64,000 nucleotides of DNA, from contig JABMPX010000005.1 in NCBI GenBank assembly GCA_013203625.1, positions 2,305 to 66,304 of the forward strand, written 5' to 3'. Positions 1 through 64,000 of the stretch are shown here, in pieces. Positions within the stretch are counted from its first letter, which is position 1, and every line of letters starts with the position of its first letter. The notes below the pieces were generated by a model. The model saw nothing but the letters and a program-made list of their open reading frames with translations. It was not told the DNA's origin and did not search any database. The translations under genes and the position numbers were made by a program. This stretch comes from Parcubacteria group bacterium. Lineage in GTDB: Bacteria > Patescibacteriota > Minisyncoccia > Portnoybacterales > UBA2143.

Positions 1-318
1 CTGATTGCCTATAATGGGACAGATGAAATGATAGCTGCTGTAAAAAGCATTGTTCAAGAAGCGCGCAAGAATAAAGGTTTGAAAATAAAGCCTAGATTGT
101 TAGAAAGCCATCTTTGGTCCCATAATTTGCCGCCGGTTGATTTAGTTATTAGAACAGGCAGCGAAGGTGATCCCCATAACAGCGTTGGCTTTATGATGTG
201 GCACACAACTAATAGCCAATTGTATTTTACTAAAACAATGTACCCTGATTTTGAACAAAAAGAGTTTGCTAAGGCAATTAGCGATTTTGTCAAACGGCAT
301 AGGCGTTTTGGCAAATAA
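1..318 (+). CDS. uppS: undecaprenyl-diphosphate synthase (cis-prenyltransferase), C-terminal part; 5' end lies outside the window
   Basis: Frame 1 is open from nt 1 (LIAYNGTDEMIAAV...). LVIRTGSEGDPHNSVGFMMWHTTNSQLYFT...YPDF matches the conserved C-terminal region of cis-IPPS enzymes. Confidence 0.7.
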   Translation: MIAYNGTDEMIAAVKSIVQEARKNKGLKIKPRLLESHLWSHNLPPVDLVIRTGSEGDPHNSVGFMMWHTTNSQLYFTKTMYPDFEQKEFAKAISDFVKRHRRFGK

Positions 319-323
319 GGAAA

Positions 324-1397
324 ATGAATAAAGATAAACTCAAATTTAAATCTTTTCAAAAGCTTTTTAATCAATACCAGAGAAAAATAAATCTTGAACT
401 AGAAAAGTTTTTTAATAAGAAAATAAAAGAGAGTTCTGTATTATTCACCCAAGCAATAGAAACGATAAAAATATTAAGAGATATTAATTTAGGTGGCGGT
501 AAAAGAATCAGGCCTATTTTGATTAACATCGGATATTTTTTAGCTGGTGGCAAAGACAAAAAAGCAATTTTAAAAACTTGTCTATGCATAGAGCTTATCC
601 ATAATTGGTTTTTGATCCATGATGATATTATCGATCAGGATGAATTGAGGCGTGGCCGGCCGTCTCTCTACAAGCTTTATCAAGAAAAGATGAAAGATGA
701 CCATGCAGGGATTTCTTTAGCGATTGTAGCAGGGGACATTAGCGCTGCTTTAGGATATTGGCTATTAGCCAATGGCAGGTTTCAAGAAAAATTCAAGACA
801 AGAGCTTTAAATATTTTTTATCAAACAGTGGTTAATACTTGTCATGGAGAAATGCTGGAGTTGTTTATCAAAGAGGATAAAGATAAGCTTAAGGAAAAAG
901 ATATTCTCAATCTCTGTGAGTATAAAACAGCTTATTATACTTTTGTTAATCCTTTAAAAATCGGAGCAGTTCTGGCTGGAGCAAATGATAGATTTTTAAA
1001 ACAGATAGAGAAATTTGCTTTACCAATCGGAATCGCTTTTCAGATTCGCGATGATATATTAGGTTTATTTGCCTCTCAAAAAAAATTAGGCAAGCCGATT
1101 GTCTCGGATATAAAAGAAAATCAGCCCAATCTTTTGATTTTTAAGACTTTAGCTTTAGCTAATTTAAAAGACAGGCAAGAATTTAAAAAATATTTAGGTA
1201 AGAAAAATTTAAGTTGGAAAGACATTCAGCAGATCAGGAAAATAGTTAAACAAAGCGGTTCACTTGATTATTGTCAAAAATTAGATAGATCTTTGATTGA
1301 TAAAGCTAAATTAAAGTTGCAGAAAATAAAAATGCCGCAAAAAGAAAAAGAATTTCTTTTAACTATGGCAGATTATATAATTGATAGACCATATTAA
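324..1397 (+). CDS. trans-polyprenyl diphosphate synthase (FPP/GGPP synthase family)
   Basis: Two aspartate-rich motifs: LIHDDIIDQDELRRGRP (FARM) and FQIRDDILG (SARM). Confidence 0.75.
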   Translation: MNKDKLKFKSFQKLFNQYQRKINLELEKFFNKKIKESSVLFTQAIETIKILRDINLGGGKRIRPILINIGYFLAGGKDKKAILKTCLCIELIHNWFLIHDDIIDQDELRRGRPSLYKLYQEKMKDDHAGISLAIVAGDISAALGYWLLANGRFQEKFKTRALNIFYQTVVNTCHGEMLELFIKEDKDKLKEKDILNLCEYKTAYYTFVNPLKIGAVLAGANDRFLKQIEKFALPIGIAFQIRDDILGLFASQKKLGKPIVSDIKENQPNLLIFKTLALANLKDRQEFKKYLGKKNLSWKDIQQIRKIVKQSGSLDYCQKLDRSLIDKAKLKLQKIKMPQKEKEFLLTMADYIIDRPY

Positions 1398-1400
1398 ATT

Positions 1401-2024
1401 ATGGATAGTTTAATCAGCCAATTAATTGAACAGAAATATCTTAAAAGCCCGCAAATCATTGATGCATTTAAGAAAATCAAGCGGGCTGATTTTGTTCCAA
1501 CAGAGATTATAAAAGAGAAAGGAAAAAGTTTTGTTGAGGAATATAACGCGCCCTTGCCAATTGGTTATAGCCAGACAATTTCTCAGCCATTAACAGTGGC
1601 TTTTATGCTGGAACTGCTTCAGCCAAAACTAGGAGATAAAATTTTGGATATTGGATCAGGCTCTGGCTGGCAAACAGCCATGCTTTGTCAAATAGTTGGT
1701 TCAAATGGTTTTGTTTGGGCTATAGAACGAATTTCAGAATTAAAAGATTTTGGTCAGGCTAATCTTAGTAAATATAATTTTAAAAATGTTGAATTTATTC
1801 ATGGAGACGGCTCAAAAGGATTATTAGATAAAGCTCCTTTTGATAAGATTATCACAGCTGCCTCTGCTGATCAAATTCCTCAACAATGGAAAGATCAATT
1901 AAAAAACAAAGGGCGTTTAGTAACGCCTATTAAAAATAGTATTTGGCTGTTAATTAAAAAAAATAAAAATCATTTTGAAGAAAAAGAATATCCAGGATTT
2001 GTATTTGTCCCTTTAGTGACTTAA
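1401..2024 (+). CDS. pcm: protein-L-isoaspartate O-methyltransferase
   Basis: GYSQTISQP substrate motif and SAM motif I ILDIGSGSGWQTAML; 207 aa. Confidence 0.7.
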   Translation: MDSLISQLIEQKYLKSPQIIDAFKKIKRADFVPTEIIKEKGKSFVEEYNAPLPIGYSQTISQPLTVAFMLELLQPKLGDKILDIGSGSGWQTAMLCQIVGSNGFVWAIERISELKDFGQANLSKYNFKNVEFIHGDGSKGLLDKAPFDKIITAASADQIPQQWKDQLKNKGRLVTPIKNSIWLLIKKNKNHFEEKEYPGFVFVPLVT

Positions 2025-2046
2025 TTCAAATCTGATTTAATAAAAT

Positions 2047-3042
2047 ATGAAATCAAAAATTTTATGGGGCGTTTATCTGTTAATAATTGTTTCTATTTGC
2101 TGGTTAATTTTTATTTTTGCCAGTCACCAAATCAATACTCCATTGACCATTGATGGAGTCGAAAAAACTTTTGTTATAAAAAAAGGAGAAGGACTAAAAG
2201 GAATAAGTGAGAACTTGGAAGAATCTGATTTAATCAGAAAGGCCTTTTGGTTCAAATTTTATGTTTTGACAAATGGATGGGCAGCTCGTTTGCAAGCAGG
2301 CGAATATTATTTAGATTCTTCTTTAAGTATCCCTCAAATAGCCCAGAAAATAATTAAAGGAAAAGTTATTTCTCCGGAAGTAACTGTAACTATTCCGGAA
2401 GGATTTACTTTAAAGCAGATTGATGCTCGTTTAGCTAGTCTTGGCTTAATTCAGCCAGGAAATATTGTTAATTTTAATGTGAATCAAATTTCAAGCTTTG
2501 AATTTGAAGTTTTAAATTTAGAAGGTTATTTATTCCCTGATACTTATAGATTTAATTATGGAGCAACAGAGCAAGAAATCGCTGAAAAGATGTTTGATAA
2601 TTTTAATAAAAAATTAACAGAGGATTTAAAAAACGAAATAATTAAACAAGGCAAAACCATTGAGCAAATTATTATTATGGCCAGCTTGATAGAAAAAGAA
2701 GTGCGAATTTATGAAGATAGGCAAATTGTTTCAGGTGTTTTTTGGAAGCGTTTTGATAGTCATTATCCATTACAATCCTGCGCTACTATTGCCTATGTTC
2801 TTAATACTGATAAATGGCGTTATTCTATTAAGGACACTAAAATTGATTCCCCTTATAATACCTATCAGAATATAGGGCTGCCAATAGGCCCGATTAATAA
2901 TCCTGGCATGTCAGCAATTCGAGCGGCTATTTATCCCAAATACACTGATTATAATTTCTTTTTATCAAAGCCAAGCGGAGAAACAGTTTTTAGTAAAACC
3001 CTAGAAGAACATAATCAGAATAAAGTTAAATATTTAGAATAA
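2047..3042 (+). CDS. mltG: endolytic murein transglycosylase MltG (YceG family)
   Basis: N-terminal TM anchor, GEYYL...PEGFTLKQI and GLPIGPINNPG motifs typical of YceG/MltG. Confidence 0.65.
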   Translation: MKSKILWGVYLLIIVSICWLIFIFASHQINTPLTIDGVEKTFVIKKGEGLKGISENLEESDLIRKAFWFKFYVLTNGWAARLQAGEYYLDSSLSIPQIAQKIIKGKVISPEVTVTIPEGFTLKQIDARLASLGLIQPGNIVNFNVNQISSFEFEVLNLEGYLFPDTYRFNYGATEQEIAEKMFDNFNKKLTEDLKNEIIKQGKTIEQIIIMASLIEKEVRIYEDRQIVSGVFWKRFDSHYPLQSCATIAYVLNTDKWRYSIKDTKIDSPYNTYQNIGLPIGPINNPGMSAIRAAIYPKYTDYNFFLSKPSGETVFSKTLEEHNQNKVKYLE

Positions 3043-3049
3043 TCAGGAC

Positions 3050-3078
3050 TTGACAATAATTTTGTAAGAGATTAAACT
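3050..3078 (+). promoter_or_regulatory. sigma70-like promoter TTGACA-N17-TAAACT upstream of rplJ
   Basis: TTGACA at 3050-3055, 17-nt spacer, TAAACT at 3073-3078. The same architecture recurs before grpE. Confidence 0.35.
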
Positions 3079-3180
3079 AGAATAAAGTCATAGATAATAG
3101 GCAGTTAATCAACATAAGGCCTATCGAGACAAAATATCTTTTTGTATTTGTCTATGGCTATCCATGGATTTTTTATTTAC

Positions 3181-3699
3181 ATGATTACCAAAGAGCAAAA
3201 AAAAGAAATAGTTAAAGATTTGGTTGATAAATTGTCTCGCCAGAAAACAGTTATTTTTTTTGATTACACGGGCCTTAAGGTTAATCAATTTCAAAAACTA
3301 AGAGCTCAATTAAAAGAACAGGGGATAGATTGTCAAGTAAGCAAGAAAAGTTTAATTGATTTGGCTTTAGAAAAATCTGGTTTTAAAAATATAGCGATAA
3401 AGAATTTGCCTGGACAGATCGCTTTGATTCTTGGATATGACGATGAAGTTTTGCCTACAAAGATCCTGTATAACTTTTCAGAAGAGAATAAGGAACTAAA
3501 GATCGTAACTGGTTTGATACAGGGAGAACATTTAGAAAAAGAGGCTCTAATTGAATTAGCAAAATTACCTTCAAAACAGGAATTATTGTCTAAATTAGTT
3601 GGTAGTCTTTCATCACCAATATCTGGCTTAGTTAATATTTTCAAGGGAAATTTAGAAAAATTAGTTTTTATATTTAAAAACATAAAACTGGAAACATAG
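3181..3699 (+). CDS. rplJ: 50S ribosomal protein L10
   Basis: MITKEQKKEIVKDLVDKL...VIFFDYTGLKVNQFQKLRAQL is the L10 N-terminus. The ORF-track start at 3142 was trimmed to the ATG at 3181. Confidence 0.8.
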   Translation: MITKEQKKEIVKDLVDKLSRQKTVIFFDYTGLKVNQFQKLRAQLKEQGIDCQVSKKSLIDLALEKSGFKNIAIKNLPGQIALILGYDDEVLPTKILYNFSEENKELKIVTGLIQGEHLEKEALIELAKLPSKQELLSKLVGSLSSPISGLVNIFKGNLEKLVFIFKNIKLET

Positions 3700-3777
3700 G
3701 ACTTGAAAAAATATTCTAAAGCTATAGAATAAGAATAAGTTTCAATTTCTAGGTTCCAAGTTTTATTTAAGAAAAAT

Positions 3778-4203
3778 ATGACAGAAGAAAAAGAATCTCC
3801 TAAAAAAGAAGGAAAAGTTCCGGCTAAGTTTAAGGACTTAATAAAGCAAATTGAAGATTTGACTGTTTTAGAATTAGCTGAATTAGTCAAAGTTCTAGAA
3901 GATAAATTTGGCGTTAGTCAAACATTAGTCGCTGCGGCTCCAGCAGCTGGGGGAGCAGCATCAACTGGTTCAGAAGGGGGAGCTGAAGAAAAAACTGCTT
4001 TTGATGTAGAATTAAAATCAGTTGGTGAACAAAAGATTTCTGTGATCAAAGTAGTTAAAGAGATTACTGGACAAGGACTTAAAGAGGCCAAGGATTTAGT
4101 TGATGGAGCGCCAAAGATAATTAAACAAGGCGTTAAAAAAGAGGAAGCTGAAGAGCTTAAGAAAAAGCTAGAAGAAGCCGGAGCAGTTGTTGAATTAAAA
4201 TAA
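3778..4203 (+). CDS. rplL: 50S ribosomal protein L7/L12
   Basis: Ala/Gly-rich hinge [11 protein letters not shown] and C-terminal [14 protein letters not shown]...[11 protein letters not shown]. Confidence 0.9.
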
Positions 4204-4213
4204 AATACAAATT

Positions 4214-4789
4214 ATGTCCAAGGAAATATTAGAACAACTTTTTGACTCACCAGTTAAGGTCAGATTGCTTAAGTTGTTTTTGCGCAATCCAGGAGAGTCA
4301 TTTAGATTAAAAGATATAGCTAAGAGGACTAAAAGCGATATCCGTTCCTGCCAGCAGCAAGTTAAAAGATTGAATAATATCAATTTGATTAATAGCCGAA
4401 CTAAAGGAAAATTTAAAACTTATTTTGTTAATTCTGATTTTGATTTCTATAATGAACTAAAAACTTTAGTTCTTAAGTCCAGTCCTACTTCTAAGGAAAA
4501 GTTATTAAAACGATTAAAAGTATTAGGAAGAGTTAAATTAGCTATTATTTCTGGTGTTTTTATTAATTCTGATAATTCACGAGTGGATCTTTTAGTTGTT
4601 GGAGATGGTATTAAAAATAAAAAATTATCCAGCTTTTTAAAGGATCTAGAAGCAGAAGTTGGCAAAGAAATTGATTATGTTGTTTTTTCTACAAAAGATT
4701 TCGTCTATCGTTATGACATGTTTGATAGGTTTCTGCTGGACATCTTAGAAAAACCACATGAGAAAATAATAAATAAGTTGAAAGTATAG
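4214..4789 (+). CDS. hypothetical protein (possible winged-HTH N-terminal region)
   Basis: 191-aa ORF in the position usually occupied by rpoB after rplL. No recognisable catalytic motif. Confidence 0.35.
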   Translation: MSKEILEQLFDSPVKVRLLKLFLRNPGESFRLKDIAKRTKSDIRSCQQQVKRLNNINLINSRTKGKFKTYFVNSDFDFYNELKTLVLKSSPTSKEKLLKRLKVLGRVKLAIISGVFINSDNSRVDLLVVGDGIKNKKLSSFLKDLEAEVGKEIDYVVFSTKDFVYRYDMFDRFLLDILEKPHEKIINKLKV

Positions 4790-4862
4790 GACGATTAGCT
4801 CAGTGGTTTAGAGCACTGCATTCACATTGCAGGGGTCACAGGTTCGAATCCTGTATCGTCCA
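4789..4862 (+). tRNA. tRNA-Val (anticodon CAC)
   Basis: Cloverleaf: acceptor GGACGAT/ATCGTCC, anticodon stem CTGCA/TGCAG with loop TTCACAT, T-arm GGTTCGAATCC. No encoded CCA. Confidence 0.8.
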
Positions 4863-4877
4863 CGGATTCATTTGCTT

Positions 4878-5315
4878 ATGATAATTACTCCTCATATGTT
4901 AGTTGGCGTGGTTATTGGCGTTCAATCTCCTAATGTTTGGACTGCTTTTTGTTTTGGACTTATTAGTCATTATATTCTTGATTTTTTGCCTCATTGGGAT
5001 TATTTAAATAGTCTTAAAGTAAACAATAAATTAAAAATGTTTGTAAAGATAGGCTTAGATTTTATAATAGGAGTTATTATAATTTTTATTTTGATATGGG
5101 ATTATCCTCAAAAACTAATAATTATGTCTGCTTTAATTGGTTCTTTGTTGCCTGATGTTTTAGAATTCTTTTATGCTAATCTTAAAATGAAATGGTTTAG
5201 GCCTTTTCATAATTTTCATTTAAAGGTCCATCATTGGAAAGAACTTTCTTTTCTAAAAGGAATGCCAACAACTCTAATTGTTTGTTTAGGCGCTATTTTT
5301 CTTCTTGTTTTGTAA
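4878..5315 (+). CDS. hypothetical integral membrane protein (His/Asp-containing, DUF457-like?)
   Basis: Multi-TM ORF. The ORF-track start at 4827 overlaps tRNA-Val, so the ATG at 4878 (MIITPHML) is used. Confidence 0.4.
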   Translation: MIITPHMLVGVVIGVQSPNVWTAFCFGLISHYILDFLPHWDYLNSLKVNNKLKMFVKIGLDFIIGVIIIFILIWDYPQKLIIMSALIGSLLPDVLEFFYANLKMKWFRPFHNFHLKVHHWKELSFLKGMPTTLIVCLGAIFLLVL

Positions 5316-5359
5316 AAGTGGGGATAATTTGTGGATTAAATAAAGATATAATAATAACA

Positions 5360-5385
5360 AATGGCTTTAAAAAGCCATTTTTTGT
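5360..5385 (+). terminator. rho-independent terminator
   Basis: AATGGCTT-TAAA-AAGCCATT hairpin followed by TTTTTG. Confidence 0.5.
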
Positions 5386-5410
5386 TTTTAAAAGCTAAAT
5401 AATTCTGTGT

Positions 5411-5439
5411 TTGACAGGTACATATAAGTGACATATAAT
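5411..5439 (+). promoter_or_regulatory. consensus sigma70 promoter for the mraZ operon (TTGACA-N17-TATAAT)
   Basis: TTGACA 5411-5416, 17-nt spacer, TATAAT 5434-5439. Confidence 0.5.
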
Positions 5440-5458
5440 GGAAACTAAGTAGTCACTT

Positions 5459-5496
5459 GTGGATAAAAGTGGGGATAAGTGAACAAAATTGTGGAA
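5459..5496 (+). promoter_or_regulatory. putative MraZ operator: four GTGG(A/G) direct repeats at about 10-bp periodicity
   Basis: GTGGAT (5459), GTGGGG (5469), GTGAAC (5479), GTGGAA (5491), between the -10 and the mraZ ATG. Another GTGGGG/GTGGAT pair is at 5318-5336. Confidence 0.45.
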
Positions 5497-5500
5497 AACT

Positions 5501-5932
5501 ATGTTAATAGGAGAATACAAACATACAATTGATATTAAAAAAAGATTAGCTATTCCAGCTAAGCTAAGAAAAGAATTAGGCAAAGGCGCTGTTTTAACCA
5601 GAGGCCTGGATAATTGTTTGGCTCTTTATTCTCTTGAAGAATGGAATGGAATGGCTAAAAAACTTAGCCAGTTGCCAACAGGACAAATTGACGCAAGGGG
5701 ATTCAATAGAATCATTTTAGCTGGAGCAGTAAATGTAGAATTTGATAAATTAGGTCGAATTCTTGTTCCTGATTATTTAAAAGAATATGCTGGTTTAAAA
5801 AAGAATGTAATTGTTGCTGGTGTTTACAACCGATTAGAAGTTTGGGATGAAGCAAAGTGGAGAATTTATAAGAAAAAGATAGAAAAGGAGGTTGGTAATA
5901 TAGCTGAAAGATTGGGGGAGTTAGGAGTTTAA
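5501..5932 (+). CDS. mraZ: transcriptional regulator MraZ
   Basis: MLIGEYKHTIDIKKRLAIPAKLRKELG... shows the duplicated MraZ fold signature. Start set to ATG 5501. Confidence 0.85.
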   Translation: MLIGEYKHTIDIKKRLAIPAKLRKELGKGAVLTRGLDNCLALYSLEEWNGMAKKLSQLPTGQIDARGFNRIILAGAVNVEFDKLGRILVPDYLKEYAGLKKNVIVAGVYNRLEVWDEAKWRIYKKKIEKEVGNIAERLGELGV

Positions 5933-5936
5933 AATA

Positions 5937-6824
5937 ATGGACCATATTCCAGTTCTCTTAAAAGAAATTTTAAAGTATCTAGATCCTAAGCCTGGTCAAA
6001 ATTTTATTGATTGCACAGTTGGTTTTGCAGGACATAGTTTGGCTATATTAAAAAAGATTAAACCAAATGGCAAGGTGTTAGGGATTGAATTAAATGAAAG
6101 GGTCTTTAAAAAACTGAAACTTCAGATTTCCGATCAGAACAATATTTCTGTAATTCATGAAAACTTTATTAATTTGGAAAAAATTGTTAAAGAAAATAAT
6201 TTTTATCCAGTTAGCGGGATTTTATTTGATTTAGGGACATCCAGTTGGCAAATAGAAAAGAGCGGACAGGGATTTTCATTTCAGAAAGACGAACCATTGG
6301 ATATGCGTTCTGATAATAAAAATAATAATTTAACAGCTGAAGAGATTATTAATAATTGGGAAGAGAATAGATTAAAGCAGATATTTCAAGAATACGGAGA
6401 AGAAAGATTTTCAGGCAGAATTGCTAGAATAATCTGTGAAAAAAGACAGAATGAATTAATCAAAACAACGAATCAATTAGTAGAAGTTATTAGACAAGTA
6501 GTCCCGGTTAAATATAGATATAGAAGAAAGCATTTTGCTACTTGCGTGTTTCAATCCTTGCGCATAGCTGTTAATAACGAATTAGAAAATTTAACAAAGG
6601 TCTTGCCACAAGCTTTAAAAATATTACAAAAACATGGTAAATTGGCAATTATTTCTTTTCATTCTTTGGAGGATAGAATTGTTAAAAACTTTTTCCGAGA
6701 ACAAGCCAAAGAAGGAAATTTAGAAATCTTATTTAAAAAACCAGTTGTGCCGACTGAACAGGAGATAGAAATAAATCCTAGAAGCCGCAGCGCTAAGTTA
6801 CGAGTTGCTGTTAAATTGCTTTAA
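5937..6824 (+). CDS. rsmH: 16S rRNA (cytosine1402-N4)-methyltransferase RsmH/MraW
   Basis: MDHIPVLLKEILKYLDPKPGQNFIDCTVGFAGHS is the canonical RsmH N-terminus. Confidence 0.9.
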   Translation: MDHIPVLLKEILKYLDPKPGQNFIDCTVGFAGHSLAILKKIKPNGKVLGIELNERVFKKLKLQISDQNNISVIHENFINLEKIVKENNFYPVSGILFDLGTSSWQIEKSGQGFSFQKDEPLDMRSDNKNNNLTAEEIINNWEENRLKQIFQEYGEERFSGRIARIICEKRQNELIKTTNQLVEVIRQVVPVKYRYRRKHFATCVFQSLRIAVNNELENLTKVLPQALKILQKHGKLAIISFHSLEDRIVKNFFREQAKEGNLEILFKKPVVPTEQEIEINPRSRSAKLRVAVKLL

Positions 6825-6830
6825 AAAACA

Positions 6831-7172
6831 TTGCTTAAATTTATGATTGCTTATATCGAATCTAAAAAATTTCATAAAATTAACCATAATCGCGGTTTAG
6901 CTGTCTTAATTCTTTTAATTGTGTTTTCTATTTTCTCTCTAGTTTTTCTTTATTCTTTCCAAAGCAGCAGTATAGTTGCTTGTAGTTATGAAATTAGAGA
7001 ACAAAAAGAAAAGTTTAAAAATCTTCAAATAGAAAATGAAAATTTGGAAATGGGAATAACTCAATTACGTTCCCCGGCTAATTTAGAAGAAATAGCCCAG
7101 TCATTAAATATGGTTGAAGTAGAGCAAGTAATTTATTTAGGAGCAGAAAAAACAGTAGCTGTGAAGCAATAG
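6831..7172 (+). CDS. ftsL: cell division protein FtsL-like (single TM + coiled coil)
   Basis: Small bitopic protein with a leucine-zipper-like segment, positioned between rsmH and ftsI. Confidence 0.5.
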   Translation: MLKFMIAYIESKKFHKINHNRGLAVLILLIVFSIFSLVFLYSFQSSSIVACSYEIREQKEKFKNLQIENENLEMGITQLRSPANLEEIAQSLNMVEVEQVIYLGAEKTVAVKQ

Positions 7173-7173
7173 T

Positions 7174-8895
7174 ATGAGGCAATGGCGTATTTATGTATTA
7201 ATAGTTTTTGTTTTTTTATTAGGTAGCGGGGTTATAGCTCGTTTATTTTTTCTTCAGATTTTACAATACGATTATTATAGCGTTTTAGCTCAGGATCAGC
7301 AGCAATTTTTACAAACGCTTTTTCCTAAAAGAGGGGAAGTTTTTATGCAGGACTTATCTAGCAGTCAACGAAGCAATGAAGAGCATTATTTTTCTTTAGC
7401 TGTTAATAAAGAATTTAAACAGATCTATGTTGTTCCCAGAGATATTCCTAACGAAGAAAAAGAAGATTTATCCAATAAACTGTCTTATATTCTTGATTTA
7501 GACAAAGAAACCATTTTAAGTAGAATTAATAAATTAAATGATCCTTATGAACCTTTAAAACATAAAGTTGATCAGGAAATAGTTCAACAAATAAACGATT
7601 TAAACGCTGAAGGAGTAAAATTAGCTTTTGAAACATGGCGGCATTATCCAAATAATTCATTGGCTTGCCATCTGACTGGTTTTGTTGGCATAGTTGATGA
7701 AAAAAAAGTTGGCCAGTATGGATTAGAAGGTTTTTATGAGAACGAGTTAAAAGGAGAACAGGGGCTTTTAAAAGGAGAAAAAGATACTTCTGGCTATTGG
7801 ATTCCTTCTCTGAAACAGAAAATAGAGCCAGCTCAAGATGGAGCCAATCTTATTCTAACCATTGATCAGAATATTCAATTTAAAGCAGAAAAAGAGTTAA
7901 GGCAAGTAGTTGAAAAGTGGCAAGCGGAAAGCGGAACAATTATTATTATGGAACCGCAGACAGGCGCTATCCGGGCAATGGCTAATTGGCCTGTTTTTGA
8001 TCCGAATGAATATGGGAAAGTAGAGAATATAGATATTTTTTTAAATTCTTCAATTCAAAAAGTTTATGAACCAGGTTCAGTTTTTAAACCGATTACCATG
8101 GCAGCTGGATTAGATAGCGGGTATGTTTCGCCAGATACAATTTATATAGATGAAGGACAGATAAGAATAAAAGGAAGTGTTATTAGCAATGTTGACGGGA
8201 TAGCCTATAATAAACAAACAATGACCCAAGTTTTGGAAAAGTCTCTTAATACAGGAGCTGTTTTTGTCCAACAAAAGATTGGCACGGATGTTTTTCAGGA
8301 TTATGTGCAAAGATTTGATTTTGACCGGCCAACTGGCATTGATTTAATTGGCGAAGTTGGCGGTAATATTTCCAACTTATATACTGGTAGAGCGATTAAT
8401 TTAGCTAATATTTCCTTTGGACAAGGCATTACAGTTACTCCATTAGGATTGATTACGGGTTTAGGAGCAATTGCTAACAATGGAAAATTGATGCGTCCTT
8501 TTATTATCGAGAAGATAATTAAGCCAGATGGAGAAGAAATAATTACCGGACATCAAACAATTAGACAGGTTATTTCTTCACAAACAGCTGAAAATTTAAC
8601 AAAAATGTTGGTTAGTGTAGTTGATAATGGCTATGGTAAACCAGCTCAAATTAAAGGTTATAATGTAGCTGGAAAAACAGGAACAGCTCAAGTTCCTGAT
8701 TTTGAAAAAGGCGGTTATTCTGAAGACACTATTCATACTTTTGTTGGTTATGCTCCAGCCTTTGACCCTCAATTTATTATTCTGGTTAAGTTGGATAAGC
8801 CGCATGGAATTCGTTTTGCGTCTGATTCAGTTAGTCCAGTTTTTAAAAGAATAGCAGAGTATTTGTTTAATTATTTAGAGATACCACCACAGTGA
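7174..8895 (+). CDS. ftsI: penicillin-binding protein, FtsI-type transpeptidase
   Basis: N-terminal TM, SVFKP (SxxK) and KTGTA motifs; 573 aa. Confidence 0.85.
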   Translation: MRQWRIYVLIVFVFLLGSGVIARLFFLQILQYDYYSVLAQDQQQFLQTLFPKRGEVFMQDLSSSQRSNEEHYFSLAVNKEFKQIYVVPRDIPNEEKEDLSNKLSYILDLDKETILSRINKLNDPYEPLKHKVDQEIVQQINDLNAEGVKLAFETWRHYPNNSLACHLTGFVGIVDEKKVGQYGLEGFYENELKGEQGLLKGEKDTSGYWIPSLKQKIEPAQDGANLILTIDQNIQFKAEKELRQVVEKWQAESGTIIIMEPQTGAIRAMANWPVFDPNEYGKVENIDIFLNSSIQKVYEPGSVFKPITMAAGLDSGYVSPDTIYIDEGQIRIKGSVISNVDGIAYNKQTMTQVLEKSLNTGAVFVQQKIGTDVFQDYVQRFDFDRPTGIDLIGEVGGNISNLYTGRAINLANISFGQGITVTPLGLITGLGAIANNGKLMRPFIIEKIIKPDGEEIITGHQTIRQVISSQTAENLTKMLVSVVDNGYGKPAQIKGYNVAGKTGTAQVPDFEKGGYSEDTIHTFVGYAPAFDPQFIILVKLDKPHGIRFASDSVSPVFKRIAEYLFNYLEIPPQ

Positions 8896-8906
8896 TATAA
8901 AATAAA

Positions 8907-10193
8907 ATGAGAAATATTTTACAATACATTCTTAAAATTCTAGCCAAGCTGATTCTCTGGCGATATAAGCCAGAAGTTGTGGCAGTGACTGGAAGCGTGG
9001 GTAAAACAGGCGCTAAAGAGGCAATTTATTATGTTCTTAAAAAACAATTCAGAACGCGTCGAAACATAAAGAACTATAATAATGAAATAGGAGTGCCTTT
9101 AACTATTTTAGGACAGGATATTGCGCCAGAAACAAAAATAATTTTCCTATTCTCTTGGTTAATAATCTTTATTAAAGCGTGCTTAACTATTATTTGGCAA
9201 AGAAACTATCCTGAAATTCTGATTTTAGAGATGGGCGTTAGCCATCCCAACGATATGGAATATTTAATCAATTTTGTTCCAGTTAAAGTAGGAGTAATTA
9301 CAGCAATTGGCGAATTTCCGACACATTTGGAGTTTTTTCCAGAAAAAGACAAATTAATTAAAGAAAAAGCTCTTTTAGTAAAATCTTTAGTTAAAGATGG
9401 CGCAGCTATTTTAAATTATGATGATTTATCAATTAGAATGATTGGCGATGATTTGTCGGAAAAAACCAGAATAATTCAATATGGTTTTGGGCAGGGAGCA
9501 GATTTAAGAATTGTGAATTATGAATTAGGAACTATAAATTTGAACAAAAGTGATTATGGAATTAGTTTTAAATTAGAGTATAACGGGAGCATAGTACCAG
9601 TTAGATTGAATAAAGTTTTAGGAAAACAACAGGCTTTTGCAGCCGCGGCCGCAGCCAGTGTCGGTGTATTTTTTGGATTGAATTTAGTCGAGGTTTCTAA
9701 TGCTTTGAGGGAATATTGTTCTTTGCCTGGCAGGACTAAACTTCTTAAAGGAATTAAAAATACATGGATTATTGATGACACATACAATGCTTCGCCATTG
9801 GCTACAATAGCTAGTTTAAAAATTTTAGAAGAGTTAACAAATGAAGAATTCCAAGGAAAGAAAATAGCCGTTTTAGGAGATATGCTGGAATTAGGAGTAA
9901 ATACAGAAATTGGGCATCAACAAGTTGGACAAAAAGCAGCTGAAATTGTTGATTTGCTTTTTACAGTTGGCAAAAGAGCTAACTTTATTGCTGATGAAGC
10001 ATTAAAACAGGGATTAGATAAAGAAAAAGTTTTTAAATTTTCACAGCCAGAACAAGCGGGTTTAGACATTCAAAAAAAACTAAATCAAGGAGATGTTGTT
10101 TTAATAAAGGGTTCACGTGGAATGCATATGGAAAGAATAGTTAAGGAAATTATGGCTGAACCAGAAAAAGCAGAAAAATTATTGATAGCTTAA
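8907..10193 (+). CDS. murF: Mur ligase, most consistent with UDP-MurNAc-tripeptide--D-Ala-D-Ala ligase MurF
   Basis: P-loop VAVTGSVGKTGAKE and DDTYNASPLA motif; sits where murF belongs in a dcw cluster. Confidence 0.7.
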   Translation: MRNILQYILKILAKLILWRYKPEVVAVTGSVGKTGAKEAIYYVLKKQFRTRRNIKNYNNEIGVPLTILGQDIAPETKIIFLFSWLIIFIKACLTIIWQRNYPEILILEMGVSHPNDMEYLINFVPVKVGVITAIGEFPTHLEFFPEKDKLIKEKALLVKSLVKDGAAILNYDDLSIRMIGDDLSEKTRIIQYGFGQGADLRIVNYELGTINLNKSDYGISFKLEYNGSIVPVRLNKVLGKQQAFAAAAAASVGVFFGLNLVEVSNALREYCSLPGRTKLLKGIKNTWIIDDTYNASPLATIASLKILEELTNEEFQGKKIAVLGDMLELGVNTEIGHQQVGQKAAEIVDLLFTVGKRANFIADEALKQGLDKEKVFKFSQPEQAGLDIQKKLNQGDVVLIKGSRGMHMERIVKEIMAEPEKAEKLLIA

Positions 10194-10235
10194 TAATGGA
10201 CAAATATGGTCATTTGTGGTAGATTAAAGGTAAAT

Positions 10236-10308
10236 GGCCCTATCGTCTAGCGGTTAGGACGCCAGGTTCTCATCCTGGTAACTCGGGTTCGACTCCCGGT
10301 AGGGCTAC
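10236..10308 (+). tRNA. tRNA-Glu (anticodon CTC)
   Basis: GGCCCTATCGTCTAGCGGTTAGGACGC..., anticodon stem CCAGG/CCTGG with loop TTCTCAT, T-arm GGTTCGACTCC. Confidence 0.8.
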
Positions 10309-10327
10309 GCGAAAGGAGGTGAAAAAA

Positions 10328-10588
10328 ATGGCAGAGGAAAAATTAGTCGGAAAAATAACTCATTACTTCACGAATATCGGAGTTGGGGTTATTGAAATTA
10401 CTCAAGGCAAATTAGGAGTTGGCGATAAGATCCACATAAAAGGAGCAACTAGTGATTTTGAACAAACAGTTGATTCAATGCAAGTAGAACATGAAAATGT
10501 TGAGATTGCTAAAAAAGGGGATGCGATTGGATTGAAAGTTGAACAGCAAGTTCGAGAAGGCGATGAAGTTTATAAAACAGCAGAATAA
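10328..10588 (+). CDS. small hypothetical protein, beta-barrel-like (EF-Tu domain-2-like?)
   Basis: AGGAGGTG RBS 7 nt upstream of the ATG at 10328. 86-aa Gly/Val-rich sequence with no catalytic motif. Confidence 0.4.
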   Translation: MAEEKLVGKITHYFTNIGVGVIEITQGKLGVGDKIHIKGATSDFEQTVDSMQVEHENVEIAKKGDAIGLKVEQQVREGDEVYKTAE

Positions 10589-10600
10589 TTAAAAATAAAA

Positions 10601-11506
10601 ATGAGAGCAAAAAAGACGAGAATCAAAGCCCTGGTACTTTTTTCAGGCGGCTTGGATTCTATTTTAGCAGTTAAACTTTTACAAGAGCAGGACATAGATG
10701 TAACTGGCATAAGTTTTGTCAGTTATTTTTTTAATGCAGATTTAGCTGAAAAAGCAGCTAAAAATTTAAATATTAAGTTAAAGATAGTTGATTTTTCTGA
10801 TGAACATTTGACCTTGGTCAAAAATCCTCATTATGGATATGGCAAAGCAATTAATCCTTGTATTGATTGTCATTTGATGATGATAAAGAAAACCAAGGAA
10901 AGGTTAGAGAAATTTGACTTTGTTGCTACTGGCGAGGTTTTAGGCGAACGACCAATGTCACAGAATAAGCAGGCATTGGAATTAATTGAAAAACAATCGG
11001 GCCTCAAAGGTTATTTATTGCGTCCTTTGTCAGCTAAATTGCTTGAATCAACTATTGTGGAAAAGCAAGGATTAGTTAATAGAGACAAATTATTAGATAT
11101 TTCTGGCCGGAGCAGAAAAATGCAAATGGTTTTAGCTGAAAAATGGGGGATCAAAGAATATCCTACGCCAGCTGGCGGATGTTGTTTAACTGATTTGCAG
11201 TTTGCTCATCGTTTTAAAGAAATGTTAAAATATTGGCCAGATTGTGGAGGCAATGATGTTTTATTATTAAAATTAGGCCGTCATTTTTGGGAAAGGGAAA
11301 ATTTAATCATTGTTGGCCGTAATGAACAAGAAAATAAAGAGATTAAGAAATTATCTCAAAAAGGAGATTTATTGATAGAGCCGAAAGAATTTCCTGGACC
11401 AAGTATTTTAATTAGGAGTAAGACAAAAATTTTAAACCAAAGCTTAATTAGGGCTAAAGAGTTGATGATTAAATATGCGCATAAACAAAGGTCTATTATC
11501 AAATAG
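10601..11506 (+). CDS. PP-loop ATP pyrophosphatase, ThiI-like tRNA sulfurtransferase family (standalone PP-loop domain with CxxC)
   Basis: SGGLDS PP-loop, ATGEVLGERPMSQNKQAL (ThiI-like GE..Q..SQ), and CIDCH plus GGCC cysteine clusters. Confidence 0.45.
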   Translation: MRAKKTRIKALVLFSGGLDSILAVKLLQEQDIDVTGISFVSYFFNADLAEKAAKNLNIKLKIVDFSDEHLTLVKNPHYGYGKAINPCIDCHLMMIKKTKERLEKFDFVATGEVLGERPMSQNKQALELIEKQSGLKGYLLRPLSAKLLESTIVEKQGLVNRDKLLDISGRSRKMQMVLAEKWGIKEYPTPAGGCCLTDLQFAHRFKEMLKYWPDCGGNDVLLLKLGRHFWERENLIIVGRNEQENKEIKKLSQKGDLLIEPKEFPGPSILIRSKTKILNQSLIRAKELMIKYAHKQRSIIK

Positions 11507-11512
11507 GCCTTT

Positions 11513-14164
11513 TTGATGTATTATAATAATATGCAAAAACAATGGCATAGTTTTTCAATTAAAAAGACATTTCAGGAATTAAAGTCAGGAGCAAAAGGAT
11601 TAAGCCAGAAGCAAGCAGAAGAACGATTAAAGAAATTTGGTCTGAATAAACTTTCAAAAGACAAGCCCTTTTCAAAAATAAAGGTATTTTTAGAGCAGAT
11701 TAGAAGCCCTTTAATTTATATTTTATTTCTTGCCGGAATTATTACTTTAGTTCTATCTGAATATACTGATACAATTGTTATTTTCGGAGCAGTTCTTTTA
11801 AATACAATTGTTGGTTATTTACAAGAGAATAAAGCTAATCAGGCCTTAACAAAATTAAAGAAAATCCTGCGAGTAAAGGCAATTGTTTTGCGAAATAAAC
11901 AAGAAATGGAAATTACTCAAAAGTATCTTGTTCCAGGCGATATTATTTTTTTAAAAGCTGGCAATAAGGTGCCTGCTGACGCGCGAATAATTGAGAATCA
12001 TAATTTAAGAATTAATGAATCAGCTTTAACAGGTGAATGGCTGCCAGCTCAAAAAAACACTAGAACTTTATCCAAAGATATTTCTTTGGCTGATAGGGAC
12101 AACATGGCTTATATGGGGACAGTCGTTGAAAGCGGTTGGGGCAAAGCAGTTGTTGTTAATACTGGAATGTCTGCTGAAATTGGCCAGGTAGCCCAGATGA
12201 TTAAACAAACCAAAGAAAAGAAAACTCCTTATCAAAAAAAATTATCTCGTTTTAGCAGGATTATCGGCTTGGTTATTGTGGCTGTATGTTTGGCTATTTT
12301 TATTGAAGGAATGCTTGCTGGAGGCAGTTTTATTGAAATGTTTACTACTTCTATTGCTGTTGCTGTTGCAGCGATTCCAGAAGGCCTGCCAGTGGCAATG
12401 ACTGTTATTTTGGCTTTGGGTATGCAGAGAATTTTAAAAAGAAAAGGATTGGTTCGCAGATTAGCTTCAGCTGAAACATTGGGCAGTACCTCAATAATTT
12501 TAACTGACAAAACAGGAACTCTAACTGAAGCAAAAATGGAAGTGGCTGGCATTTTTGCCGGAGCAGATTTAAATTCCTCATCTAATATATCAGCTTTGAA
12601 AATTGCAATGCTTTGCAATGAATCGTTCATTGAGAATTTAAATGAACCAATGAAAAAATGGATTATTCGCGGTCGTCCAACTGAGAAAGCTTTGTTATTA
12701 GCTGGCATTCAATCTGGACTTAATAAAAAAGAATTGGAAGAAAAACAGCCAATAATTGATAGATTTCTTTTTGACTCGACTTATAAATATTCTGCTAGTT
12801 TGCATAAATTTAATTTAGAAAACAATATTTTATACACAGTTGGTTCTCCAGAAAAACTTTTAACTATGTCTAGTTATTTAGACAACAAAGGGACAAAGGA
12901 AAAGTTATTAATAACTGATTTTAAGAGAGTAAAAGAAAAAATTAATAAATTAACTAAACAGGGATTAAGAGTAGTGGCAGTTGCTTATAAAGAAATCCCA
13001 GTTAATAAAACAGGGGATTATAAAGAGTTAACAGATTTAATTGAAGAAATAGTTTTTGTCGGGCTTTTTGCTTTGCATGACCCGATTAGAAAAGAGACAA
13101 AAAAAGTGATGGATCTTTGCAGGCAGGCAGGCATGAAGCCGATTATTGTTACTGGGGACCACAAATTAACTGCTTTAACAGTAGCCAATAAGCTTGGTTT
13201 CAAAGTTAAAGAAAAAGATATTTTAGAAGGCAGGGATTTATCTAAAATGTCTGATAAAGAGTTCAAAAAGAGGTTTGAAAAGATTCGGGTTTATGCTCGG
13301 GTTGAACCAGCTCAGAAATTAAGAATTGTTCAGGCCTGGCAGGATAAAGGAGAGATAGTAGCAATGACCGGTGATGGAATTAATGATGCGCCAGCTTTAA
13401 AACAAGCAGATATAGGCGTTGCCTTGGGTTCAGGAACTGATATTGCCAAAGAGGTTTCTGATTTGGTTCTTTTAACTGATAATTTTAATATTATTGTGGC
13501 GGCCATTGAAGAAGGGCGGGCTATTATTGATAATATTAGAAAAATAATTACTTATTTGCTTTCAGACAGTTTTACAGAAGTTATTTTAATTAGCATGAGC
13601 TTGCTTTTTGGCTGGCCATTGCCAATTTTAGCTGCCCAGATTTTATGGGTTAATTTAATTGAAGATGGTCCTTTAGGTATTTGTTTGGCTTTTGAAAAAA
13701 AAGAAAAAGGCATTATGAAACAAAAGCCGCAAAATTATGGCCTTTTCCTTTTAAATAAAGAAATGAAGACATTGATTTTTATTATAGGCCTAATTACTGA
13801 TATTCTTTTATTAGGACTTTTCTTTTTTCTTTTAAAATATTCTGGATATGAAATACCTCATATTAGATCAATAATTTTTGCTGGTTTGACTATTGATTCT
13901 CTTTTTTATATTTTCTCCTGTAAAAGTTTGCGCAGAAATTTATGGCATATTAATCTTTTATCTAATAAGTTTTTAATTTTTGCCTGGTTGTTTGGAGCGA
14001 TAATGTTATTACTTGCTCTTTATGCGCCTTTCTTGCAAACGCTTTTAAAAACTGTGCCGTTAAATCTTTTTGATTGGTGTTTGGTTTTAGGATTAGGATT
14101 CTTGAATATAGTCTTAATTGAAATTACTAAACATCATTTTATTGTTAAAAGGGAAATCAAATGA
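11513..14164 (+). CDS. P-type cation-transporting ATPase (P2-type, Ca2+/Mg2+ family)
   Basis: DKTGTLT phosphorylation motif, TGDGINDAPALKQADIGVALG hinge motif, 8-10 predicted TMs; 883 aa. Confidence 0.9.
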   Translation: MMYYNNMQKQWHSFSIKKTFQELKSGAKGLSQKQAEERLKKFGLNKLSKDKPFSKIKVFLEQIRSPLIYILFLAGIITLVLSEYTDTIVIFGAVLLNTIVGYLQENKANQALTKLKKILRVKAIVLRNKQEMEITQKYLVPGDIIFLKAGNKVPADARIIENHNLRINESALTGEWLPAQKNTRTLSKDISLADRDNMAYMGTVVESGWGKAVVVNTGMSAEIGQVAQMIKQTKEKKTPYQKKLSRFSRIIGLVIVAVCLAIFIEGMLAGGSFIEMFTTSIAVAVAAIPEGLPVAMTVILALGMQRILKRKGLVRRLASAETLGSTSIILTDKTGTLTEAKMEVAGIFAGADLNSSSNISALKIAMLCNESFIENLNEPMKKWIIRGRPTEKALLLAGIQSGLNKKELEEKQPIIDRFLFDSTYKYSASLHKFNLENNILYTVGSPEKLLTMSSYLDNKGTKEKLLITDFKRVKEKINKLTKQGLRVVAVAYKEIPVNKTGDYKELTDLIEEIVFVGLFALHDPIRKETKKVMDLCRQAGMKPIIVTGDHKLTALTVANKLGFKVKEKDILEGRDLSKMSDKEFKKRFEKIRVYARVEPAQKLRIVQAWQDKGEIVAMTGDGINDAPALKQADIGVALGSGTDIAKEVSDLVLLTDNFNIIVAAIEEGRAIIDNIRKIITYLLSDSFTEVILISMSLLFGWPLPILAAQILWVNLIEDGPLGICLAFEKKEKGIMKQKPQNYGLFLLNKEMKTLIFIIGLITDILLLGLFFFLLKYSGYEIPHIRSIIFAGLTIDSLFYIFSCKSLRRNLWHINLLSNKFLIFAWLFGAIMLLLALYAPFLQTLLKTVPLNLFDWCLVLGLGFLNIVLIEITKHHFIVKREIK

Positions 14165-15111
14165 CCTTGCATATTCTAATTTTTATTACTTCATTTTTCT
14201 TGCTGGTTTTATCAAGCAAGTGGTTAATTGATGCTTTAATAAAATTAGCTAAATTTTTGGGCTGGAAGGAATTTGTAGTTGCTTTTTTCACAATGGCTAT
14301 GGCTGGAGCAATCCCTAATCTTTCAGTTGGCTTAAGCTCTGTTTTCCATAAAGTTCCTCAACTTTCTTTTGCTGAAATTGTTGGCGGTAATATTGTTGAT
14401 TTAACTGTAGCAGTAGCCCTAGCAGCTCTTATTTCAAAAAAAGGACTTACTTTGGCTAGCCGAACTGTTCAAGGCAGCGCTATTTTTACTTTGATTGTGG
14501 CTGTTTTGCCTTTGCTTTTAATAGCCGATGGTCAGCTTTCTCAAATAGATGGTCTTTTGTTAGTTTCGGCTTTTTTTGTCTATATATTCTGGCTATTTAA
14601 TAAAGAAGACCGATTTAGTAAAATTTACAATAAAATTAAAAGACCATTGGGTTTTAAAACTGTTTTTCAGAATATAGGAATTTTAATAGGAGCAATTATT
14701 TTACTCGTTTTAGCAGCTGAAGGAATTGTAAGATCAGCTACTTTTTTCTCAATGAGCTTGAATCTTCCACTTGTTTTAATTGGTATTTTAATTGTTGGAT
14801 TAGGCAATGCTTTGCCTGAAATTTTCTTTAGTATTCAGGCAGCAAAAAGAGGCAAAGATTGGCTGGTAGTTGGCAATGTTATGGGTTCAATAATTATCCC
14901 AGCTACTTTGGTTCTTGGAATAGTTGCTTTTTTTTCTCCAATTAAAATTACTGATTTTTCGCCATTTGCTATTGGCCGATTTTTCCTGATTGTTTCAGCT
15001 ATATTTTTCTTGCTTTTTATACGAACTAATCGAAAAATTACCAAAAAAGAAGCTGTTTTCTTATTATTAATCTATCTGGCCTTTGTTTTGGCCGAAATTA
15101 TGTTAAAATAA
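14161..15111 (+). CDS. Na+/Ca2+ exchanger (CaCA family, YrbG-like) membrane protein
   Basis: Two alpha-repeat regions (GGNIVDLTVAVALAAL and GNALPEIFFSIQAAKRG) and about 10 TMs. The start ATG overlaps the ATPase stop (ATGA). Confidence 0.7.
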   Translation: MTLHILIFITSFFLLVLSSKWLIDALIKLAKFLGWKEFVVAFFTMAMAGAIPNLSVGLSSVFHKVPQLSFAEIVGGNIVDLTVAVALAALISKKGLTLASRTVQGSAIFTLIVAVLPLLLIADGQLSQIDGLLLVSAFFVYIFWLFNKEDRFSKIYNKIKRPLGFKTVFQNIGILIGAIILLVLAAEGIVRSATFFSMSLNLPLVLIGILIVGLGNALPEIFFSIQAAKRGKDWLVVGNVMGSIIIPATLVLGIVAFFSPIKITDFSPFAIGRFFLIVSAIFFLLFIRTNRKITKKEAVFLLLIYLAFVLAEIMLK

Positions 15112-15116
15112 CTATT

Positions 15117-16157
15117 ATGGAGTATTTCACTAATGCGCTTTTAATTTTAATTGTTGCGGGCTTGGGTCTGATATTTTTTCTGTTATTTAAAAAAAGAACA
15201 AATAAACCAGAAAAAGAATCCATGCTTATGCTTCAGCAGCAATTAAATCAGCTTAGTCAGGTTTTGGATAATAAGCTAAGTGAATCAACTAAATCTCTTC
15301 AAAATCAATTTAACCAGAGCAACAAGATTATCAGAGATGTAACTGAAAAACTTACTAAATTGGATAGTACTAATAAACGAGTAGTCGGTTTTGCTGAACA
15401 ATTGCAATCTTTAGAGAATATTTTGACCAATCCTAAGCGTCGGGGCGTTTTAGGTGAATATTATTTAGAAGAATTATTAAAGAACATTTTTAATCCAAGC
15501 CAATACAAAATGCAGTATGCTTTTAAGGATGGCAAGATTGTTGATGCAGTAATATTTTTAAAAGATAAAATAATTCCGATTGATTCTAAATTTTCTTTGG
15601 AAAATTACAATAGGATTATAGGAGAAAACGATCCAAATAAAAGAGAGCAATTAGAAAAAGCATTTAAGCAGGATTTAAAGACAAGAATTGATGAAACAGC
15701 TCAATATATCAGGCCAAAAGAAAAGACCTATGAATTTGCTTTTATGTTTATTCCGGCCGAAGCCATTTATTATGATTTGTTAGTTAATAGGATTGGAGCT
15801 ATCAAGGCCAACACTAGAAGCTTGTTAGATTACGCAGTTAGAGAAAAGCATGTTCATATAGTTTCGCCTACTTCTTTTTTCGCTTATTTACAGACAATTT
15901 TAGAAGGATTGCGAGGTATGCAGATTGAAGAGTCAACAAAAGAAATTATTAAAATGGTAGGCAAATTAGATAGACATATTAAAGGTTATAGTTCATATCA
16001 TAAAAAAATAGGCGATAGTATTAATACTACAGTTAATATGTATAACAGTTCTTCTAAAGAATTGAAAAAAGTGGATAAGGATGTAGCCAAGATTACCGGA
16101 GGAAAACCAGAAGTAGAAATTAAAGAAATAGAGAAACCATCTGCGGAGCGGGAATAG
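15117..16157 (+). CDS. rmuC: DNA recombination protein RmuC
   Basis: N-terminal TM, long coiled coil, and conserved FMFIPAEAIYYDLL core of the RmuC family. Confidence 0.65.
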   Translation: MEYFTNALLILIVAGLGLIFFLLFKKRTNKPEKESMLMLQQQLNQLSQVLDNKLSESTKSLQNQFNQSNKIIRDVTEKLTKLDSTNKRVVGFAEQLQSLENILTNPKRRGVLGEYYLEELLKNIFNPSQYKMQYAFKDGKIVDAVIFLKDKIIPIDSKFSLENYNRIIGENDPNKREQLEKAFKQDLKTRIDETAQYIRPKEKTYEFAFMFIPAEAIYYDLLVNRIGAIKANTRSLLDYAVREKHVHIVSPTSFFAYLQTILEGLRGMQIEESTKEIIKMVGKLDRHIKGYSSYHKKIGDSINTTVNMYNSSSKELKKVDKDVAKITGGKPEVEIKEIEKPSAERE

Positions 16158-16223
16158 CTTAATTGGTAAAGCCTTTTGCTCCCAGCAAGAGAGTCACAGG
16201 TTCGAGCCCTGTTTCCCGCTCCA
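16148..16223 (+). tRNA. tRNA-Gly (anticodon CCC), CCA encoded
   Basis: GCGGGAATAGCTTAATTGGTAAAGC..., anticodon loop CTCCCAG, T-arm GGTTCGAGCCC, 3' TTCCCGCTCCA. The first ~10 nt overlap the rmuC stop codon. Confidence 0.8.
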
Positions 16224-16234
16224 AATTTAAAAAC

Positions 16235-16268
16235 GGCGGATGATTAAAATTCATCCGCCTTAGTTATT
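16235..16268 (+). terminator. rho-independent terminator
   Basis: GGCGGATGA-ttaaaat-TCATCCGCC stem followed by TTAGTTATT. Confidence 0.55.
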
Positions 16269-16301
16269 GATTTTTATTCTTATTTAAGTTATATTAGATT
16301 T

Positions 16302-16616
16302 ATGTTTGCAGTAATTAAAACAGGTAGTAAACAGTATTTGGTTTCGCCTGGCGATAAAATCAAAATAGAAAAATTAGAAACAGACGAAGGCAAAGAAATC
16401 ATCTTTGACCAAGTTTTATTATTGGAAAAAAATAAGGCGTTAAAAATAGGCGACCCCTTAGTTAAAGGCGCTAAAGTCACGGCGAAAGTTTTAAAACAAG
16501 ACAGAGCTAAGAAAGTGATTATTTTCAAATACAAGCCCAAGAAACGCTACCAAAAAAAAATGGGCCATCGTCAGCCCTATACAGAAGTAGAGATATTAAA
16601 GTTTGAGGTTTTTTAA
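16302..16616 (+). CDS. rplU: 50S ribosomal protein L21
   Basis: MFAVIKTGSKQYLVSPGDKIKIEKL is the canonical L21 N-terminus. Confidence 0.9.
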   Translation: MFAVIKTGSKQYLVSPGDKIKIEKLETDEGKEIIFDQVLLLEKNKALKIGDPLVKGAKVTAKVLKQDRAKKVIIFKYKPKKRYQKKMGHRQPYTEVEILKFEVF

Positions 16617-16629
16617 GGACTGTCCTTGT

Positions 16630-17229
16630 CTATTTACGTCCCAAAAGAGCGCTAGTTAAAGTGTTTTCATCAATATATTCTAAATCGCTGCCAAATGATA
16701 ATCCGCGGCCTAAACGGGTTATTTTTATTTCAAAAGGTTTTAATAATCGTTGAATATACAAAGCAGTAGTATCTCCTTCAGTAGTCGGGCTTAAGGCAAA
16801 AATTATTTCTTTAATTTGGGGCTGGCTTTTTTTAATTCTATTAATTAATGTTTCAATTTGTATGTTATCTGGACCAATTCCATCACTTGGCGAAATTAAG
16901 CCGCCTAAAACATGATAGAGTCCATCATATTGTTTGGTCTTTTCTAATGGAATAATATTCAAAATATTTTCTACTAAACAAATTATTTCTTTGTTTCTTT
17001 TTGAATCCTGGCACATAGAACAAAGCTGATTGTTTTTATTTGTAATATTAAAACATTGAGAGCAAAGATGAATTTCTGTTTTAAGATTTTTAATCAAAGA
17101 AGATAAATCATCTAATTTTCCTTGTTCTTGATTGATTAAATAAAAAACTAACCGAGTAGCAGCTCGGGGTCCAATATCAGGTAATTGACTTAATTGATTA
17201 ATTAAGTTTTGGATTGAATTAGGAAACAT
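16630..17229 (-). CDS. recR: recombination protein RecR
   Basis: C4 zinc finger CSQC...CSMC, Toprim region, YDGLYHVLGG motif. Confidence 0.9.
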   Translation of the reverse strand: MFPNSIQNLINQLSQLPDIGPRAATRLVFYLINQEQGKLDDLSSLIKNLKTEIHLCSQCFNITNKNNQLCSMCQDSKRNKEIICLVENILNIIPLEKTKQYDGLYHVLGGLISPSDGIGPDNIQIETLINRIKKSQPQIKEIIFALSPTTEGDTTALYIQRLLKPFEIKITRLGRGLSFGSDLEYIDENTLTSALLGRK

Positions 17230-17241
17230 GCCAATATAATT

Positions 17242-18609
17242 TTACTCTCCTAAGTGCTTCTCCAGATTTTTAAAACTAACCTGGCTTTCATTGAAAAAAA
17301 GTTCTATTCTGCCAGTTGGTCCATTGCGATGCTTAGCAATATGAATTTCTGCAATATTCTTTCGTTCAGTATTGGGGTTATCTTTATCTTCTCTGTAGAT
17401 AAAAAGGACTACATCGCTATCCTGTTCAATAGCTCCTGAATCACGAAGGTCAGAGAGTTTAGGAATGGAAGGAGAACGGCTTTCAACTGCGCGATTAAGC
17501 TGTGAAAGAGCTAGAATTGGAAGATTAAGCTCTCTCCCTAATGTCTTTAAGCTGCGTGATATTTCTGTCATTTGTTGAACTGGCGGATCACTTGGATTTC
17601 GCGGTTGAATCATTTGTATATAGTCAATAATAATTAATCCTAAGTCATGTTCGCTTTGCAAACGACGAGCCATTGTTCTTATTTGCATAATTGTTGGCGA
17701 AGGAGCGTCATCAATAAAAATAGAAGAAGCTGATAATTCATCTAGGGCTTGCTGAATGCGCTGGAAATCATTGTCTGGCCCTTCGCCAGATAAGCGTCCT
17801 GTGCGCATGCGCCAAGAATCTACTTCAGCTTGAGCGCAGATTAATCGGTCAACTAATTGCTCCTTGGACATTTCCAAACTAAAAATAGCTACTGGCGTTT
17901 TTTCTTTTGTAGAAATATGGCGGGCAAAGTCCAAAGCTAATGAAGTTTTACCAAGTGATGGTCTGGACGCTAAAATAATTAAATCTGATTTTTGTAAACC
18001 AGATAAATGATTATCTAAATCAGCAAAACCAGTTGGTATTCCTCGAGTAACATCTTCTCCGCGATGCAATTTGTCAATTCTCTCAAAAGCGTCTTCTAAT
18101 GTATCTTTAATAGGAATAAATTTTTGACTAATTGATTTTTGAGAAATACTAAAAATTTTTTGTTCAGCAGTATCAACTAAACCTTCAACATCCTCATCTT
18201 CCTTATAGCTTATTTGTTCAATTTCATGAGAGGCATTAATCAAGTCACGAAGAACTTTTTTGCTCTTGATAATTTTAGCATAATGGGCAATATGAGCTGC
18301 TGTAGGCACAGAATTAACCAAATTGCTTAAATATGTAGCGCCGCCGATGTCTTTCAATTGTTTTTTTTCTTTTAAGCGATTAGTTAAGCTAAGCAGATCA
18401 ATTGGTTCATTCTTCTCATAAAGCTCTAATATTGCTTGATAAATATTACCGTGGCTTCCTCTATAAAAATCATCCGACTTTAGAATATCAGCCACTTTAA
18501 AAATTCCTTCTTTGTCCAACATCAAAGAGCCGAGAACCGACTGTTCTGCTTCAATATTTTGAGGAGGCAAACGCCCTTCAATTGATTTAACTTGTTTACT
18601 TATAGCCAT
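17242..18609 (-). CDS. dnaB: replicative DNA helicase DnaB
   Basis: Walker A ASRPSLGKTSLAL, DnaB N-terminal domain, 455 aa, no intein. Confidence 0.9.
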   Translation of the reverse strand: MAISKQVKSIEGRLPPQNIEAEQSVLGSLMLDKEGIFKVADILKSDDFYRGSHGNIYQAILELYEKNEPIDLLSLTNRLKEKKQLKDIGGATYLSNLVNSVPTAAHIAHYAKIIKSKKVLRDLINASHEIEQISYKEDEDVEGLVDTAEQKIFSISQKSISQKFIPIKDTLEDAFERIDKLHRGEDVTRGIPTGFADLDNHLSGLQKSDLIILASRPSLGKTSLALDFARHISTKEKTPVAIFSLEMSKEQLVDRLICAQAEVDSWRMRTGRLSGEGPDNDFQRIQQALDELSASSIFIDDAPSPTIMQIRTMARRLQSEHDLGLIIIDYIQMIQPRNPSDPPVQQMTEISRSLKTLGRELNLPILALSQLNRAVESRSPSIPKLSDLRDSGAIEQDSDVVLFIYREDKDNPNTERKNIAEIHIAKHRNGPTGRIELFFNESQVSFKNLEKHLGE

Positions 18610-19514
18610 TTTTTCTTTTTAAAATAGAAAACCATTATGCTAATAGTAAAAATCATGAAAATAAGGATAATTGCCCAAGAATAAGAGCCTTCTCGAATTA
18701 TTGGAAGACTGCCAAAGACATTCATACCAAAGAAGCCAACAATAACGCTCAAAGGGAAAGTAATAAAAGAAACAACAGTCAGAAATTTCATAATATCGCT
18801 TAGTTTGTAAGAGAGCAGAGAATTATTAGTTTGTTCAATAGAATTAATTAATTCTCTGTGATTTTCTAAAACATTCCAAGCGCGAATAGAAGAACCAATT
18901 ACTTCCTGGCTTAATGGCTGTAATTCATGCCCAAAAATCCGTTGAGATTTTTTACCTAAGATTTCCAAAATTGAACGTTGTGGTTTGAGAGCTCGGCGAA
19001 AATCAATTAGATCTTTTTTTGCCATGGCAATTTCTAAAAGCATTTCTTTTTCTTTTCCTTGGAAAACTTGGCCTTCAATTTTTTCAATTTTTTCGCTAAT
19101 ATGGTCAAGCATTGGAAGACAAGAATCAATTAGCCAGTCAAGCAGGCCAAAAAGCAAATGCCCATTGCTTTTAAAATGCTGAGCTTGATGATAATCCTGA
19201 AGCTCGCAGTCATCAAAGAATGTTTTTAAATTAGGAATTTCTTCAGCGTGGCTTGTAATAAGAGTATCTGAAGAAATGATTAAATCTAATTCTGCCAATT
19301 TAGTTTGATTGGTTTCAGTATCAAAAACAGGAAAATGAAGGATAATAAAAAGCTGGCCTGGGTATTCTTCTATTTTAGGACGATGCACTGGCGGTAGAAA
19401 TTGCTGGACAATAAAAGGATGAAGATTAAACTTTTCCTTAAGTTCATCAAGATCTTTTTGTTTTGGTTTTTGAATGTCAATCCAGATGACATTATTGGCA
19501 GTTATTGTTTTCAT
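18600..19514 (-). CDS. corA: magnesium/cobalt transporter CorA
   Basis: C-terminal two TMs with the FGMNV (GMN) signature. Confidence 0.8.
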   Translation of the reverse strand: MKTITANNVIWIDIQKPKQKDLDELKEKFNLHPFIVQQFLPPVHRPKIEEYPGQLFIILHFPVFDTETNQTKLAELDLIISSDTLITSHAEEIPNLKTFFDDCELQDYHQAQHFKSNGHLLFGLLDWLIDSCLPMLDHISEKIEKIEGQVFQGKEKEMLLEIAMAKKDLIDFRRALKPQRSILEILGKKSQRIFGHELQPLSQEVIGSSIRAWNVLENHRELINSIEQTNNSLLSYKLSDIMKFLTVVSFITFPLSVIVGFFGMNVFGSLPIIREGSYSWAIILIFMIFTISIMVFYFKKKKWL

Positions 19515-19556
19515 ATTTTTTCTCCTTATTTTTATTCTATCATATTGTTCTTCTAT

Positions 19557-19584
19557 TTGACAACTTTTCCAAAAGTGATAAACT
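19557..19584 (+). promoter_or_regulatory. putative grpE promoter TTGACA-N16-TAAACT with palindrome ACTTTTccAAAAGT in the spacer
   Basis: TTGACA 19557-19562, TAAACT 19579-19584. A 6-bp-arm inverted repeat fills the spacer. Confidence 0.35.
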
Positions 19585-19609
19585 ATGAATAAGTTGTTAA
19601 TAATAAATA

Positions 19610-20089
19610 ATGCTTAAAAAGAAAAAGATTTCTTATATCTCTGAAGAATCTGATACTCAAACTCATAAACTAAAGAAGAGACTAAAAGAGTGCCAAAAGC
19701 AAAAGGAGGAATATTTAACCCAAGCTCAACAAGCTCGGGCTGATTTAATTAATTTTCGGCGCAGACAAGAACAATTTTTAGAAGAATTAAAAAAATATGG
19801 CCAAGCTGATTTTATTAAAGAATTATTGCAAGTTTTGGACAGTTTAGAAATTGGTTCAAAAAATAATGAAGATTTAAAACAAATCCAAGAACAATTAGAA
19901 GACATTTTAAGAAAATATAATTTAAAGGAAATCAAAACAAAAGGAGAAAAATTTAATCCAGAATTTCATGAAGCAGTAGAACAAGTCAAATCAAAAGAAG
20001 AAAGCGGAATAATTATACAAGAAATTCAAAAAGGATATATAATAGAGGATAAAGTTTTAAGAGCAAGTAAAGTAAAAGTAGCTAAATAA
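19610..20089 (+). CDS. grpE: nucleotide exchange factor GrpE
   Basis: QQARADLINFRRRQEQ (GrpE signature ...ADF(E)N.RRR) and C-terminal KVLRASKVKVAK. Confidence 0.8.
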   Translation: MLKKKKISYISEESDTQTHKLKKRLKECQKQKEEYLTQAQQARADLINFRRRQEQFLEELKKYGQADFIKELLQVLDSLEIGSKNNEDLKQIQEQLEDILRKYNLKEIKTKGEKFNPEFHEAVEQVKSKEESGIIIQEIQKGYIIEDKVLRASKVKVAK

Positions 20090-20104
20090 GAAAGGAGACA
20101 TATT

Positions 20105-20557
20105 ATGCCTATTAAATGGCGATCATTTAAAGAATTAGAAAAGGGACCTAATTCCCCTCATTTACCAAATATGACAGAAGGAGGAGAAGAGGGATGGATG
20201 CCTTTTGTGCCGACTTTTCAGCAGGAGGAACCAATGGTAGATATTTATCAGGACAAGGGCAATCTCTATATAGACATATCTTTGAGCGGCATTAAGCCAG
20301 AAGATGTGGAGATTTCTATTGATGATAATATTTTAACTATTCAGGGCAAAAGCGAGGATAAAAAAGAGATTAAGGAAGAAAATTATTTGCGCAAGGAAAT
20401 AAGAAAAGGGTCTTTTCGCAGAGTAATTAAGTTGCCAGTAGACATAAAAGATAATCAAGCAAAAGCAGAAAGTAAAAATGGCATGCTTAAAATTACTATT
20501 CCAAAAGTATCCAAGACAATTTCTAAAGCAAAAAAGGTCCCGATTCAGATTAAGTAA
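20105..20557 (+). CDS. small heat-shock protein, Hsp20/alpha-crystallin family
   Basis: Alpha-crystallin domain VDIYQDKGNLYIDISLSGIKPEDVEI...GMLKITIPK. GGAGA RBS upstream. Confidence 0.85.
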   Translation: MPIKWRSFKELEKGPNSPHLPNMTEGGEEGWMPFVPTFQQEEPMVDIYQDKGNLYIDISLSGIKPEDVEISIDDNILTIQGKSEDKKEIKEENYLRKEIRKGSFRRVIKLPVDIKDNQAKAESKNGMLKITIPKVSKTISKAKKVPIQIK

Positions 20558-20577
20558 ACTAACTTAAAATCAACATT

Positions 20578-22443
20578 ATGACTAAAATTATTGGCATAGA
20601 TTTAGGAACATCTAATTCAGCAGCTTCAGTAGTTGAAGCTGGCAAACCAACTCTAATTCCTTCAGCTGAAGGAACAGTAGTTGGCGGTGGCAAGGCATTC
20701 CCATCTTATGTAGCTTTTGATAAAGATAATAATCTTTTAGTTGGCGAGTCAGCCCGGCGCCAAGCAATTACTAATCCTAAAAATACGATTACTGCTTTTA
20801 AGCGGAAAATGGGGACTAAGGAAAAATATTCTATAAATAATAAAGATTATACGCCGCAGCAGTTATCCTCTTTTATTTTGCAAAAAATTAAGAAAGACGC
20901 TGAATCATTTTTAGGCGAACCGATACAAAAAGCGGTTATTACAGTGCCAGCTTATTTCAATGACTCTCAAAGGCAGGCGACTAAAGATGCCGGAGCAATT
21001 GCTGGTTTGGAAGTGGAAAGAATTATTAATGAGCCAACAGCAGCTTCTTTAGCTTATGGGATTGACAAGGTGGACAAAGAAGAAAAGATTTTTGTTTTTG
21101 ATTTTGGCGGCGGCACATTAGATGTGACTATTATGGATTTTGGCGATGGAGTTTTTGAAGTTAAATCCACTTCTGGCGATACTGAATTAGGCGGTACTGA
21201 TATGGATGAAATTTTAGTAGATTATATTACAGAAGAATTTAAAAAAGATAATAGCATTGATTTAAAGCAAGACGAAACTGCTGTTCAAAGAGTTAAAGAA
21301 GCAGCGGAAAAAGCAAAAATTGAGCTTTCTTCTACTTTAGAAACAGATCTTAATTTGCCTTTTCTTAGCGCTGATTCAGCTGGGCCAAAGCATCTAACAA
21401 TGAAAATCACCAGAGCTAAATTGGAGGAATTAATAAAGCCAATTATTGAAAAATGCCGCGGGCCAATAGAACAAGCATTAAAAGACTCTAAATTAACGCC
21501 AAATGACATAACTAAAATTATTTTAGTAGGCGGTCCAACCAGAATGCCTATTGTTCAGAGATTTGTTGAGGATTATGTAGGCAAGAAAATTGAAAGGGGA
21601 GTTGACCCAATGGAATGCGTAGCCATGGGAGCGGCTATTCAGGGAGGAATTTTAACTGGCGAGACCAAAGAAGTGCTTTTGCTTGATGTTACTCCATTAA
21701 CTTTAGGGATAGAAACATTAGGCAATGTAATGACACCATTAATTGAAAGAAATACAACAGTACCAGCTTCAAAATCCCAGATTTTTTCAACAGCAGCTGA
21801 TAATCAGCCAGCAGTAGATATTCACGTTCTACAAGGGGAAAGGCCAATGGCTGGCGATAACAGAACATTAGGCAAGTTTATGTTAGACGGTATTCCGCCA
21901 GCTCCGCGGGGAGTTCCTCAAATTGAGGTTACTTTTGATATTGACGCTAATGGCATTTTAGATGTAAAAGCCAAAGATAAAGCTACCAATAAGGAACAGC
22001 ATATTACTATTACTGATTCCTCGGCTCTTTCTAAAGAAGAAATTGAGAAAATGAAACAAGAAGCTGAAATTCATGCAACTGAAGATCGTCAGAAAAAAGA
22101 ATTAATTGAAATTCGCAATCAGGCAGATACTTTAATTTTCTCTACAGAAAAAGCATTAAAAGATGCTGGAGACAAAGTAAAACCAGATGATAAAAAACAG
22201 GTTGAGGAAAAATTAGAAGAATTGAAAAAAATAAAAGATTCTAGTGAAATAGAACCTTTGAAAAAAGCAATTGATGAATTGTCTCAAGAAATTCAGAAAA
22301 TAGGAGCTCAATTATATCAAAAAGTTGAAGAAGAAAAAGCAGAACAATCAGAGCCAGAGATAAAAGGGAAAGAATCTAAAGACAAGACAGTTGAAGGGGA
22401 GTATGAGGAAGTAAAGGAAGAGAAGAAAGAAGAGAAGAAATAA
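20578..22443 (+). CDS. dnaK: molecular chaperone DnaK (Hsp70)
   Basis: [24 protein letters not shown] and [11 protein letters not shown] signatures, acidic C-terminal tail. Confidence 0.95.
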
Positions 22444-22457
22444 AATCTTTATTTTCA

Positions 22458-22517
22458 GAGGCCGTGCTTGAAAACACACAATCTTTGCAAAGGTTGTATG
22501 TTTTCAAGCACGGCCTC
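22458..22517 (+). terminator. 18-bp perfect inverted repeat (probable factor-independent terminator or protein site) after dnaK
   Basis: GAGGCCGTGCTTGAAAAC (22458-22475) pairs with GTTTTCAAGCACGGCCTC (22500-22517). The loop has a nested palindrome TTTGCAAA. Only TT follows the stem. Confidence 0.45.
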
Positions 22518-22524
22518 TTGCGTC

Positions 22525-22554
22525 TTGACAAATTGTATAAATTACTGTTAAGAT
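22525..22554 (+). promoter_or_regulatory. putative promoter TTGACA-N18-TAAGAT
   Basis: TTGACA 22525-22530, TAAGAT 22549-22554, upstream of the Wzz-like gene. Confidence 0.3.
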
Positions 22555-22583
22555 GTAGTTGCCTGAGATAAGGCAATTTTTTT

Positions 22584-23285
22584 ATGACTTTTAAACAAAT
22601 AAATAAAATAATTTATCAAAAAAAATGGCTCGTATTCTGGATAACTGTCCTAGGAGCTGTTTTAGCTTTTGACTTAATGGTTATTCAAACTCCAGAGTAT
22701 AAAGCCAGTTCAAAAGTATTAGTTATTCAGAAACAAATAGCTGGGCAGGATATTTACAGTATTTCCAAATCAGCCCAATATCTTTCCAATGTTTTAAAAG
22801 AAGGAATTTATTCTGATAGTTTTTTTGAAAAAGTTGTTCAATCATCTGAACAAATAAAGGAAAGTGATTTCCCTTCTCAATTAAAAGAAAGACGCAAGCA
22901 ATGGGAAGAGGATGTTAAAGTGAATATTATTCGTGATTTAGGAGTTATAGAAATTAGTGTTGTTCATCCAGAAAAAGAAAAAGCCGAACAAATTAATTGG
23001 ACAGTGACTAATGTTTTAGGAGAAAATCATAGATTTTATCATGGCAGCGGACAGAATGTAGAATTGAAAATCTTAAACAAACCATTAGTTGGCGAGAAAC
23101 CAATTAGTACTAATTTATGGCTTGGAACAATTTTAGGCGCTTTAATTGGATTTTGCGCTGGTGTTGGATTAGCTATAAAAAGAACGTTAAAATCTATTAA
23201 ATTGCCCTATGATCCTAAAAATGACCAAGGTTTATTATTAGCTGATAAATCCTCCTCTTTGGATAGAAATGATTTTTCTATCTAA
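22584..23285 (+). CDS. polysaccharide chain-length determinant (Wzz/CpsC-like) protein
   Basis: N-terminal TM (WLVFWITVLGAVLAF), periplasmic-type middle region, C-terminal TM (GTILGALIGFCAGVGLAIKR). Confidence 0.5.
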   Translation: MTFKQINKIIYQKKWLVFWITVLGAVLAFDLMVIQTPEYKASSKVLVIQKQIAGQDIYSISKSAQYLSNVLKEGIYSDSFFEKVVQSSEQIKESDFPSQLKERRKQWEEDVKVNIIRDLGVIEISVVHPEKEKAEQINWTVTNVLGENHRFYHGSGQNVELKILNKPLVGEKPISTNLWLGTILGALIGFCAGVGLAIKRTLKSIKLPYDPKNDQGLLLADKSSSLDRNDFSI

Positions 23286-23311
23286 AAAGGAGGTTTTTAA
23301 GGAGAAGTTCC

Positions 23312-23340
23312 TTGAAAACTTAATATAAAGAATGTAAATT
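23312..23340 (+). promoter_or_regulatory. putative promoter TTGAAA-N17-TAAATT for the exported-protein operon
   Basis: TTGAAA 23312-23317, TAAATT 23335-23340, followed by a ~75-nt leader and a GGGAGGT RBS. Confidence 0.3.
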
Positions 23341-23417
23341 AGACGATAAACAGGTGAGGAAAGCCGAAGTAATAGGACAGAAGCTGACTAACCCTAAAAA
23401 AATGGGAGGTAAAGAGA

Positions 23418-24134
23418 ATGAAAAAGATAATTGTGGTAGCAATGGTGGCATTGGTATTGGGATTTAGTTTATCAACTTTTGCGGCTGAACCTAATTGGAA
23501 GCATCATATTGTTAAAAAAGGCGATACCCTTTCGGGTTTTGCTTATTCTTGTAGGGTTTCTATTGCGAAAATGATTGAATGGAACCCTAAAACAGGAATA
23601 AATCTTATTTATCCGGGCCAAAAACTTAGGTATTTGGTACCACCGGATATAATAGATGTTATTGGCCGAATCAATGAGGTGATTGGGACAATGGATACTA
23701 TTGTGCCTATAATTCAGCAAAGCGATAGTGAAATCAAGAAAATTATCAGGGAAAATCATGACGGTCTTACCCGGCAAATTGGCCAGGTTCAAGCCAAGCA
23801 GAAACAGAATACTGATATTACTGATATCAAAGATACAAGGATTATGGATCTTGCAATTCTTGCGATCTCTTTGTTTGTTGTAGTTTGTATTGTGTGGTTT
23901 CTTATTTTCCGGTTTAGAAAAGAAGGAAATAATGTAAAAATTTGCCCTGATGATCTTGATAAGATTTATAAGATTACCAATGGTGAAATTTCTGGCCCAG
24001 AAAATTATAAGTGTTGTTTTTGCAACAAGATGATCCAGAAACACAATCTTGCTCGTCATGTAACAAAGAGATGTAAAAAGTCACCGTATTACGAACAAAA
24101 AATCAATAAGGAGGAGGTATCAACAAATGAGTAG
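23418..24134 (+). CDS. exported LysM-domain protein with one TM and a cytoplasmic Cys/His-rich tail
   Basis: Signal peptide MKKIIVVAMVALVLGFSLSTFAAEP; LysM (HIVKKGDTLSGFAY...IYPGQKLRY); TM LAILAISLFVVVCIVWFLIF; tail CPDD...KCCFCNKMIQKHNLARHVTKRC. Confidence 0.6.
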   Translation: MKKIIVVAMVALVLGFSLSTFAAEPNWKHHIVKKGDTLSGFAYSCRVSIAKMIEWNPKTGINLIYPGQKLRYLVPPDIIDVIGRINEVIGTMDTIVPIIQQSDSEIKKIIRENHDGLTRQIGQVQAKQKQNTDITDIKDTRIMDLAILAISLFVVVCIVWFLIFRFRKEGNNVKICPDDLDKIYKITNGEISGPENYKCCFCNKMIQKHNLARHVTKRCKKSPYYEQKINKEEVSTNE

Positions 24135-24987
24135 ACTAACAAAGACCGGTTTATTGCTGATAATGGTGGTTTTGTTGTTGACGCTTTTTAGTGCTTGCGC
24201 CAGACGGAATCTTATTATGTCTGAGAAACACATTAATAAAATTCCTGAAGTTGGCCAGGGCTATAGCGTACTTTGGTGTAATTTTCATCCAATTCTTTTG
24301 ATGTCAGAAGGAATTGGCATTAATCATGCTCTTCATTTTTTTGGAAAGGATGAACCGTACATTGCAGTGAAGGTGCGTGAGAATAAACAAAATTTTCAGA
24401 TGATGGTAATCGTGACCGAGGAAGTCAATTTTGCCGAAGATAGAGCGATGATTCCTTCCCGAAGTGGTGAACGTTTTTATTCTGTTGATGGGAAAGATGT
24501 TTTCAGTGAAAATGGCTATTTAGTCCCTAAGTTTGCGTGGACAAAGATAAAGCCATTAGCTGATACTGGGATTGAGATTTGGCAAAATGTTTTACCTGGT
24601 TCTGAAAGAGATCAAAAAGTAAAAAAGATTTTAGCAGGAATAGGCAAGGGCCTTGATCAAGAAATCCCTGGATTATTTGATCGAGTGATGTCTCAAGTTG
24701 CGAAGATTACAACTGAAGATATTGTATTAGCAGGAGCAACAGATTTTACCAGTTTGTTTGGTCTTTTTGGTATCCGGATTTGGGCAGTTGTTAATGCAAT
24801 TGTCCAGAAGGCCGATTTGTCTTTGCCATTTTACGATACGGCAGTAGTTAATAGATTTCAGTTGGCTACTGCTCTTGAGCCATTTAACTCTTTAACCAAA
24901 GAGCAAGAAAGGGCTATTAATAAATGGTTAAAAGCTCTTGAAGGGTGGCAGAAGAGAGTAGATGCTTATGATGCGCAAATTCAATAA
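24127..24987 (+). CDS. hypothetical lipoprotein
   Basis: N-terminal signal with lipobox-like LFSAC. Overlaps the upstream gene by 8 nt. No known catalytic motif. Confidence 0.5.
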   Translation: MSRLTKTGLLLIMVVLLLTLFSACARRNLIMSEKHINKIPEVGQGYSVLWCNFHPILLMSEGIGINHALHFFGKDEPYIAVKVRENKQNFQMMVIVTEEVNFAEDRAMIPSRSGERFYSVDGKDVFSENGYLVPKFAWTKIKPLADTGIEIWQNVLPGSERDQKVKKILAGIGKGLDQEIPGLFDRVMSQVAKITTEDIVLAGATDFTSLFGLFGIRIWAVVNAIVQKADLSLPFYDTAVVNRFQLATALEPFNSLTKEQERAINKWLKALEGWQKRVDAYDAQIQ

Positions 24988-25058
24988 CTAACCAAAAATT
25001 ACCGTAGAAATAAGTAAACTTTATTAAAGTCAAAACCGACTTTAGAGATAACGCTGAA

Positions 25059-25087
25059 GCCCTTAAAAACTTAAAGCTTTTAAGGGC
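25059..25087 (+). promoter_or_regulatory. 10-bp stem hairpin in the 210-nt intra-operon spacer
   Basis: GCCCTTAAAA-acttaaagc-TTTTAAGGGC, flanked by direct ACGCTGAA copies. No U-tract. Confidence 0.3.
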
Positions 25088-25197
25088 CGACGCTGAATCC
25101 AGACGAGGTAAGACAGAAATAGAGTTTCAATTTTTTATTTCAAGGTAGTTTATGGCATGTAACTCCAAAAAATTTATAGAAAGGAGGCAAGAAAGAT

Positions 25198-26829
25198 ATG
25201 AGAATGAAAAGGTTGTTGTTCATGCTGTTAATGATGTTTTTTGCCAGTGTAAACCTTGCCTCTACTAGTCAAGCAGGCAAGATTTATACAGTAGTGGAAC
25301 CCAAAATAACCATAAAGAAGTATAAAGTAGTTGACAAAGATACATTGTCGCAAATATGTTCTCGTTTTTACGGGAATGGCAGGTCGTCTGCTTATAATGC
25401 TTTAGCGGCTTGGGGAAATCAAGTAACACATGAAAAACTTTGGGTTTTTGTAGGACAGATTTTAGAGATTCCCTTTCCTCTGATTTTAAACCAGAACGAA
25501 GCTGGTATTAATCCGACAATTCTGCCAATTGAAGAAACAACCAAATTGACAATTAAACAATTAAAACAAAGTTTAACCCAAACTGATATCCAGGCAACTA
25601 TTCCTAATAATCTTTCAAAATCAATTATTTCTGGCTTAAAAACTTCTCAGAAATTTCATAATTTAAACAATGAAATTGTAGCAGCTGTTAGCTTTGGCAA
25701 AAAAGCGCAGGGCTGGACCATGATTAACGTTAAAAAAGAGTTAATTGGGAAATCCACATCTTCAACTATTAATAAAAATTTTGAGATTAGAGCCACTTTG
25801 CCCGATTGCAATAACCTATATTTACAGTTAATTCGGGTTTCTGAGAAAAAGCTTAATGCCAAAAGGATGCTATTACGACTTCCACCCCCACCTCCATTTC
25901 CGCCAATTTTAAAAGCCGAAATTCAAAAGGTCTTACTTGCTGAATATGCAAAAATTATAGCTAAATATGGTTGGGATTGGGATTCCACAGGGGGTTATTT
26001 CAAAGAGCGTTATACGGACGGAAACAATGTCAAAGGTTGGTGGCAGTCAAGCGTTCTTTATCCTTTTGTCTCCAATGACATTGAGGGCAATGAATGGTCA
26101 TTTGGTCTGGCTTATACTATTAGAGATTGGTCTGGGGAAACCGGTGAAGTAAACCCGTTCTATTATAATGGCATAGTGAATATTGAGTCATTGGCTGGAC
26201 GCTTTCGGGATAGCGACCGAAATTGGGAAATTCTTGGCCGAGTTGGACTTGGTCAACGCGAAGATAGTGGCTATTTAACTAATGAGTGGGGTCGTTTTGA
26301 CACGGAGCAAGAAACAAACATTTTTAATGCTTATTCTTCTGCTGAATACAGCGAAAATAAGACGTGGTTTTCCAAAATACGTGTTTCTGGCGAAGTAGAA
26401 ATAGGGCTCAATGAAGAGAAAGAAAGCTATTGGACTGACCAATGGGATGGTCGACAAAAGTTGGATAATCAACCTGATGATAAAGATAGATATGAATTTG
26501 CTCTATACTCTGATGTTTTTACTTTTGACGAAGACAAGAATATTCAGATTTGGAGCGAATTTCGAAGCACTTACTATAATGAAGAATATAAATGGGGGAA
26601 CGGAATAAAAGGTGGTTTATCATTCTTAAATGGTTCTTTGAAAGTAGGTCTTGGCTATACAGCATGGAACCAGAGCAATGCAGATTCTACTGGTTTTTAT
26701 GGAGAGGTGAATCTGTATAATCTTTACCATTGTGCTTTCGGCTATCCAAAAAGATATTCTGATGAAGATATTTTTGTTCCAATTAACCAGAAGGAAAAAG
26801 AGGAAGAGATTTTAGAAATGTTAATGTAA
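25198..26829 (+). CDS. secreted protein: N-terminal LysM-like domain, poly-proline linker, C-terminal beta-barrel-like domain
   Basis: Signal peptide ending ASTSQA; YKVVDKDTLSQICSRFYG...VGQILEIP (LysM-like); LRLPPPPPFPP; C-terminal ~300 aa Gly/aromatic-rich with alternating hydrophobics. GGAGG RBS. Confidence 0.55.
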   Translation: MRMKRLLFMLLMMFFASVNLASTSQAGKIYTVVEPKITIKKYKVVDKDTLSQICSRFYGNGRSSAYNALAAWGNQVTHEKLWVFVGQILEIPFPLILNQNEAGINPTILPIEETTKLTIKQLKQSLTQTDIQATIPNNLSKSIISGLKTSQKFHNLNNEIVAAVSFGKKAQGWTMINVKKELIGKSTSSTINKNFEIRATLPDCNNLYLQLIRVSEKKLNAKRMLLRLPPPPPFPPILKAEIQKVLLAEYAKIIAKYGWDWDSTGGYFKERYTDGNNVKGWWQSSVLYPFVSNDIEGNEWSFGLAYTIRDWSGETGEVNPFYYNGIVNIESLAGRFRDSDRNWEILGRVGLGQREDSGYLTNEWGRFDTEQETNIFNAYSSAEYSENKTWFSKIRVSGEVEIGLNEEKESYWTDQWDGRQKLDNQPDDKDRYEFALYSDVFTFDEDKNIQIWSEFRSTYYNEEYKWGNGIKGGLSFLNGSLKVGLGYTAWNQSNADSTGFYGEVNLYNLYHCAFGYPKRYSDEDIFVPINQKEKEEEILEMLM

Positions 26830-26851
26830 TACCAAAACAGGAGGCATCAAA

Positions 26852-27514
26852 ATGAAAAGGTTATTTAAATTAATTGCAATGATTGCAACCGCATTTTTTT
26901 TGATTAGTGGATGCGCAGCTATTCAAAAAAAGGGTACAACAAAAAACTGGGAAAAGGAAGTAAAGGAGATAATGAACACTGGTGTAACCGAGGCAGATCC
27001 TAATGTTTTGGCCAAAGATAGTAAATCTGTGATCACGGTTGAGGACATAGGTGACAGGGTTTATTATACGATTACTAATCCGTGGTTAACCCCCAAAGGG
27101 GATACCAAAGGCAAGAATTTAAAGCGGGCCGTTAAACTGAAAATCGCCTCGGGGATTCTGGATGCAAAAGGGAAAAACCCATATTTTACCATGGTAGAAG
27201 TCAAAGATAACAAGGCCGAATTTAGTCTTCCGAATTTTGCCCGGGCCAAGGGTGTAAAAGTTCCTGTGGTTGAACATGGCTGGGGATATGGCCAAGCAGC
27301 TGACGGAACTGTTGGTTATTTGGTTCTTGACCCCAATAGCCCATGGGTTGTATATAAGACAAAAGCTTTTGGAGGGCATCTGACAGAGTCAAGGGACAGA
27401 GCTGATCTGGAAACATTGGCCATAGGGTCAGTTATGTATCCAGGTAAACCAACCGCGCCATTAAAGGCGATTGGAAAAGGCAAGTTGAAACAGGGTATGC
27501 ACCCTGAATTATAA
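26852..27514 (+). CDS. hypothetical lipoprotein
   Basis: Signal plus lipobox FLISGC, GGAGG RBS. No known catalytic motif. Confidence 0.55.
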   Translation: MKRLFKLIAMIATAFFLISGCAAIQKKGTTKNWEKEVKEIMNTGVTEADPNVLAKDSKSVITVEDIGDRVYYTITNPWLTPKGDTKGKNLKRAVKLKIASGILDAKGKNPYFTMVEVKDNKAEFSLPNFARAKGVKVPVVEHGWGYGQAADGTVGYLVLDPNSPWVVYKTKAFGGHLTESRDRADLETLAIGSVMYPGKPTAPLKAIGKGKLKQGMHPEL

Positions 27515-27519
27515 AAAAA

Positions 27520-27578
27520 GCCGGAAAAACCGGCAAGCAATAACCCCATACGTTAAGGAGGAAACGAATGGGGTTTTT
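27520..27578. terminator. pair of convergent rho-independent terminators
   Basis: GCCGG-aaaaa-CCGGC with an A7 run upstream (a T7 run for the minus-strand gene). CCCCAT...ATGGGG followed by TTTTT for the plus operon. Confidence 0.55.
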
Positions 27579-28803
27579 AATTTTTAATCTTTATCCAACC
27601 GGCCAATAAAATCCAGAAGTTCCATTGAAGCGCGGTAGTTCGCAAAATATTATCAAAAAAACTAGCTATGAATAAACTTAGGCAAATTACTAAAATGCCC
27701 AGACCCAAAACCTTTTCTTGATTAATACTTTTTCTAAAGATTTTGAAAAGTTTTAATAACAAAGCAACAATTAACCAAAAATAAGCTATTAATCCTAAAA
27801 TACCGTTTTCCACAAATATTTTTAAATAATCATTATGAGCATCTAAACTGCCCCAGTTAAACCCGCGGTAAAATTCAGCTAAATTAGTAAAAGTGTCTAG
27901 CCCATAACCAAACCAGGGCTGCCACAAAGATACAGGCAGAATGTCTTGCCAAAGCCGGAACCGCCAGACCATTGACCCATAAGGATCTAAAGTAATTAAT
28001 TCCCATAATCGCTGTTGAAAAATATCAGAAAAGAAATAAATAATTAAAAAGAAAAATAGACCGGCTAAAAGTAATTTTCTGTATTTTAAAATGCCGAAAA
28101 ACAGAATAAAAATAAAAAGACAGGCCAAAGCGCTACGGCTGTAAGTGGCAAAGAGTAAAAGAACTAAAAAAGCAGCAGCTATCCAAATATGAAAATTAAA
28201 ATTTTTCCATGAGACAATATCATCCTTTTTTGTTTCTGACAAAGACAGTAATAAAGAAAGAACTATGCCTAAAATAAAAAAAGTGTAAAAAGCAAAAAGA
28301 CTGGGACATGAAAAAGTGCCGTAAATTCTGTTAAATCCGCCAAAATCATCAGGTAAGCCAAAACCGCCAATTAACTGAACAAAAGCAAAGATGCCAGGTA
28401 AAATATAGCTAATTAGAATAATTTTTAATAAAAGGAGCCAATCTTTTCTGTTTTCTATAAGCTTGTAGGCCAAGAAATAAAGGAAGAAGATGCTGGTTAG
28501 TCGGATGAATTCTCTAATACTACCCAAAGCGTCTATTGAATAAAAAATGCTAATTAATGATAACCCCAAAAAGCAAAGGATAGGATAAAAAAGCGGAATT
28601 GATTTAATTGATTTGAAATTTTTAAAAATAAAAATCAGACAAACTAAAAAGACCAGTCCGCCAATAATAATATTAAGATTTAAATAAGGCAAACTAGAAT
28701 GAATCCTGAATTCTTTTTGGCTAAGGAGATCTAAAGAAGGTCTTAGCAAGACCAAAGCAAGAATAAAATAAAAGAAGTTTTTCTTATCTTTTGCCATTGA
28801 CAT
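27577..28803 (-). CDS. O-antigen ligase/polymerase-like (Wzy_C family) membrane protein
   Basis: About 10-12 TMs with the conserved YSRSALACLF segment. Confidence 0.45.
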   Translation of the reverse strand: MSMAKDKKNFFYFILALVLLRPSLDLLSQKEFRIHSSLPYLNLNIIIGGLVFLVCLIFIFKNFKSIKSIPLFYPILCFLGLSLISIFYSIDALGSIREFIRLTSIFFLYFLAYKLIENRKDWLLLLKIILISYILPGIFAFVQLIGGFGLPDDFGGFNRIYGTFSCPSLFAFYTFFILGIVLSLLLSLSETKKDDIVSWKNFNFHIWIAAAFLVLLLFATYSRSALACLFIFILFFGILKYRKLLLAGLFFFLIIYFFSDIFQQRLWELITLDPYGSMVWRFRLWQDILPVSLWQPWFGYGLDTFTNLAEFYRGFNWGSLDAHNDYLKIFVENGILGLIAYFWLIVALLLKLFKIFRKSINQEKVLGLGILVICLSLFIASFFDNILRTTALQWNFWILLAGWIKIKN

Positions 28804-28832
28804 TTTCCGTAATTTTTAGTAGAATAACAATA

Positions 28833-29876
28833 ATGAAAACAAATAAATCACCCAAAGAAAATCAAATAAAAGATGTTGTTTTAGCAATTACTTACCAATG
28901 TAATGCCCATTGTCAGTTTTGCCATATTTGGAAAAACAAAGAGCGATTTTCTTTACAAGCAGGTGATTATAAAAATTTACCACGAAATACAGAAAACATC
29001 AATATCAGCGGAGGAGAACCATTTTTAAGAAACGACTTACCAGCAATTATCCGTACGATTAATCATCAATGTTCTAGAGCTAAAATTATTATTTCTACTA
29101 ACGGCTTTTTACCAAGCACAATTAAAAGGCAAATGCAGGAAATTATTAAATTCAAAAAAGACATTGGAATTGCTGTTTCTTTAGATGGTTTTGGCAAGGT
29201 TCATGAAGATTTAAGAGGATTTCCAGGCGGATTCAGCTTGGTTTTAGAAAGCATCCGTCTTTTAAGAGATTTAGGCATAAAAAATTTGAAGATTGCTTTT
29301 ACTTTAAATAATAAGAATATTAATCAATTAAAAAGAGTTTATCAATTGAGTAAAGAATTAGGCGTGGAATTCAGTTTAGCAGTTTGTCATGACTCTTCCC
29401 ATTATTTTAAAAAGCAAAACAATGAAATTACAAACACTATACAGATTAAAAGACAAATCAGTTGGTTGATTGAAGAAGAGCTAAAGAGTTTTTCTCCAAA
29501 GAAATGGCTAAGAGCTTATTTTGCCTGGGGCATGCTTGGATTTTTAAAGAATAGAAAAAGAGTCTTGCCGGATTATTCTGGTTTAAATTCCTTGTTTATT
29601 GATCCTTTTGGCAATATTTACCCTTCAGATGTTTGGGATATGAAAATTGGCAGGTTGCAAGAAATAAAAAATTGGAATAGTTTTGTTTTAAAGACAAAAG
29701 AAATACTTTTATCTAAAGACAAAGAAAGACCAAATAGTTGGATGATTTGCACAGCTCGTCAGGCAATGAAAAAACATTGGTTGAAAGTCAGCTTGTGGAT
29801 ATTGCAGACAAAATTTTGCAGCAACAAAAAAGTATATGGTTTTACTTTTGTGCAAAATAGAGCAGCAATACAATGA
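28833..29876 (+). CDS. radical SAM domain protein (polysaccharide-locus associated)
   Basis: CNAHCQFCHIW (CxxxCxxC) near the N-terminus and GGEPFL motif. Start trimmed to ATG 28833 to avoid overlap with the divergent gene. Confidence 0.65.
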   Translation: MKTNKSPKENQIKDVVLAITYQCNAHCQFCHIWKNKERFSLQAGDYKNLPRNTENINISGGEPFLRNDLPAIIRTINHQCSRAKIIISTNGFLPSTIKRQMQEIIKFKKDIGIAVSLDGFGKVHEDLRGFPGGFSLVLESIRLLRDLGIKNLKIAFTLNNKNINQLKRVYQLSKELGVEFSLAVCHDSSHYFKKQNNEITNTIQIKRQISWLIEEELKSFSPKKWLRAYFAWGMLGFLKNRKRVLPDYSGLNSLFIDPFGNIYPSDVWDMKIGRLQEIKNWNSFVLKTKEILLSKDKERPNSWMICTARQAMKKHWLKVSLWILQTKFCSNKKVYGFTFVQNRAAIQ

Positions 29877-31162
29877 AAATTCTTCAAATAAACAAATTTT
29901 TCTTTTTAAAAGGCGGATCAGAACGATACTTCTTTGATTTATCTGAATTGTTATTTAAAAAAGGGCATGAAGTTATTGTTTGGAGTACACAGAATCCGAA
30001 AAATTTACCTTGGCCTAGACAAGAAAATTTTGCTGAATTCAGTGATTTTTCCAAGAAGCAAGGATTAATAAAAGATTTTAAGAAAGTAAGACGCATTTTT
30101 TGGAATAAAGAAGCTAAAAGAAAATTAGAGAAGATTATTAAAGAAGTCCCGATGGCAAAGTCATCGAGGATCCTCGACGCTGAAAGCGTCGGGAAAAAAC
30201 CAGATATAGCTCATCTACATAATATTTTCAGCCATCTTTCTCCTTCAATAATTTTTGCATTAAAAAAGCATGGCATTCCTATAGTAATGACCTTGCATGA
30301 TTATAAGCTGTTTTGTCCGAATTATCAGTTTTTTTCTCAGGGAGAAACCTGTTTTGATTGTTTGAAGAAAAAAAATTATTCTTCTTGTATATCTAAAAAA
30401 TGCATTAAGAATTCAAGGATTAAAAGCTTGATTGGTTATTTAGAAGCAAAATCACAAAGAGATTTTTTAAAAGTAGCGGATAAAATTAATATTTTTTTAA
30501 CACCGAGTATGTTTATGAAAAGAAAAGCGATAGAATGGGGCATTCCTAATGAAAAAGTTATTCATTTGCCGAATTTTATAGATGAAAATTATATAAGCAA
30601 AAAGTCAGAAAATAAAAAACAATCTAATTACTTTCTTTATTTTGGAAGATTAAGTCATGAAAAAGGAGTAAAGCTTTTAATAAAAGCGTTTTCTAAAACA
30701 AAAGATGAATTATCTGATTGGCAGCTGAAAATAGTTGGCGATGGTCCAGAAAAAGAAAGATTAAAAAATTTAGCCAAAGAACAAAAGCGAATAGAATTTT
30801 TAGGAGGGAAAAAAGGCAAAGAGTTGAAAGAAATAATTATTAATGCTAATTTGGTTGTTATACCTTCTATCTGGCCAGAGAATTTTCCTTATAGCGCTTT
30901 AGAAAGCTTTGCTTTGTCTAAACCAGTAATAGCAGCTAAAAATGGCGGTTTAACAGAATTAATTAAAGACAGAAAAACCGGCTTATTATTCAAATCAGGA
31001 AATGAAAAAGATTTAATAGAAAAACTTATTTGGGCGAATGATTATAAAGAAGAGCTTAAGCAAATGGGTAAAACGGCTAAAAAAGAAGTTTTAGCTCAAT
31101 ATAATCCGGAAAAGCATTATCAAAAGTTGATTAAAGTATATGAAAGAATCAAAAACAATTAA
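29873..31162 (+). CDS. glycosyltransferase family 4 (GT-B fold)
   Basis: FGRLSHEKGVKLLIKAF and ENFPYSALESFALSKPVIAAKNGG (EX7E-type) motifs; Cys-rich insert CFDC...C...C. Confidence 0.7.
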   Translation: MKILQINKFFFLKGGSERYFFDLSELLFKKGHEVIVWSTQNPKNLPWPRQENFAEFSDFSKKQGLIKDFKKVRRIFWNKEAKRKLEKIIKEVPMAKSSRILDAESVGKKPDIAHLHNIFSHLSPSIIFALKKHGIPIVMTLHDYKLFCPNYQFFSQGETCFDCLKKKNYSSCISKKCIKNSRIKSLIGYLEAKSQRDFLKVADKINIFLTPSMFMKRKAIEWGIPNEKVIHLPNFIDENYISKKSENKKQSNYFLYFGRLSHEKGVKLLIKAFSKTKDELSDWQLKIVGDGPEKERLKNLAKEQKRIEFLGGKKGKELKEIIINANLVVIPSIWPENFPYSALESFALSKPVIAAKNGGLTELIKDRKTGLLFKSGNEKDLIEKLIWANDYKEELKQMGKTAKKEVLAQYNPEKHYQKLIKVYERIKNN

Positions 31163-32510
31163 AATTTTAATAGGATTATCATTGATCTTGCTTATAGCAG
31201 GCGGTTTTATGTTTTATCAAAAAGGATGGATTAAGGAAATCTCTTTAAGCTCATTAAGCGATAGCTTAAGATTAAACAAAGATAAGCTTGAACAATTATC
31301 TCTTTTAAAGATAATTCCAGAAATAGCTGGTTTTGGCAAAGAAAAAACATATTTGTTGCTTTTTCAAAATAATTTAGAAATAAGGCCTAGTGGCGGCTAT
31401 TTAGGAACTTTTGGAATTTTAAAAGTAAAAAATGGCCAGCCATGTTTTTTTGAAGTTCATGATACTAATATTTTTGATGGATTTGGCACAATTAAAACAG
31501 AACCGCCTCAGCCAATAAAGGATTATCTTAAAATAGATAATTGGCAAATGAGAGATGGGAACTGGTCTCCTGATTGGCCAACTTCAGCTCAGCAAGTTGA
31601 ATATTTTTATCAAATCCAGGGCGGTGAGGAGAAATTTGACGGGATTATTGGAATTAACGCTGCAATTCTGCCTAATTTATTAAAATTAACAGGCCCAATT
31701 TATTTAGAAGAATTTGATAAGGAATTTAAAGCAGAAGATGTTCTTTATGAATTAGAATATGAAGTAGAAAAAGGATATGTTCAGCGCGGAATAATTCCAG
31801 GAGAAAGAAAATCAATTTTTAAAGCATTAATTAAGAAAGTATTAGAGCAAGTAGTTCAAGATAATTTTTGGGAACAGAAAGAATTAAAGAATTTTGCTAT
31901 AAATGAACTGGATAAAAAAAATGTTCTGGTATTTTTTAAGGATGCTGAACTTCAAGGAACAATGGTTAAATTTGAATGGGCTGGATTAGTTAATCAATCA
32001 GAACAAGATGATTATTTAATGATTAATGAAGCTAATTTAGCTTCTAAAAAAAGCAGCGCTTTTGTTAAAAGGCAAATTGAATATTCTGTTGATTTGACAG
32101 GAACCAGGCCTTTGGTGAATTTGAAAATTAAGTTCACTCATAAAGGTGGAGACAAAGATTGGTTTAATGATGATTATCGTTCTTATTTAAGAATTTATGC
32201 GCCAAAAGGCAGCTGGTTTTTAAAAGCAAAAGGAGTAGAAAATGGAACAAAATTTCTTGATGAATTAAATAAAACAGTTTTTGGCAATTTAATAATCGTG
32301 CCAACTGGGCAAGAAAAAACAATTGAATTTACTTATCTTTTACCAGAAAGAATAGAGCAAAAGGATGATTATAGTATTTTAGTTCAGAAACAATCAGGCA
32401 TAGATAATATCCCTTTCAAGTTAGTCCTAAAAGATGTTAATCAAAAAGAATATATTAGAGAAAAAATTATTGAAAAAGATTACGAGGAGGAAATCTTATT
32501 TATAAGATGA
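31140..32510 (+). CDS. hypothetical membrane-anchored extracytoplasmic protein (glycan-locus associated)
   Basis: Single N-terminal TM (ILIGLSLILLIAGGFMF) and a large hydrophilic domain with no recognised catalytic motif. Confidence 0.4.
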   Translation: MKESKTIKILIGLSLILLIAGGFMFYQKGWIKEISLSSLSDSLRLNKDKLEQLSLLKIIPEIAGFGKEKTYLLLFQNNLEIRPSGGYLGTFGILKVKNGQPCFFEVHDTNIFDGFGTIKTEPPQPIKDYLKIDNWQMRDGNWSPDWPTSAQQVEYFYQIQGGEEKFDGIIGINAAILPNLLKLTGPIYLEEFDKEFKAEDVLYELEYEVEKGYVQRGIIPGERKSIFKALIKKVLEQVVQDNFWEQKELKNFAINELDKKNVLVFFKDAELQGTMVKFEWAGLVNQSEQDDYLMINEANLASKKSSAFVKRQIEYSVDLTGTRPLVNLKIKFTHKGGDKDWFNDDYRSYLRIYAPKGSWFLKAKGVENGTKFLDELNKTVFGNLIIVPTGQEKTIEFTYLLPERIEQKDDYSILVQKQSGIDNIPFKLVLKDVNQKEYIREKIIEKDYEEEILFIR

Positions 32511-33622
32511 AAATAGCAATGATTGGTCAAAAAGGCATACCTACGCTTTTTGGAGGAATAGAGCGCCATGTTGAGGGGATTTCTTTAAATTTGGCTCAAA
32601 AAAAAGATCCAGCTGGCTTGCTATACCAAGTATTTGTCTATGCCAGGCCTTATTACACTCCTAAAAAAATCAAGCAGTATAAAAAAGTAAATGTTGTTCA
32701 TTTGCCAAGCTTAAAAACAAAACATTTAGATGCTATTAGTCATGTTTTTTTGGCTAGCTGGCATGCTATTTTTAAAATTAAGCCGGACATTATTCACTAT
32801 CATGGCATTGGACCAGGTTTATGTGTTTGGATACCTAAATTATTTAGTCCAAAAACAAAAGTTATTTTCACTTTCCATTGTAGGGATTATTTTCATAAAA
32901 AATGGGGTGGGTTTGCCCGATTGTCTTTGAAAATAGGGGAAATGATTAGCTGTTATTTAGCTGATGAGGTTATTCCAGTTTCTTTGGAAATACAAAAATA
33001 TATTGAGGAAAAATATAATCGTCAGACCAATTTTATTCCGCATGGAGTTAATCAAGAAAAATTTACTCCAGCTGAAATAATTAAAAAATGGGGATTGGAA
33101 AAAGATGATTATATTATAGCAGTTAGCCGTTTAATTAAGCACAAGGGCATTCATTATTTAATTAAAGCTTTTCAGAATATTAAAACTAAAAAGAAATTAG
33201 TCATTGTTGGGCCTTGTTTTTATACTGAAAAATATGAACAAAAACTTAAGCAAATAGCTAAAAACGATTCAAGAATTCTCTTTTTGGGAACTCAGCAAGG
33301 AAAAGCATTAAAAGAACTTTTCAGCAATGCGTATTTTTTTGTTAATCCTTCAGAACAGGAAGGATTGCCTTTTACAGTTTTAGAAGCAGCTAGTTTTAAT
33401 CAAGCGCTTTTAATTTCAAATATTCCTATTCACCAAAAAATGTTTGGAGATTTACCTTTTTTCTTTGAGAATAAAAACATTAAAGATTTAAAAGAAAAAA
33501 TAGAATTTCTTTTAAAAAATCCTCAATTGGTCTGTGAAAGAGCAAGAAAACTTAGAGATTATGCCAGACAAAATTATAATTGGGACGAGGTTGTGGAAAG
33601 AACAATTTTGATATATATTTAA
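32507..33622 (+). CDS. glycosyltransferase family 4
   Basis: MKIAMIGQKGIPTLFGGIERHVEGI N-terminus and EGLPFTVLEAASFNQALLISN C-terminal motif. Confidence 0.7.
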   Translation: MKIAMIGQKGIPTLFGGIERHVEGISLNLAQKKDPAGLLYQVFVYARPYYTPKKIKQYKKVNVVHLPSLKTKHLDAISHVFLASWHAIFKIKPDIIHYHGIGPGLCVWIPKLFSPKTKVIFTFHCRDYFHKKWGGFARLSLKIGEMISCYLADEVIPVSLEIQKYIEEKYNRQTNFIPHGVNQEKFTPAEIIKKWGLEKDDYIIAVSRLIKHKGIHYLIKAFQNIKTKKKLVIVGPCFYTEKYEQKLKQIAKNDSRILFLGTQQGKALKELFSNAYFFVNPSEQEGLPFTVLEAASFNQALLISNIPIHQKMFGDLPFFFENKNIKDLKEKIEFLLKNPQLVCERARKLRDYARQNYNWDEVVERTILIYI

Positions 33623-33641
33623 TTTGTGGTAAAATTTAGAA

Positions 33642-34388
33642 ATGCATAGAAACCGCATCACACAATCAGTTATTTTAGGTTTAACCACTTTTGTAGCTGC
33701 CTTTGCTTGGATTGGCTTAAAAGGAGTTTTATTTGAAAATGGAAATTGGATCTGGCCAAGCAGCGGCTTTTTAATTTTACTTATTTTTCTTGGATTAGGC
33801 TGGTTAATAACAAAATCAAAAGCAATTTTATTTATCAGTTTATCAATTATCTTAATCTGTTTTTTCTTTTCTTTTGGCTTTAAATTGGAATATTTAGCGG
33901 TTATTTTAATCGCTTTATTGCTTTTTGTCTTTGGTTCCTGTATGGCAATTAATGAAAAAGAAATTAGAATTAAGATTGAAGTAAGAAGAATTCTTAAAAG
34001 AGGACTGCCAACTGTTTTAACTGGATTGTGTTTAATTATTGCCGCAGCTTACTACTTTTCTCCTTTAGCTCTATATGGTCAAAATAAGATTGAAATGCCT
34101 CGGCCTTTGTTTGATATAATTATCGGTCCAGTAACAGGCATGAATGATGAATTTAAAGATGATTTTTATCAAACAATTAATCAGGAAATTAACAGACATA
34201 GCCAGTCCTATAAACAATACTTTTCTCTTGGCTTGACTGCAGGTTTCTTTTTTGCTTTAAGAACAGTAGCCGTTGTTTTTAGTTGGTTGGTTATTTTATT
34301 AACCTCGTTGATTTTTAAAATTTTAGTTTCTCTAGGAGCAATTAAAATACAAGAAAAAGCAGTTTTGAAAGAAGTAATTGAAATTTAA
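33642..34388 (+). CDS. hypothetical integral membrane protein
   Basis: About 6 predicted TMs, no motif. Confidence 0.4.
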
Positions 34389-34395
34389 ATTTTTT

Positions 34396-35487
34396 ATGCC
34401 TAAAGATTATTATGAAATTCTTGGCGTTCCTCGCAGCGCGTCAGAGCAGGAAATAAAAAAGACATATCGAAAATTAGCTCTTAAATATCATCCTGATCGC
34501 GCGCCAAAAGATAAAAAAAAGGAATACGAAGAAAAATTTAAAAAAATCAGCCAGGCCTACGGGGTTCTTTCTGATAAAGACAAAAAAGCTCAATATGACC
34601 AATATGGTCAGACATTTGATGGAGCGCAAGGAATGCCTTTTGGCCAACAAGATTTCCATTCTTTCCATGAAGCATTTGGTGGACAGGATATTTTTGAAGA
34701 TTTAGGTTTCGGAAGAATTTTTGAAGAGATGTTCGGTTTTAGGCAAAGAACAGGAACAAAGCCAGATGTTCAATATGGCCAGGATATTTCTTTAGATATG
34801 GAAATTGATTTAGAAGATTCTTTTCATGGCATTGAAAAAGAGATTAGTTTGCGAAAAATGGTTGTTTGTCAAGAATGCAATGGCAAAGGAGGCAAGTTGC
34901 TGAAAAAATGTTCAGCTTGCGAAGGAAGTGGGTATGAACAAGTAAGTAATAGAAGCTTATTTGGTATTTTTATTCAACAAAGACCATGTTCTAAATGTTA
35001 TGGCAGGGGAGAAATGCCTGAAAAAACTTGTGCAGAATGCCGCGGCCAAGGACGAATCAAACAAGCTGAAAAAATTAAAATAACTGTTCCTTTTGGCATT
35101 GAAAACGGACAGGTTTTAAAACTAACAGGCCAGGGGGAAGCAGGCCCTTATAATGTGCCAGCTGGCGATTTGTTTGTTAATATTCATATACGGCCTCATA
35201 AGCATTTTCAGCGCCAGGGAGTAAATTTAATATTAAATCTAGATATTAACTTTTCTCAAGCTGCTTTAGGTGATAAAATAGAAATACCATTATTAGATGG
35301 AAAAGTTAATTTAAAGATTCCGTCTGGCATTCAGCCAGGAGAGATGATAGAGTTAAAAGGCAAGGGCATGCCTAAATTATACGGAAAAGGACAAGGAAAT
35401 TTAATTGTTAAAATTCAAGTAAATGTTCCTAAAAAAGTATCTCGCAGACAGAGAAATATTATAGAGGAGTTAAAAAAAGAAATTTAA
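34396..35487 (+). CDS. dnaJ: chaperone DnaJ
   Basis: J-domain [32 protein letters not shown], four CxxCxGxG zinc-finger repeats, C-terminal domains. Confidence 0.9.
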
Positions 35488-35492
35488 TTTTT

Positions 35493-36029
35493 ATGCGTGA
35501 GTTTTTAACTAATTTTCATATTGGCGCGGCTTCAGGATGGGATTTATTTATTATCCTGATTTTTCTGATTGCTGTTCTTGTTTATGGTTTTTTCTTGGGC
35601 CGCAATAGAATGATTATTTTGCTTTTAAGCAGTTATTTTTCTTTGGCTATTATTCAAGTTTTTCCGTGGATAAAATTAAGCTCTTTGGGCTGGTTAGGTA
35701 TTGATGCAGAACCTTCATCTTCCTTGAAAATTTTAATCTTTTTGGGTATTATTTTATTATTATATTTTTTAATTCCTCGTTCTATACTTACTTCAACTTT
35801 AAGGATTAAAAGAAGGGGAGAGGCGTCTTGGCTGCGATTGTTTATTTTAAGCATTGCTCAAGTTGGGTTATTAGCTATGATTATTCTTTCTTTTTTATCA
35901 ATCCAAGTAATTAGCGATCTTGGCTATTGGATTAAAAAGATATTTATTGGTCCAGAAGCTCAATTTGTCTGGATTACTCTGCCGATTATAGTTATAATTT
36001 TAATGCGCAGGAAGAAAAAAGCGGAATAA
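35493..36029 (+). CDS. hypothetical integral membrane protein
   Basis: 4-5 TMs, no motif. Confidence 0.4.
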   Translation: MREFLTNFHIGAASGWDLFIILIFLIAVLVYGFFLGRNRMIILLLSSYFSLAIIQVFPWIKLSSLGWLGIDAEPSSSLKILIFLGIILLLYFLIPRSILTSTLRIKRRGEASWLRLFILSIAQVGLLAMIILSFLSIQVISDLGYWIKKIFIGPEAQFVWITLPIIVIILMRRKKKAE

Positions 36030-36035
36030 AAATAA

Positions 36036-36109
36036 GCGCCGTTAGCTCAGCCCGGTAGAGCAATTGCCTTTTAAGCAACTGGTCGGGGGTTCGAATCCCT
36101 CACGGCGCA
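36036..36109 (+). tRNA. tRNA-Lys (anticodon TTT)
   Basis: GCGCCGTTAGCTCAGCCCGGTAGAGCA..., anticodon loop CTTTTAA, T-arm GGTTCGAATCCC, 3' ACGGCGCA. Confidence 0.85.
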
Positions 36110-36131
36110 CTGGGAATATATGAATTTAATG

Positions 36132-36160
36132 TTGACATTAGTTTTAGTTGTTAGTAAAAT
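36132..36160 (+). promoter_or_regulatory. promoter TTGACA-N17-TAAAAT for hicBA
   Basis: TTGACA 36132-36137, TAAAAT 36155-36160. The hicB ATG lies only ~9 nt downstream. Confidence 0.4.
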
Positions 36161-36168
36161 ATCAATAT

Positions 36169-36417
36169 ATGAATAAATCTTTTTTATCTAAAATTAAAGA
36201 CAATCGTTTTCCTTTAGTGGTTGAAAAAGACGAAGATGGTTTTTATGTGGTTGAATGCACTCTTTTTAAGGGTTGTTATTCTCAAGGGAAAACATTAGAT
36301 AAGGCCTTAGAAAATATTAAGGAGGTTATTGAGCTTTGTTTGGAGGAAAAAGAAAATCAGGAAATAATAAAATCATATAAGCCTAAAGAATTAAGTCTGC
36401 ATACTATTACGCTTTAA
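36169..36417 (+). CDS. hicB: type II antitoxin, HicB family (UPF0150-type minimal form)
   Basis: GFYVVECTLFKGCYSQGKTLDKALENIKEVIELCLEE matches the HicB N-domain signature (GCvsqGeT.eEA..n..eAi). Confidence 0.7.
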   Translation: MNKSFLSKIKDNRFPLVVEKDEDGFYVVECTLFKGCYSQGKTLDKALENIKEVIELCLEEKENQEIIKSYKPKELSLHTITL

Positions 36418-36420
36418 TTT

Positions 36421-36645
36421 ATGGCGAAATTACCATCAATTTCTGGAAAAAAAGCAATAAAAACATTTGAAAAAATTGGCTACCAAATAATTAGAAAAAA
36501 AGGTAGTCATTTTCGTTTATATCATCCAAATAAAGAGCCAATAACTATTCCTAATCACAAAAATTTAGCTAAAGGGCTTTTAAGAAAAATATTAAGAGAT
36601 GCGGAAATTTCTGTTAAAGAGTTTATTGACTTGCTTAAAAGATAA
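36421..36645 (+). CDS. hicA: type II toxin, HicA family mRNA interferase
   Basis: GKKAIKTFEKIGYQIIRKKGSHFRLYHPN carries the HicA GSH signature and dsRBD-like length (74 aa). Starts 3 nt after hicB. Confidence 0.75.
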   Translation: MAKLPSISGKKAIKTFEKIGYQIIRKKGSHFRLYHPNKEPITIPNHKNLAKGLLRKILRDAEISVKEFIDLLKR

Positions 36646-36768
36646 TTTCAGAGGCCGTGCACATTACCACTAAAAATTGACAGGATAATATATTTATGTT
36701 ATCCTATTTTTAATAGTTCATAGTAGTTCATAAAAAACTGAATAAAAAACTTTAGACAGGAGGTTGTT
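36646..36768 (+). promoter_or_regulatory. regulatory region: ATTTCAGAGGCCGTGC motif, TTGACA, 22-bp palindrome GGATAAtatatttatgTTATCC, direct repeats, AGGAGG RBS
   Basis: Motif 36646-36660; TTGACA 36677-36682; palindrome 36683-36704; AGTTCATA x2 (36715, 36725); ATAAAAAACT x2 (36730, 36742); AGGAGG 36758-36763. Confidence 0.35.
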
Positions 36769-37074
36769 ATGGAAAAGGTTCTTTTAAGAAATGGAAGTGA
36801 AATAGACAAGAATATTGTTGTTGCGATAATGGTGGGAATGGAAATGTTATTGAAAACCGAAAATCCAATGGACAAACACATACTTCTTTATGAGCTGAGA
36901 GAAAGATGTAAAAATCCGAATCATGAATTCTACGCTGATTCGGAAGAAAAACTGAAACAGTATGGATTAATCCAATCCATTGGAATCCATGAATCGGCTC
37001 GTAATATTATTCTGTCAGCCATCAAAGAAGAAGAAGGTGGCGCTATAATGACCTGGGAATCTCCCATGGCATAG
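36769..37074 (+). CDS. hypothetical protein (101 aa, no recognisable family)
   Basis: Strong AGGAGG RBS. GC and codon usage differ from flanking genes. Confidence 0.5.
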   Translation: MEKVLLRNGSEIDKNIVVAIMVGMEMLLKTENPMDKHILLYELRERCKNPNHEFYADSEEKLKQYGLIQSIGIHESARNIILSAIKEEEGGAIMTWESPMA

Positions 37075-37111
37075 AGGGTTAACTCTTAACGAAAAATAAG
37101 GAGGAATTGTG

Positions 37112-37549
37112 ATGGAAAAAGATTGTCCGTTTTGCAATACAGAACAGATGGAAAAAAGTGCGATTTTTCCTAATCCTGACAAATACGAAGATTGGGAAAC
37201 ACAAGGAAACGTTTTTGTTATAAATGTCCTTGCTCCTGCCATGAAAGGACACTGTATGGTCATTCCCCGGGGACATGTAGAATGTCTTTCTGAATTATCG
37301 TCAACCGAAGTTTCAGAACTGTTCCGAGTTGCTGAGAGAACTATTGAAAAATTGAAAGGCCACTTCGGATACGAAGCATTTACGCCTTTCTGGCTTGTGG
37401 GAAGATATAGAACCGTGCCTCATTTTCACCTCCACATTGTTCCGGACATGATTATCAAAAGCCGGAGCCAAGAGGAAAAGGAGGCAACTAAACTTAACCC
37501 TGAACAGAGAGAAAATTTGGTTCAGGAGTTAAGAACAGTCTTATCTTGA
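37112..37549 (+). CDS. HIT (histidine triad) family nucleotide hydrolase/transferase
   Basis: N-terminal CPFC zinc motif and histidine triad VPHFHLHIVP. AGGAGG RBS 8 nt upstream of ATG 37112. Confidence 0.8.
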   Translation: MEKDCPFCNTEQMEKSAIFPNPDKYEDWETQGNVFVINVLAPAMKGHCMVIPRGHVECLSELSSTEVSELFRVAERTIEKLKGHFGYEAFTPFWLVGRYRTVPHFHLHIVPDMIIKSRSQEEKEATKLNPEQRENLVQELRTVLS

Positions 37550-37565
37550 AAGAAACTTTCATTAA

Positions 37566-37604
37566 GCGCCTAGTTCCTAAATTTGGAACCAAGGCGCTTT
37601 TTTT
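37566..37604 (+). terminator. rho-independent terminator
   Basis: GCGCC..GTTCC-taaattt-GGAAC..GGCGC hairpin followed by TTTTTTT. Confidence 0.6.
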
Positions 37605-37612
37605 ATTAACAA

Positions 37613-37641
37613 TTGATTGTTTTGGGGATTTTTGTTAAAAT
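37613..37641 (+). promoter_or_regulatory. putative aspS promoter TTGATT-N17-TAAAAT
   Basis: TTGATT 37613-37618, TAAAAT 37636-37641. Confidence 0.3.
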
Positions 37642-37650
37642 ATTGATAAT

Positions 37651-39066
37651 ATGAAACGAATTTTAAGCGCAAAAACAATTGAAAAATCGGGTGAAGAGGT
37701 TAAATTGAGCGGCTGGGTTCATAATCGACGGGATCATAGCAAGATTATTTTTATTGACTTGCGTGATAAAAGCGGATTAATTCAGCTTGTTTTTTTGCCT
37801 GCAAACAAAGAATGTTATGAATTAGCTAATTCTTTAAGAAACGAATGGGTGATTGAAGTGATTGGCCAGGTCAATAAACGGCCAAAAGGAATGATTAATG
37901 AAAAAATTCCCACTGGACAAGTAGAAATAGAAGTTAAAGAACTAAAAATATTAAATAAAGCTAAAACTCCGCCTTTTGAAATTAACGAAGAGCAAGATAA
38001 AGACAAAAAAGAAGTCAATGAAGAAGTTCGGTTAAAATACCGTTATTTAGATTTACGGCGCCAGAAAATGAGAAATAATTTAGTTATCCGGCATAAAGTC
38101 ATTAAACTAATCAGGGACTTTATGGATAAGAAGGGCTTTATTGAAATAGAAACGCCAATTTTAACTAAATCAACGCCAGAAGGAGCCAGGGATTTCTTAG
38201 TTCCAAGCCGTGTTCATCCAGGGAAATTCTATGCACTGCCGCAAGCTCCGCAGCAATTAAAACAATTATTAATGGTTGCTGGCATGGAAAAATATTTCCA
38301 AATTGCCCGTTGTTTTAGAGACGAAGATTTACGTGGAGACCGTCAGCCTGAATTTACCCAGTTAGATGTTGAAATGTCTTTTATTAAGCAAAAAAATATT
38401 TTAAATCTAATTGAAAAATTAATTATTAAAATTGTTAAAGAATTAGTTTCTTTTGACAAAAATTTATCTAAAAAACTTACTTTTAATCCATTTTTACGGC
38501 TTGATTATCAAGAAGCAATTAAAGAATATAATACTGATAAGCCGGATTTGCGAGAAAATAAAAAAGACCCCAATGAATTAGCTTTTGTTTGGGTCTTAAA
38601 TTGGCCGCTTTTTGAATGGAATAGCGATGAAAAAAGATATGATTCCTGCCATCATATTTTTACTGCGCCCAAAGAAAAAGATTTGCCTTTATTAGATAAA
38701 GAACCATTAAAAGTTCATTCATGGCAGCATGATTTAGTTCTTAATGGGAATGAAGTCGGCGGAGGAAGCATTAGAATCCATCAAGCAGATATTCAGGAAA
38801 AAATATTTAAACTGGTTGGCTTAAAAGATGAAGAGATAAAAGAAAAATTTGGCCACTTGCTTAGAGCATTTGAGTACGGAGCGCCTCCTCATGGAGGGAT
38901 TGCTTTAGGGCTTGACCGCTTTTTAATGACTCTTTTAAATGAAAAAAGCATTCGTGAAGTGATTGCTTTTCCTAAAACAGGCGATGCGCAGGATTTAATT
39001 ATGGAAGCGCCTAATAAAGTTAGTCCAGAACAATTAAAAGAATTGAGTATAAAAATTGATTCTTAA
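37651..39066 (+). CDS. aspS: aspartate--tRNA ligase, bacterial-type catalytic core lacking the GAD insertion domain
   Basis: N-terminal OB-fold; FRDEDLRGDRQPEFTQLDVEMSF (bacterial AspRS motif 2 region); CHHIFTAP; GLDRF motif 3. Only 471 aa. Confidence 0.8.
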   Translation: MKRILSAKTIEKSGEEVKLSGWVHNRRDHSKIIFIDLRDKSGLIQLVFLPANKECYELANSLRNEWVIEVIGQVNKRPKGMINEKIPTGQVEIEVKELKILNKAKTPPFEINEEQDKDKKEVNEEVRLKYRYLDLRRQKMRNNLVIRHKVIKLIRDFMDKKGFIEIETPILTKSTPEGARDFLVPSRVHPGKFYALPQAPQQLKQLLMVAGMEKYFQIARCFRDEDLRGDRQPEFTQLDVEMSFIKQKNILNLIEKLIIKIVKELVSFDKNLSKKLTFNPFLRLDYQEAIKEYNTDKPDLRENKKDPNELAFVWVLNWPLFEWNSDEKRYDSCHHIFTAPKEKDLPLLDKEPLKVHSWQHDLVLNGNEVGGGSIRIHQADIQEKIFKLVGLKDEEIKEKFGHLLRAFEYGAPPHGGIALGLDRFLMTLLNEKSIREVIAFPKTGDAQDLIMEAPNKVSPEQLKELSIKIDS

Positions 39067-39077
39067 GATTAATTACA

Positions 39078-40004
39078 ATGCTAACTAAATTTTTAATAAC
39101 CATTTCTGTTATTTTCAATCCTTTGTCTTTTGTTGTTGGACATTTGTCCAATTCTGAAACTCCTATTGATTTTTCAGAAATTTCAACTGGAAATTATGCG
39201 TCAATTCTAGCAATATCTTCTCATACCAATCCTAATTTTCTGCCTATTCGTAATTGGAATATAGCTGAACCAGAATTTGAAACAAAAGCAGCTTTAATTT
39301 TTGACAAAGAAAAGAATAAATTTCTTTATCAAAAGAATATTGATTATGTTCTACCGATTGCCAGCTTAACCAAATTAATGACTGCTTTGATTACTTTAGA
39401 AAACATTGATATTAATGAAATAGTTATTGTTTCTAAACAAGCGATTGCTGGTTATGGGGACATAGGGGATCTTGCAGTCAAAGAAGAAATTTCTGTTGGA
39501 AATTTACTTCATGCCTTATTAATGGAATCAAGTAATGATGCGGCAATTGCATTGGCAGAAGCGGTTCAGCAAAACCAAAATAAGAATTTTATTAATTTAA
39601 TGAATCAAAAAGCTCAAGAGCTGGGCTTAAAAAATACTTTTTATACTGATCCCAGCGGATATGAACCAACTAATGTTTCTACTGCCGAAGAAATTGTAAA
39701 ATTAATTGAATATAGCTTTAGCCAGCCATTTATTTGGCAAGTTTTAAAAACGCTAAATATTAGCTTGTCTTCAGCTGACGGGCAAATTCATCATTATTGG
39801 GTTAATACTGACAAACTGTTAAATCGCATGCCAGGCGTTCTTGGTGGTAAGACCGGTTATACTGAAGAAGCTCAAGGCTGTTTATTTTTAGTAATTGAAC
39901 AAACGAATTCAGAATATTTAATTAGTGTTGTTTTAGGAGCCCAAGAAAAATTTTTAGAAACAGAAAGATTAATTAATTGGGTTAAAAAAGCATACATATG
40001 GTAA
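39078..40004 (+). CDS. D-alanyl-D-alanine carboxypeptidase (peptidase S11, PBP5-like)
   Basis: ASLTK (SxxK), SSND (SxN), KTGYT (KTG). N-terminal signal/anchor. Confidence 0.75.
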   Translation: MLTKFLITISVIFNPLSFVVGHLSNSETPIDFSEISTGNYASILAISSHTNPNFLPIRNWNIAEPEFETKAALIFDKEKNKFLYQKNIDYVLPIASLTKLMTALITLENIDINEIVIVSKQAIAGYGDIGDLAVKEEISVGNLLHALLMESSNDAAIALAEAVQQNQNKNFINLMNQKAQELGLKNTFYTDPSGYEPTNVSTAEEIVKLIEYSFSQPFIWQVLKTLNISLSSADGQIHHYWVNTDKLLNRMPGVLGGKTGYTEEAQGCLFLVIEQTNSEYLISVVLGAQEKFLETERLINWVKKAYIW

Positions 40005-40008
40005 AATT

Positions 40009-41067
40009 ATGCCTGATATTTTTTACATTTCACGTATTTTAGGTTTAGGCGCAATATCTTTCATTATTGCTTTAGCATGGACACCGATTTTAATTTATTT
40101 TCTTGATAAATATCGATTAGGCAAGCAAATCCGGTCTGAAGGAGCGCCTATTTTTAATAAATTTCACAAGAAAAAACAAGGAACGCCAACCATGGGTGGT
40201 ATTTTAATATGGGGAACTGTTCTTTTTTTAACTTTGCTTTTTTGGTGGTTAGCTCAAATAGGCGAGGGGACTATTTTAGAAAAGTTAAATTTTTTAACTC
40301 GCAAAGAAACTCTTTTGCCTTTAGGCGCGTTAATTGCTTCTGCTTTGGTTGGTTTTGGAGATGATTTGCTTGGAATTTTTAAAAAAAGCTCTAAAAGAGG
40401 CGCTAAAGGAGGCGGTTTGAAAGTACGGCACCGTCTTTTGATTTATACATTTATTGCTGGCTTTGGCGCTTGGTGGTTCTTTTGGAAATTAGAATGGGAT
40501 TTAGTACATGTTCCTTTTGTTGGTGATTTTAATGTTGGCTGGTGGTATATCCTTATTTTTATTTTTATTTTAGTAGCTACAGCTCATTCAACTAATCTAA
40601 CCGATGGATTAGATGGATTAGTTGGAGGTGTTCTTTTAATTGCTTTTGCTGCTTATGGGACAATTGCTTTTTCACAGGGGAAAATGGACTTAGCAGTTTT
40701 TTGCGGAGTGATTATTGGGGCGCTTTTAGCTTTTCTTTGGTTTAATATATATCCAGCTCGTTTTTTTATGGGTGATACTGGAGCAATGTCTTTAGGAATT
40801 ACATTAGGAATTATTGCGATGCTAACCAATGCGTTTTTGCTTCTTCCTTTTATCGGATTTGTTTTAGTTATGGAATCATGTTCAGTTATTGTCCAGCTTT
40901 GTTCAAAGAAAATCCGAAAGAAAAAAGTTTTTCTATCCACCCCGATTCATCATCATTTTGAAGCCAAGGGCTGGCCAGAAACAAAAATAACAATGCGTTT
41001 TTGGATTATTAACGGAGTCATGGCAGTAATTGGATTGATAATAGTTTTTATAGAAAAGATTGTGTAA
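40009..41067 (+). CDS. mraY: phospho-N-acetylmuramoyl-pentapeptide transferase MraY
   Basis: NLTDGLDGL signature and 10 TMs. Confidence 0.9.
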   Translation: MPDIFYISRILGLGAISFIIALAWTPILIYFLDKYRLGKQIRSEGAPIFNKFHKKKQGTPTMGGILIWGTVLFLTLLFWWLAQIGEGTILEKLNFLTRKETLLPLGALIASALVGFGDDLLGIFKKSSKRGAKGGGLKVRHRLLIYTFIAGFGAWWFFWKLEWDLVHVPFVGDFNVGWWYILIFIFILVATAHSTNLTDGLDGLVGGVLLIAFAAYGTIAFSQGKMDLAVFCGVIIGALLAFLWFNIYPARFFMGDTGAMSLGITLGIIAMLTNAFLLLPFIGFVLVMESCSVIVQLCSKKIRKKKVFLSTPIHHHFEAKGWPETKITMRFWIINGVMAVIGLIIVFIEKIV

Positions 41068-41070
41068 TTT

Positions 41071-42483
41071 ATGAAAATTAAAGATTTTAAAAATAAAAAA
41101 GTAACTATTATTGGATTAGGATTGCATGGCGGAGGAGTTGGTTCAGCTAAGTTTTTTAGCATGGCTGGAGCTAATGTATTAGTAACTGATTTGAGAAATA
41201 AAGAGGAATTAGCTGAATCAATAGAAAAACTTAAAAAAGAGCGTATTAAATATGTTTTAGGTCAGCATCGTCCAGAAGATTTTATTAATACTGATTTAGT
41301 TATTAAAAATCCAGCTGTTTCAGATAAATCAAAATATTTAGAAATAGCCAGAGAAAACAAAGTGCCTATTGAAACAGATATCGGCATATTTTTTGAACTT
41401 TGCCCAGCGCCAATTATTGGAATTACAGGGAGCAGAGGCAAATCAACAGTTAGTACTTTAACTGCCAGATTTCTTAAAAAGAAATATTCAGAAGTGATTT
41501 TAGCTGGTAATATCCGTTCTTCAGTTTTAGGAAAATTAAACAAAATTGATAAAAAGAGCATAGTTGTCTTAGAGCTTTCAAGTTGGCAGTTAGCTGGATT
41601 AAAATCACATAAAAAAAGCCCTTATTGCGCTTTAATTACCAATATAATTCCTGATCATCTTAACAAATACAAAGATATGGATCATTATATTAGAGATAAA
41701 AAGAAAATATTTAGATGGCAGAAATCCAAGGATTATTTAATTCTTAACCATGATGATGAAAGAGTAAAAGATTTTAAAGAAGAAGCTAAAGCGCAAATAC
41801 TATATTACAGCCAAGAGAACAAAGAAGAATCTGATTTTCAAGGAAGCTTTATTAAACAAGAGAAAATATATTTTAATTTTGAAGAAGTATGTTCTTTAAA
41901 TGAAATTAAATTAAAGGGAAGACACAACATCAGCAATGTCTTAGCTGCCATAACAATAGCTAAATTATATAATGTTTCTAATAAATCAATACAAAAAACT
42001 TTAAATAAATTTAATGGAATAGAAGGACGATTAGAATTAATTGATATTGTTAATGGAGTTAAATATATTAATGATACAACAGCAACTATTCCAGAGGCCT
42101 GTTTAGCAGCTTTGGATTCATTTTCTAATAAAAACATTGTTCTTATTGCTGGCGGAGCTGATAAAAAATTGGATTTTACTGAATTAGCTAAAGTAGTTAT
42201 TAAAAGAATTAAAGCAATAATACTTCTTAAAGGAAGCGCTACAGATAAACTTAAACAAGAAATTGAAAAAGAAATGAAATTAAATAATCAACAATTAGAA
42301 ATAATAGGGCCCTTAGACAATATGGAACAGGCTGTTATAGAAGCCACTGAACAAGCTAAAAAATTTGAGGAAAGTATTGTTTTACTTTCACCAGCTTGCG
42401 CCAGTTTTGGTCTTTTTAGACACGAATTTGAAAGAGGAAAATATTTTAATGAAGCTGTTGCTTTATTAAAAAACAAGCATTAA
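41071..42483 (+). CDS. murD: UDP-N-acetylmuramoylalanine--D-glutamate ligase MurD
   Basis: N-terminal Rossmann KVTIIGLGLHGGG and P-loop GITGSRGKSTV. Confidence 0.8.
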   Translation: MKIKDFKNKKVTIIGLGLHGGGVGSAKFFSMAGANVLVTDLRNKEELAESIEKLKKERIKYVLGQHRPEDFINTDLVIKNPAVSDKSKYLEIARENKVPIETDIGIFFELCPAPIIGITGSRGKSTVSTLTARFLKKKYSEVILAGNIRSSVLGKLNKIDKKSIVVLELSSWQLAGLKSHKKSPYCALITNIIPDHLNKYKDMDHYIRDKKKIFRWQKSKDYLILNHDDERVKDFKEEAKAQILYYSQENKEESDFQGSFIKQEKIYFNFEEVCSLNEIKLKGRHNISNVLAAITIAKLYNVSNKSIQKTLNKFNGIEGRLELIDIVNGVKYINDTTATIPEACLAALDSFSNKNIVLIAGGADKKLDFTELAKVVIKRIKAIILLKGSATDKLKQEIEKEMKLNNQQLEIIGPLDNMEQAVIEATEQAKKFEESIVLLSPACASFGLFRHEFERGKYFNEAVALLKNKH

Positions 42484-42493
42484 AAAATTAATT

Positions 42494-43582
42494 ATGAAAG
42501 CTCGTCAGCCTGATTATATTCTTGTTTTTACTGTATTCGCCCTGATTATTTTTGGGTTATTTATTCTTTCCAGCGCTTCATTAGTTATTTCCAATGAAAA
42601 ATTTGGGCAAAGCAATTATTTTTTAAAACATCAACTATTTTACAGCTTGCCCTTAGGATTGATTTGTTTTTTTCTTTTTCAAAAAATTAATTATAGATAT
42701 TGGAAAAAAATTATATTTCCCTTATTAATCGCATCGTTGATTTTATTAGCATTAGTTTTTGTACCTGGGATAGGCAATGATACGGGAGCTAAAAGATGGA
42801 TTTATTTAGGATTCTCTGTGCAGCCATTTGAAATTGTTAAATTGACCTTCATTCTTTATCTGGCTGCTTTGTTAAGTAAAAGAGAAAATGGAGACAAAAC
42901 GATTAAAGAGAGTTTAGTTCCTTTTTTAGTCGTTACTGGCATTATTAGCATATTAGTTCTTTCTCAGCCTAATATGAGCGCTTTTATGATAACTTTTTTA
43001 ATTGCCGGCCTCATTTATTTTCTAGCTGGAGCAAGATTATCATATTTAGCAGCTATTGCTGGGTTGGCTTTAGTCAGTTTTTTTGCTTTAATAAAGATGG
43101 CTCCTTATAGAATGAAACGATTAACTGTTTTTCTTCATCCTGAAATTGATCCGCAAGGCATAGGATACCAAATTGACCAAGCGCTTTTAGCTATTGGGTC
43201 AGGCGGACTTTTTGGATTAGGTCTTGGACATAGTATTCAAAAATGGAAATATCTTCCTGAACCAATCGGCGATTCTATTTTTGCTATTATGGCAGAAGAA
43301 TTAGGATTCATTGGAGCTGGAGTATTAGTTATCCTTTTTGTTATTTTGGCTTGGCGCGGTTTTAAGATTGCCAAAAATTCTTCTGATAGATTCGGTTATC
43401 TTTTGGCTGGGGGAATTACTGGTTGGTTGTTTTTTCAAGCGTTTATTAATATAACAGCTATTTCTGGATTAATTCCTTTGACTGGCATACCTTTGCCTTT
43501 TATTAGTTACGGGGGGACAGCTTTAATTATTTCATTGGCTGGAGCAGGAATATTAGTTAATGTATCTAAATATACTAAATAA
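42494..43582 (+). CDS. ftsW: SEDS-family peptidoglycan polymerase FtsW
   Basis: 10-TM SEDS topology with conserved PEPIGDSIFAIMAEELGFIG region. Confidence 0.8.
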   Translation: MKARQPDYILVFTVFALIIFGLFILSSASLVISNEKFGQSNYFLKHQLFYSLPLGLICFFLFQKINYRYWKKIIFPLLIASLILLALVFVPGIGNDTGAKRWIYLGFSVQPFEIVKLTFILYLAALLSKRENGDKTIKESLVPFLVVTGIISILVLSQPNMSAFMITFLIAGLIYFLAGARLSYLAAIAGLALVSFFALIKMAPYRMKRLTVFLHPEIDPQGIGYQIDQALLAIGSGGLFGLGLGHSIQKWKYLPEPIGDSIFAIMAEELGFIGAGVLVILFVILAWRGFKIAKNSSDRFGYLLAGGITGWLFFQAFINITAISGLIPLTGIPLPFISYGGTALIISLAGAGILVNVSKYTK

Positions 43583-43649
43583 ATTTTTAATTTTTAATTT
43601 TTAATTTTATAAATAAATCTTAAATCTTAATTTTTAAAAATTAAATTCT
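43583..43649. repeat. AT-only simple tandem repeats
   Basis: (TAATTTT)x4 followed by (AATCTTAA)x2 in the ftsW-murG spacer. Confidence 0.4.
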
Positions 43650-44768
43650 ATGAGAATTTTATTTACTGGTGGTGGCACAGGTGGACATATTTTTCCTATT
43701 GTTGCCATAGCCAGACAATTGAAGTCTATTTGCCCAAGTCAAGAAATTGACTTAGATATGTTTTTTTTAGGATCTAACGGCTTTACTAAAGAACTTTTAG
43801 AAAAAGAGGGAGTTAAGGTTAAGACCATTTTAGCTGGTAAATTCCGACGCTATTTTTCTATCTATAACATTTTTGATTTGTTTAAAATTCCTATTGGGCT
43901 TTTGCAATCTTTTTGGCATCTTTATATTTTGATGCCAGATATTGTTTTTAGCAAAGGGGGATATGGCAGCGTTCCTGTTATTATGGTGGCTTGGCTTTAT
44001 AGAATCCCTATTTTAACTCATGAATCAGATGTTCTCCCTGGATTAGCAAATCGTTTAGCGTCTAAATTATCAAAGAAAATTGCTATTTCTTTTGCTCCTA
44101 CTGAAAAATATTTTTCTCAGAAGAAAACTACTTTAATAGGCAATCCAATTCGTTTGGAAGTTATTGAAATTTGCCTTTCATCTAATCAAGAGAATAGAGA
44201 AAAGGCAAGAAATATGTTTAAAATAATCAGCCAAAAGCCAGTTATTTTTATTCTTGGCGGGAGCCAAGGAGCTCAAAAAATAAATGAGTTGGTTTTAGAA
44301 AGCTTGCCAAAGCTTTTGGAAAAATACGAGATTATTCATCAATGCGGTGTCAAGAATTATGAAAATATTTTGAAGAAGATAAGTAAGTTGCCGGTTAATT
44401 ATCATGTTTTTCCTTTTTTGGATGAGGAACAAATGTCTTTAGTTTATTTCTTGTCTGATTTAGTTGTTTCCAGAGCTGGAGCTGGGAGTATTTCTGAAAT
44501 TGCAGCTTGCGCCAAACCAAGTATTTTAATTCCTTTGCCGAAATCGGCTTCAGGGCATCAAAGAGAAAACGCTTTCAATTATGCTAAGGCAGGCGCAACT
44601 ATTGTTTTAGAACAGTTTAATTTGACTACAAATCTATTCTTAAATGAAATTGATAAAATTTTAGATAATCCTGAATTAGTTCAAAAAATGTCTGATAATG
44701 CCAAAGAGTTTTCTCGTCCAGAAGCAGCTCAAAGAATCGCCAAGGAAATAATCGACATGGGGAAATAA
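43650..44768 (+). CDS. murG: UDP-GlcNAc:undecaprenyl-PP-MurNAc-pentapeptide GlcNAc transferase MurG
   Basis: MRILFTGGGTGGHIFPIVAIARQL N-terminus. Confidence 0.85.
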   Translation: MRILFTGGGTGGHIFPIVAIARQLKSICPSQEIDLDMFFLGSNGFTKELLEKEGVKVKTILAGKFRRYFSIYNIFDLFKIPIGLLQSFWHLYILMPDIVFSKGGYGSVPVIMVAWLYRIPILTHESDVLPGLANRLASKLSKKIAISFAPTEKYFSQKKTTLIGNPIRLEVIEICLSSNQENREKARNMFKIISQKPVIFILGGSQGAQKINELVLESLPKLLEKYEIIHQCGVKNYENILKKISKLPVNYHVFPFLDEEQMSLVYFLSDLVVSRAGAGSISEIAACAKPSILIPLPKSASGHQRENAFNYAKAGATIVLEQFNLTTNLFLNEIDKILDNPELVQKMSDNAKEFSRPEAAQRIAKEIIDMGK

Positions 44769-44772
44769 TATT

Positions 44773-46161
44773 ATGGCAGAAAAACAACAAATTAGAGTTA
44801 GATTTGCGCCTAGTCCAACCGGCTTATTCCATATTGGCACAGCCAGAACAGCGCTTTTCAATTATTTATTTGCTAAAAAGAATAAAGGCGAGTTTATTCT
44901 GCGCATAGAAGACACTGACTTGGAAAGGTCTGAAAAGAAATATGAAAAAGATATCATAGAGAATTTAGAATGGTTAGGATTAAAATGGGATGGGGAAATA
45001 TATTATCAAAGCAAACGCACAGAGATTTATGAAAAATATATTAAAAAACTTTTAGATTCAGGCCAGGCATTCTGGTGTGATCATACTAAAGAAGAATTAG
45101 AAAAAGAAAAAAAAGAACAAGTAGCTCTTAAACAAGCGCCGAAACATATTTGTAATCGCAGGAATAAAGCAAAACAAGGAATTATTAGATTCCATTGCCT
45201 GGATGAAAAAATTACCTTTAATGATTTAATCAAAGGAAAATTGGAATTTAATGGAGGATTGTTAGGGGACATAGGAATTGCAAAGAATGAGAAAACTCCT
45301 TTATATAATTTAAGCGTAGTGGTTGATGACGCTGAAATGAAAATTAGCCATGTGATTAGAGGAGAAGACCATATTTCTAATACTCCCAAACAGATTTTTC
45401 TTTATCAGGCCCTTGGTTTTGATTTACCTGAATTTGCTCATTTACCATTGATTTTAGGGTCAGACAAAAGCAAGTTGAGTAAGCGGCATGGGACTGTTTC
45501 GGTTAAAGAATACGGAAAACAAGGATACTTGCCAGAAGCTTTAATAAATTTTATGGTTTTTCTTGGATGGCATCCTGGCAATGAAGAAGAAATTTTTTCT
45601 TTGAAGGAGTTAGAACAAGAATTTTCATTAGAAAAAATAAATAAATCAAATGCGATTTTTAATATTGATAAGCTTAATTGGTATAATGGCCACTATATTA
45701 GAAAAATGGATTTAGATGAATTAACAAAGAAATGTTTGCCGTATTTAGAAAAAGAAACTGATTTTGAATACATTAAAAAAGTAGTTGCTTTAGAACAAGA
45801 ACGAATAAAAAAACTGTCTGAAATAGGGGAATTAACTAAATTCTTTTTTATTGATAAACTTAATTATGAGCCAGAATTGCTAATTTGGAAAAAAATGACT
45901 CTAAAAGAGGTTAAAAATAATTTAGAGATATTACAAGAGAAATTGTCAAAAACAGGAGATTTTAGCCAAAAATCACTTGCGCGAACATTGTCTGCTCTAA
46001 CTGAAAAACACGGCACTGGAGAGCTTTTATGGCCTCTGAGAGTGGCTTTATCAGGCCAAAAAGCCTCTCCTGGACCCTTTGAAATAATGGAAGTTTTAGG
46101 CAAAGAAAAGACCTTAAAAAGGATTAAAGAAGCGATTAATAATGAAATCAAAAATATATAA
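44773..46161 (+). CDS. gltX: glutamate--tRNA ligase
   Basis: RFAPSPTGLFHIGTARTALFN (HIGH) and KLSKR (KMSKS). Zn-type insert with C...C...C. Confidence 0.9.
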   Translation: MAEKQQIRVRFAPSPTGLFHIGTARTALFNYLFAKKNKGEFILRIEDTDLERSEKKYEKDIIENLEWLGLKWDGEIYYQSKRTEIYEKYIKKLLDSGQAFWCDHTKEELEKEKKEQVALKQAPKHICNRRNKAKQGIIRFHCLDEKITFNDLIKGKLEFNGGLLGDIGIAKNEKTPLYNLSVVVDDAEMKISHVIRGEDHISNTPKQIFLYQALGFDLPEFAHLPLILGSDKSKLSKRHGTVSVKEYGKQGYLPEALINFMVFLGWHPGNEEEIFSLKELEQEFSLEKINKSNAIFNIDKLNWYNGHYIRKMDLDELTKKCLPYLEKETDFEYIKKVVALEQERIKKLSEIGELTKFFFIDKLNYEPELLIWKKMTLKEVKNNLEILQEKLSKTGDFSQKSLARTLSALTEKHGTGELLWPLRVALSGQKASPGPFEIMEVLGKEKTLKRIKEAINNEIKNI

Positions 46162-47428
46162 AATTATTTTAACTGCGTTTTTAATTTTCCCCTTAATTAG
46201 CAATGGAGGATTGATTGATGATATTAATCAACAAATTGTAGAACAGGAAGTCAAACGCGCAGAATTAGAAAAACAGGCGCAGGAGTATCAAGAAGTAATT
46301 GATCAAAAACAAGGGGAGATAAGGAGTTTGAATAATCAAGTTGCTATTTTTAACGCTCGAATAAACAAATTGCAAGTAGAAATCAACATTACGGAAGATG
46401 ACATTGCTCAGACCAAATTAAGAATCCTTTCATTGGAATATGGCATAGAACAAGCAGAAGAAGATATTTTTGAACAAAAAGGCAATTTAGGCAAAATCAT
46501 ACAAGTTATTGCTGAATTTGATCAAACCAGTCAAGTAGAAATGATTTTAGCTAGTGAGGATTTTTCTGATTTTTTTAATCAATTAACTTATTTAGATAAT
46601 CTTCAAAATGGAGTTAAGGAAAAAGTTGATAATCTTAAATTTTTAAAGCAGACATTAAGTCAAGATAAGGAAAGTAAAGAAGAAAAGAAAGAACATTTAG
46701 AAGAACTTAAACAACAATTAGATAGCCAGAAATGGTCTTTAGCAGGACAAAGAAACTCAAAAGAAGATCTTTTAAAATATACTAGCGGAGAAGAAAGCGA
46801 GTATCAACAATTGCTGGCTAATATTGAAGCGCAAAAAAGGTCTTTATTAGGAGATATTAATCGTTTACGCCAGCAAAAAGCAGTTGAATTAGCTCGTTTA
46901 AAAGAATTACAGGAAAAACCTCCTTCAGAATACTGGGCTTCGCTTAATTGGTATTATCGCCAAGATGATTCTCGCTGGGCCAAAACAACTATTGGCATTA
47001 GCAATTCAGAATTAGGAGATTATGGCTGCGCTATTACTTCAGTAGCCATGATTTTAAAATATTATGGCGTTAGCATTACGCCTAAACAATTAGCCAAAGA
47101 ATCCATTTTTTCTTGGGATTTAATTTATTGGCCAAGAAAATGGGGGAGTGTTCAATGCATGAATTGTCCGCCGCCACATGTTTCTTCTTTTGACTGGTTT
47201 CGCTTAGATCGCGAATTGGGAGCTGGCTATCCAGTAATAGTTTTTGTTAAAGCAGTAGGGCGTGGAGCAGGACATTATATTATAATTCATCATAAAACAA
47301 AGGATGGCCGTTATGTTGTTCATGATCCGCTTTTTGGCGCTAATATTTATTTAGAATCAACCCAGGTTTATATCTCAAACCTGTATGAAACTACAACTAT
47401 TTTAGATCAAATGATTATATATCACTAA
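46142..47428 (+). CDS. secreted coiled-coil protein with C-terminal peptidase C39-like (papain-fold) domain; putative murein hydrolase
   Basis: Signal/TM, ~230-aa heptad-rich region, then GDYGCAITSVAMILKYYG (Cys) and GHYIIIHHKTKDGRYVVHDP (His), typical of the C39_2 family. Confidence 0.5.
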   Translation: MKSKIYKIILTAFLIFPLISNGGLIDDINQQIVEQEVKRAELEKQAQEYQEVIDQKQGEIRSLNNQVAIFNARINKLQVEINITEDDIAQTKLRILSLEYGIEQAEEDIFEQKGNLGKIIQVIAEFDQTSQVEMILASEDFSDFFNQLTYLDNLQNGVKEKVDNLKFLKQTLSQDKESKEEKKEHLEELKQQLDSQKWSLAGQRNSKEDLLKYTSGEESEYQQLLANIEAQKRSLLGDINRLRQQKAVELARLKELQEKPPSEYWASLNWYYRQDDSRWAKTTIGISNSELGDYGCAITSVAMILKYYGVSITPKQLAKESIFSWDLIYWPRKWGSVQCMNCPPPHVSSFDWFRLDRELGAGYPVIVFVKAVGRGAGHYIIIHHKTKDGRYVVHDPLFGANIYLESTQVYISNLYETTTILDQMIIYH

Positions 47429-47440
47429 AAAATATAAATT

Positions 47441-47896
47441 ATGCGTTATATTATAATCTTACTAACAATTTTATTACTGCCGTATTTTGTCTCAGCTGAA
47501 GGAATAAAGATGTCTGATTTAGAAATTCCAGACTTATTAAATTGGTTAGACAATGCTTATGACAAAACTAATCAAAAAATTCTTAATCCAGTAAAGCAAT
47601 TTATTGATACATCTATTGATTTGATAAAAAAAGAGAATATAAAGGGAAAAAGCGAAGAGCTTTTAGATAAAACTGAAAAAGCAATTGAACAAAAACAAGA
47701 AGAATTAGTTGACCAAGCGCAAGAAAAAGTTAAACAAGAAGTTAAAAAAGGCGCTAAAAATTGGCTAAAGAGGAGATTAGAATCAGTTGAACAGACCCTG
47801 GCTCCCCTAAAAAATAAAATTCAGAAGGGGAGAGGCCTATTAAGAGAACAAGTTTATAAACTTAAAAATTATTTAAATAATTGGTTAAAAGGATAA
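47441..47896 (+). CDS. hypothetical secreted coiled-coil protein
   Basis: Signal peptide ending YFVSAEG, charged helical rest. Confidence 0.4.
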   Translation: MRYIIILLTILLLPYFVSAEGIKMSDLEIPDLLNWLDNAYDKTNQKILNPVKQFIDTSIDLIKKENIKGKSEELLDKTEKAIEQKQEELVDQAQEKVKQEVKKGAKNWLKRRLESVEQTLAPLKNKIQKGRGLLREQVYKLKNYLNNWLKG

Positions 47897-47948
47897 AACA
47901 TGATAGAGATAATGAATAGGGAATAGAGTAGGTTATCCACAAATGAAA

Positions 47949-47977
47949 TTGACAGCATTAGAGCTGCTTATTATAAT
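47949..47977 (+). promoter_or_regulatory. perfect consensus sigma70 promoter TTGACA-N17-TATAAT
   Basis: TTGACA 47949-47954, TATAAT 47972-47977, upstream of the recombinase gene. Confidence 0.5.
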
Positions 47978-48029
47978 AGATATATAGTCGCATAATATAC
48001 CTTAATACACATTTAATATATTTAAATAT

Positions 48030-48974
48030 ATGGACAAAAGCCAAAAACCACTTCCTCAACATTTAACTGACTTTTTGGACTGGTTAGATATTGAAAAAGG
48101 TTTATCTAATAAATCCCAGGAAAACTATTCTCGCTTTCTCAAAAAATTTATTGATTGGTTAGAAGATAATAACCTAAGTAGTTTAAAACCACATGAACTC
48201 TCCCCTGCTCATATTTGGGAATATAGAGTGTACTTGTCTCGTCATTCTAAAAAACCCTTAAAAAAAACAACACAGAACTATTACTTGATTGCTTTAAGGT
48301 CTTTTTTGAATTATTTCGCTAATAGGGATATAATTTCTCTGCCGGCTGAAAAAATTAAATTATCTAAGAGTAAAGATGACAAAAAGGTCCACTTTTTGGA
48401 TTTAGAACAGATAGAAAAATTACTTTCTGCGCCTGATATAAAAAAAATAAATGGCTTGAGGGATAGAACTATCTTAGAGGTTTTATTCTCAACTGGATTA
48501 AGAATTGCCGAATTAGTTTCTCTTAATCGAGATCAGATTAGAATTACTTCCTTAACCAAAGATTTAGAAATTGGCATTGTTGGCAAAGGTAATTATAATA
48601 GAACTATCTATTTTTCAGAAAGAACGATTTACTGGCTTAAGAAATATCTTGATTCTAGGAAAGATAATGATAAAGCTCTTTTTATTAATTACCAAGGAAG
48701 AAAAAATGCTCCTAGGCGTTTAACTGACCGTTCTATTGAAAGAAACATTAAAAAATATTCCTTATTAGCTGGCTTATCAGGAAATACTACTCCACATACT
48801 CTTCGCCATTCTTTTGCTACAGATTTATTATCTAAAGGCGTTGATTTGCGCCTAATCCAAGAGTTTTTAGGACATAGGAATATTGCTACTACCCAGATTT
48901 ATACTCATGTAACTAATAAGCGCTTGAAAGATGTTCATCGTGAATTCCACGGTAATAAAAAATTAGAAGAATAA
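48030..48974 (+). CDS. tyrosine site-specific recombinase (XerC/XerD/phage-integrase family)
   Basis: Catalytic box RHSFATDLLSKGVDLRLIQEFLGHRNIATTQIYTHV (R...HxxR...Y) and N-terminal SAM-like domain. Confidence 0.85.
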   Translation: MDKSQKPLPQHLTDFLDWLDIEKGLSNKSQENYSRFLKKFIDWLEDNNLSSLKPHELSPAHIWEYRVYLSRHSKKPLKKTTQNYYLIALRSFLNYFANRDIISLPAEKIKLSKSKDDKKVHFLDLEQIEKLLSAPDIKKINGLRDRTILEVLFSTGLRIAELVSLNRDQIRITSLTKDLEIGIVGKGNYNRTIYFSERTIYWLKKYLDSRKDNDKALFINYQGRKNAPRRLTDRSIERNIKKYSLLAGLSGNTTPHTLRHSFATDLLSKGVDLRLIQEFLGHRNIATTQIYTHVTNKRLKDVHREFHGNKKLEE

Positions 48975-48978
48975 ATTT

Positions 48979-50124
48979 ATGCGTATTTCTTATTCCGGGT
49001 TAGAAGCATTTTCTAATTGTCCGGCTAGATATAAATTTCAATATATTGAACGAATAAAAGCTCCTAAATCTAAGGAAGTAATTTTTGGCACTTTGGTTCA
49101 TGATTGTTTAAAGATGTTCCACGAACCAAGCCAGTCAACTCCTGTTTCTGAAGAAGATTTACTTAAATATTTTACTGAAAAATGGAATAGTGATATTTAT
49201 CAAGATAAACAAGAAGAAGCTTTTGCTTTTCATCAAGGAATTGAAATATTAAAAAAATATTATTTGCAAAACCAAGGAATTGATTTTAATATTGTTAATC
49301 TAGAAATACCTTTTGAAGTGCCTATTTTAGAAGAAGAACTTCATCAAATCACTGGCCGTATTGATCGCATTGATAAATTAGAAGACGGCACTTTTGAAAT
49401 AATTGATTATAAAACAAGCAAGAAGATGCCTTCGCAAGAAGATATTAATAGAAATTTCCAGCTTTCAATTTATTATTTAGGAGTAATTAATCGCTGGCCG
49501 TCTTTACAAAAGCAGAACAGACCAATCAAATTATCTCTTCATTATTTAAGACACAATGAAAAGCTTTCTACTATTCAAACTAATAAAAAAATTAAAGAAA
49601 CAAAACAAAAGATTTTATCTATAATAGATGAAATTAAAAAAAGCTCTTTTGAGCCAAAAATGAATCCTCTTTGCGACTGGTGCCAGTATCAGCCATATTG
49701 TCCTTTATTTAAGCATAAATTTATTAAGGAACAATCCCCTGCTCTTGATGAACAAGAAATCAAAGATGTAATTAAAGAATATTTTGAAATAAAAAGCGAA
49801 CAAGGAGCAGAAACAAAACGATTATCTGAATTAAAAGAAATCATTAATCAATATTGCGATAAAAATAAAATAGACAGAGTTTTTGGCGATAATGGATATA
49901 TTACTCGCCTTTCACAACAGAGATTTGCCTATAATTTTAATAAAGTCAAAGAAATTCTTGAACCAATTAATAAATGGGATCAGATTTTAACCATTGATAA
50001 AGTCAAATTTAAAAAAGTTGTTGATTCCCTGCCTTATGATTTAAAAAAACAAATTGATGAAGCTAAAACACTAGAACGAGAGTTTAAAGTAATGACAATG
50101 AAAGCAAATAAGCGCGAAAAATAA
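48979..50124 (+). CDS. PD-(D/E)XK nuclease with Cas4/AddB-type 4-Cys cluster
   Basis: N-terminal Cys (SNCPARYKF), GRIDRID...EIIDYKTSKK (D..ExK core), C-terminal CDWCQYQPYC (CxxCx5C). Confidence 0.6.
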   Translation: MRISYSGLEAFSNCPARYKFQYIERIKAPKSKEVIFGTLVHDCLKMFHEPSQSTPVSEEDLLKYFTEKWNSDIYQDKQEEAFAFHQGIEILKKYYLQNQGIDFNIVNLEIPFEVPILEEELHQITGRIDRIDKLEDGTFEIIDYKTSKKMPSQEDINRNFQLSIYYLGVINRWPSLQKQNRPIKLSLHYLRHNEKLSTIQTNKKIKETKQKILSIIDEIKKSSFEPKMNPLCDWCQYQPYCPLFKHKFIKEQSPALDEQEIKDVIKEYFEIKSEQGAETKRLSELKEIINQYCDKNKIDRVFGDNGYITRLSQQRFAYNFNKVKEILEPINKWDQILTIDKVKFKKVVDSLPYDLKKQIDEAKTLEREFKVMTMKANKREK

Positions 50125-50125
50125 C

Positions 50126-50524
50126 TCATGGCTTATATCCAGCAGGAATATATTTTTCAAAACTACTGCATCTGATATAGCCAGCAGCTTGAGCTTCGGC
50201 TTCTGAAGAAAACCAAATTTGATTTTCTTCAGATATCCTTTTGGCAAATGAACAATTTGGCCAATGATATTTGTTGCTGTTTTTACTGCCAACAAATATT
50301 CCCTGCTCTTTTGATTGATTAGTTTCTGATACTGTTTGTTGAATTGAAGCAGTTTGGGTAGTTTGATCTGTAATTGGATTTTGAATAACAATAGGCTCAA
50401 TATCTGCTTGAGGAGCGGTTAATTGGCCAGCTCCAAAACTAATTAAAGCTATTAAGATAATACCAATTGTTAAAATAATATCAGATTCATTTTTCTTGAC
50501 GAATTCTTTGAAATTAGATAACAT
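50126..50524 (-). CDS. hypothetical membrane-anchored protein with C-terminal YHWPNC...GYxRC motif
   Basis: N-terminal TM (ILTIGIILIALISFGAG), Thr/Gln-rich linker, small C-terminal Cys/His domain. Confidence 0.4.
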   Translation of the reverse strand: MLSNFKEFVKKNESDIILTIGIILIALISFGAGQLTAPQADIEPIVIQNPITDQTTQTASIQQTVSETNQSKEQGIFVGSKNSNKYHWPNCSFAKRISEENQIWFSSEAEAQAAGYIRCSSFEKYIPAGYKP

Positions 50525-50530
50525 TATAAT

Positions 50531-50803
50531 ATGTCTAAAACAAAATCAGCTGGTTCAACTAGTTTAGGCCGGGATTCCAGGCCAAAATATTTAGGAGTTA
50601 AATTATCTGGAGGACAAAAAGCCCAGCCAGGAAGTATTATTGTGCGTCAAAGAGGAACAAAATTTTTGCCTGGCAAGAATGTCCGACGCGGGAAAGACGA
50701 TACTCTTTATTCAATTATCAAGGGTGTAGTCCAGTTTACTACAAAACGCATTAAACGTTTTGACGGTTCCAGAAGAATCGCCAAAGTAGTTAATGTAGAA
50801 TAA
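50531..50803 (+). CDS. rpmA: 50S ribosomal protein L27
   Basis: MSKTKSAGSTSLGRDSRPKYLGVKLSGGQ... Confidence 0.9.
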   Translation: MSKTKSAGSTSLGRDSRPKYLGVKLSGGQKAQPGSIIVRQRGTKFLPGKNVRRGKDDTLYSIIKGVVQFTTKRIKRFDGSRRIAKVVNVE

Positions 50804-50830
50804 TTTAACAAAAATAATTTAACAAAAAAG

Positions 50831-50856
50831 CATACTAAGTAGTATGTTTTTTTGTT
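50831..50856. terminator. rho-independent terminator, likely bidirectional (rpmA / rplI)
   Basis: CATACT-aagt-AGTATG hairpin flanked by an A-run upstream and a T7 run downstream. Confidence 0.45.
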
Positions 50857-50865
50857 TTAGTGCTG

Positions 50866-51312
50866 TTATTTTTCTTCTAGAACAATTACTTTTATTTTGG
50901 TTTCTAAATTATGAGGAAATTCAATAGCTATTTCATATTCACCGAGCTCTTTGATCGGGTCTTTTAATTTAACCTGTTCCTTTTTAATTTTAAATCCTTT
51001 TTCTTTTAATTTTTCAGCAATCTGATTAGCAGTGATTGCTCCAAAAAGTTTACCTTCTTCATTAATCTTAACTGGAACTTCTAATTCCAATCCATCTATT
51101 TGACTGGCTATTCCTTGGAAAAGAGCTAATTCTTCTTCAGCTTTTTGCGTATCAATTTTTTTCTGCTCTTCTGCCTGAGCCATTTCTGATTTAGTTGCCA
51201 AAACAGCCATTTGTTTAGGAATTAAAAAATTACGAGCATAGCCATCAGCCACTTGTTTAATCTCACCTTCTTTGCCTAATTTTTCTACATCTTTAAGTAA
51301 AATTACTTTCAT
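50866..51312 (-). CDS. rplI: 50S ribosomal protein L9
   Basis: [34 protein letters not shown]. Confidence 0.85.
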
Positions 51313-51327
51313 ATTATTTATAAACTA

Positions 51328-51603
51328 TTAATATTTTATTTTGAAATTTTCAAATTGACCAGTTGCTTCTTCCCAATCAATATCTATTTTATCAACTTTA
51401 GCTAACATAGATCCATTATAGCACCAATCAATGAATTGCTTCAAGTCCTTTTCTTTCCCCTCAGCTACTATCTTAACTGTTCCATCTAATTCATTCATAA
51501 CCCAGCCCGTCAGATCTAATTTTTTAGCTTTTCTTCTTGTTGAATCCCTAAAAAATACTTTTTGCACTCTTCCATAAATTTTAAGAGTTGCTTGTTTATT
51601 CAT
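51328..51603 (-). CDS. acyP: acylphosphatase
   Basis: LKIYGRVQKVFFRDSTRRKAKKLDLTGWVMNELDGTV matches the acylphosphatase signatures. Confidence 0.7.
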   Translation of the reverse strand: MNKQATLKIYGRVQKVFFRDSTRRKAKKLDLTGWVMNELDGTVKIVAEGKEKDLKQFIDWCYNGSMLAKVDKIDIDWEEATGQFENFKIKY

Positions 51604-51610
51604 CCTAATC

Positions 51611-52837
51611 TTATTTTAATAACTCTATGGCTTTATCTAGTTGCGGATCACGCATTTCATCAATATCTTCTGAAGTTAATTCTACTTCTTCGTCAGGAAT
51701 TATTCCTTCTTTGCTAATATTAGTTCCGGCTGGAGTTACCCATTTAGCTACTGTAATTTTAGCGCTAGAACCGCCTTTTAATTTTTCTAATTGCTGAACT
51801 GATCCTTTGCCAAAACTTTTTTGGCCAACAATTTTAATTCCTTTAATATCTCTTAAAGCGCCGGCTAGAATTTCTGATGCCGAAGCTGATCCTTCGTTGA
51901 TTAAGATAATTGTTGGAATATTTTCTAGGGATTCATAACCCTTGCTGCGATGTTCATTTCTGTAGCCATTACCGTAATCTTCAGCTACAACTAATTCTCC
52001 TTTTGGTAAAAACCAACTTGCTATATCAACAGCCACTTCTAAATAACCCCCTGGATTATTACGAACATCTAAAACAATTCCTTTGGGATTTTGTTCAAGA
52101 GCCTGTTTAACTGTTTTTCTAAATTGGTTGGCTGAGTTTTCAGTAAAATGATAAAGCTGGATATAGGCAATCCATTCGTCTTCATTGTCTAAGCTAATTT
52201 TTTCCCATTTAATAATAGGTATTTCAATAGTATCTCTAATAATTTTTATTTCCCTAGTCTCATCCCATTCATCTCTGATAATAAGCAAAATTACTTCAGT
52301 TCCTTTATCCCCTCTAATTATTCCAACTGCTTGATCAAGCGATAAATCAGCTGTCAAAGTATCATCTACTTTAAGAATTTTGTCTCCTGGTTTTAATCCA
52401 GCTTTTTGCGCTGGGTTGCCTTCTAAAGGAGAAATAATTGTTAAAATTCCTTTGCGAATGCCAATTTCAGCCCCAATTCCTTCAAAACTGCCTTTCATAT
52501 CATCAAGAAATATTTTACTCTGTTCTGGCTCCATAAAAACAGTATAAGGGTCTTCTAATGATTCAAATAGGCCCTTAACTGATCCGTAAATCATTTTTTG
52601 GATATCCAAATCAAGCCGATCAACATAACCTTTTTCAATCATATGCCATGCATCCCAAAATAAGCTGAAATCAACATTTGCTGGTTGACCAAGTTCTTTA
52701 TTGGTCAATCCTCCTACTTTATCTATAGAAGGCTGGCTAGTCTGGCCAATAAAAAATCCAAAGCCAAAAATAACGACAAAAAGAATAATCCAAGTTGGGA
52801 TAGAAATATATTTTTTCATGCTTTTCTCCATTTCCAA
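51611..52837 (-). CDS. ctpA: carboxyl-terminal processing protease (S41 family, PDZ-containing)
   Basis: N-terminal TM, PDZ (GLKPGDKILKVDD), catalytic region ILINEGSASASEILAGAL...K. Confidence 0.85.
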   Translation of the reverse strand: MEMEKSMKKYISIPTWIILFVVIFGFGFFIGQTSQPSIDKVGGLTNKELGQPANVDFSLFWDAWHMIEKGYVDRLDLDIQKMIYGSVKGLFESLEDPYTVFMEPEQSKIFLDDMKGSFEGIGAEIGIRKGILTIISPLEGNPAQKAGLKPGDKILKVDDTLTADLSLDQAVGIIRGDKGTEVILLIIRDEWDETREIKIIRDTIEIPIIKWEKISLDNEDEWIAYIQLYHFTENSANQFRKTVKQALEQNPKGIVLDVRNNPGGYLEVAVDIASWFLPKGELVVAEDYGNGYRNEHRSKGYESLENIPTIILINEGSASASEILAGALRDIKGIKIVGQKSFGKGSVQQLEKLKGGSSAKITVAKWVTPAGTNISKEGIIPDEEVELTSEDIDEMRDPQLDKAIELLK

Positions 52838-53604
52838 AAATATTTTATAGCGCTAATTAAATGTATTCTTGTATATTTATTAAATAAAGTATCCAATAAG
52901 CTATTCCATTTTTTACTAACTCTATAATAATAATGGAACATTTTAGCAGATGGATAATAGATAACCTGATAGTTGTTCTGCCAAAAGCGTCGGCACCAAT
53001 CAGTATCTTCTAAGTACATAAAAAACCTTTCATCTAACAAACCGACTTTTTCAATAGCTTTTTTACGAACAAGCATAGCTGATCCTTGTACCCAGTCAAC
53101 TTTTTTCTTTGAAAAAGAATCTTCTTTCTTTATTAAAAAATCATTTATTTTCTTTTTCCCCCAACTTAGTTTGCCTAAAAAAGTTCGTCTAGCTATAATT
53201 GCTCCGATGCTTGGAAAACGAAAACAAGAATGCTGAGATTTATTTGAAAAAGTTAATAATTGAGGTCCAACAATGCCAACTTCAGGATTTTTTTGAATAA
53301 ACTCAAGCATCTGAGCAACAGAATCTTTAGTAATAAGAATATCAGCATTAAGAATTAAAATATATTCTCCTTTAGACGCTTTAATTCCTGTATTAACAAT
53401 TTTAGCATAACCAATGTTTTTTGGAAAAGGGATAAATTTTATTTCTGAAAATTCTTCCTCAATTAAATCTTGGGTAACTGATTCTGTTTGGCTATCAACT
53501 ACAATTATTTCATATTCAAGAGGACCAATATTCTCTTTAATTGACTTAAGACAAAGCTTTAATAAAACCGGGGTTCTATGATGAGTAATAATAATTGAAA
53601 GCAT
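52816..53604 (-). CDS. glycosyltransferase family 2
   Basis: MLSIIITHHRTPVLLKLCLKSI N-terminus, DxD-type ILILNADI, GT-A fold length. Confidence 0.7.
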   Translation of the reverse strand: MLSIIITHHRTPVLLKLCLKSIKENIGPLEYEIIVVDSQTESVTQDLIEEEFSEIKFIPFPKNIGYAKIVNTGIKASKGEYILILNADILITKDSVAQMLEFIQKNPEVGIVGPQLLTFSNKSQHSCFRFPSIGAIIARRTFLGKLSWGKKKINDFLIKKEDSFSKKKVDWVQGSAMLVRKKAIEKVGLLDERFFMYLEDTDWCRRFWQNNYQVIYYPSAKMFHYYYRVSKKWNSLLDTLFNKYTRIHLISAIKYFWKWRKA

Positions 53605-53610
53605 AATTTA

Positions 53611-54642
53611 TTAATCAAATATATTTTTACAAACTTCTTGAATCTCTTCAAAGTTTTCTTTGTTTGGCAAAAGCACATATTCTTCGTTAATAAAAGTATG
53701 ATAAAGCAATCCTTCTGGAGTGGTATCAAAAATTCTTGTCTTAATATTATCTGTGTCCAAGCTTGAAGCAATGCTAATTAAGCTTTTAATGTCATTCAAA
53801 CCTGCATCTGTTCTAAGGTGCTTGCCCAACACATCTAAAAGATTATAAATTTTAACTGGATTAGTTAAAACACCCAAAGAAAGAGCTTTTTCCTTAAAGG
53901 CCATTAAAACCTGTTGTTGGCGAACCATTCTGTCAAAATCATTAGTTGAATAACGAGAACGGACATAATAAAGAGCAGTTCGGCCATCTAAAAAATTCTC
54001 GCCGCGCGCTAGATAAAAAACCCACTTCTCTTCCCCGTCAATTTCTTTAATAAACCAATGTTCATCTTCTTCTAATCCTTCTTTTGCCCATTGAAAGCTT
54101 TCCTCAAATGGTTCTTTTAAATAAACAGAAATTCCGCCTAAAATATCAACGGTTTCTTTAAGTGCTTCAAAATCAACACTTGCTGCATAATCAATATGAA
54201 TATCAGTTAAATAAGAAACAGTTTTTTTGGCGCAATCCATGCCTCCTTGGGCATAAGCAAAATTAATTTTCTTTTTTTCTTCTGAACACCAAAGTTGGGC
54301 ATAGAGATCGCGAGGCAAGGAAATTAAAGCAACTTGATTTGTGTTTTTTTTAATGCTAAGTAAAATTATTGTATCAGAAAGCAATTTACCATCTCCTGGG
54401 TCCTCTAATCCCCTAATGCCCAAAAGCAAAACATTGATTCTGTCAGGATTTTTCTCTGGCAATTCAGGCAGATTATCAGCAAAAGGCAAAAATTGATCTA
54501 TATCTGTTTGATTGATAACTTTGCTGATAGTAAAACTAGCCTTAAAAAAGAATAAGCAAAAAAAGCCTACTGAAAATAGGATGATGATAAATGTCCATAA
54601 TCTTATTTTTTTCTTTGGATGAGAATTAATTTCTTCTTCCAT
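53611..54642 (-). CDS. LytR-CpsA-Psr (LCP) family cell-envelope glycopolymer transferase
   Basis: N-terminal TM and LCP core LLLGIRGLEDPGDGKLLSDTIILLSIKKNTNQVALISLPRDLY. Confidence 0.8.
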   Translation of the reverse strand: MEEEINSHPKKKIRLWTFIIILFSVGFFCLFFFKASFTISKVINQTDIDQFLPFADNLPELPEKNPDRINVLLLGIRGLEDPGDGKLLSDTIILLSIKKNTNQVALISLPRDLYAQLWCSEEKKKINFAYAQGGMDCAKKTVSYLTDIHIDYAASVDFEALKETVDILGGISVYLKEPFEESFQWAKEGLEEDEHWFIKEIDGEEKWVFYLARGENFLDGRTALYYVRSRYSTNDFDRMVRQQQVLMAFKEKALSLGVLTNPVKIYNLLDVLGKHLRTDAGLNDIKSLISIASSLDTDNIKTRIFDTTPEGLLYHTFINEEYVLLPNKENFEEIQEVCKNIFD

Positions 54643-54643
54643 A

Positions 54644-55687
54644 TTAGTTAAACCATTTTTCCATTTCTTTTGTCCCTATTTTTTTATTAGTCATAATTAT
54701 TTTTCTTTTTCTCCAAGAAAAAGGCGCTTGTTTGAATAAATCCCTGATTGCCTTCCATGTATATTTTTCAAAAAATAAAACATAGAACCAAGAAAGAATT
54801 TCTTTAGGCAAAAACCAAGGTAAATGTTTTATTAAAATCCAAAATTGCTCATTTTTAATTTGCATTAACCGTTGGTTCTTAAAAGCAAGATACTTTGAAA
54901 ACTTGTTGATTTTTCTTCTTTCTTTGATTATAGCAAAATAGCCTATTGAAGCGCTTTCTCCTGAACTTCGATCATGCCAAGCAACTGACTTTGGCTGATA
55001 AATTGCCTTCCAGTTATAAAGGCGTAAGCGCCAAGCTAAATCAACGTCTTCTTTGTATAAAAAGAAATTTTCATCAAAATATTCATCGTTTAATTTTACG
55101 TTTTCTAATGCTTTCTTTCTGTAGATTGGCGCTGCTCCGTCTGCTCCAAAAATTTCTTGTTCTTTTTGGAATTGGCCCTGATCTATTTCTCCTTGTCCCC
55201 TATTAATAATCCTTCTGTTTTTAAAAATAGAAAGACCAGTAGTGTCTATTATATAAAATATTTCATTTGAAATTTCTAAAGAAATATTGCCCATGTTCCA
55301 GCGCAAAAGCTTTCCTTGAACAGCTGCTACATTGTCTTTCTTTTCAAGCACTTCAACAGCATTTTGGATAAACTCTCTATCTAAAAACATATCTTGATTA
55401 AGGCATAAAATATATTTTCCTTTATTGATTTTTATTGCTTGATTGTATCCGCCTGCATAGCCTAAATTTTTTTCATTAAAAATAATTTTCAGTTTTGGCT
55501 TATCTGGTAATTTTTTTAAATAATCTTTTGTTCCGTCAGTTGAATTATTGTCAATAATAAGAATTTCTAAATTAGGATATCTCTGATTAAAAACTGACTT
55601 TAGACATTTATCAAGATATTTTTTCCCGTTATAGGCGAGAAGATTTATTGATACTAATGGATGATTTTGTTGCATAAAGTAGACCAA
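54644..55687 (-). CDS. glycosyltransferase family 2
   Basis: VSINLLAYNGKKYLDKCLKSVFNQRYPNLEILIIDNNSTDGT and DxD. Confidence 0.75.
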   Translation of the reverse strand: MVYFMQQNHPLVSINLLAYNGKKYLDKCLKSVFNQRYPNLEILIIDNNSTDGTKDYLKKLPDKPKLKIIFNEKNLGYAGGYNQAIKINKGKYILCLNQDMFLDREFIQNAVEVLEKKDNVAAVQGKLLRWNMGNISLEISNEIFYIIDTTGLSIFKNRRIINRGQGEIDQGQFQKEQEIFGADGAAPIYRKKALENVKLNDEYFDENFFLYKEDVDLAWRLRLYNWKAIYQPKSVAWHDRSSGESASIGYFAIIKERRKINKFSKYLAFKNQRLMQIKNEQFWILIKHLPWFLPKEILSWFYVLFFEKYTWKAIRDLFKQAPFSWRKRKIIMTNKKIGTKEMEKWFN

Positions 55688-57191
55688 TATTAGCTATAAA
55701 AAATAAAAAGACCTTATCATTAAAAAGGACGACGTCAAATAAACTATATCCCAGAATCCAAATCAAAGCAAGAACAAAAAATCCTGCCCAGCAAATCAAA
55801 TTCTTGGATTTTAACATTTGTTTCCATGCCTCTTTTAATATTTGCCAGAAAATTACTATTAAAATTAATAAGGCGAATATGCCCATTTCTGCAGTAATAT
55901 CCAAATATAGATTATGAGCTGAAGAACCTCTTTTGGAAAAAGACATGTCTTCATTAAGAACTGAAGGGAAATTGCCAATGCCTACTCCCAACAAGGGGCG
56001 GATTATTATTGAATCAGCTGTTCGTTGCCAAATTTCTAATCGACCCTTAATAGATGTCTCCATAAAATCCATAATACTTTTAGCTCTTTCAAACAAAGAA
56101 GCATCTGAAATAGCGTCTCTTCCTAATTCAATATATTGAGGCATAAAAAGAATAGCCGAAGCAATTGGAAATAAAATAAAAAAGATGATTAAACAACCTA
56201 AAATTAATTGAATTTGTTTTCGCCAATGTATAGATGGCGACCAATAAAGCAAAAGAATTAATAAATATACAATTAATGAACCCAAAGCGCTTACCCAGGC
56301 TCCCCTTGAGCCAGAAAATATAATAGCTAATAGACAACTAATCAATAACAGATAAGAATAAACTGCTTTTCGTTTATTATTTTTAGGTCTCACAAAAATA
56401 GCTGTCAAGAAAAATGGCAAAGCTAAGATACAGAAAAAAGCAAAAGAATGCGAATCAGGGAAAACAGAAAACATTCTTAAAGTTGGTAATTGATAGGAAT
56501 AATAGGAAAACCAAGTATTACTATATGATAAAAGATTGCTTAAATCCTGGCCATAAAAAATATTAATTACATTTCTATCCCAAAGATACCAAAATTGATG
56601 GAGATTAACAAAGAAAACCATTATTAACTGCAAAAAACCAATCCCCAGAGTTATTCCAATTGCCACTTTTATAGCGTTAATAACTTTAGAAACAATTTCT
56701 TTTTTTCTTTTCGCCAAATTTCTAATAATAATATAAAGGAGAAGGATATTGATTATAAAAAGAAGTTTTTTAATTCCAATAAAAACATCATTAGCTACTA
56801 TAAGAGACAAACAACCGATGCCCAAAAAAATAACAGTTAAGTTGGTTAATCTTGAGAATGGATAATCAATAATATTTTTTATTGCTTGCTGTTTGTGCTT
56901 TATTAATTTAAATAACCAAACAACAAAGAGAACTGCCAATAATATGCGCCAATTAGCCATTGTGTCAAAATTTTCTGTAATTGGTAAAGCAACAAACAAT
57001 GGGATTGAAGCAATAAAAATCCATAAAGAATCTTCTAAACGGCTAAAAATAAAGAAAAAAATTATTAAACCAGTTAAAAACAAACTTGCTTCTGGAGGCG
57101 CAATCCCAAAGACCATTAAAAAAATAACCGCTATTTCGGTTAAAAGGATAACAAGATTCTTCGTCTTTATTGTTCGTTGTTCATTGTTCAT
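55629..57191 (-). CDS. O-antigen ligase/polymerase-like (Wzy_C family) membrane protein
   Basis: 12+ TMs and conserved FSGSRGAWVSALGSL loop motif. Confidence 0.5.
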   Translation of the reverse strand: MNNEQRTIKTKNLVILLTEIAVIFLMVFGIAPPEASLFLTGLIIFFFIFSRLEDSLWIFIASIPLFVALPITENFDTMANWRILLAVLFVVWLFKLIKHKQQAIKNIIDYPFSRLTNLTVIFLGIGCLSLIVANDVFIGIKKLLFIINILLLYIIIRNLAKRKKEIVSKVINAIKVAIGITLGIGFLQLIMVFFVNLHQFWYLWDRNVINIFYGQDLSNLLSYSNTWFSYYSYQLPTLRMFSVFPDSHSFAFFCILALPFFLTAIFVRPKNNKRKAVYSYLLLISCLLAIIFSGSRGAWVSALGSLIVYLLILLLYWSPSIHWRKQIQLILGCLIIFFILFPIASAILFMPQYIELGRDAISDASLFERAKSIMDFMETSIKGRLEIWQRTADSIIIRPLLGVGIGNFPSVLNEDMSFSKRGSSAHNLYLDITAEMGIFALLILIVIFWQILKEAWKQMLKSKNLICWAGFFVLALIWILGYSLFDVVLFNDKVFLFFIANIGLLYATKSSISINKSSRL

Positions 57192-57195
57192 TCAA

Positions 57196-58398
57196 TTAAT
57201 ATCCTTTTAATTTGCTTGCATTTTTATGCTGGCGCATTCTTTCTAATGCCTTGGCTTCAATTTGCCTAATCCGTTCTCTGGTTACACCAAATTCCTGGCC
57301 CACTTCTTCTAAAGTATGGGTAACTCCGTCTTTTAATCCAAAACGCATCTCTAAAATTTTTTGTTCTCGAGGAGATAAATCAATTAAAATTTCTTTAAGG
57401 CGATTTTTAAGCAGTTTTCTGGCTGCTATTTGACTGGGCGAAATACTTTTTTTATCTTCAACAAATTCCCCTAAACTGCTTTCTTCGTCCTTATCGCTAA
57501 CTGGCGCTTCCAAAGAGATTGTATCTTGAGAGATTTTTATAATCTGTCTAACTTTTTCAATACTTTCACCCATTTCAGCTGATATTTCTTCAGGCAATGG
57601 TTCACGTCCTAAACTTTGTAAAAGCAGGCGCTTAACTTGGGTATATTTACTGATTGTTTCAACCATATGAACTGGGATTCTGATAGTTCTAGCTTGATCA
57701 GCTAATGCCCGTGTAATTGCTTGTCGTATCCACCAAGTAGCATAAGTAGAAAATTTATATCCGCGATGATAATCAAATTTTTCCACTGCCTTAAAAAGAC
57801 CTATATTCCCTTCTTGAATAAGATCTAAAAGGCTGAAATTACGGCTGCGTCCAATGTATCTTTTAGCAATACTAACAACTAATCTTAAATTAGCCTGAGT
57901 TAATTGCTGTCTAGACTCTTCGTTCCCTTGTTCTATCCCTTTAGCTAATCTGACCTCGTCTTGAGCTGTTAATAAAGGTATTCGTCCAATTTCACGCAAA
58001 TACATTTGCACATTATCAAATGCTTCTGAAGAAATAGGCAATTTTTTTCTAGTTGAATTTTTATCTTTTTTTAAGGATGCATCTAAAAATTCTACTGATT
58101 CAATTATTTCTATATTGTTTTCCCTTAACTTTTCATAAGCATTTTCTAGCCCCTCTATATCGTCTTCTATTCTTGGAACTATGCGCAATAATTCTGTTTC
58201 AGTAATAAATCCTCTTTCTCTCCCTCTATTGATCAACTCCTCAATTTTTTCTTGACTGATTAATGTTTTTTTTCTTCGTTTAACAGGATGAGGCTTAATG
58301 CGTGTTATTTTTTTAGTTTTCGCGGCTTTTTTTCTTGGGACAGGCTTCTTTCTATTAGTTTTAACAGCTTTAGATTTATTTTTTTTATTTTTAATCAT
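57196..58398 (-). CDS. rpoD: RNA polymerase sigma factor RpoD (sigma-70) with Lys/Arg-rich N-terminal extension
   Basis: Regions 2-4 present ([40 protein letters not shown]; 4.2 [23 protein letters not shown]). N-terminal ~45 aa is K/R-rich. Confidence 0.9.
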
Positions 58399-60182
58399 AT
58401 TACTTGTTTTGCTAATTTATTAAATTCTTTAGTCAATTTTTTAAGAGAAATATTATCTTTTTTTTCTTCTGCTTCCTGAATAGATAAGCTTAACTGATTT
58501 AATTTCTTTTGGAAATAGCGTTTTTTTAACTCTTTGAAACAAAATTTAATTTCTTTTTTAGGATTAAATTCATCAATCATTTCTTTTTGCACTTCTACTC
58601 CGAAAATAAGGTAATCCACTTTATCTGCTAAAACAAATGGCAAATCTTTTTTAAAATTTTTTATATTAATTTTCTTATTTCGATTCTCTTTTAAAACATT
58701 AAATATTTGTTCTAAATTTGTATCAATAAATAGAGAACGAGACTGTTTTCTGCTTTCTTTAAGGGCTTCTGGATATGCTAGAATAAGGCCCAAGGTATAT
58801 TCTTCAAAATTAAGCTTCCCTTTACTAAGATTATTTTGATTTAGAATTGGCTGATTGTCCTGAATTGTATTTACTGTTGAACTTTTTATTTTTCCCATCT
58901 CTTCTATTAAAACCTCTTCTTGAACTTTTAATTCTCCAGCTACTTTTTGCAGCCAATGAGCTTGTTCAACTTTATTAGGAATCTTTTTAATTATTGGCAA
59001 AAGGTCTTGAGATGTTTTTTTCTTGCCTTCTGCTGTATTTAGGTCGTTCTTAGAAAGGGCGTTGGATAAATAAAATTCAATCAAACTTTGGGCGTTTTTA
59101 ACTGCATTGGGCCAAGTTTGAGTATTTTTCTGGAAACAATCAGCTGGATCTTGATTGTCAGGCAAGCTGATAACTTTAAGATTAAAACCAAATTGAAGAG
59201 CTAAATCAGCTCCGCGTTTTGTTGCTATTTCGCCTGCCACATCCATATCAAAGGCCATTGCTAAAATATCTGTATATCGCTTAATAATTTTTAATTGTTG
59301 CTCAGTTAAGGCAGTGCCTGAACTGGCTATTATATTATTAAAACCAGCTTGATGTCCCATAATAACATCAGTTTGTCCTTCAACTAAGACACAAAGATTA
59401 TTCTTTCTAATATCCAGCTTAGCTTTGTCTATGCCGTATAAAATACGACTTTTATCGTAAATAAGGGTATTGGGCGTATTAATATATTTGCCCATTCGTT
59501 CATCAGGATGAGCAGGATTTTCTCTTCCAGTAAAACCTACTATTATTCCATTAATATCTTTAATAGGAAAAATAATTCTATCTCGAAATCTATCGTAATA
59601 TTTGCTTCTGTTTGTTTTCTTTTCTGTTTCAATGATTAATCCTGTTTTTAAAATTTCTGTTTCAATATATCCCTGCTTTTTTAAAAAATCCATTAAAGAA
59701 TTCCATTGGCTAGGAGCATAGCCAATTTGCCAATCTTTTATTGTTTTTGTTTTTATTCCACGTCCAGATAAATATTTTTGAATATTTTTACCAGTTTTGC
59801 TTTCTAACTGTTTAATAAAAAAACGAGTGGATAAATCACAAATTTCATATAATCTGGTTCTTTCAGTTTTTAATTTAACTGATATAGCTGGATCAAGTTT
59901 TTTTAATTCTACTCCAGCCCGTTGAGCTAAAGTTCGCAAAGCATCGCCGAATTCCACTCCTTCCATTTCCATAATAAAATCAAAAATGCTTCCGCCTTTG
60001 CCGCAGCCAAAACAGCGCCATAACTGTCTTTCCGGCGAAACCATAAAAGAAGGCGTTTTTTCTGAATGAAAAGGACAGCTGGCTCGGTAATTCCGCCCGG
60101 CTTTTTGCAATTTAATATACCCTCCAATTACATCAATTATATCTAATTTATTTTTAATCTCATCAACTGGTGAATCAAACAT
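58395..60182 (-). CDS. dnaG: DNA primase DnaG
   Basis: Zinc ribbon [29 protein letters not shown] and Toprim region. Overlaps the rpoD start by 4 nt. Confidence 0.9.
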
Positions 60183-60191
60183 CTTAAAAAA

Positions 60192-60701
60192 TTATTTATG
60201 TTTATATTTAATTTTATCTTCATTTGCTCCTTTTAGTATTTTATCCACCATTTCAATTTCTTCTAAAATCCCTTCAATTAAATCATATTTCTTAGCTTGT
60301 TTATAACTTACCCAAGCATAATCAATATTATCCTCATCTAATTTAATTTTTCCTGATCTATACGGACAATAAAAACTTAAAATAATCGCTGGAGTTCCGT
60401 CAGGAATAATAAAGGCAATATCTAATAAATATTTTACTCTGCCTATTTCTAAATTAACCTCTTCTTTTACTTCTCTTTTTAAAGAGTGTTCAATAGCAAA
60501 ATACCAATGATTCCTAGTGGTTTTAACAGTATTGATATAATCATCTGTTTCTAATCCCCCGCCTGGCACAGTCCATTGTCCTGGGAATGCTTTCTTGTTT
60601 AAACTTCGCTGGGTTATCAAATATTTAATATTCTTGCCATGTTTTCGGTAAATAATCGCTGTAGAAGTTATCCGATGTAATTCTTTATTTTTAATTTTCA
60701 T
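60192..60701 (-). CDS. NUDIX-family hydrolase
   Basis: Nudix-box-like GGGLE...REVKEEVNLEI. Confidence 0.5.
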   Translation of the reverse strand: MKIKNKELHRITSTAIIYRKHGKNIKYLITQRSLNKKAFPGQWTVPGGGLETDDYINTVKTTRNHWYFAIEHSLKREVKEEVNLEIGRVKYLLDIAFIIPDGTPAIILSFYCPYRSGKIKLDEDNIDYAWVSYKQAKKYDLIEGILEEIEMVDKILKGANEDKIKYKHK

Positions 60702-60728
60702 GACAATATGGATATCCTTAACTATTGA

Positions 60729-61637
60729 TTATTTTGGTTTATTTGCAGTAAATATACAATATCGAAATAATCCTTTTTCGTTCATTTTATAATATTCGTA
60801 TCCGGCAGTAGTGTTGATGAAAAATCTTTGAAGCCCAAAAAATTTTATAAATTTATATGGCAAAACAGAAAGCTTATATAATCTATAGAACGATGGACGG
60901 ATATTCTCTGTTATATTTTGTTCTTTTACATTTTCAAATCCAGCATTTTGAACAATCTCTGTAAATTGATCGTGCCTAAAATCCTTTAGCCCCATCATTG
61001 CTGAACCGTCTATAACAAGATTAAGCATTTTCTTCTCCCACTCCGAAAATTTTTCATCAGGAGCCACAGTATATTCAAAAAGCGCAATTTTGCCATTGGG
61101 CTTTAAAACTCTATAAAATTCTTTAAGTGTTTTAAGAATATTGGGAGAATGCGAAAGCGTTTCGGTAGTATAAATTGCATCAAAATAATTATTGTGGAAA
61201 GTCATTATAGAGTAATCCATTATTTGATAGTCAGTTTTATTTTCAATCCTAAATTTTCGGGCAAGTTTTTTAGCTTTTTTCACTTCAAACGGTACAAGTG
61301 TAATGCCAAAAATTTCAGCTCCGTATTTTTTAGCAAGATATGTTGAAACAACACCTTGACCACAACCAGCATCTAAAACTCGCTGGTTTTGTTGAAGATT
61401 TAAATTTTTAGCAACTAAGTCTTGAAGTAAGACCTGAGCTCTTTTCTCCGAAATATCATTTCTTCTATTTGGGTAATAACCAAAATGCTTTGATCCACAT
61501 AAGATAAAATTAAAACCGAGTCTTGTTTCTGGATGTTGGTAATAATCAACGATTTTTTGCTGCTCAGTTTTCATGCTTAAATAAATGTTATGGCGGTATA
61601 CGTTCGAAAAAATTCGAACGGAATTTTCCACTCTCAC
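60729..61637 (-). CDS. class I SAM-dependent methyltransferase
   Basis: Motif I VLDAGCGQGVVSTYL and motif II/III pattern. Confidence 0.7.
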   Translation of the reverse strand: MRVENSVRIFSNVYRHNIYLSMKTEQQKIVDYYQHPETRLGFNFILCGSKHFGYYPNRRNDISEKRAQVLLQDLVAKNLNLQQNQRVLDAGCGQGVVSTYLAKKYGAEIFGITLVPFEVKKAKKLARKFRIENKTDYQIMDYSIMTFHNNYFDAIYTTETLSHSPNILKTLKEFYRVLKPNGKIALFEYTVAPDEKFSEWEKKMLNLVIDGSAMMGLKDFRHDQFTEIVQNAGFENVKEQNITENIRPSFYRLYKLSVLPYKFIKFFGLQRFFINTTAGYEYYKMNEKGLFRYCIFTANKPK

Positions 61638-61855
61638 ATTCCCAAAAACTCTAATAATTTATAGATAACAAAAGCGGGCCAGACAATAGCCTTAAGAATG
61701 CCAAGAACTCCAGCCCAGAAGCTTGTTGCGTTCTGAATGAAATAAATTGCCGCGCCGATCAAACCCAAGCCATACACAGCGCTTGATACTCCGCCACATG
61801 GCATAGACTTGCTTTTTCCGCATTCATCCTCTGATAAATTTTTTTCGTCATTCAT
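61634..61855 (-). CDS. small hypothetical membrane protein
   Basis: 73 aa with two predicted TMs. Start overlaps the methyltransferase stop. Confidence 0.3.
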   Translation of the reverse strand: MNDEKNLSEDECGKSKSMPCGGVSSAVYGLGLIGAAIYFIQNATSFWAGVLGILKAIVWPAFVIYKLLEFLGM

Positions 61856-61963
61856 GTTTTTGTTTTATCGCTTATAGATTTTATATATCGACCTTATATT
61901 ATAACTAAAGAAATCAGTAATAAAATTTTGTTATATAATTTATTCATTTTTTAAAATTTTAAT

Positions 61964-61997
61964 AAGTAGGGGCAGATTATTTTTTCTACCCCTACTT
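61964..61997 (-). terminator. hairpin terminator immediately 3' of the minus-strand gene 61999-62610
   Basis: AAGTAGGGG-16 nt-CCCCTACTT, begins 2 nt after the stop codon. Confidence 0.4.
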
Positions 61998-61998
61998 A

Positions 61999-62610
61999 CT
62001 ATTTATCATGATTACGAATATCTTGAATTACCATTCTTCCATTTTCGTCAAAATTTCCTTTTTGTTTTAAACTTTTATTGTGATATTTGTGTTCTGATTT
62101 CCATTGTTTACCACTTCTCTTTATCACAGTGTTTATATCTCCTCTTTGAAGAAATGTTTTTCCTTCACTAATAGAAATATAACCATCTCCTTTTTCTACT
62201 CTTGAAGAGCCATCTCTCATATTTCGTCTAATTTCATGCTTAATAGGTATTTGATTAGAAAATTTAGGACTAATATAGAATATGTGAGACCCTTCTTCTA
62301 TAATTTTTCTTTCTTTATCTGCTCTTTGATAAGGAAAATCAATTTTGATTCTGCCATCTTTTTGAACGTTCCATTTTGCATCCATTCCTATAACACTTGA
62401 AAAAATCCTATCCCACACATCAAGATTAACTTCTTTATCGATTTGTCCAGTAAACATGTTTCCTAAATTAGCTATAAGATAACTAATAACTAATAAAACA
62501 GAAACCAGCAGAAATATACTTTTAGTTAAAGAGAAATTGCCTATTCTAAAGCTTTCTAGAATATTCTTCCTTTTTCTTTTCCGTCTTGATTTTCTTTTCA
62601 TTGCGAACAC
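61999..62610 (-). CDS. hypothetical protein, basic N-terminus + single TM
   Basis: MFAMKRKSRRKRKRKN... then TM IFLLVSVLLVISYLIANLG. No family recognised. Confidence 0.4.
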   Translation of the reverse strand: MFAMKRKSRRKRKRKNILESFRIGNFSLTKSIFLLVSVLLVISYLIANLGNMFTGQIDKEVNLDVWDRIFSSVIGMDAKWNVQKDGRIKIDFPYQRADKERKIIEEGSHIFYISPKFSNQIPIKHEIRRNMRDGSSRVEKGDGYISISEGKTFLQRGDINTVIKRSGKQWKSEHKYHNKSLKQKGNFDENGRMVIQDIRNHDK

Positions 62611-62661
62611 CTCCTTAGGAAAATTTATCGAAAAAATTTAAAAGGAACTAAAAATTTAAAC

Positions 62662-62749
62662 TGGCGGAGAGGGCAGGATTCGAACCCGCGGTACATTGCT
62701 GCACACACGCTTTCCAAGCGTGCTCTTTAAGCCACTCAGACACCTCTCC
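62662..62749 (-). tRNA. tRNA-Ser (anticodon GGA), long variable arm, CCA encoded
   Basis: Reverse complement GGAGAGGTGTCTGAGTGGCTTAAAGAGCACGCTTGGAAAGCGTG...GGTTCGAATCCCGCCCTCTCCGCCA. Confidence 0.8.
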
Positions 62750-62752
62750 TAT

Positions 62753-63013
62753 TTAAAAATGCTCTAACAGTTTCTTTTTTAATTTATCTATTTCAAAAGA
62801 ATCCAAGGGATCTCCTGAAACACGTTTTAAACGGCTAATTTCCTTTTTCATTTCATACTCGCTTAGACCATCTTTTAAAGAATCACTGAAAACACCTTCT
62901 ACATAATGCCGTTCATTTGGAGATAACTGCGGAATTTTTCGCAATGTTTTCTTGAAATCATCACGATATATTTTTTTACTGCTTGAAAAAAATCCCATAT
63001 ATTCATTTCTCAA
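62753..63013 (-). CDS. hypothetical small protein
   Basis: 86-aa ORF, no motif. Confidence 0.3.
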   Translation of the reverse strand: MRNEYMGFFSSSKKIYRDDFKKTLRKIPQLSPNERHYVEGVFSDSLKDGLSEYEMKKEISRLKRVSGDPLDSFEIDKLKKKLLEHF

Positions 63014-63659
63014 TTAATTTATTCTCCAATAAAAAATCTCTGACTCTTTTAAACATTTTCTGATGGCCTTTTGAATTAGGATGTAAGCCATCTTCTAAAT
63101 CTTTTTTACTTAATAAATCAAACATATCAATGAATAATGTATTGTTGTCTTGGCAAAAATCTTTTAATATTTTGTTATACTGCCGAACATTTTTATTGAT
63201 ATAGTATTTGTCTTTGCCAGAAATTGGAGAAGTTTTAGATTCATCAACTTTAGTAAACCCAATAAACAAAACTTTTTTTGTATATTTATATGCTTTGTTT
63301 GATAAAGTATTTAAGTTCTTTTTGAAATCATCGGGCTTAACCATAACATCGTCTTTCGATTTTGAATATTTACAATCATTAGTTTCAATAGCAAATATTA
63401 TTATATTATGCTGACTTCTTTCAAAATCTTCTGATGTTCGCTGTTTCATCTCATTATCAAATCTTTCTAATAAATCATTTGTTGTGTCCCCGCCTATGCC
63501 TAAATTCATCGTGGAATAAACAATAAAATCATCTTTTATTTTTATTCTAAAATCATCGCTATACAAGTATGTTTTTAAACGATCCACCCATCCTCCATGC
63601 TTTGGATCCCAGAGGCCAAGCGTAATACTAGCTCCAAAAACAATTAAATGAATAAACAT
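63003..63659 (-). CDS. SGNH/GDSL-family hydrolase
   Basis: Block I IVFGASITLG (GxS nucleophile) and block V DGLHPNSKGH (DxxH). Confidence 0.6.
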   Translation of the reverse strand: MFIHLIVFGASITLGLWDPKHGGWVDRLKTYLYSDDFRIKIKDDFIVYSTMNLGIGGDTTNDLLERFDNEMKQRTSEDFERSQHNIIIFAIETNDCKYSKSKDDVMVKPDDFKKNLNTLSNKAYKYTKKVLFIGFTKVDESKTSPISGKDKYYINKNVRQYNKILKDFCQDNNTLFIDMFDLLSKKDLEDGLHPNSKGHQKMFKRVRDFLLENKLIEK

Positions 63660-63661
63660 AA

Positions 63662-64000
63662 TTATATCTCCATTCCCCGTAAGGCGTTAACTCTTTTCTC
63701 AATCGGAGGATGAGTCATAAATAATCTAGAAACTTTTTTACCTTTAAAAGGATTATTAATATACAAATGAGCTGTGGCTTTATTAGCTACTTTTAAAGGC
63801 GTCTGGTCTGCTGATATTTTCTCTAACGCACTGGCTAATCCTTCTGGATAACGAGTTAATAAAGCGCCGCTAGCATCAGCTAAAAATTCTCTTTTACGGG
63901 AAATAGACAATTGAATTAAAGCAGCAATTAAAGGAGATAAAATAGCCAAGGCAAAACCAATTAAAATCATAATACCAGCAAATTGTCCCCCTCCTTGGTT
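63662..64000 (-). CDS. htpX: HtpX-like M48 membrane protease, C-terminal part; N-terminus lies beyond the window end
   Basis: C-terminal TM helix and THPPIEKRVNALRGM tail typical of HtpX. Open frame continues to nt 64000. Confidence 0.65.
   Translation of the reverse strand, partial: NQGGGQFAGIMILIGFALAILSPLIAALIQLSISRKREFLADASGALLTRYPEGLASALEKISADQTPLKVANKATAHLYINNPFKGKKVSRLFMTHPPIEKRVNALRGMEI

Follow-up and report, generated by a model that had tools for sequence, protein, structure and literature searches.

A strain-variable palindromic element after dnaK, probably one of a dispersed repeat family in a Parcubacteria clade

The long hairpin that follows dnaK in this genome is probably one copy of a palindromic repeat family residing in the intergenic spacers of a Parcubacteria clade with tiny genomes, as judged from sequence comparison. 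The units of this family would be near-perfect palindromes of about 40-70 nt, sometimes nested to about 120 nt, and they seem to be REPIN/MITE-like DNA, non-autonomous and either mobile or recombinogenic. On this reading, they come and go between close relatives, one element inserts into another or takes over its place, full hairpins exist beside half copies ('singlets'), and in some genomes there may have been an expansion to dozens of near-identical copies. A 15-mer that occurs twice in the window (the whole 64-kb stretch of DNA analysed, with a GC content of about 32%) would be the outer end of one subfamily, named here after its core GGCCGTGC, including a short conserved 5' extension, TTTCA. 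The mobility of the family is inferred from comparisons between relatives.

The feature is real but modest, and selfish or structural DNA of this kind is nothing unusual. The genomes of CPR/Patescibacteria are considered highly reduced, and no description of REP-, REPIN- or MITE-like repeats in this group was found in the literature. If confirmed, a strain-variable palindromic family would mark rearrangement hot spots and assembly breaks in these metagenome-assembled genomes (MAGs), provide a strain-typing signal, and constitute a test case for the spread of elements without an obvious transposase. In annotation, long hairpins of this family should not be read as terminators or island borders.

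The hairpin between dnaK and wzz

The hairpin (Table 1) lies in a region that reads corA (minus strand), grpE-hsp20-dnaK, the hairpin itself, the wzz promoter, a small hairpin with T7, and a wzz-like gene, followed by genes for LysM and unknown exported proteins, wzy (minus strand), and radical-SAM, GT4, DUF4012 and GT4 genes. The second GT4 gene is followed by a 248-aa gene, dnaJ, a 178-aa gene, tRNA-Lys, a promoter, hicB-hicA and the second copy of the motif, and then by another promoter, a 101-aa gene, a HIT-family gene, a terminator and asnS (a label used here for a class II aminoacyl-tRNA synthetase gene).

Table 1. Coordinates of the features discussed in the window
Feature	Position	Strand	Remarks
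Half copy, type 1	16611-16629	-	fills the 13-nt spacer of the convergent rplU/recR stops; nhmmer E 0.0047
Motif copy 1	22453-22467	+	TTTC 5' extension and outer 11 nt of the left arm
Full 62-nt palindromic element, GGCCGTGC ('W') subfamily	22457-22518	.	dnaK-wzz spacer
wzz promoter, then small hairpin and T7 before the wzz ATG	22525-22578	+	TTGACA-18-TAAGAT; conserved; not part of the repeat
Lineage-specific 1.49-kb insertion, tRNA-Lys to asnS	36113-37600	+	absent from relatives
Motif copy 2, probable truncated (singlet) W-type	36646-36660	+	abuts the hicA stop; no partner arm

By far the longest hairpin of the whole window, this element consists of 20-bp perfect arms (AGAGGCCGTGCTTGAAAACA and TGTTTTCAAGCACGGCCTCT), a 1x1 mismatch, 8 more pairs and a UGCA loop. 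The initial annotation had rightly seen a perfect palindrome here but had sized it at 18 bp, short of the 20-bp perfect arms and the 62-nt hairpin that contains them. The predicted RNA fold has a minimum free energy of -45.1 kcal/mol (z = -11.9), and the same segment folded as DNA reaches -29.2 kcal/mol; the inner stem includes one U-G pair, functional on the sense strand only. Since the dnaK stop occupies 22441-22443, the motif begins 9 nt later and the hairpin 13 nt after the stop, so that the placement of the motif directly after stop codons, as first described, applies to hicA but not to dnaK. The TTTC extension falls outside the stem, the right flank being TGCG and not GAAA. TTGACA hexamers are indeed present downstream of both copies of the motif (at 22525 and 36677), but they belong to the promoters of the downstream genes and not to the repeat.

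The small hairpin of the wzz leader (TTGCCT-N6-AGGCAA followed by T7, at 22557-22578) stands immediately 5' of the wzz ATG and begins about where the conserved promoter (22525-22554) would initiate. Its stem is kept while its loop varies in the relatives L025, L027, L029, L039 and L206, and it contains the only SD-like AAGG. The -35 and -10 regions of the wzz promoter also pair with each other (z = -5.7). This small hairpin with its T7 may be what really terminates dnaK, or it may serve wzz as an attenuator or translational element.

Judged by its DnaK homologues, the window stems from a Parcubacteria/Patescibacteria MAG. Relatives of the source genome were ranked by DnaK identity: 96% for L025/L033, 93% for L027 and L029, 88% for L206, 86% for L208 and 84% for L039/L040. 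The order dnaK-wzz-...-wzy-rSAM-GT-DUF4012-GT-dnaJ is kept down to 84% DnaK identity, L208 excepted. Because the dnaK-wzz synteny is conserved, the first site is no island border, and the proposal that an exported-protein island starts there is not supported; the variable genes begin only after wzz. These genes, lying between wzz and wzy (23300-27520 in the window), encode LysM and unknown exported proteins; each relative has its own number and sizes of them between conserved flanks, as seen across the window, L025, L027, L029, L039 and L206, and the interval is a hypervariable surface-protein slot.

Every relative with the dnaK-wzz arrangement (L025, L027, L029, L039, L206) carries a hairpin at the same spot, but of different sequence. 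The spacers of L025 and L027 hold a 62-nt AAAGGACAGTCCTTAAAATTACATCC... palindrome, that of L029 an approximately 117-nt structure in which a GGCCACGCC hairpin is nested within a GGCCGTGCC hairpin, that of L039 a short GGAACAGTCC hairpin, and that of L206 a composite of about 230 nt, larger composites flanking dnaK on both sides; in L208, a canonical bidirectional T-tract terminator follows dnaK instead. Between the window and L025, identity amounts to 93% in dnaK, 98% in wzz and 97% in the promoter, against 51% in the hairpin segment. The corresponding values for L027 and L029 are 97%, 95% and 98%, against 44%, and the relation is reversed between L025 and L027, with 84%, 81% and 76% in the flanks and 92% in the hairpin segment. 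The hairpin types found at this spacer are, thus, incongruent with the phylogeny. The hairpins of the window and L025 both measure 62 nt, and 15 of their 30 pairs are altered on both sides with pairing retained. Such paired double changes amid near-identical flanks point to the replacement of one palindrome by another, and not to gradual drift.

The same observations bear on the view that the dnaK operon has in this hairpin a terminator or 3'-end structure of its own, confined to this locus, evolving in place by compensatory substitutions and unrelated to the second copy of the motif. Its position between the dnaK stop, which it closely follows, and a conserved promoter, its high stability, its maintenance in six lineages (the window, L025, L027, L029, L039 and L206) and a U-G pair that works on the sense strand only are what such a structure would display. 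However, with flanks 93-98% identical, 15 double changes are far too many, too fast, for evolution in place, the hairpin types are at odds with the phylogeny, and the same elements stand at many unrelated loci, also inside operons before start codons, which leaves this view distinctly improbable.

A terminator role of the hairpin is, likewise, unlikely. As the initial annotation had noted, no U-tract follows it, the next bases being TGCGTCTTGACA, and the stem-loop with a direct U-tract at the end of a transcription unit that defines an intrinsic terminator is, therefore, missing; the reading as a repeated terminator is not supported. Intra-operon copies that end 8-12 nt short of a start codon (at hsp20|dnaK in L027, at 267aa|dnaJ in L039, and in L198) also speak against it, as do the canonical T-tract terminators that are common in this lineage and the conserved, terminator-like small hairpin with T7 located 40 nt downstream. 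Rho-independent terminators also form GC-rich stem-loops immediately after stop codons, but the stem here is 3-4 times longer, lacks a U-tract, and has copies that are tolerated right before intra-operon starts. As the tail of the grpE-hsp20-dnaK transcript, the hairpin would probably act as a 3' exonuclease barrier or as an RNase III-type processing site; we infer this protection or processing of the dnaK 3' end, a role of the kind reported for REPs. At the Rfam 15 gathering score only tRNAs were retrieved, the hairpin yielding sub-threshold generic miRNA-precursor matches and the second site nothing.

Dispersed copies and subfamilies

The main subfamily, designated type 1, has the core GGACAGTCC. 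Its arm AAGGACAGTCCTTAAAAT was found in 43 stretches of species-representative genomes, 34 of them in Patescibacteria MAGs (including 25 in CAYPQZ01), and the 9 single matches in other taxa equal the chance expectation. An nhmmer profile search of about 400 kb of sampled loci retrieved 76 distinct copies, full or half, some 53 of which came from CAYPQZ01 loci (at most 200 kb sampled). Many of these copies are near-identical to one asymmetric master copy of about 68 nt. Orientation relative to tandem genes is biased 10:2. Since one CAYPQZ01 locus (L187) is identical to L039 over about 100 nt, CAYPQZ01 is taken as the same population as L039, or a very closely related one. The many copies that characterize REP and REPIN families are, thus, seen in CAYPQZ01, while about 75 kb of the source genome hold 3.

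The source genome appears to be copy-poor, these 3 being one full and two half copies. No further core or right arm occurs in the window, even with mismatches allowed, and about 11 kb of the source contig beyond the window contain none either. The 15-mer has 20 matches in viral contigs, with unrelated flanks as expected by chance, the type-1 arm has none there, and among the matches listed for GAGGCCGTGC-N{10,40}-GCACGGCCTC in metagenome contigs, unrelated high-GC contigs were found and none that is CPR-like.

The subfamilies differ in their outer GC-rich stems (GGAC[A/G/C]GTCC, GGCCGTGC(C) or GGCCACGCC), which lead into a common interior of the CTT[A/G]AAA...CTTTGCAAAG type. Hairpins with GGCCGTGC(C) and the same interior occur in L029 (its outer hairpin), L194 (928-1006), L195, L198, L203 and L206, and the 8-mer core has 12 matches in 457 kb against about 2 expected, almost all in hairpins of this kind. 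The type-1 nhmmer profile does not detect the window hairpin; the homology of the subfamilies, thus, rests on position, equal length and architecture. Both hairpin doublets and singlets exist, the window containing one full copy (22457-22518) and two halves (36646-36660 and 16611-16629). Half copies that abut stop codons are also found at L027 5618, L039 620 and L200 4985, besides the one in the rplU/recR spacer of the window.

Presence/absence polymorphism, which is typical of MITEs, was observed at three places. The hsp20|dnaK site contains an element of about 60 nt in L027 and is empty in the window, L025 and L029; the dnaJ|178aa spacer measures 5-11 nt in the window and L033, and is filled by composite elements of about 190 nt in L036; and L029 carries the nested copy after dnaK. 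Besides the 60-nt copy between hsp20 and dnaK, L027 has one that separates wzy from a 167-aa gene, one of 40 nt that precedes a Phd/RelE-like pair, and a half copy ahead of rplU. In L027 242-800, the 40-nt GGGACAGTCCCC-type copy is followed immediately by a TTGACA promoter and a pair of small genes, Phd/YefM-like and toxin-like, which the window lacks. In CAYPQZ01, the palindromic element is often joined on its right side by a second repeat module (CCTTGTCAAAATTTAAGGAGTCGTCCTTTCCCTCCGGAGGCGGACA...; L163, L169, L183, L185, L193, L195), the two together forming BIME-like mosaics, and a related piece precedes a full copy at L036 8023-8064.

Neisseria and Pasteurellaceae carry DNA-uptake sequences as inverted pairs after genes, and CPR bacteria depend on DNA uptake. 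The GC-rich cores might, in this light, be selected protein-recognition sequences, either uptake sequences of this kind or a heat-shock operator. The quasi-palindromic 9-mer cores (GGAC-N-GTCC, GGC-NNN-GCC), set in inverted pairs downstream of genes, and the general reliance of CPR on DNA uptake would suit this proposal. Against it, the CIRCE/HrcA sequence TTAGCACTC-N9-GAGTGCTAA has no match at up to 3 mismatches, and the elements are not confined to heat-shock genes. The window has only 3 cores per 64 kb, none of them in coding DNA. The core, moreover, differs between near-identical strains at the same locus, and whole units of about 65 nt are conserved, not merely the core. Selected recognition sequences are, for these reasons, a very improbable explanation.

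The copy after hicA and the repeated 15-mer

The initial annotation had reported a repeated string at two distant loci, and two exact copies of TTTCAGAGGCCGTGC are present in the window (Table 1), both on the plus strand, no further match being found in the whole window at up to 2 mismatches. The shared string extends to TA[T/A]TTTCAGAGGCCGTGC, with 17 of 18 bases identical between the two sites; similarity ends abruptly beyond these 15-18 nt. The second copy starts at the base next to the hicA stop (36643-36645). As was also noted at the outset, only the left arm is present here, a complementary right arm being absent from the entire window, and the copy is unpaired in the predicted fold, which forms no hairpin at this site.

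The expected number of recurrences of this particular word TTTCAGAGGCCGTGC is 4.4e-5, and no other direct repeat of the window is as improbable. Nevertheless, 10 of 40 Markov-simulated 64-kb windows contained a repeat of at least 14 nt with an expectation of 1.9e-5 or less, i.e., below that value. Because simulated windows so often hold equally improbable repeats, the 15-mer repeat by itself, judged window-wide, is not significant and is only suggestive; it gains credibility from the family context in other genomes. Conditional on the hairpin region, the probability that any 15-mer of it recurs is about 0.02.

Coincidence, with a palindromic element at the first site and a hicA-proximal string of separate origin, is an alternative. 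Apart from the simulations, it accords with a match of only 15-18 nt that ends abruptly, with the lack of a hairpin at the second site, and with the marginal score of this copy (9.1 bits, E 0.77) against a W-arm profile built without it. On the other hand, the conditional probability of about 0.02 is reached even before an intergenic, stop-adjacent position is required, and the family regularly includes truncated singlets next to stop codons. The match also spans the end of the element that is GC-rich and diagnostic, together with a TTTCA extension that recurs in another genome: the TTTCA[A/G]AGGCCGTGC end of the first copy is found again at L198 6169, where the element (6170-6262, about 80% like that of the window in its interior) begins TTTCAAAGGCCGTGCCTTAAAATATACAACCTT and its start reads TTTCAAAGGCCGTGCC. 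The recurrence of this prefix supports a truncated copy over coincidence, which we hold to be unlikely. The string after hicA is, according to these comparisons, probably a truncated singlet at the joint of two accessory modules.

These modules belong to the 1.49-kb insertion, which comprises hicB, hicA, the second copy of the motif, a promoter, the 101-aa orphan gene, the HIT-family gene and its own terminator (37564-37599). In L033, L036 and L039, tRNA-Lys, a T-tract terminator and asnS are directly adjacent, with no insertion; in the window, the insertion takes the place of the terminator that follows tRNA-Lys in these relatives. Two Logan contigs of the same strain end within tRNA-Lys. The motif sits between the hicBA and 101aa-HIT modules and not at the outer edge of the insertion, for which no direct or inverted bounding partner of the motif and no integrase were found. 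The 101-aa protein has a single homologue (L041), where the 98aa-HIT module has its own promoter and lacks the motif. As 101aa-HIT is, therefore, an independent, motif-free module elsewhere, the motif marks an internal joint of accessory DNA and not a border. The earlier idea that the HIT cassette begins at this site is, thus, right in that the motif lies within accessory DNA, at the hicBA/101aa-HIT joint, and wrong as regards an outer border.

A recombination-junction reading, in which the copies are att-like direct repeats bounding a 14.2-kb segment (22468-36660), or else island borders, would draw on the equal orientation of the two repeats, on the location of the second site in accessory DNA beside a tRNA gene, and on the L027 copy that precedes a Phd/RelE-like toxin-antitoxin cassette. 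It is barely credible, given that all relatives keep the 14.2-kb segment in synteny, dnaJ and tRNA-Lys included, that this segment is devoid of any integrase or transposase, and that the true insertion (36113-37600) is not bounded by the motif. The specific case of a tRNA-Lys att duplication with a repeat-bounded 14.2-kb island was rejected: the 3' end of the tRNA has no second copy, and the gene order is kept.

Two further observations concern this region. The terminator after the HIT gene (37564-37599; AAGCGCCTAGTTCC...GGAACCAAGGCGCTTTTTTTT) closely resembles one at L041 700-735, located upstream of the homologous 98aa-HIT module on an unrelated contig, which hints that the HIT module moves together with, or into, such terminator hairpins. 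The tRNA-Lys(UUU) genes at the same syntenic position are quite unlike one another in sequence between the window (36036-36110) and L033, on one side, and L036 (8789-8861) and L039 (15137-15209), on the other; the tRNA-Lys gene appears to have been replaced between these lineages.

Nearest known systems and possible modes of spread

Two groups of known elements come close. REPINs are REP doublets that form hairpins and are mobilised by RAYT tyrosine transposases, and bacterial MITEs include the Correia elements of Neisseria, the pneumococcal RUP and the Rickettsia palindromic elements. Like bacterial MITEs, the present elements are small and non-coding, have two inverted ends, vary in presence between strains, insert at gene ends, occur inside operons, and would form long RNA hairpins once transcribed. 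They differ from MITEs in that no target-site duplication, parent IS or element-borne promoter can be demonstrated, and in their length of about 60 nt, below that of most MITEs. At hsp20|dnaK and dnaJ|178aa, no target-site duplication is readable, and none can be defined because the junction sequences have diverged; among the 248 ORFs of copy-rich loci, no multi-copy IS-like gene was found that could represent a parent IS.

The initial reading of a REP-like element fits best what was found, namely a dispersed, indel-polymorphic palindromic family with full and half copies. PMC3733652, PMC3116915 and PMC3337134 describe REPs as short, GC-stemmed extragenic palindromes lying mainly after coding regions, present in many copies in some genomes as long-hairpin doublets and decayed singlets, combined into clusters or mosaics with other repeat modules, and divided into species- or strain-specific subfamilies, all of which is also seen here; according to the same papers, REPs are plausibly transcribed as RNA hairpins. 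A REP end carries a conserved unpaired GTAG or CGTC tag, as stated in PMC3733652. Such a terminal tag is lacking here, the ends being (T/G)ATAAGG... or TTTCA[A/G]AGG..., with CGTC found only inside type-1 stems. The architecture differs from that of REPINs as well, with near-perfect contiguous arms in a single stem of 28-30 bp instead of two REP stem-loops and a spacer, and no RAYT gene was found in the ORFs of the window or among the 248 ORFs examined at copy-rich loci. The host, moreover, belongs to the CPR, which the REP surveys consulted do not mention. With no GTAG/CGTC tag and no demonstrable RAYT, target-site duplication or parent IS, the elements are not filed as members of the REPIN/REP or MITE families.

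A bolder scenario, to which we give a small chance, is that hairpin elements home into existing hairpins, forming an active family in streamlined CPR genomes of about 1 Mb. No recognisable RAYT or IS partner would be needed for their spread, which might follow a single-strand (replication-linked) mechanism, and the elements might also have been co-opted as intra-operon modules of mRNA processing or stability. Homing into hairpins would explain the nested copy of L029 and the swapping of subfamilies at the dnaK spacer, and a single-strand, replication-linked spread is hinted at by the 10:2 orientation bias relative to gene direction.

Among the window ORFs of at least 90 aa, no transposase was found (RAYT/Y1/HUH included), and a XerC/D-like gene (48030-48974) is the only recombinase of the window. 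This gene and a PD-(D/E)XK nuclease gene (48979-50124) lie beside a switch near 50 kb (about 48000-51000), where the GC skew reverses its sign and the genes pass from plus to minus orientation; the interval looks like a replication terminus region.

Follow-up and report, generated by a model that had tools for sequence, protein, structure and literature searches.

The four-gene block at positions 23286-27578 is best read as one form (type A) of a swappable envelope cassette that is restricted to Parcubacteria and in which the third gene, g3, encodes a wall-tethered beta-barrel protein. The probability of this reading is put at roughly 0.6. The window (the whole 64-kb stretch of DNA that was analysed) belongs to a Parcubacteria (Patescibacteria) MAG. 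The block is flanked by genes for Wzz and Wzy_C, and the position of this slot within a surface-glycan locus is fixed. The features, in window coordinates, are as follows.

22584-23285, + strand: Wzz-family chain-length determinant, left flank (Pfam PF02706, E 9e-8); adjoins the slot in all related loci
23251-23298, + strand: left-border hairpin across the stop codon of Wzz, with a T-run after it; terminator-like (MFE -25.4 kcal/mol, z -4.3)
23312-23340, + strand: promoter-like site, TTGAAA-N17-TAAATT (score 9/12)
23418-24134, + strand: g1, 238 aa (ORF translation); GGAGG 8 nt upstream
24127-24987, + strand: g2, 286 aa predicted lipoprotein with LFSAC lipobox, the start overlapping the stop codon of g1
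25059-25087, + strand: hairpin GCCCTTAAAAACTT/AAGCTTTTAAGGGC in the g2-g3 spacer (210 nt), without a T-run
25198-26829, + strand: g3, 543 aa (ORF, profile searches and AF2 model)
25969-26742, + strand: predicted beta-barrel domain of g3, residues 258-515, 12 strands
26852-27514, + strand: g4, 220 aa predicted lipoprotein with ISGC lipobox and predicted beta-sandwich fold; always directly 3' of the barrel gene
27520-27578, no strand assigned: two back-to-back terminator hairpins (27520-27534 and 27539-27578) between the convergent g4 and Wzy_C genes
27577-28803, - strand: Wzy_C (O-antigen ligase/polymerase family) membrane protein, right flank (Pfam E 9e-19; synteny)

The initial annotation proposed four co-oriented genes for exported proteins, and this is borne out. 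The ORFs are real and export signals are found on all four products. The surrounding gene order, [DnaK]-Wzz-slot-Wzy_C-rSAM-GT4-DUF4012-GT4, is common to 16 loci, and the conserved right side beyond Wzy_C comprises radical SAM, GT4, DUF4012 and GT4 genes. Two of the loci have a flank identity of 43%, and even for these distant relatives a LysM-barrel gene is in the same Wzz/Wzy slot. The link seen between the cassette and the flanking glycan genes is one of invariable adjacency.

The block is its own transcription unit, as had been supposed, with terminator hairpins bounding it on both sides. Over 13 loci, 92% of cells in the left-border hairpin are paired, compared with 67% or less in slid controls, and there are compensatory changes at 4 pairs. 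The convergent terminators noted earlier at the 3' end are present, and the AACCCC...GGGGTT hairpin, which is the right border of the cassette, is kept in relatives. Both slot borders are therefore conserved at the DNA level. The internal hairpin at 25059-25087 is present too; it is not a conserved feature, because the g2-g3 spacer is merely 44-80 nt in L001 and L004. The proposed promoter fared less well. The site exists, but it scores only 9/12 and promoter-like matches are no more frequent than chance would give (23 found vs 16.6 +/- 3.6 in shuffles). In relatives only its -35 region (TTGAAAAnTTAAATA) is conserved, including its position.

Cassette types among relatives

Synteny across the 16 loci reveals that the same slot can hold type A (the window version), type B (a distant homologue with different partners) or no barrel module, as in L008. 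None of the related loci examined has both types. By hhalign the two types of barrel are homologues (probability 95%, E 2e-8), whereas relatedness between their partner lipoproteins is not detectable. At least two deeply diverged, interchangeable cassette forms exist. A set of 1.84 billion proteins contains 34 representatives of the barrel family, and the members with names are all Parcubacteria or Patescibacteria. Homologues of g2 (n=22), g3 and g4 are all rare, and every named one is from Patescibacteria.

One clue to how the forms are distributed comes from L007, the closest relative, whose flank proteins are 80.5% identical: its slot has a different cassette, of type B. Furthermore, types are mixed in three sister clades that have 100% bootstrap in trees made by neighbour-joining only: the window (A) with L007 (B), L010 (B) with L012 (A), and L004 plus L015 (A) with L016 (B). 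Finding different types in sister genomes points to replacement of the cassette by recombination among relatives. Close relatives have probably exchanged the cassette on several occasions, and homologous recombination within the conserved borders is the likeliest mechanism. An ancestor with both types and later differential loss would be a less likely source of the pattern. A genomic island is expected to be polymorphic in content at the same site, and this slot is (A and B mixed, L008 without a barrel).

What if the cassette has instead been inherited vertically? In this hypothetical scenario it is ancestral and under fast diversifying selection, A and B are alleles or paralogues of long standing whose present distribution is due to loss, and GC3 and Shine-Dalgarno (SD) features are kept for strong translation. 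The universal slot position and the homology of the two barrels fit well enough, as does the retention of SD sites in every genomic background. Cassette proteins are also less conserved than flank proteins in the same genome pairs (40-57% identical vs 59-67%). However, vertical descent does not readily account for three well-supported sister pairs that differ in type, for partner lipoproteins without detectable homology or for the lack of any locus with both types. In addition, g4 ranks the relatives unlike the flanks: the g4 protein of the window shares 57% identity with that of L012 and 30% with that of L001, at a flank identity of 65% to both. Vertical inheritance is therefore considered rather unlikely, and replacement of a swappable cassette is the preferred reading.

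The predicted barrel and the envelope

The prediction for g3 is an outer-membrane-type beta-barrel of 12 strands, with an N-terminal LysM and a proline-rich linker. Its parts are, in order, a signal peptide, a divergent LysM (residues ~39-92), a middle domain of 130 residues, the linker (PPPPPFPP, residues 228-236), a helix (residues 240-257, low-confidence in AF2) and the barrel. In the AF2 model, which used a 13-sequence alignment, the barrel has a pLDDT of 81-93 and is closed and antiparallel, with strands that are long enough to cross a membrane and alternate between a hydrophobic, lipid-facing side and a polar one. The N-terminal half of the model is of low confidence. No PDB sequence matches g3 at E <= 10.

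The block had been described as containing two LysM proteins. This is so for g1, in which LysM scores 39.3 bits against the PF01476 cut-off of 20.9 (Pfam E 6e-10), but g3 has only a weak match that is below threshold in Pfam (14 bits; NCBIfam LysM, E 5e-4). AF2 gives residues 40-91 of g3 a beta-alpha-alpha-beta topology, with low pLDDT there. The g3 homologue P0002 does pass as LysM, and LysM is the sole Pfam domain in 21/32 distant family members.

The remaining proteins are simpler. g1 has a signal peptide, LysM at residues 30-71, a TM helix at ~144-166 and a cytoplasmic Cys/His-rich tail, and tblastn finds nothing in related loci that matches its region past LysM. Both g2 and g4 have the marks of lipoproteins. 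The lipobox Cys24 of g2 is invariant in an alignment of 14 homologues, and the lipobox Cys of g4 is at least 90% conserved, being absent from the g4 relatives in L018, L019, L021 and L022. Profile searches of Pfam, NCBIfam, PHROGs and PADLOC gave no family match for g2. The earlier statement that the four proteins belong to no family beyond LysM is right for sequence searches, but not at the level of predicted fold, where g3 has a barrel and g4 a beta-sandwich. g4 is probably the partner of g3, and g2 and the LysM protein g1, anchored in the cytoplasmic membrane, would be accessory. The initial suggestion of a peptidoglycan-binding surface module is supported.

The LysM of g3 would grip peptidoglycan, while the barrel would sit in a lipid layer outside the wall. 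In other words, g3 might form a pore or an anchor that is tethered to the wall and embedded in a lipid layer, either an outer one or that of a host. An outer-membrane-type barrel is unexpected here because Patescibacteria are generally held to be single-membrane organisms without an outer membrane (PMC12102498; PMC11809585). An LCP enzyme, typical of monoderm walls, is encoded within the window. No outer-membrane biogenesis gene was found among the scanned ORFs of at least 100 aa, in an analysis that covered the 64-kb window and 10-kb flanks of relatives, nine ORFs being named by synteny (L001) or unscanned. It can be suggested only tentatively that Portnoybacteria-like Parcubacteria, in a phylum taken as monoderm, make a peptidoglycan-tethered, outer-membrane-type barrel and lipoprotein partners from a swappable cassette. 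If so, either there is an unrecognised outer lipid layer, left over from a diderm ancestor or reinvented, or the barrel is planted in a host membrane and is an attachment and uptake device.

The host-directed version is an alternative in its own right. In this case the barrel would be delivered into the outer membrane of the host, with LysM on the wall of the epibiont or the host, and variability of this attachment or feeding device would reflect host range. Small barrels of g3's class are able to fold into bilayers in vitro without BAM, which is in favour of this alternative. So are the hypervariability and swapping of the cassette, and the fact that the N-terminal LysM and middle region are the most variable part of g3, with two types preceding the same barrel. 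The supposed lack of an outer membrane in the phylum also helps (PMC12102498; PMC11809585). However, the cassette encodes no secretion or delivery apparatus. Furthermore, the lipoprotein partners and the membrane-anchored g1 favour a structure on the producer's own envelope, and the constant linkage is with the cell's own Wzz/Wzy glycan genes. Delivery to a host is therefore regarded as improbable.

Base composition and the question of a foreign donor

The composition of the block bears on where a swappable cassette might have come from. Its GC content is indeed elevated (37.6% vs 32.1% for the rest of the window, a difference of ~3.2 SD), although the 43% cited initially is true only at spots such as 26161-26220 and 27001-27500. 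Amino-acid composition accounts for 2.6 of the 5.8 points of excess in coding GC and codon choice for the other 3.2. GC3 of g1-g4 is 0.31-0.39 (0.33 for the block) compared with about 0.235 elsewhere. Gene by gene this excess has a z of 1.5-3.6, and an equal deviation occurs in four other window genes (L21, Hsp20, 36769 and HIT). Enrichment of the codons CGG, CCG and GGC had been claimed. CGG is enriched, but the enrichment of CCG is not significant and GGC is not enriched (30% vs 30%). The actual shift is to the G-ending purine codons GAG, AAG, CTG, GTG and AGG. The observation on SD sites holds, with GGAGG 7-10 nt before all four start codons and an SD-like motif before 6/62 other genes.

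These properties are not peculiar to the window. GC and GC3 are raised in 14/16 loci, with slot genes above flank genes by 6.3 GC points (p 1.5e-4) and 9.0 GC3 points (p 5.8e-4). SD motifs precede 35/53 slot genes vs 16/235 flank genes in related loci (p 1e-19). The ribosomal genes L10, L7/L12 and L9 have no SD sites and a low GC3, and therefore SD sites and raised GC3 do not mark highly expressed genes in general. Raised GC and SD sites are properties of the cassette itself in most relatives, so they neither date nor prove a recent event here. The composition is atypical, as in a genomic island, but only modestly so, and 14/16 relatives have the same offset.

Perhaps the block is a recent import from a compositionally foreign donor outside the lineage, not yet ameliorated. 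This would suit a block that has the highest GC of 598 equal-size windows, significant codon-usage differences for Glu, Lys, Leu, Gly, Thr, Val and Arg, SD sites that are otherwise rare in the window, and a closest relative (L007) without the window's cassette genes. However, no named homologue lies outside Patescibacteria, and there are just 13-34 relatives in databases of billions of proteins. The cassette family is in the same slot of distant relatives, and the GC excess and SD sites go with it in 14/16 loci even where host GC is about equal. Identity to the nearest type A relatives is only 50-60%, which implies an old event or a donor that has not been sampled. Signs of mobility are also missing. 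No integrase, adjacent tRNA or flanking direct repeats were found in or beside the slot, PADLOC has no cassette matches, viral contigs and phage records contain no cassette relatives, and PHROGs matches only the LysM parts (endolysin). Such an import is highly improbable. What survives of the proposed horizontal acquisition is replacement within the lineage, which L007 and the mixed types support, and not a source outside it. Finally, an assembly chimera or contaminating fragment of another organism would explain the local GC step at both borders, but it deserves practically no credence because identical sequence spans both junctions in three other assemblies (JGI 3300032737 and two Logan runs), which excludes a chimera, and gene order is the same in 15 other MAGs.

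Comparison with known systems

The predicted order of parts in g3 (signal peptide, N-terminal wall-binding domain, extended linker and C-terminal barrel) matches that of the OmpM/Slp tethers of diderm Terrabacteria (10.1101/2021.05.31.446380). OmpM joins an SLH domain to an outer-membrane beta-barrel and is an abundant envelope protein in Terrabacteria, a clade that also contains the CPR (10.1101/2021.05.31.446380). However, the putative wall-binding domain of g3 is LysM rather than SLH, there is no sequence homology, and the phylum that g3 comes from is regarded as monoderm. Its predicted barrel is also 12-stranded, not porin-size, and its nearest structural neighbours are autotransporter and KdgM-class barrels. 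Membership of OmpM was rejected for want of an SLH match, and the likeness would be one of logic only.

The LysM-plus-barrel part of intimin/invasin (type Ve) appears to follow the same logic as g3. The differences are that g3 has no C-terminal passenger, with ~28 residues past the barrel, and that its LysM and barrel are separated by a middle domain of 130 residues plus a polyproline linker. Assignment as an inverse autotransporter was rejected because there is no Pfam beta-domain match and the barrel ends ~28 residues before the C-terminus. In BrkA, NalP, Hbp, AIDA-I and EspP (type Va) the N-terminus is a beta-helix passenger, whereas in g3 it is a ~230-residue region containing LysM. A classical autotransporter (PF03797) was likewise rejected, with no Pfam match at E <= 0.1 and similarity at the fold level only. 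The OmpA family may be a functional analogue, since its barrel is tied non-covalently to peptidoglycan via a proline-rich hinge. However, g3 has the reverse domain order, 12 strands instead of 8, and LysM instead of OmpA_C.

At the level of the locus, the likeness is to O-antigen and capsule cassettes, which are also variable segments of atypical GC between conserved flanks, replaced as a unit and concerned with surface structures. In those loci the variable part encodes sugar-synthesis enzymes, whereas here it encodes exported proteins, and the glycan genes are the conserved part.

The four genes and their products

The block at 23286-27578 lies in a surface-glycan locus, between a Wzz-family gene and a convergent Wzy_C gene. 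This interval is referred to here as the slot, and the genes that fill it as the cassette. GrpE, Hsp20 and DnaK are encoded upstream of the slot, and beyond Wzy_C lie radical SAM, GT4, DUF4012 and a further GT4 gene. Peptidoglycan synthesis and an LCP wall-glycopolymer ligase are also encoded in the window. A second surface-glycan cluster (52816-57191, minus strand) contains a GT2, an LCP (LytR_cpsA_psr) wall-polymer ligase, another GT2 and a second Wzy_C. Enzymes of the LCP type are typically associated with monoderm walls. The block is not chimeric, because identical sequence over both junctions was independently assembled from three other data sets. It contains four co-oriented genes:

23418-24134, plus strand: g1, ORF of 238 aa
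24127-24987, plus strand: g2, ORF of 286 aa, its start overlapping the g1 stop codon
25198-26829, plus strand: g3, ORF of 543 aa
26852-27514, plus strand: g4, ORF of 220 aa

Export signals are present in every product. In g1, a cleavable signal peptide precedes a LysM domain (Pfam E 6e-10); the protein also has a single transmembrane helix and a cytoplasmic tail rich in Cys and His. Within this tail (residues ~178-238, window 23950-24131) is the pattern CPDD...CCFCNKMIQKHNLARHVTKRC, which is like that of a small zinc finger. In none of the related loci does tblastn match the portion of g1 downstream of LysM, which may therefore be specific to this genome. g2 and g4 have the lipoboxes LFSAC and ISGC, respectively, and the lipobox cysteine is kept in homologues. 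g3 combines a signal peptide with a divergent LysM, which is under the Pfam threshold in the window but clear in g3 relatives. A Parcubacteria-group MAG encodes a protein with 100% identity to g3. The public MAG annotation gives g3 as 541 aa (window 25198-25203) and starts g2 at Met31 (256 aa), so that its lipoprotein signal peptide is lost (window 24127-24216). A GGAGGAGG site lies 9 nt ahead of the longer g2 start, and g2 homologues are 272-311 aa long.

The initial annotation held that none of the four proteins matches a characterised family beyond LysM. In sequence searches this is correct. LysM is the sole family match in Pfam, NCBIfam, PHROGs and PADLOC, and a profile search of PDB sequences gave no match at E <= 10. 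At fold level it is not, as the predicted g3 barrel leads to autotransporter beta-domains (E about 1e-6 in an independent Foldseek comparison). The AlphaFold2 model of g3, made on a 13-sequence alignment, has 12 long antiparallel strands at residues 258-515 (pLDDT 81-93), with a helix and a PPPPPFPP linker ahead of them and a low-confidence N-terminal half. Each strand has one aromatic/hydrophobic and one polar/charged face, the pattern expected of a lipid-embedded barrel with a water-filled lumen. The architecture of g3 is thereby a divergent LysM, a linker and a predicted barrel. The g4 model is a confident beta-sandwich (mean pLDDT 80), with only generic FN3/Ig/CBM-like structural neighbours.

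Cassette versions and their probable exchange

Relatives of these proteins are few. Among 5.8 billion clusters there are 13 homologues for g3, 16 for g4 and 22 for g2, and every named one is from Patescibacteria. An exhaustive HMMER search of 1.84 billion representative proteins with the barrel profile found only 34, the named ones being from Parcubacteria. LysM is present in 21 of the 32 matches scanned, and other Pfam domains in none. The flanking gene order is common to 16 related loci, and the slot is in one of three states:

States of the slot in the window and in related loci from other genomes (L numbers)
Type A, the version in the window: window, L001, L004-6, L011, L012, L015, L018, L019; also the more distant L021, L022
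Type B, an alternative version with different partner proteins: L007, L009, L010, L013, L014, L016, L017
No barrel module: L008 only, with Wzz inverted and one unrelated lipoprotein

Several public MAGs titled 'uncultured Candidatus Saccharibacteria bacterium' carry this locus (L007, L009, L010, L014, L017, L018 and L019). Their flank proteins are 58-81% identical to those of records titled Parcubacteria or Portnoybacteria, so the Saccharibacteria label looks generic or wrong. L008 might be taken for an empty slot, which its inverted Wzz and single unrelated lipoprotein rule out. There the inverted Wzz is in tandem with Wzy_C and the LysM-barrel module is missing (5325-8000); a 190-aa Cys-rich predicted lipoprotein is encoded beyond Wzz (7369-7941).

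Type B encodes a ~340-aa lipoprotein, a LysM protein, a LysM-barrel protein and a ~185-aa exported protein. The barrel proteins of the two types are distantly homologous (hhalign probability 95%, E 2e-8), with an N-terminal LysM and a middle region of the same kind. For the partners, hhalign gives a probability of 3% between g2 and the type B 340-aa lipoprotein, and a match confined to the signal peptide between g4 and the type B small protein. Therefore, only the barrel protein is demonstrably homologous between the types, not the whole cassette. The barrel gene invariably adjoins g4, and Wzz and Wzy_C invariably accompany the cassette.

In a neighbour-joining tree built from a concatenation of six flank proteins (2335 columns), three clades with 100% bootstrap mix the types: the window (A) with L007 (B), L010 (B) with L012 (A), and L004/L015 (A) with L016 (B). 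Relatives also rank differently by g4 similarity than by their flanks. The simplest reading is repeated cassette replacement within the lineage by homologous recombination. The slot has no mobility genes, adjacent tRNA or flanking direct repeats; direct repeats over 22400-28900 are short imperfect chance pairs only, with no att-like signature. The only mobility gene noticed near any slot is an rve-family (IS-type) integrase directly upstream of Wzz in three type A loci (L004 1052-2128, L005 263-1264, L006 133-1134). A phage origin is ruled out by the lack of g3 relatives in a viral-contig scan and in phage tblastn.

Both borders of the slot are conserved at the DNA level regardless of cassette type:

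23251-23298: left border hairpin, spanning the Wzz stop codon and followed by a T-run (z -4.3)
Right border: conserved AACCCC...GGGGTT terminator hairpin

The left hairpin comprises the last Wzz codons and the stop codon, and is in the same position in 12 related loci. Across 13 loci 92% of cells are paired, with four compensatory pairs. Its 3' arm is a GGAGG that serves no start codon and pairs with a CCTCC within the coding part of Wzz. Beyond the hairpin comes a conserved TTGAAAAnTTAAATA motif.

Composition and expression signals

What makes the block compositionally unusual? At 37.6% GC, compared with 32.1% in the remainder of the window, it ranks first of 598 same-size windows and lies ~3.2 SD above the mean. 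The figure of about 43% first given for it is true of spots only, although GC is indeed raised. The coding excess of 5.8 points splits into 2.6 due to amino-acid composition and 3.2 due to codon choice. GC3 is 0.31-0.39 in the block genes versus about 0.235, a deviation equalled in four other genes of the window. The codon shift is towards G-ending purine codons. Of the codons first named as more frequent, GGC is not enriched; nor are C-ending pyrimidine codons (TTC, TAC, GAC). GGAGG does lie 7-10 nt upstream of all four starts, as had been noticed, and only six of 62 other genes have a Shine-Dalgarno-like motif.

The block forms its own transcription unit, and its ribosome-binding sites are strong. 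Of the signals described earlier, the hairpin at 25059-25087 exists, as do the convergent terminators. So does the promoter-like site, but its match is no better than chance by itself. An Rfam search over 22400-27800 gave chance-level matches only.

In 14 of 16 loci slot genes are richer than flank genes, by 6.3 points in GC (p 1.5e-4) and 9.0 points in GC3 (p 5.8e-4), and the excess is smaller with higher host GC (r -0.71). Shine-Dalgarno motifs are found at 35 of 53 slot genes versus 16 of 235 flank genes (p 1e-19). The odd composition of the cassette is a standing property. The composition and the Shine-Dalgarno sites fit a cassette pool with its own composition, common to genomes of 28-45% GC; selection or biased gene conversion at the slot would fit as an alternative. 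Recent import from outside is not demonstrated, because the GC excess and Shine-Dalgarno sites accompany the cassette across loci. Of the "horizontally acquired peptidoglycan-binding surface module" first proposed, the surface and peptidoglycan-binding parts survive, and the module is exchangeable; the foreign part does not survive, the cassette being native to the lineage. Atypical GC and Shine-Dalgarno sites alone are no proof of recent foreign origin, a caution for genome scans. High-expression codon bias fails as a general cause: Shine-Dalgarno sites and raised GC3 are both absent from the genes for ribosomal proteins L10, L7/L12 and L9, and so do not generally mark high expression in this genome. 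DnaK likewise has neither, and the lack of enrichment in C-ending pyrimidine codons also speaks against such a bias.

Elsewhere in the window, 36036-37549 is a second small insertion relative to L001, where the aspartyl-tRNA synthetase gene comes directly after a 181-aa membrane protein gene:

36036-36110: tRNA-Lys(ttt)
36148-36417: HicB-like ORF, recognised by eye
36421-36645: HicA-like ORF, recognised by eye
36769-37074: 101-aa ORF with a GGAGG Shine-Dalgarno site
37109-37549: HIT-family gene with a GGAGG Shine-Dalgarno site

The last two have cassette-like GC3 (0.35-0.37). GC skew changes sign, being positive over 1-48 kb and negative beyond 51 kb, and gene strand flips from plus to minus, hence convergently, at about 50.1 kb. 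With the two genes at the switch, listed here, the pattern near ~48000-51500 fits a replication terminus:

48030-48974: XerC/D-type tyrosine recombinase gene
48979-50124: PD-(D/E)XK nuclease gene

A barrel outside the wall?

How might the cassette work? LysM would tie g3 to peptidoglycan, and the g3 barrel would lie beyond the wall in a lipid layer. g4 and g2 would act as partners anchored by lipid, and g1 would connect the cytoplasmic membrane with the wall. The cassette might possibly help to export or display the glycan that the adjacent genes make, and its proteins might possibly be glycosylated by the Wzy_C-family enzyme. However, Patescibacteria are regarded as single-membrane (PMC12102498; PMC11809585), which is a difficulty for the predicted location of the g3 barrel. 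Either an outer layer has gone unrecognised in this lineage, or the barrel is put into the membrane of a host, or the prediction misleads.

What appears to be new is a predicted family of LysM-tethered, outer-membrane-type barrels, restricted to Parcubacteria and held as a swappable cassette. Its interchangeable versions, hairpin borders, own Shine-Dalgarno sites and GC suggest a counterpart of serotype switching that is based on proteins, in organisms for which surface biology and interactions with hosts or phages are scarcely known. Whether CPR bacteria ever had an outer membrane, lost it or partly kept it is relevant to the dispute on the diderm-to-monoderm transition, where wall-tethered beta-barrels such as OmpM serve as markers. 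A predicted CPR-restricted, LysM-tethered barrel of OMP fold with lipoprotein partners would be a concrete protein with which to test the question. Wall-tethered beta-barrels as such are an already known kind; the phylum is what is unexpected. The proposal for g3 follows the same logic, that of a wall-held barrel, as OmpM, OmpA and the LysM-barrel part of intimin.

Follow-up and report, generated by a model that had tools for sequence, protein, structure and literature searches.

A LysM protein with a predicted 12-stranded outer-membrane-type beta-barrel and its conserved gene neighborhood in Parcubacteria

Introduction

Where a bacterium has a second membrane, outer-membrane-type beta-barrels are its signature proteins, and in living cells their insertion normally depends on BamA. 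To our knowledge, a lipid layer beyond the wall has not been described for the CPR, and our literature searches turned up no account of such barrels in these bacteria. The CPR are treated as having lost the outer membrane, the porins and the OmpM tether, and the SLH domains are reported to have been lost as well (PMC10160955; 10.1101/2021.05.31.446380). An outer-membrane-type barrel encoded in a group thought to be free of an outer membrane therefore makes the location of that barrel a testable question about the cell envelope.

The closest described systems in terms of fold are the type Va autotransporters, in which a C-terminal barrel of 12 antiparallel strands follows a secreted beta-helix passenger and an alpha-helix that traverses the barrel pore, the chain ends in the last strand with a C-terminal aromatic residue, and the host possesses both an outer membrane and BAM. 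The type Ve proteins (intimin, invasin, E. coli YeeJ) combine a signal peptide, LysM and a 12-stranded barrel, in this order, with a large C-terminal Ig-like/lectin passenger; YeeJ binds peptidoglycan (PMC5595812). OmpA (barrel, Pro-rich hinge, OmpA_C) and OmpM/SlpA (SLH, stalk, porin barrel) each unite a module that binds the wall, a spacer and a barrel in a single chain, and the same tether logic applies to Omp-alpha/beta of Thermotoga; all these proteins reside in demonstrated outer membranes or in the toga. OmpM is considered to be the ancestral tether in the Terrabacteria, to which the CPR belong (10.1101/2021.05.31.446380; PMC10160955). Finally, the polysaccharide-export barrels PgaA and PelB-PelC, which require a true outer membrane for their role, are encoded within surface-glycan clusters, in the case of Pel also beside a lipoprotein. 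Both PgaA and PelB have barrels of about 16 strands, to which TPR domains are fused.

Here we analyze a protein of a Parcubacteria bacterium that can be compared with all these systems. The kind of fold is known; what is new is the LysM-barrel variant and the lineage, in which such a protein is unexpected.

Domain architecture of the LysM-barrel protein

The open reading frame occupies 25198..26829 on the + strand of the window (the whole 64,000-nucleotide stretch of DNA that was analyzed), exactly as the sequence-only reading had delimited it, and encodes the LysM / proline linker / beta-barrel protein of 543 aa. It is preceded by a ribosome-binding site, AAAGGAGG, at 25181-25188, with a spacing of 9 nt to the ATG. 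The product is 100% identical to protein HQ537_00695, annotated in an NCBI MAG of a Parcubacteria group bacterium, so that the host is a CPR bacterium, as the sequence-only reading had considered. The protein consists of five parts, namely, a signal peptide, a divergent LysM, a middle domain, the LRLPPPPPFPP linker and a C-terminal domain, and both this architecture and the fold of the C-terminal domain described below are well supported.

The Sec-type signal peptide (25198..25275, +; aa 1-26, MRMKRLLFMLLMMFFASVNLASTSQA) was read from the sequence, as was its putative cleavage site, and a hydrophobic N-terminal leader is kept across the family alignment. The divergent LysM peptidoglycan-binding domain (25321..25473, +; aa 42-92), which had been noticed as a LysM-like segment, is solid across the family, with matches in 26 of the 34 members (best E 2.7e-16), but falls below the Pfam cut-off in the query protein itself (E 0.049, 14 bits vs a cut-off of 20.9). 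The assignment further draws on an NCBIfam match of the query (E 4.8e-4), on matches of the family profile to PDB structures of LysM from LytE and from SafA (E 1e-3) and on the alignment of this region by hhalign to the LysM of E. coli YeeJ. The uncharacterized middle domain (25480..25872, +; aa ~95-225) contains a near-invariant Cys204-x-Asn206 and is conserved in the family alignments A1 and A2; Pfam gave nothing for it in any family member, and its pLDDT in the AF2 model is below 50. The poly-proline spacer LRLPPPPPFPP, also pointed out in the sequence-only reading, is indeed present (25873..25905, +; aa 226-236); P230-P233 are invariant in alignment A1, and the spacer extends to 30-60 Pro-rich residues in the relatives P0018, P0025 and P0035. 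Directly before the barrel, both AF2 models place an amphipathic alpha-helix (25915..25968, +; aa 240-257; pLDDT ~75).

The order signal peptide, LysM, 12-stranded barrel is that of the type Ve proteins, from which the query differs by the middle domain and polyproline spacer between LysM and barrel and, along with its family, by tails of 0-92 aa in place of the large C-terminal passenger. The likeness does not extend to the barrel sequence: when the query was compared with residues 1-480 of YeeJ by hhalign, LysM alone was aligned (with the limited sensitivity of a single-sequence template), PF11924 had no match in the query or in the 34 family members, and neither intimin nor invasin is among the best 50 of the 94 structural matches described below. 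Like OmpA and OmpM/SlpA, the query combines a module for wall binding, a spacer and a barrel in a single polypeptide; however, its wall-binding domain is LysM in place of SLH or OmpA_C, its 12 strands differ from the 8, or the 16 and more, of those barrels, and there is no sequence relationship. Pfam detected neither OmpA_C (PF00691) nor SLH in the barrel protein or in the family members.

The C-terminal barrel and its hydrophobic belt

AF2 modeling with the 39-sequence alignment predicts that residues 259-506 (25972..26715, +) form a 12-stranded antiparallel barrel of the outer-membrane type (mean pLDDT 90.9, with 95-99 over the barrel; pTM 0.82), and an earlier full-length AF2 model is consistent with this prediction. 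The count of 12 strands treats two of the 13 DSSP elements as halves of one interrupted strand, and the closure of the barrel, the thickness of its hydrophobic belt and the placement of the preceding helix are taken from the secondary structure, the structural matches and the alignment columns rather than from the model coordinates. Foldseek search of the PDB yielded 94 matches at E<=1e-3, every one of them to an outer-membrane barrel, the best being AIDA-I (2.6e-7), Hbp, NalP, OmpG, EstA and BrkA; search of the BFVD structures again put autotransporter beta-domains on top. The predicted structure and the Foldseek matches thus agree on a closed outer-membrane-type barrel, as surmised from the sequence alone, and with no soluble sandwich or propeller among the significant PDB matches, such folds can be rejected. 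The other option that had been raised, a novel surface-exposed fold, is abandoned because the fold is that of a classical 12-stranded outer-membrane barrel.

The best structural matches are type Va autotransporters (NalP, 1uyn/1uyo; Hbp, 3aeh; AIDA-I, 4mee; BrkA, 3qq2; EspP, 2qom; EstA, 3kvn), with E values of 2.6e-7 to 1e-5 and TMt values of up to 0.61. The BrkA superposition gives TMq 0.50, TMt 0.61 and an rmsd of 5.5 A, and the TM-scores against known barrels only reach 0.4-0.6. The query shares with the type Va proteins the 12 antiparallel strands and the placement of a C-terminal barrel after an alpha-helix and a different N-terminal module. However, no sequence or profile similarity accompanies this shared geometry: PF03797 had no match at E<=1 in the Pfam search with the query or at E<=0.01 in the 34 members, and hhalign against the beta-domain of Ag43 returned E 0.51 (again with a single-sequence template of limited sensitivity). 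Furthermore, the N-terminal module of the query is a predicted peptidoglycan binder instead of a secreted passenger, its barrel is followed by a tail of 37 aa instead of ending in the last strand, and it is produced by a CPR bacterium, for which neither an outer membrane nor BAM is known. The polysaccharide-export barrels PgaA (4y25) and PelB-PelC (9h80) are also among the significant structural matches, well below the autotransporter barrels.

The composition of the domain points in the same direction as its predicted fold. Gly, Tyr and Trp, in which the sequence-only reading had found the C-terminal domain to be rich, make up 23.4-23.7% of it, the highest proportion among all window ORFs (runner-up, 16.5%) and above that in the E. 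coli barrels of Ag43 (19.0%) and YeeJ (14.9%). The three peptides which that reading quoted as strand-like are found at aa 300-311, 393-404 and 481-492. Alternation of hydrophobic positions is likewise above chance, with a period-2 z of 2.8 (4 of 1000 shuffles as high) and, in a second test, of 2.4, between the barrels of YeeJ (1.6) and Ag43 (4.6) and above all soluble controls (-1.15 to 1.43); on its own, this metric discriminates weakly. Both composition and period-2 signal lie within the values found for true barrels of E. coli.

The columns of the 39-member alignment show, in each strand, 4-6 alternate outward positions that are hydrophobic in at least 60% of the members, for example W300 F302 L304 Y306, W343 I345 G347 V349 L351, I394-L404 and L481 V483 L485 Y487 A489. 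Trp or Tyr line both edges of this belt, and the inward positions are occupied by Gly or by polar or charged residues; belt and polar lumen were read from the strand phase across the 39 members rather than from 3D coordinates. The belt runs around the entire circumference on the side of the N- and C-termini, and six strands are prolonged as a polar crown on the side opposite the termini. The segment K482-x-G484-x-x-Y487-x-A489 in the last strands resembles the beta-signal motif, polar-x-G-x-x-hydrophobic-x-hydrophobic, a likeness that we do not take as evidence of a beta-signal.

The belt also bears on the possibility of a soluble or wall-embedded barrel without a membrane role, for instance one that binds glycans or a lipid carrier for the Wzy/GT pathway and resembles outer-membrane barrels only in geometry. 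Asp, Glu, Asn and Lys are abundant in the domain, the period-2 signal is modest (z 2.4-2.8), the TM-scores are moderate and the gene is tightly linked to glycan genes, all of which would suit such a protein. Nevertheless, soluble folds account for 0 of the 94 significant PDB matches, and in every one of the 12 strands the outward-facing residues stay hydrophobic or aromatic among members with only ~20% identity, a degree of conservation that would hardly be expected of a surface exposed to solvent. We consider this alternative quite improbable.

Conserved gene neighborhood

The barrel gene belongs to a conserved cassette. Its upstream part includes a gene for a Wzz-like polysaccharide co-polymerase of the Gram-positive CpsC/MPA1 type (22584..23285, +; Pfam Wzz, 9e-8; NCBIfam polys_exp_MPA1, 4e-11, under the cut-off), which is syntenic at loci L001 and L003-L007; a Wzz/GNVR-like gene is also found upstream at L008. 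ORF A (23418..24134, +), a variable member of the cassette, encodes a signal peptide, LysM (Pfam, 6.1e-10), a TM helix and a cytoplasmic Cys-rich zinc-ribbon-like tail. Its counterpart at L004 shares the TM helix and the CxxC tail and has a weak OmpA-family match (E 1.4e-4) in place of LysM, and tblastn did not detect ORF A at L001 and L005-L007.

Two lipoprotein genes bracket the barrel gene. Lipoprotein B (24127..24987, +; 286 aa, lipobox LFSAC) is the conserved upstream partner, with equally placed counterparts that are 52% and 26% identical; its family is as rare as that of the barrel protein and comprises only 22 clusters, all from Patescibacteria, several of which share contigs with barrel genes. 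Lipoprotein D (26852..27514, +; 220 aa, lipobox LISGC) is encoded 22 nt downstream of the barrel gene and has counterparts with 30-58% identity at L001, L002, L005, L006 and L007, and ORFs of ~200 aa occupy the same position at L003, L004, L008, L009 and on the P0017 contig. Searches of Pfam, NCBIfam and PDB sequences with both lipoproteins and their counterparts gave no match. The barrel, likewise, is not covered by any Pfam or NCBIfam model, and the current database labels of these proteins are limited to 'LysM domain protein' or 'hypothetical', so the ~250-aa domain family and its two partner families have so far been unannotated.

Convergent with the gene for lipoprotein D is that for a membrane protein of the Wzy_C (O-antigen ligase/polymerase) family (27577..28803, -; Pfam, 9.4e-19); given this orientation, the barrel-D pair and Wzy_C are not co-transcribed. 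Beyond it, genes for a radical-SAM enzyme, a GT4, a DUF4012 protein and a second GT4, recognized by Pfam and synteny, form the glycan-synthesis part of the cassette (28791..33622, +). The flanks could be read at 11 loci, with upstream sequence at 9 of these. The ORF for a secreted protein of ~200 aa (lipoprotein D in the present genome), the opposite-strand Wzy_C and the radical-SAM gene are located downstream at all 11 loci, GT4 is present wherever the contig extends to it, down to ~25% barrel identity, and a lipoprotein B homolog or a B-sized ORF is found upstream at 8 of the 9 loci, with no clear call at L007. Adjacency of the genes is what ties the barrel protein to the glycan genes and is a feature that it has in common with PgaA and PelB-PelC.

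Distribution and origin of the family

The family is rare, with 39 representatives among 1.84 billion proteins, and all its named members are from Patescibacteria. No relatives outside Patescibacteria were found among 1.84 + 5.8 billion proteins and 185,579 species genomes; the profile of 34 members retrieved no further barrel members from the 5.8-billion-protein database, and a scan of the 185,579 genomes with the alignment of closer members produced only three loci. The barrel family is old within the CPR: its members diverge down to 20-25% identity and share one gene neighborhood.

The sequence-only reading had proposed acquisition from a diderm as one explanation for such a barrel in a monoderm host, and these searches give no sign of it. 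A related possibility is that the protein is an ordinary diderm one, which came with a mis-binned Gram-negative contig or through the recent import of a barrel of the autotransporter or intimin type. The codon usage can be cited in its favor: ORF A, the genes for lipoprotein B, the barrel protein (C) and lipoprotein D, and Wzy_C are five of the six genes with the highest GC3s among the 51 window ORFs (0.27-0.37 vs a window-ORF median of 0.21). However, the same offset recurs in divergent genomes in which identity is not raised, which argues against a single recent import. Furthermore, the cassette lies between dnaK and dnaJ, its synteny is conserved on Patescibacteria contigs of up to 745 kb, the relatives retrieved are confined to Patescibacteria, and the tested PF03797- and PF11924-type barrels show no similarity by Pfam or hhalign. 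The MAGs with the cassette include, besides the HQ537 one, GCA_018830295.1, GCA_041662965.1 and GCA_043808605.1, and the 745-kb contig is the one with P0012. A recent transfer from a diderm was rejected in view of the lack of homologs outside the CPR in these searches, the deep divergence within the CPR and the retained synteny, and a mis-binned contig in view of the same synteny on long Patescibacteria contigs; overall, we regard a diderm protein as highly improbable. A phage origin was rejected as well because phage context is lacking and the BFVD matches are merely outer-membrane-protein genes borne by phages.

A further check raised by the sequence-only reading concerned a full set of outer-membrane biogenesis genes, which was not found, a result that holds for the 64-kb window only: no BamA/Omp85, Lpt, Lol or TolC genes were detected among the ~55 ORFs scanned there. 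The window carries the dcw cluster, an LCP ligase and the CpsC-type Wzz.

Possible location and role

The belt on the side of the termini, with the crown beyond it, corresponds to the canonical topology of a lipid-embedded barrel with its termini turned to the wall. This makes a tether the most likely role, and we infer, with somewhat better than an even chance, that the protein connects peptidoglycan to a hydrophobic or lipidic layer outside the wall, as an anchor or a small conduit. It would be an envelope protein exported by the Sec route, in which a rigid spacer joins two functional ends. LysM, together with the Cys-containing middle domain, would bind the cell's own peptidoglycan, and the polyproline spacer, ~3 nm long here and much longer in relatives, would keep this wall-binding end off the barrel. 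The C-terminal 250 residues are predicted to fold as a barrel that is closest in shape to autotransporter translocators and has a polar, charge-lined lumen; this barrel would sit in the layer beyond the wall, where it might anchor or conduct. It probably works jointly with lipoprotein B, protein D and the products of the adjacent Wzz, Wzy_C, radical-SAM and GT4 surface-glycan genes, and it may take part in glycan handling.

The nature of the layer is the point at which readings diverge. A belt that is hydrophobic throughout could also be compatible with protein-protein packing in a proteinaceous sheath, and the barrel might belong to a layer with little or no lipid that is tethered to peptidoglycan through LysM. 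Such a sheath has a precedent inside the Terrabacteria, with an analogous architecture of wall-binding module, spacer and barrel, and the strong conservation of the barrel would suit lattice contacts. However, neither the toga barrels nor their Omp-alpha partners are the same proteins as those considered here, Thermotoga retains BamA, and a belt around the whole circumference is at least as well suited to lipid as to contacts within a lattice, so that we consider a non-lipid sheath rather unlikely.

The layer might also belong to another organism. The CPR are widely described as obligate epibionts (PMC12102498), and the barrel might insert into a membrane, outer or cytoplasmic, of the organism to which the epibiont attaches, while LysM and the spacer remain fixed to the epibiont wall, forming an anchor or pore, that is, a tether or small conduit at the cell-cell interface. 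The problem of the missing membrane in a monoderm producer would then disappear; a host membrane beyond the producer wall would have the geometry of an outer membrane, matching the arrangement of termini and LysM on one side and crown on the other, and spacers of varying length could suit different gap widths. Against this, autotransporter-like barrels are not known to enter an LPS leaflet unaided from outside, and the conserved neighbors are wall and glycan genes rather than secretion, pilus or toxin genes. Such a host-directed anchor or pore seems unlikely to us.

The tether between the cell's own wall and an outer layer has a more specific form, in which a lineage of Parcubacteria possesses a lipid-containing layer outside peptidoglycan, tethered by the CPR-specific LysM-barrel protein, whose own assembly would not require BamA and might be aided by B and D. 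This stronger proposal is unlikely at present. Such a layer could have been retained from a diderm ancestor of the Terrabacteria, could consist of new toga-like patches or could be derived from host membranes. If the proposal is true, the CPR are not uniformly monoderm, and there is a BAM-independent route for the insertion of outer-membrane-type barrels. The family offers a molecular handle on the composition of the outer layer in uncultured, ultra-small CPR and bears on the course of diderm-to-monoderm transitions in the Terrabacteria and on the physical link of epibionts to their hosts.

Carboxy-terminal tails

The region that follows the barrel (26716..26826, +; aa 507-543) consists of a short helix, then a disordered linker and, at the very end, the motif EEEILEMLM, and its helices correspond to the AF2 elements H281-289 and H306-317 (sub-model numbering). 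Across the family, the tails are low-complexity or helical, and by eye, a motif of the type [EQ]xE[IM]xx[IL]L recurs in roughly 18 of the 39. A single member (P0046) stops directly after the last strand, with the sequence ...NLAKF.

The barrel protein and its family

The barrel protein is a 543-aa product in the ORF list (25198..26829, + strand), preceded at a distance of 9 nt by a strong ribosome-binding site, AAAGGAGG. The sequence-only reading had described it as a LysM-like segment, a proline linker and a Gly/Tyr/Trp-rich C-terminal domain with alternating hydrophobic positions, and the analysis confirmed this observation along with the position of the ORF. The three peptides quoted in that reading correspond to aa 300-311, 393-404 and 481-492, and the linker LRLPPPPPFPP to aa 226-236. 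Gly, Tyr and Trp together account for 23-24% of the C-terminal domain, more than in any other ORF of the window (runner-up 16.5%) and more than in two genuine E. coli barrels, Ag43 (19.0%) and YeeJ (14.9%). The hydrophobic period-2 alternation of this domain (z = 2.8) was reached by 4 of 1000 shuffles; in a controlled comparison z was 2.4, against 1.6 for the YeeJ barrel, 4.6 for the Ag43 barrel and -1.15 to 1.43 for soluble controls.

When 1.84 billion cluster representatives were scanned exhaustively with HMMER, only 39 proteins reached E<=1e-3, a few through LysM alone; a word-indexed search of 5.8 billion proteins found 13 proteins, and a pattern scan of 185,579 species genomes yielded three loci, all in Patescibacteria. 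In the common architecture, a signal peptide is followed by one to three LysM domains and a middle domain whose Cys-x-Asn is near-invariant; a proline-rich spacer, 5 to ~60 residues long, then leads to the barrel, which is followed by a short tail. Two members (P0032 and P0046) possess the signal peptide and the barrel alone, and another (P0030) has a lipobox. The LysM match of the barrel protein itself is below threshold (Pfam E 0.049, NCBIfam E 4.8e-4); LysM was matched in 26 of 34 family members (best E 2.7e-16), the family profile matched the PDB LysM domains of LytE and SafA, and hhalign aligned the LysM region of the barrel protein with that of YeeJ. The LysM assignment is secure at the family level. 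The barrel and the middle domain are not covered by any Pfam or NCBIfam model in any member, and hhalign detected no relationship to the Ag43 barrel (E 0.51), aligning LysM alone in the comparison with YeeJ. At the sequence level, the barrel family is apparently undescribed.

The middle domain (aa 95-225; 25480-25872), which produced no database match and was poorly modelled in the first AF2 run, carries the near-invariant Cys204-x-Asn206, for which relatives have CGNW, CNNL or CNNWAW; this lone conserved Cys may be catalytic or form a disulfide. In many members, the tail that follows the barrel (26716-26826 in the window) comprises a disordered linker and a terminal short amphipathic motif of the [EQ]xE[IM]xx[IL]L type (EEEILEMLM, EKEILELL, EQEIWDILK, TQEIIDILSR, EQMIQDILK), which is at times duplicated; another subgroup of tails terminates in DWDFEKDIEEGY. 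The motif may serve for docking or plug the lumen.

Surface of the predicted barrel

The exterior of the barrel was analyzed by combining the strand register of the model with the 39-member alignment (mean identity ~20%), that is, from alignment columns rather than three-dimensional measurement. In each strand, 4-6 positions of one phase are hydrophobic in at least 60% of the family (e.g., W300, F302, L304, Y306; W343, I345, G347, V349, L351; I394, V396, G398, V400, I402, L404; Y432, F434, L436, V440; I449, I451, F455, Y459; W466, I470, L474, F476; L481, V483, L485, Y487, A489; F500, G502, V504, L506). The opposite phase is occupied by Gly, polar or charged residues, including D260, D262, R309, E344, R348, D356, K393, R395, E399, E401, E454, R456 and K482. 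On the side that bears the N- and C-termini, the resulting hydrophobic belt adjoins the short turns and is edged by Trp (W259/261, W300, W343, W390); the far edge is lined with Tyr, Trp and Phe. Strands 3-8 reach past the belt to form a polar six-stranded crown with the acidic loop QWDGRQKLDNQPDDKD at its tip. This predicted layout is that of a canonical membrane-embedded barrel with 'periplasmic' termini, so that the LysM domain and the proline spacer would emerge on the wall-facing side.

In shape, the modelled barrel resembles the translocators of autotransporters or inverse autotransporters, and the architecture of the whole protein resembles an outer-membrane-to-wall tether. Membership in PF03797 or PF11924 was rejected because neither the sequence nor the passenger and C-terminus fitted these families, and the barrel protein contains no SLH or OmpA_C domain. 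The fold itself is already known, which disposes of the earlier suggestion of a novel fold and means that the finding does not amount to a new category. To judge from the databases and literature covered, the novelty lies in the family, in its partners B and D, in the conserved cassette and in the presence of such a protein in a lineage held to be devoid of an outer membrane.

A conserved genomic cassette

The barrel gene lies in a cassette that starts with a Wzz-like gene (22584-23285), followed by ORF A (LysM, TM and zinc-ribbon-like segments; 23418-24134), lipoprotein B (24127-24987), the barrel gene (25198-26829, +), lipoprotein D (26852-27514), Wzy_C on the opposite strand (27577-28803, -) and, in this order, genes for a radical SAM protein, GT4, DUF4012 and GT4. 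The whole 12-kb cassette (22584-34388) is inserted between dnaK (20578-22443) and dnaJ (34378-35487) of a grpE-hsp20-dnaK-dnaJ chaperone locus; the arrangement is the same at locus L001 of another genome, and dnaK is located just upstream also at L006 and L007.

The neighborhood of the barrel gene is strikingly conserved. At all 11 loci with readable flanks, the barrel gene is followed by an ORF of ~200 aa, Wzy_C(-) and a radical-SAM gene, with GT4 next wherever the contig extends to it, and this order is kept even for barrels that are only 25-30% identical (L003/L004, L008, L009 and the P0017 contig). Upstream DNA is covered at nine loci, eight of which have a detected B homolog or an unnamed B-sized ORF; at L007, the match leaves the N-terminal end of the barrel unfixed. 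A Wzz-like gene is present upstream in L001 and L003-L008. Lipoprotein B has just 22 relatives, all in Patescibacteria, several of which share contigs with barrel genes.

ORF A, in which an exported LysM domain precedes a single TM helix and a Cys-rich zinc-ribbon-like tail in the cytoplasm (CCFC...H...C), is variable: it was undetected by tblastn in L001 and L005-L007, and in its L004 counterpart (8272-9000) a weakly matching OmpA-family domain (E 1.4e-4) replaces LysM, with the TM helix and tail (CPFC...H...C) kept, i.e., one peptidoglycan-binding module has been exchanged for another.

Several other variations were observed. In the divergent cassettes of L003/L004 (14172-17256) and L008 (15498-18665), three tandem radical-SAM genes, two with SPASM, replace the single one; a GHL15/FG-GAP protein takes the place of DUF4012 in L003/L004, L009 and the P0017 contig; and in L008, D and Wzy_C are separated by a HEPN/nucleotidyltransferase pair. 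In the window, a perfect 10-bp inverted repeat (25059-25087; GCCCTTAAAA, 9-nt loop, TTTTAAGGGC) lies within the 210 nt that separate lipoprotein B from the barrel gene; it is not a canonical terminator because no T-run follows it.

Origin of the cassette genes

Acquisition from a diderm, one option raised in the sequence-only reading, gained no support: the searches revealed neither homologs beyond Patescibacteria nor a profile match to known barrel families, and within CPR divergence is deep and synteny is retained. A 'Parcubacteria group bacterium' MAG carries the identical annotated protein on a 69-kb contig, and all source-named relatives come from Patescibacteria MAGs. Only a small subset of CPR has the family.

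Among the 51 ORFs of the window, genes A, B, C (the barrel gene), D and Wzy_C are five of the six with the highest GC3s (0.27-0.37 vs a median of 0.21, sd 0.04; Met, Trp and stop codons left out). The B-C-D trio shows the same offset relative to the syntenic flanks in L006 (0.31-0.38 vs 0.09-0.17 for DnaK, Wzz, Wzy_C, rSAM, GT4 and DUF4012), L007 and L004; the offset is absent in the GC-richer L001. Between loci, the identities of B, C and D are no higher than those of the flanks. The offset resembles a maintained property of these genes, or the outcome of repeated cassette exchange among CPR, more than it does a single recent import.

Host envelope and proposed role

The window has a dcw cell-wall cluster (MraW, FtsI-type PBP, Mur ligases, MraY, FtsW and MurG) and also codes for an LCP ligase, a CpsC-type Wzz, two Wzy_C proteins and numerous glycosyltransferases. 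Omp85/BamA, Lpt, Lol and TolC were not found among the ~55 ORFs scanned in this 64-kb part of the genome. The literature covered regards CPR as monoderm. With regard to outer membranes, it has been stated that 'Chloroflexi and CPR lost theirs' (PMC10160955), and porins and SLH domains are considered lost in the Chloroflexi/CPR/Dormibacteraeota clade (Witwinowski et al., preprint 10.1101/2021.05.31.446380). The few CPR described so far are monoderm, information on CPR walls being scarce (Léonard et al., PMC8871954).

We consider the fold and architecture of the barrel protein highly probable: it has a Sec signal and a peptidoglycan-binding module, followed by a rigid spacer whose length varies and by a predicted 12-stranded barrel; the hydrophobic belt of the barrel is conserved, and its termini face the wall. 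This is the design of outer-membrane-to-wall tethers: OmpA and OmpM/SlpA follow it, as do intimin and YeeJ in their LysM-barrel part. The location and function of the barrel protein we infer from predictions. It would link peptidoglycan to a hydrophobic layer a few nanometres outside and, as an anchor or small conduit, would act together with lipoprotein B, protein D and the Wzz/Wzy_C glycan pathway. We hold this reading as a whole with just over even confidence. Candidates for the layer are lipid of the CPR cell itself that has gone undetected, as a layer or in patches, the membrane of a host to which an epibiont attaches, and a proteinaceous toga-like sheath of laterally packed barrels, for which the Thermotoga toga provides a precedent (PMC10160955).

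Elsewhere in the window, a second surface-glycan block (52816-57191, -) encodes GT2, the LCP (LytR-CpsA-Psr) ligase, another GT2 and the second, larger Wzy_C (520 aa). LCP ligases join polymers to peptidoglycan and are typical of monoderm envelopes. At ~48000-51600, the GC skew changes sign, with the cumulative maximum at ~48-50 kb, and gene orientation switches from + to -; adjoining this switch are a XerC/D-type tyrosine recombinase (48030-48974) and a PD-(D/E)XK nuclease (48979-50124), and the region could be a replication terminus or dif region.

Follow-up and report, generated by a model that had tools for sequence, protein, structure and literature searches.

A probable accessory-gene hot spot between tRNA-Lys and the HIT-aspS genes of a Parcubacteria genome, with an apparent Class 2 hicBA pair and a gene of an undescribed family

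Does the 1.5 kb of DNA that follows the tRNA-Lys gene of this Parcubacteria genome represent a single islet targeted to the tRNA, or do the genes it contains have separate histories? The question was raised by a sequence-only reading of the window, that is, the whole 64,000-nucleotide stretch that was analyzed; the features it described were nearly all found, and its interpretation stands in part only. The explanation considered here to be probable is that the locus is a small accessory-gene hot spot located between tRNA-Lys and a clade-conserved HIT-aspS pair, the cargo being a Class 2 hicBA pair and a stand-alone gene, ORF101, with HIT as a housekeeping gene. The relatives used for comparison (L numbers) are all known from short metagenomic contigs, and a single group of JGI samples supplied three of the four states of the slot. 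The features that define the slot and its right-hand neighborhood are:

36036..36110, + strand: tRNA-Lys, anticodon UUU (ARAGORN; Rfam tRNA, 69.3 bits)
36111..37093, + strand: variable segment of about 983 bp with hicB, hicA and ORF101 (blastn, window against L006)
37112..37549, + strand: HIT-family nucleotide hydrolase (PF01230, 46.5 bits, cutoff 21.5), AGGAGG upstream
37564..37606, + strand: intrinsic terminator after HIT (dG -19.5 kcal/mol, z -5.2, then T7)
37651..39066, + strand: aspS, aspartyl-tRNA synthetase (PF00152, E 1e-121), the conserved right-hand neighbor, outside the islet

On its left side the variable slot is bounded by the 3' end of tRNA-Lys, as base 36110 is the exact end of homology in the alignments with L006, L007 and L002. 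By blastn, L006 is homologous to the window over 35401-36110 and again from 37094 onward, and it has 110 bp, holding a promoter, in place of the 983 bp that encode hicB, hicA and ORF101. In both L006 and L007 the slot is empty, the gene order being dnaJ, a membrane protein, tRNA-Lys, promoter, HIT, terminator and aspS. Other cargo is found in L002, which together with L001 gives the order tRNA-Lys 3' end, a 194-aa membrane protein, terminator, promoter, ORF98 (the ORF101 homologue of L001) and HIT, and in L008 and L011 opposite-strand IS3-type HTH and rve genes lie immediately upstream of HIT. A presence/absence polymorphism next to the tRNA is thus shown by the empty slot of L006/L007, the different cargo of L002 and the hicBA and ORF101 of the window.

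Comparison with relatives divided the locus into a variable hicBA/ORF101 segment and a HIT-aspS part that is conserved core synteny. The gene order HIT-aspS-dac-mraY-ftsW-murG-gltX-C39 is common to the relatives, HIT orthologues occupy the same position across L006-L013, and aspS is also the neighbor in L008-L010 and L003. Identity to the relatives is 58-69% for HIT, compared with 75-77% for aspS, 71% for the upstream membrane protein and 60% for dac. Because HIT is syntenic with aspS-dac-mraY-ftsW-murG-gltX and its identity tracks that of its neighbors, it is not islet cargo, opposite to what had been claimed, and it is a vertically inherited core gene of the clade and an ordinary neighbor of aspS. 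The same observations, together with the fact that tRNA-Lys of L006 leads straight to the promoter and HIT, limit the variable segment to about 983 bp. The raised GC content exists, as had been noticed, in both ORF101 (0.369; GC3 z +2.2) and HIT (0.413, z +2.8, second highest of the 69 window ORFs), but the HIT orthologues of L006 and L008 are equally GC-raised (0.416-0.417), so that the excess goes far back in the history of the gene and is no sign of recent arrival. The presence of this excess in all lineages suggests that HIT may have been acquired by the ancestor of the clade.

The HIT gene, the AGGAGG sites and the strong terminator are all present as described. The terminator was missed by a consensus scan and found by folding, and an equivalent hairpin occurs 3' of HIT in L006 and L008; HIT has a terminator of its own. 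The CPFC zinc motif and the HFHLHIV triad were read from the sequence, and the closest solved relatives are NitFhit (1ems, 9e-11), 3r6f and Fhit, with further matches to Ap4A phosphorylase and Hint-like chains; NCBIfam matches fell far below their cutoffs. The window protein shares with the Fhit branch (NitFhit 1ems, human Fhit 1fhi, E. cuniculi 3r6f) the HIT domain, the HxHxHxx triad and an N-terminal CxxC, but it differs in belonging to a tiny, divergent, lineage-specific subfamily with a charged C-terminal tail of about 30 residues. This subfamily is very rare, with only three clusters (90% identity) among 5.8 billion proteins, and a metagenome scan with the HIT alignment returned distant HIT proteins only (24-32% identity), without further syntenic relatives. 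One lineage of the subfamily carries HxHxQ, as in the GalT/Ap4A-phosphorylase branch. HIT would then be a housekeeping nucleotide hydrolase nearest to the Fhit branch, for which dinucleoside polyphosphates or nucleotide adenylates are the likely substrates.

The relation between HIT and the gene that precedes it involves the following features:

36677..36705, + strand: second promoter-like site, TTGACA-17-TATCCT with an upstream TG (10 of 12 positions match)
36682-36705, + strand: imperfect palindrome AGGATAATATATTTATGTTATCCT, pairing at 10 of 12 positions and overlapping the -10 of the second promoter-like site
36714..36751, + strand: two close direct-repeat pairs in the ORF101 5' leader, TAGTTCATA twice (36714, 36724) and ATAAAAAAC twice (36730, 36742)
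36769..37074, + strand: ORF101, a small acidic protein of 101 aa, AGGAGG upstream, no family match

ORF101 and HIT lie 37 nt apart, each is preceded by AGGAGG, and GC3, like GC, is raised in both. Furthermore, the junction between ORF101/98 and HIT is 77% identical at the nucleotide level over 415 bp between the window and L001, and given this conservation a functional link in this clade is possible. Elsewhere the two genes occur apart: HIT is found without ORF101 in L006/L007 and L008-L013, and no HIT was present near distant ORF101 homologues in the approximately 17 arrangements examined (11 in L014-L028 by a phmmer screen, 6 in L044-L052 from gene tables and the ORF list). Among the known defense-system models of PADLOC, HIT had just a generic match to ThsC (1e-4), and ORF101 had no credible one. 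The two genes do not make up an obligate or conserved module, and the proposal that they act together as a toxin/immunity or signal-degrading unit loses its footing, with neither co-occurrence across genomes nor a credible PADLOC match behind it.

The alternative that survives best is that ORF101 and HIT form an ancestral operon of the clade whose products cooperate, ORF101 being for example a regulator or adaptor of HIT; in L006 a deletion between short repeats of the leader would have removed ORF101, and hicBA alone would be recent cargo. This explanation agrees with the homologous junction of the window and L001 and with the similar GC3 of the two genes. Moreover, the ORF98 of L001 is flanked by the imperfect direct repeats GGAGTTTTTTAACATTCA and AGAGTTTTAACACTTA, with an RBS after each, and L006 keeps a single repeat copy, as repeat-mediated deletion would leave. 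However, the repeats of L001 are equally compatible with insertion, in L008-L013, the more distant lineage, HIT is preceded by an IS element and ORF101 is missing, and in the other arrangements examined the ORF101 family never adjoins HIT and occurs in phage and integrase contexts instead, so that an ancestral operon is considered unlikely. In the preferred reading, that of a hot spot with separate cargo, ORF101 would be a stand-alone accessory gene, whose family moves along with phages and integrative elements, sitting in the HIT leader and co-transcribed with HIT; its history may involve two gains, or a loss in L006.

Still less likely is that the whole 1.5 kb, HIT included, is one tRNA-targeted islet in which an operator controls ORF101 and HIT as a second module, of the toxin/immunity or the nucleotide-signal-degrading type. 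The shared GC and GC3 excess, the adjacency of the ORF and HIT in two lineages, the weak match of HIT to the ThsC HIT-family model of PADLOC and the palindrome over the -10 of the promoter-like site all favored it. The palindrome, although imperfect, and the two sets of direct repeats are indeed present, and the former can fold into a hairpin with a dG of -9.6 (z -3.4), followed by UAUUUUUA. Nevertheless, inverted repeats of such quality are not rare (48 in the window as compared to 37 +/- 7 in simulated sequence), so that the palindrome alone is weak evidence for an operator, and the intergenic region is not conserved in L001. The region of the second promoter (36677) has no significant similarity to the promoter region of the relatives. 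The palindrome could act as a weak terminator of hicBA, as an operator, or as neither. Two direct-repeat pairs inside 40 nt are unusual, there being 20 such pairs in the whole 64 kb.

The search for signs of integration points in the same direction. An att direct repeat was expected near 37.6 kb, and yet a repeat search of the whole window for a second copy of the tRNA-Lys 3' end (a 23-mer with up to 3 mismatches, a 14-mer with up to 2) matched only the tRNA itself. Neither the genes called within +/-10 kb nor the ORFs listed for 34-40 kb include an integrase, and the tRNA is the sole Rfam match over 35.8-37.8 kb. Like the cargo of tRNA-targeted islands and integrative elements, the cargo in this locus starts exactly at the tRNA 3' end and varies among relatives; unlike them, the locus has no integrase, duplicated tRNA 3' end or att site, the segment is shorter than 1 kb, and its right edge falls inside the leader of a core gene. 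Thus, of the tRNA-targeted islet originally proposed, the polymorphism beginning at the tRNA-Lys 3' end remains, and the att repeat, the integrase and HIT as cargo do not. Because HIT occurs at the same position without ORF101 in L006/L007 and L008-L013, in synteny with aspS, diverges like the flanking genes, shares its GC excess with its orthologues and is absent near all the distant ORF101 homologues examined, the single-islet explanation is very unlikely, and L006 and L008 largely refute it. The cargo of the hot spot appears instead to have been inserted between the tRNA and the leader of HIT, whose product would be neither toxin nor immunity partner of ORF101.

The first part of this cargo comprises:

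36132..36160, + strand: sigma-70-like promoter, TTGACA-17-TAAAAT (11 of 12 positions match), 8 nt upstream of the hicB ATG
36169..36417, + strand: hicB, antitoxin of 82 aa (89 aa from an upstream TTG; PF15919, E 1.1e-8)
36421..36645, + strand: hicA, basic toxin of 74 aa, pI 10.4 (PF07927, E 1.2e-18)

HicA matches PF07927 with 67.4 bits (cutoff 27), and its G28-S29-H30 aligns with the GSH/GGH of the solved HicA chains 1whz, 9svk, 6g26 and 4c26. HicB matches PF15919 with 35.7 bits (cutoff 27) over profile positions 1-55 of 123 only; it consists of the N-terminal partial RNase-H-like domain alone, with 27 residues after it, and no HTH, RHH or Phd match that would indicate a DNA-binding domain. 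Among solved structures it comes closest to TTHA1756 (2yzt), a stand-alone protein of 67 aa, and to HicB (6g1c), and it also resembles the HicB-like phrog_497. The hicB stop and the hicA start are separated by 3 nt, neither gene has a Shine-Dalgarno sequence, and their GC (0.27-0.29) is among the lowest of the window ORFs. The near-consensus promoter, the hicB-hicA order with its 3-nt gap and the lack of a DNA-binding domain in HicB had therefore been recognized correctly; it is the supposed unusualness of the order and of the missing domain that fails, since these define a prevalent type of module. Class 2 of Gerdes (2024, mBio 15:e03293-23; PMC10865869) comprises hicBA pairs whose HicB measures 63-103 codons and lacks a DNA-binding domain; Classes 1 and 2 are named there as the most prevalent ones. 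In the same study, truncation artefacts were ruled out for Class 1, the sister class, and the size range of Class 2 is equally uniform.

The pair of the window conforms to this class in having hicB first, nearly abutting genes, an 82-aa HicB and a 74-aa HicA with the conserved His, and its proteins in no way depart from it; what differs is the host, a Parcubacteria (CPR) genome, and the placement of the module directly 3' of a tRNA gene with the promoter 8 nt from the start codon. With the classical hicAB systems (E. coli, Y. pestis, B. pseudomallei; Classes 3 and 4 of Gerdes) it shares the HicA fold, the N-terminal neutralizing domain of HicB and, presumably, the mechanism of toxin inhibition, but its genes stand in the opposite order, and its HicB is without the C-terminal HTH/RHH domain that autoregulates the classical operons. 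Judged by sequence, the hicBA of the window is an intact-looking, genuine type II toxin-antitoxin pair of Class 2, with predicted toxicity. That it is instead a decayed, inactive remnant whose HicB was truncated by loss of the DNA-binding domain and has no present function, as the coverage of just positions 1-55 of the 123-position profile and the missing Shine-Dalgarno sequences might suggest, is extremely improbable, because a small HicB of this kind characterizes a class that is large and still actively evolving (Gerdes 2024), both frames are intact, the GSH motif is kept in HicA, and contigs of three samples carry identical copies.

The predicted activity of HicA is that of a small ribosome-independent RNase whose catalytic residue is His30, and the toxin would be neutralized through direct binding by the partial RNase-H-like domain of HicB. 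Having no DNA-binding domain, HicB would be unable to repress the operon by binding DNA on its own. Transcription would start from the strong promoter right after the tRNA, giving a nearly leaderless mRNA, and translation of hicA is probably coupled to that of hicB. This promoter may be orthologous to the one that drives HIT in L006, and so be a former HIT promoter: its local alignment with the tRNA-HIT spacer of L006 scores 19 compared to 13.2 +/- 2.2 in shuffles (p ~0.017), a suggestive value.

The second part of the cargo, ORF101, was described as a coding sequence of no recognizable family, and both statements hold. A homologue that is 58% identical (P0002) exists, a profile search collected 241 clusters (50% identity) at E<1e-3, and the AF2 model, built from a 113-sequence alignment, has a pLDDT of 96.6. 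ORF101 has no Pfam or NCBIfam match at E<=1, and Pfam, NCBIfam, PHROGs and PADLOC returned nothing either for it or for 113 family members; against the PDB, nothing was found below E 0.3 by sequence profile, nor below E 0.1 by Foldseek (two models), which was equally negative for BFVD. The family consensus reads VxLKNGxE...YELxxKCxNPxH...GxxHxSxRNIVLSA...SP. A universal metal site in the family was considered and is unlikely, because C47, H52 and H74 are kept in only about 80% of the members, the others having Ala/Tyr. Within the window, ORF101, HIT, HicA and HicB have no paralogues; a 104-aa ORF located after tRNA-Gly (16302-16616) was set aside as a family member, as the family profile does not match it and its N-terminus looks like that of ribosomal protein L21.

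The contexts of the homologues link the family to mobile elements. The surroundings are phage-like in L021, L044 and L048 with RecT/YqaJ, the homologues in L049/L050 adjoin an integrase, those in L051/L052 are on IMG/VR viral contigs, and that of L014 adjoins a ParE toxin-antitoxin pair and a tRNA-Glu; some members are located just 3' of tRNA genes. No match was obtained by tblastn with two family members in cultured phages and plasmids. ORF101 is thus a real gene of an undescribed, unannotated family associated with mobile elements. A bolder proposal, which is doubtful at present, is that these proteins of about 100 aa are borne by phages and integrative elements, land repeatedly 3' of tRNA genes in Patescibacteria and Proteobacteria and represent a new host-takeover, anti-defense or tRNA-linked factor, perhaps captured in this clade into the HIT operon for acting on the same nucleotide/aminoacyl-adenylate chemistry.

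The main yield of this analysis is the correction of an over-reading, as hicBA falls into a common, catalogued class of toxin-antitoxin pairs and HIT is a housekeeping neighbor of aspS. The locus is ordinary overall, with one mildly interesting orphan family, that of ORF101. It nonetheless offers a clean intergenic slot, resolved to the base pair, beside a tRNA gene in the tiny genomes of CPR bacteria, with four states and yet no visible integrase. Furthermore, it draws attention to a small, structurally confident and wholly unannotated protein family, tied to mobile elements and tRNA genes, which could repay experiments.

The locus lies in a Parcubacteria metagenome-assembled genome whose GC content is low (32.5% in the window), and the products of ORF101 and HIT have exact matches in NCBI labelled "MAG: Parcubacteria group bacterium". 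The genes, promoter, palindrome, repeats and terminator described in the sequence-only reading were all found; the features share the + strand and are bounded by the gene for a 178-aa membrane protein and by aspS:

36036-36110, +, tRNA-Lys(UUU)
36132-36160, +, near-consensus promoter, TTGACA-17-TAAAAT
36169-36417, +, hicB, PF15919 N-domain (35.7 bits, only profile positions 1-55 of 123)
36421-36645, +, hicA, PF07927 (E 1.2e-18), followed by a 123 bp spacer
36769-37074, +, ORF101, 101 aa, no Pfam or NCBIfam match
37112-37549, +, HIT gene, PF01230 (46.5 bits), with CPFC motif and HFHLHIV triad
37564-37606, +, strong hairpin terminator

Judged by sequence, the domain assignments of HicA, the HicB N-domain and HIT are firm.

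Related contigs were obtained by exact-protein look-ups of the few homologues, and across the window and these relatives the slot between the tRNA-Lys 3' end and HIT-aspS was seen in four states. Contigs L006/L007, with a HIT protein 69% identical to that of the window, have the order dnaJ, 182-aa membrane protein, tRNA-Lys, TTGACA-17-TATAAT promoter, HIT, hairpin terminator and aspS, with no gene between tRNA-Lys and HIT. L008-L010 (HIT 58%) carry HIT-aspS-dac-mraY-ftsW-murG-gltX-C39 peptidase in the same order as the window, and an IS3-type element (HTH and rve genes) lies on the opposite strand immediately upstream of HIT in L008 (1-230) and L011 (323-1212); contigs of the L008 lineage tend to break at this element, which adds a fourth cargo type to the slot. 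The L002 and L001 contigs together show the tRNA-Lys 3' end, a 194-aa membrane protein, a hairpin terminator, an L006-type promoter, ORF98 (58% identical to ORF101) and HIT, while in the window the slot holds hicBA and ORF101. By blastn and alignments, homology between the window and L006 ends exactly at the tRNA 3' end, 36110, and picks up again at 37094, just ahead of the HIT ribosome-binding site; on this alignment the variable "islet" shrinks to about 983 bp. The proposed tRNA-adjacent islet thus stands as a variable segment with a toxin-antitoxin pair, but HIT does not belong to it.

HIT is instead a vertically inherited core gene, since its identity between lineages (58-69%) is in step with that of aspS (75-77%), the upstream membrane protein (71%) and dac (60%), and its orthologues are equally GC-rich (0.416-0.417). 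The raised GC reported for ORF101 and HIT is real: HIT has 0.413 (z +2.8, second among 69 ORFs) and ORF101 a GC3 z of +2.2; hicB and hicA rank near the bottom in GC. HIT is not the sole compositional outlier, because a gene run with raised GC3 occupies 23418-27514, with a cluster for glycan synthesis (Wzy_C, radical SAM, glycosyltransferases) downstream of it, and includes the window's top-GC ORF (0.425; 220 aa, 26852-27514), which has no Pfam family on record. Among solved structures HIT comes closest to NitFhit, a microsporidian HIT protein and human Fhit, with Ap4A phosphorylase and Hint-like proteins ranking below; that it clears dinucleoside polyphosphates or adenylates can reasonably be predicted, and the kept position beside aspS fits this. 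The more distant orthologue P0005 (L008 378-824) reads HFHFQ where the window has HFHLH, its third histidine being Gln, like the GalT and Ap4A-phosphorylase branch, which hints at a chemistry shift within a small HIT subfamily.

HicA-family toxins cut RNA and are inhibited by direct binding of the HicB N-domain. The window pair would be expected to work alike, HicA cleaving RNA and the HicB N-domain neutralising it. HicA retains the GSH motif and is basic (pI 10.4), HicB is acidic (pI 5.4), and the structures closest to the pair are those of small Thermus proteins that stand alone, one HicB-like (2yzt) and one HicA-like (1whz), plus HicAB complexes. The reverse gene order and the HicB without a DNA-binding domain, both pointed out in the sequence-only reading, match a known and common class, Class 2, defined by hicBA order and a small HicB (63-103 codons) without a DNA-binding domain; Classes 1 and 2 are the most prevalent, and their regulation is unexplained (Gerdes 2024, PMC10865869). 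At 36155-36171 the -10 element ends 8 nt ahead of the hicB ATG and hicB lacks a Shine-Dalgarno sequence, so the hicB mRNA would be leaderless or nearly so; hicA, also without a Shine-Dalgarno sequence, probably relies on coupling to hicB.

Classical integration has left no sign at the locus: the suggested search for an att site found no second copy of the tRNA-Lys 3' end elsewhere in the window, and no integrase lies within 10 kb. The palindrome and two direct-repeat pairs are present. Palindromes as good as this one are common in so AT-rich a window (48 seen versus 37 +/- 7 simulated); the close clustering of both repeat pairs is unusual. The post-tRNA promoter resembles the L006 HIT promoter slightly above chance (p about 0.017), and, only if this homology is real, hicBA would have landed immediately behind the former HIT promoter and would now use it; such an insertion would explain the short distance from -10 to ATG and the missing Shine-Dalgarno sequence.

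The idea that ORF101 and HIT form a second toxin/immunity-type or nucleotide-signal-degrading module fails on co-occurrence, as no HIT neighbour accompanies the distant ORF101 homologues in L014-L028 (phmmer screen) or L044-L052 (gene tables and ORF list). The two genes are therefore neighbours in this lineage alone, most simply through an insertion into the HIT leader. In L001 the leader is repeated, directly and imperfectly, on both sides of ORF98, and L006 retains one copy, which fits insertion or deletion alike. Within each lineage ORF101/98 and HIT share their first three residues (MEK/MEK in the window, MGK/MGK in L001), and similar AGGAGG leaders precede both genes (window 36755-36782 and 37096-37123; L001 812-845 and 1146-1178). 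The HIT translation start region may have been duplicated on insertion, gene conversion may have acted, or such a start context may simply be favoured. The hairpin terminator after HIT (L006 4082-4157; window 37564-37606) recurs at 80% identity in the L002/L001 lineage (L001 684-759 = L002 773-848), after the 194-aa membrane protein gene and upstream of the ORF98 promoter, suggesting rearrangement or a terminator acting as a repeated element.

ORF101 is a real gene, with a 58%-identical homologue, 241 clusters at E<1e-3 in an exhaustive profile search, and an AlphaFold model of pLDDT 96.6 from a 113-sequence alignment, with four helices placed between two beta-hairpins. The family is missing from all libraries that were searched: no member matched in Pfam, NCBIfam, PHROGs or PADLOC, and a PDB sequence search and Foldseek against PDB and BFVD returned nothing. 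Distant members occur on phage-like contigs (L021, with PDDEXK, AAA_24, PolA and QueF; L048, with RecT and YqaJ; L044, amid a run of small ORFs), on IMG/VR viral contigs (L051/L052), with a tyrosine integrase as neighbour (L049/L050), by a ParE toxin-antitoxin pair (L014) and, in two Patescibacteria, adjoining recO (L025, L026). Single members directly follow tRNA-Glu, tRNA-Gly or tRNA-Ser (L014 3801-4294, L023 292-725, L028 4691-5306) at 71-221 nt in three unrelated loci, one of them in a Gammaproteobacteria MAG, and lie <1 kb from tRNA-Lys in the window (36036-37074) and L002 (1-1215); by rough estimate, about 3-5 of 17 loci are tRNA-adjacent versus roughly 4% expected, which is above chance. 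The clusters are mostly stand-alone proteins of 95-115 aa, with a few tandem repeats within larger proteins. In the set P0007 (570 aa), P0023, P0021 and P0058 (2561 aa) the domain is repeated 2-4 times in tandem or forms the C-terminal end of very large proteins lacking Pfam domains, others having N-terminal membrane anchors or long extensions. Such proteins might be effector-like and belong to host-associated bacteria. This unannotated family is the only truly new element of the locus.
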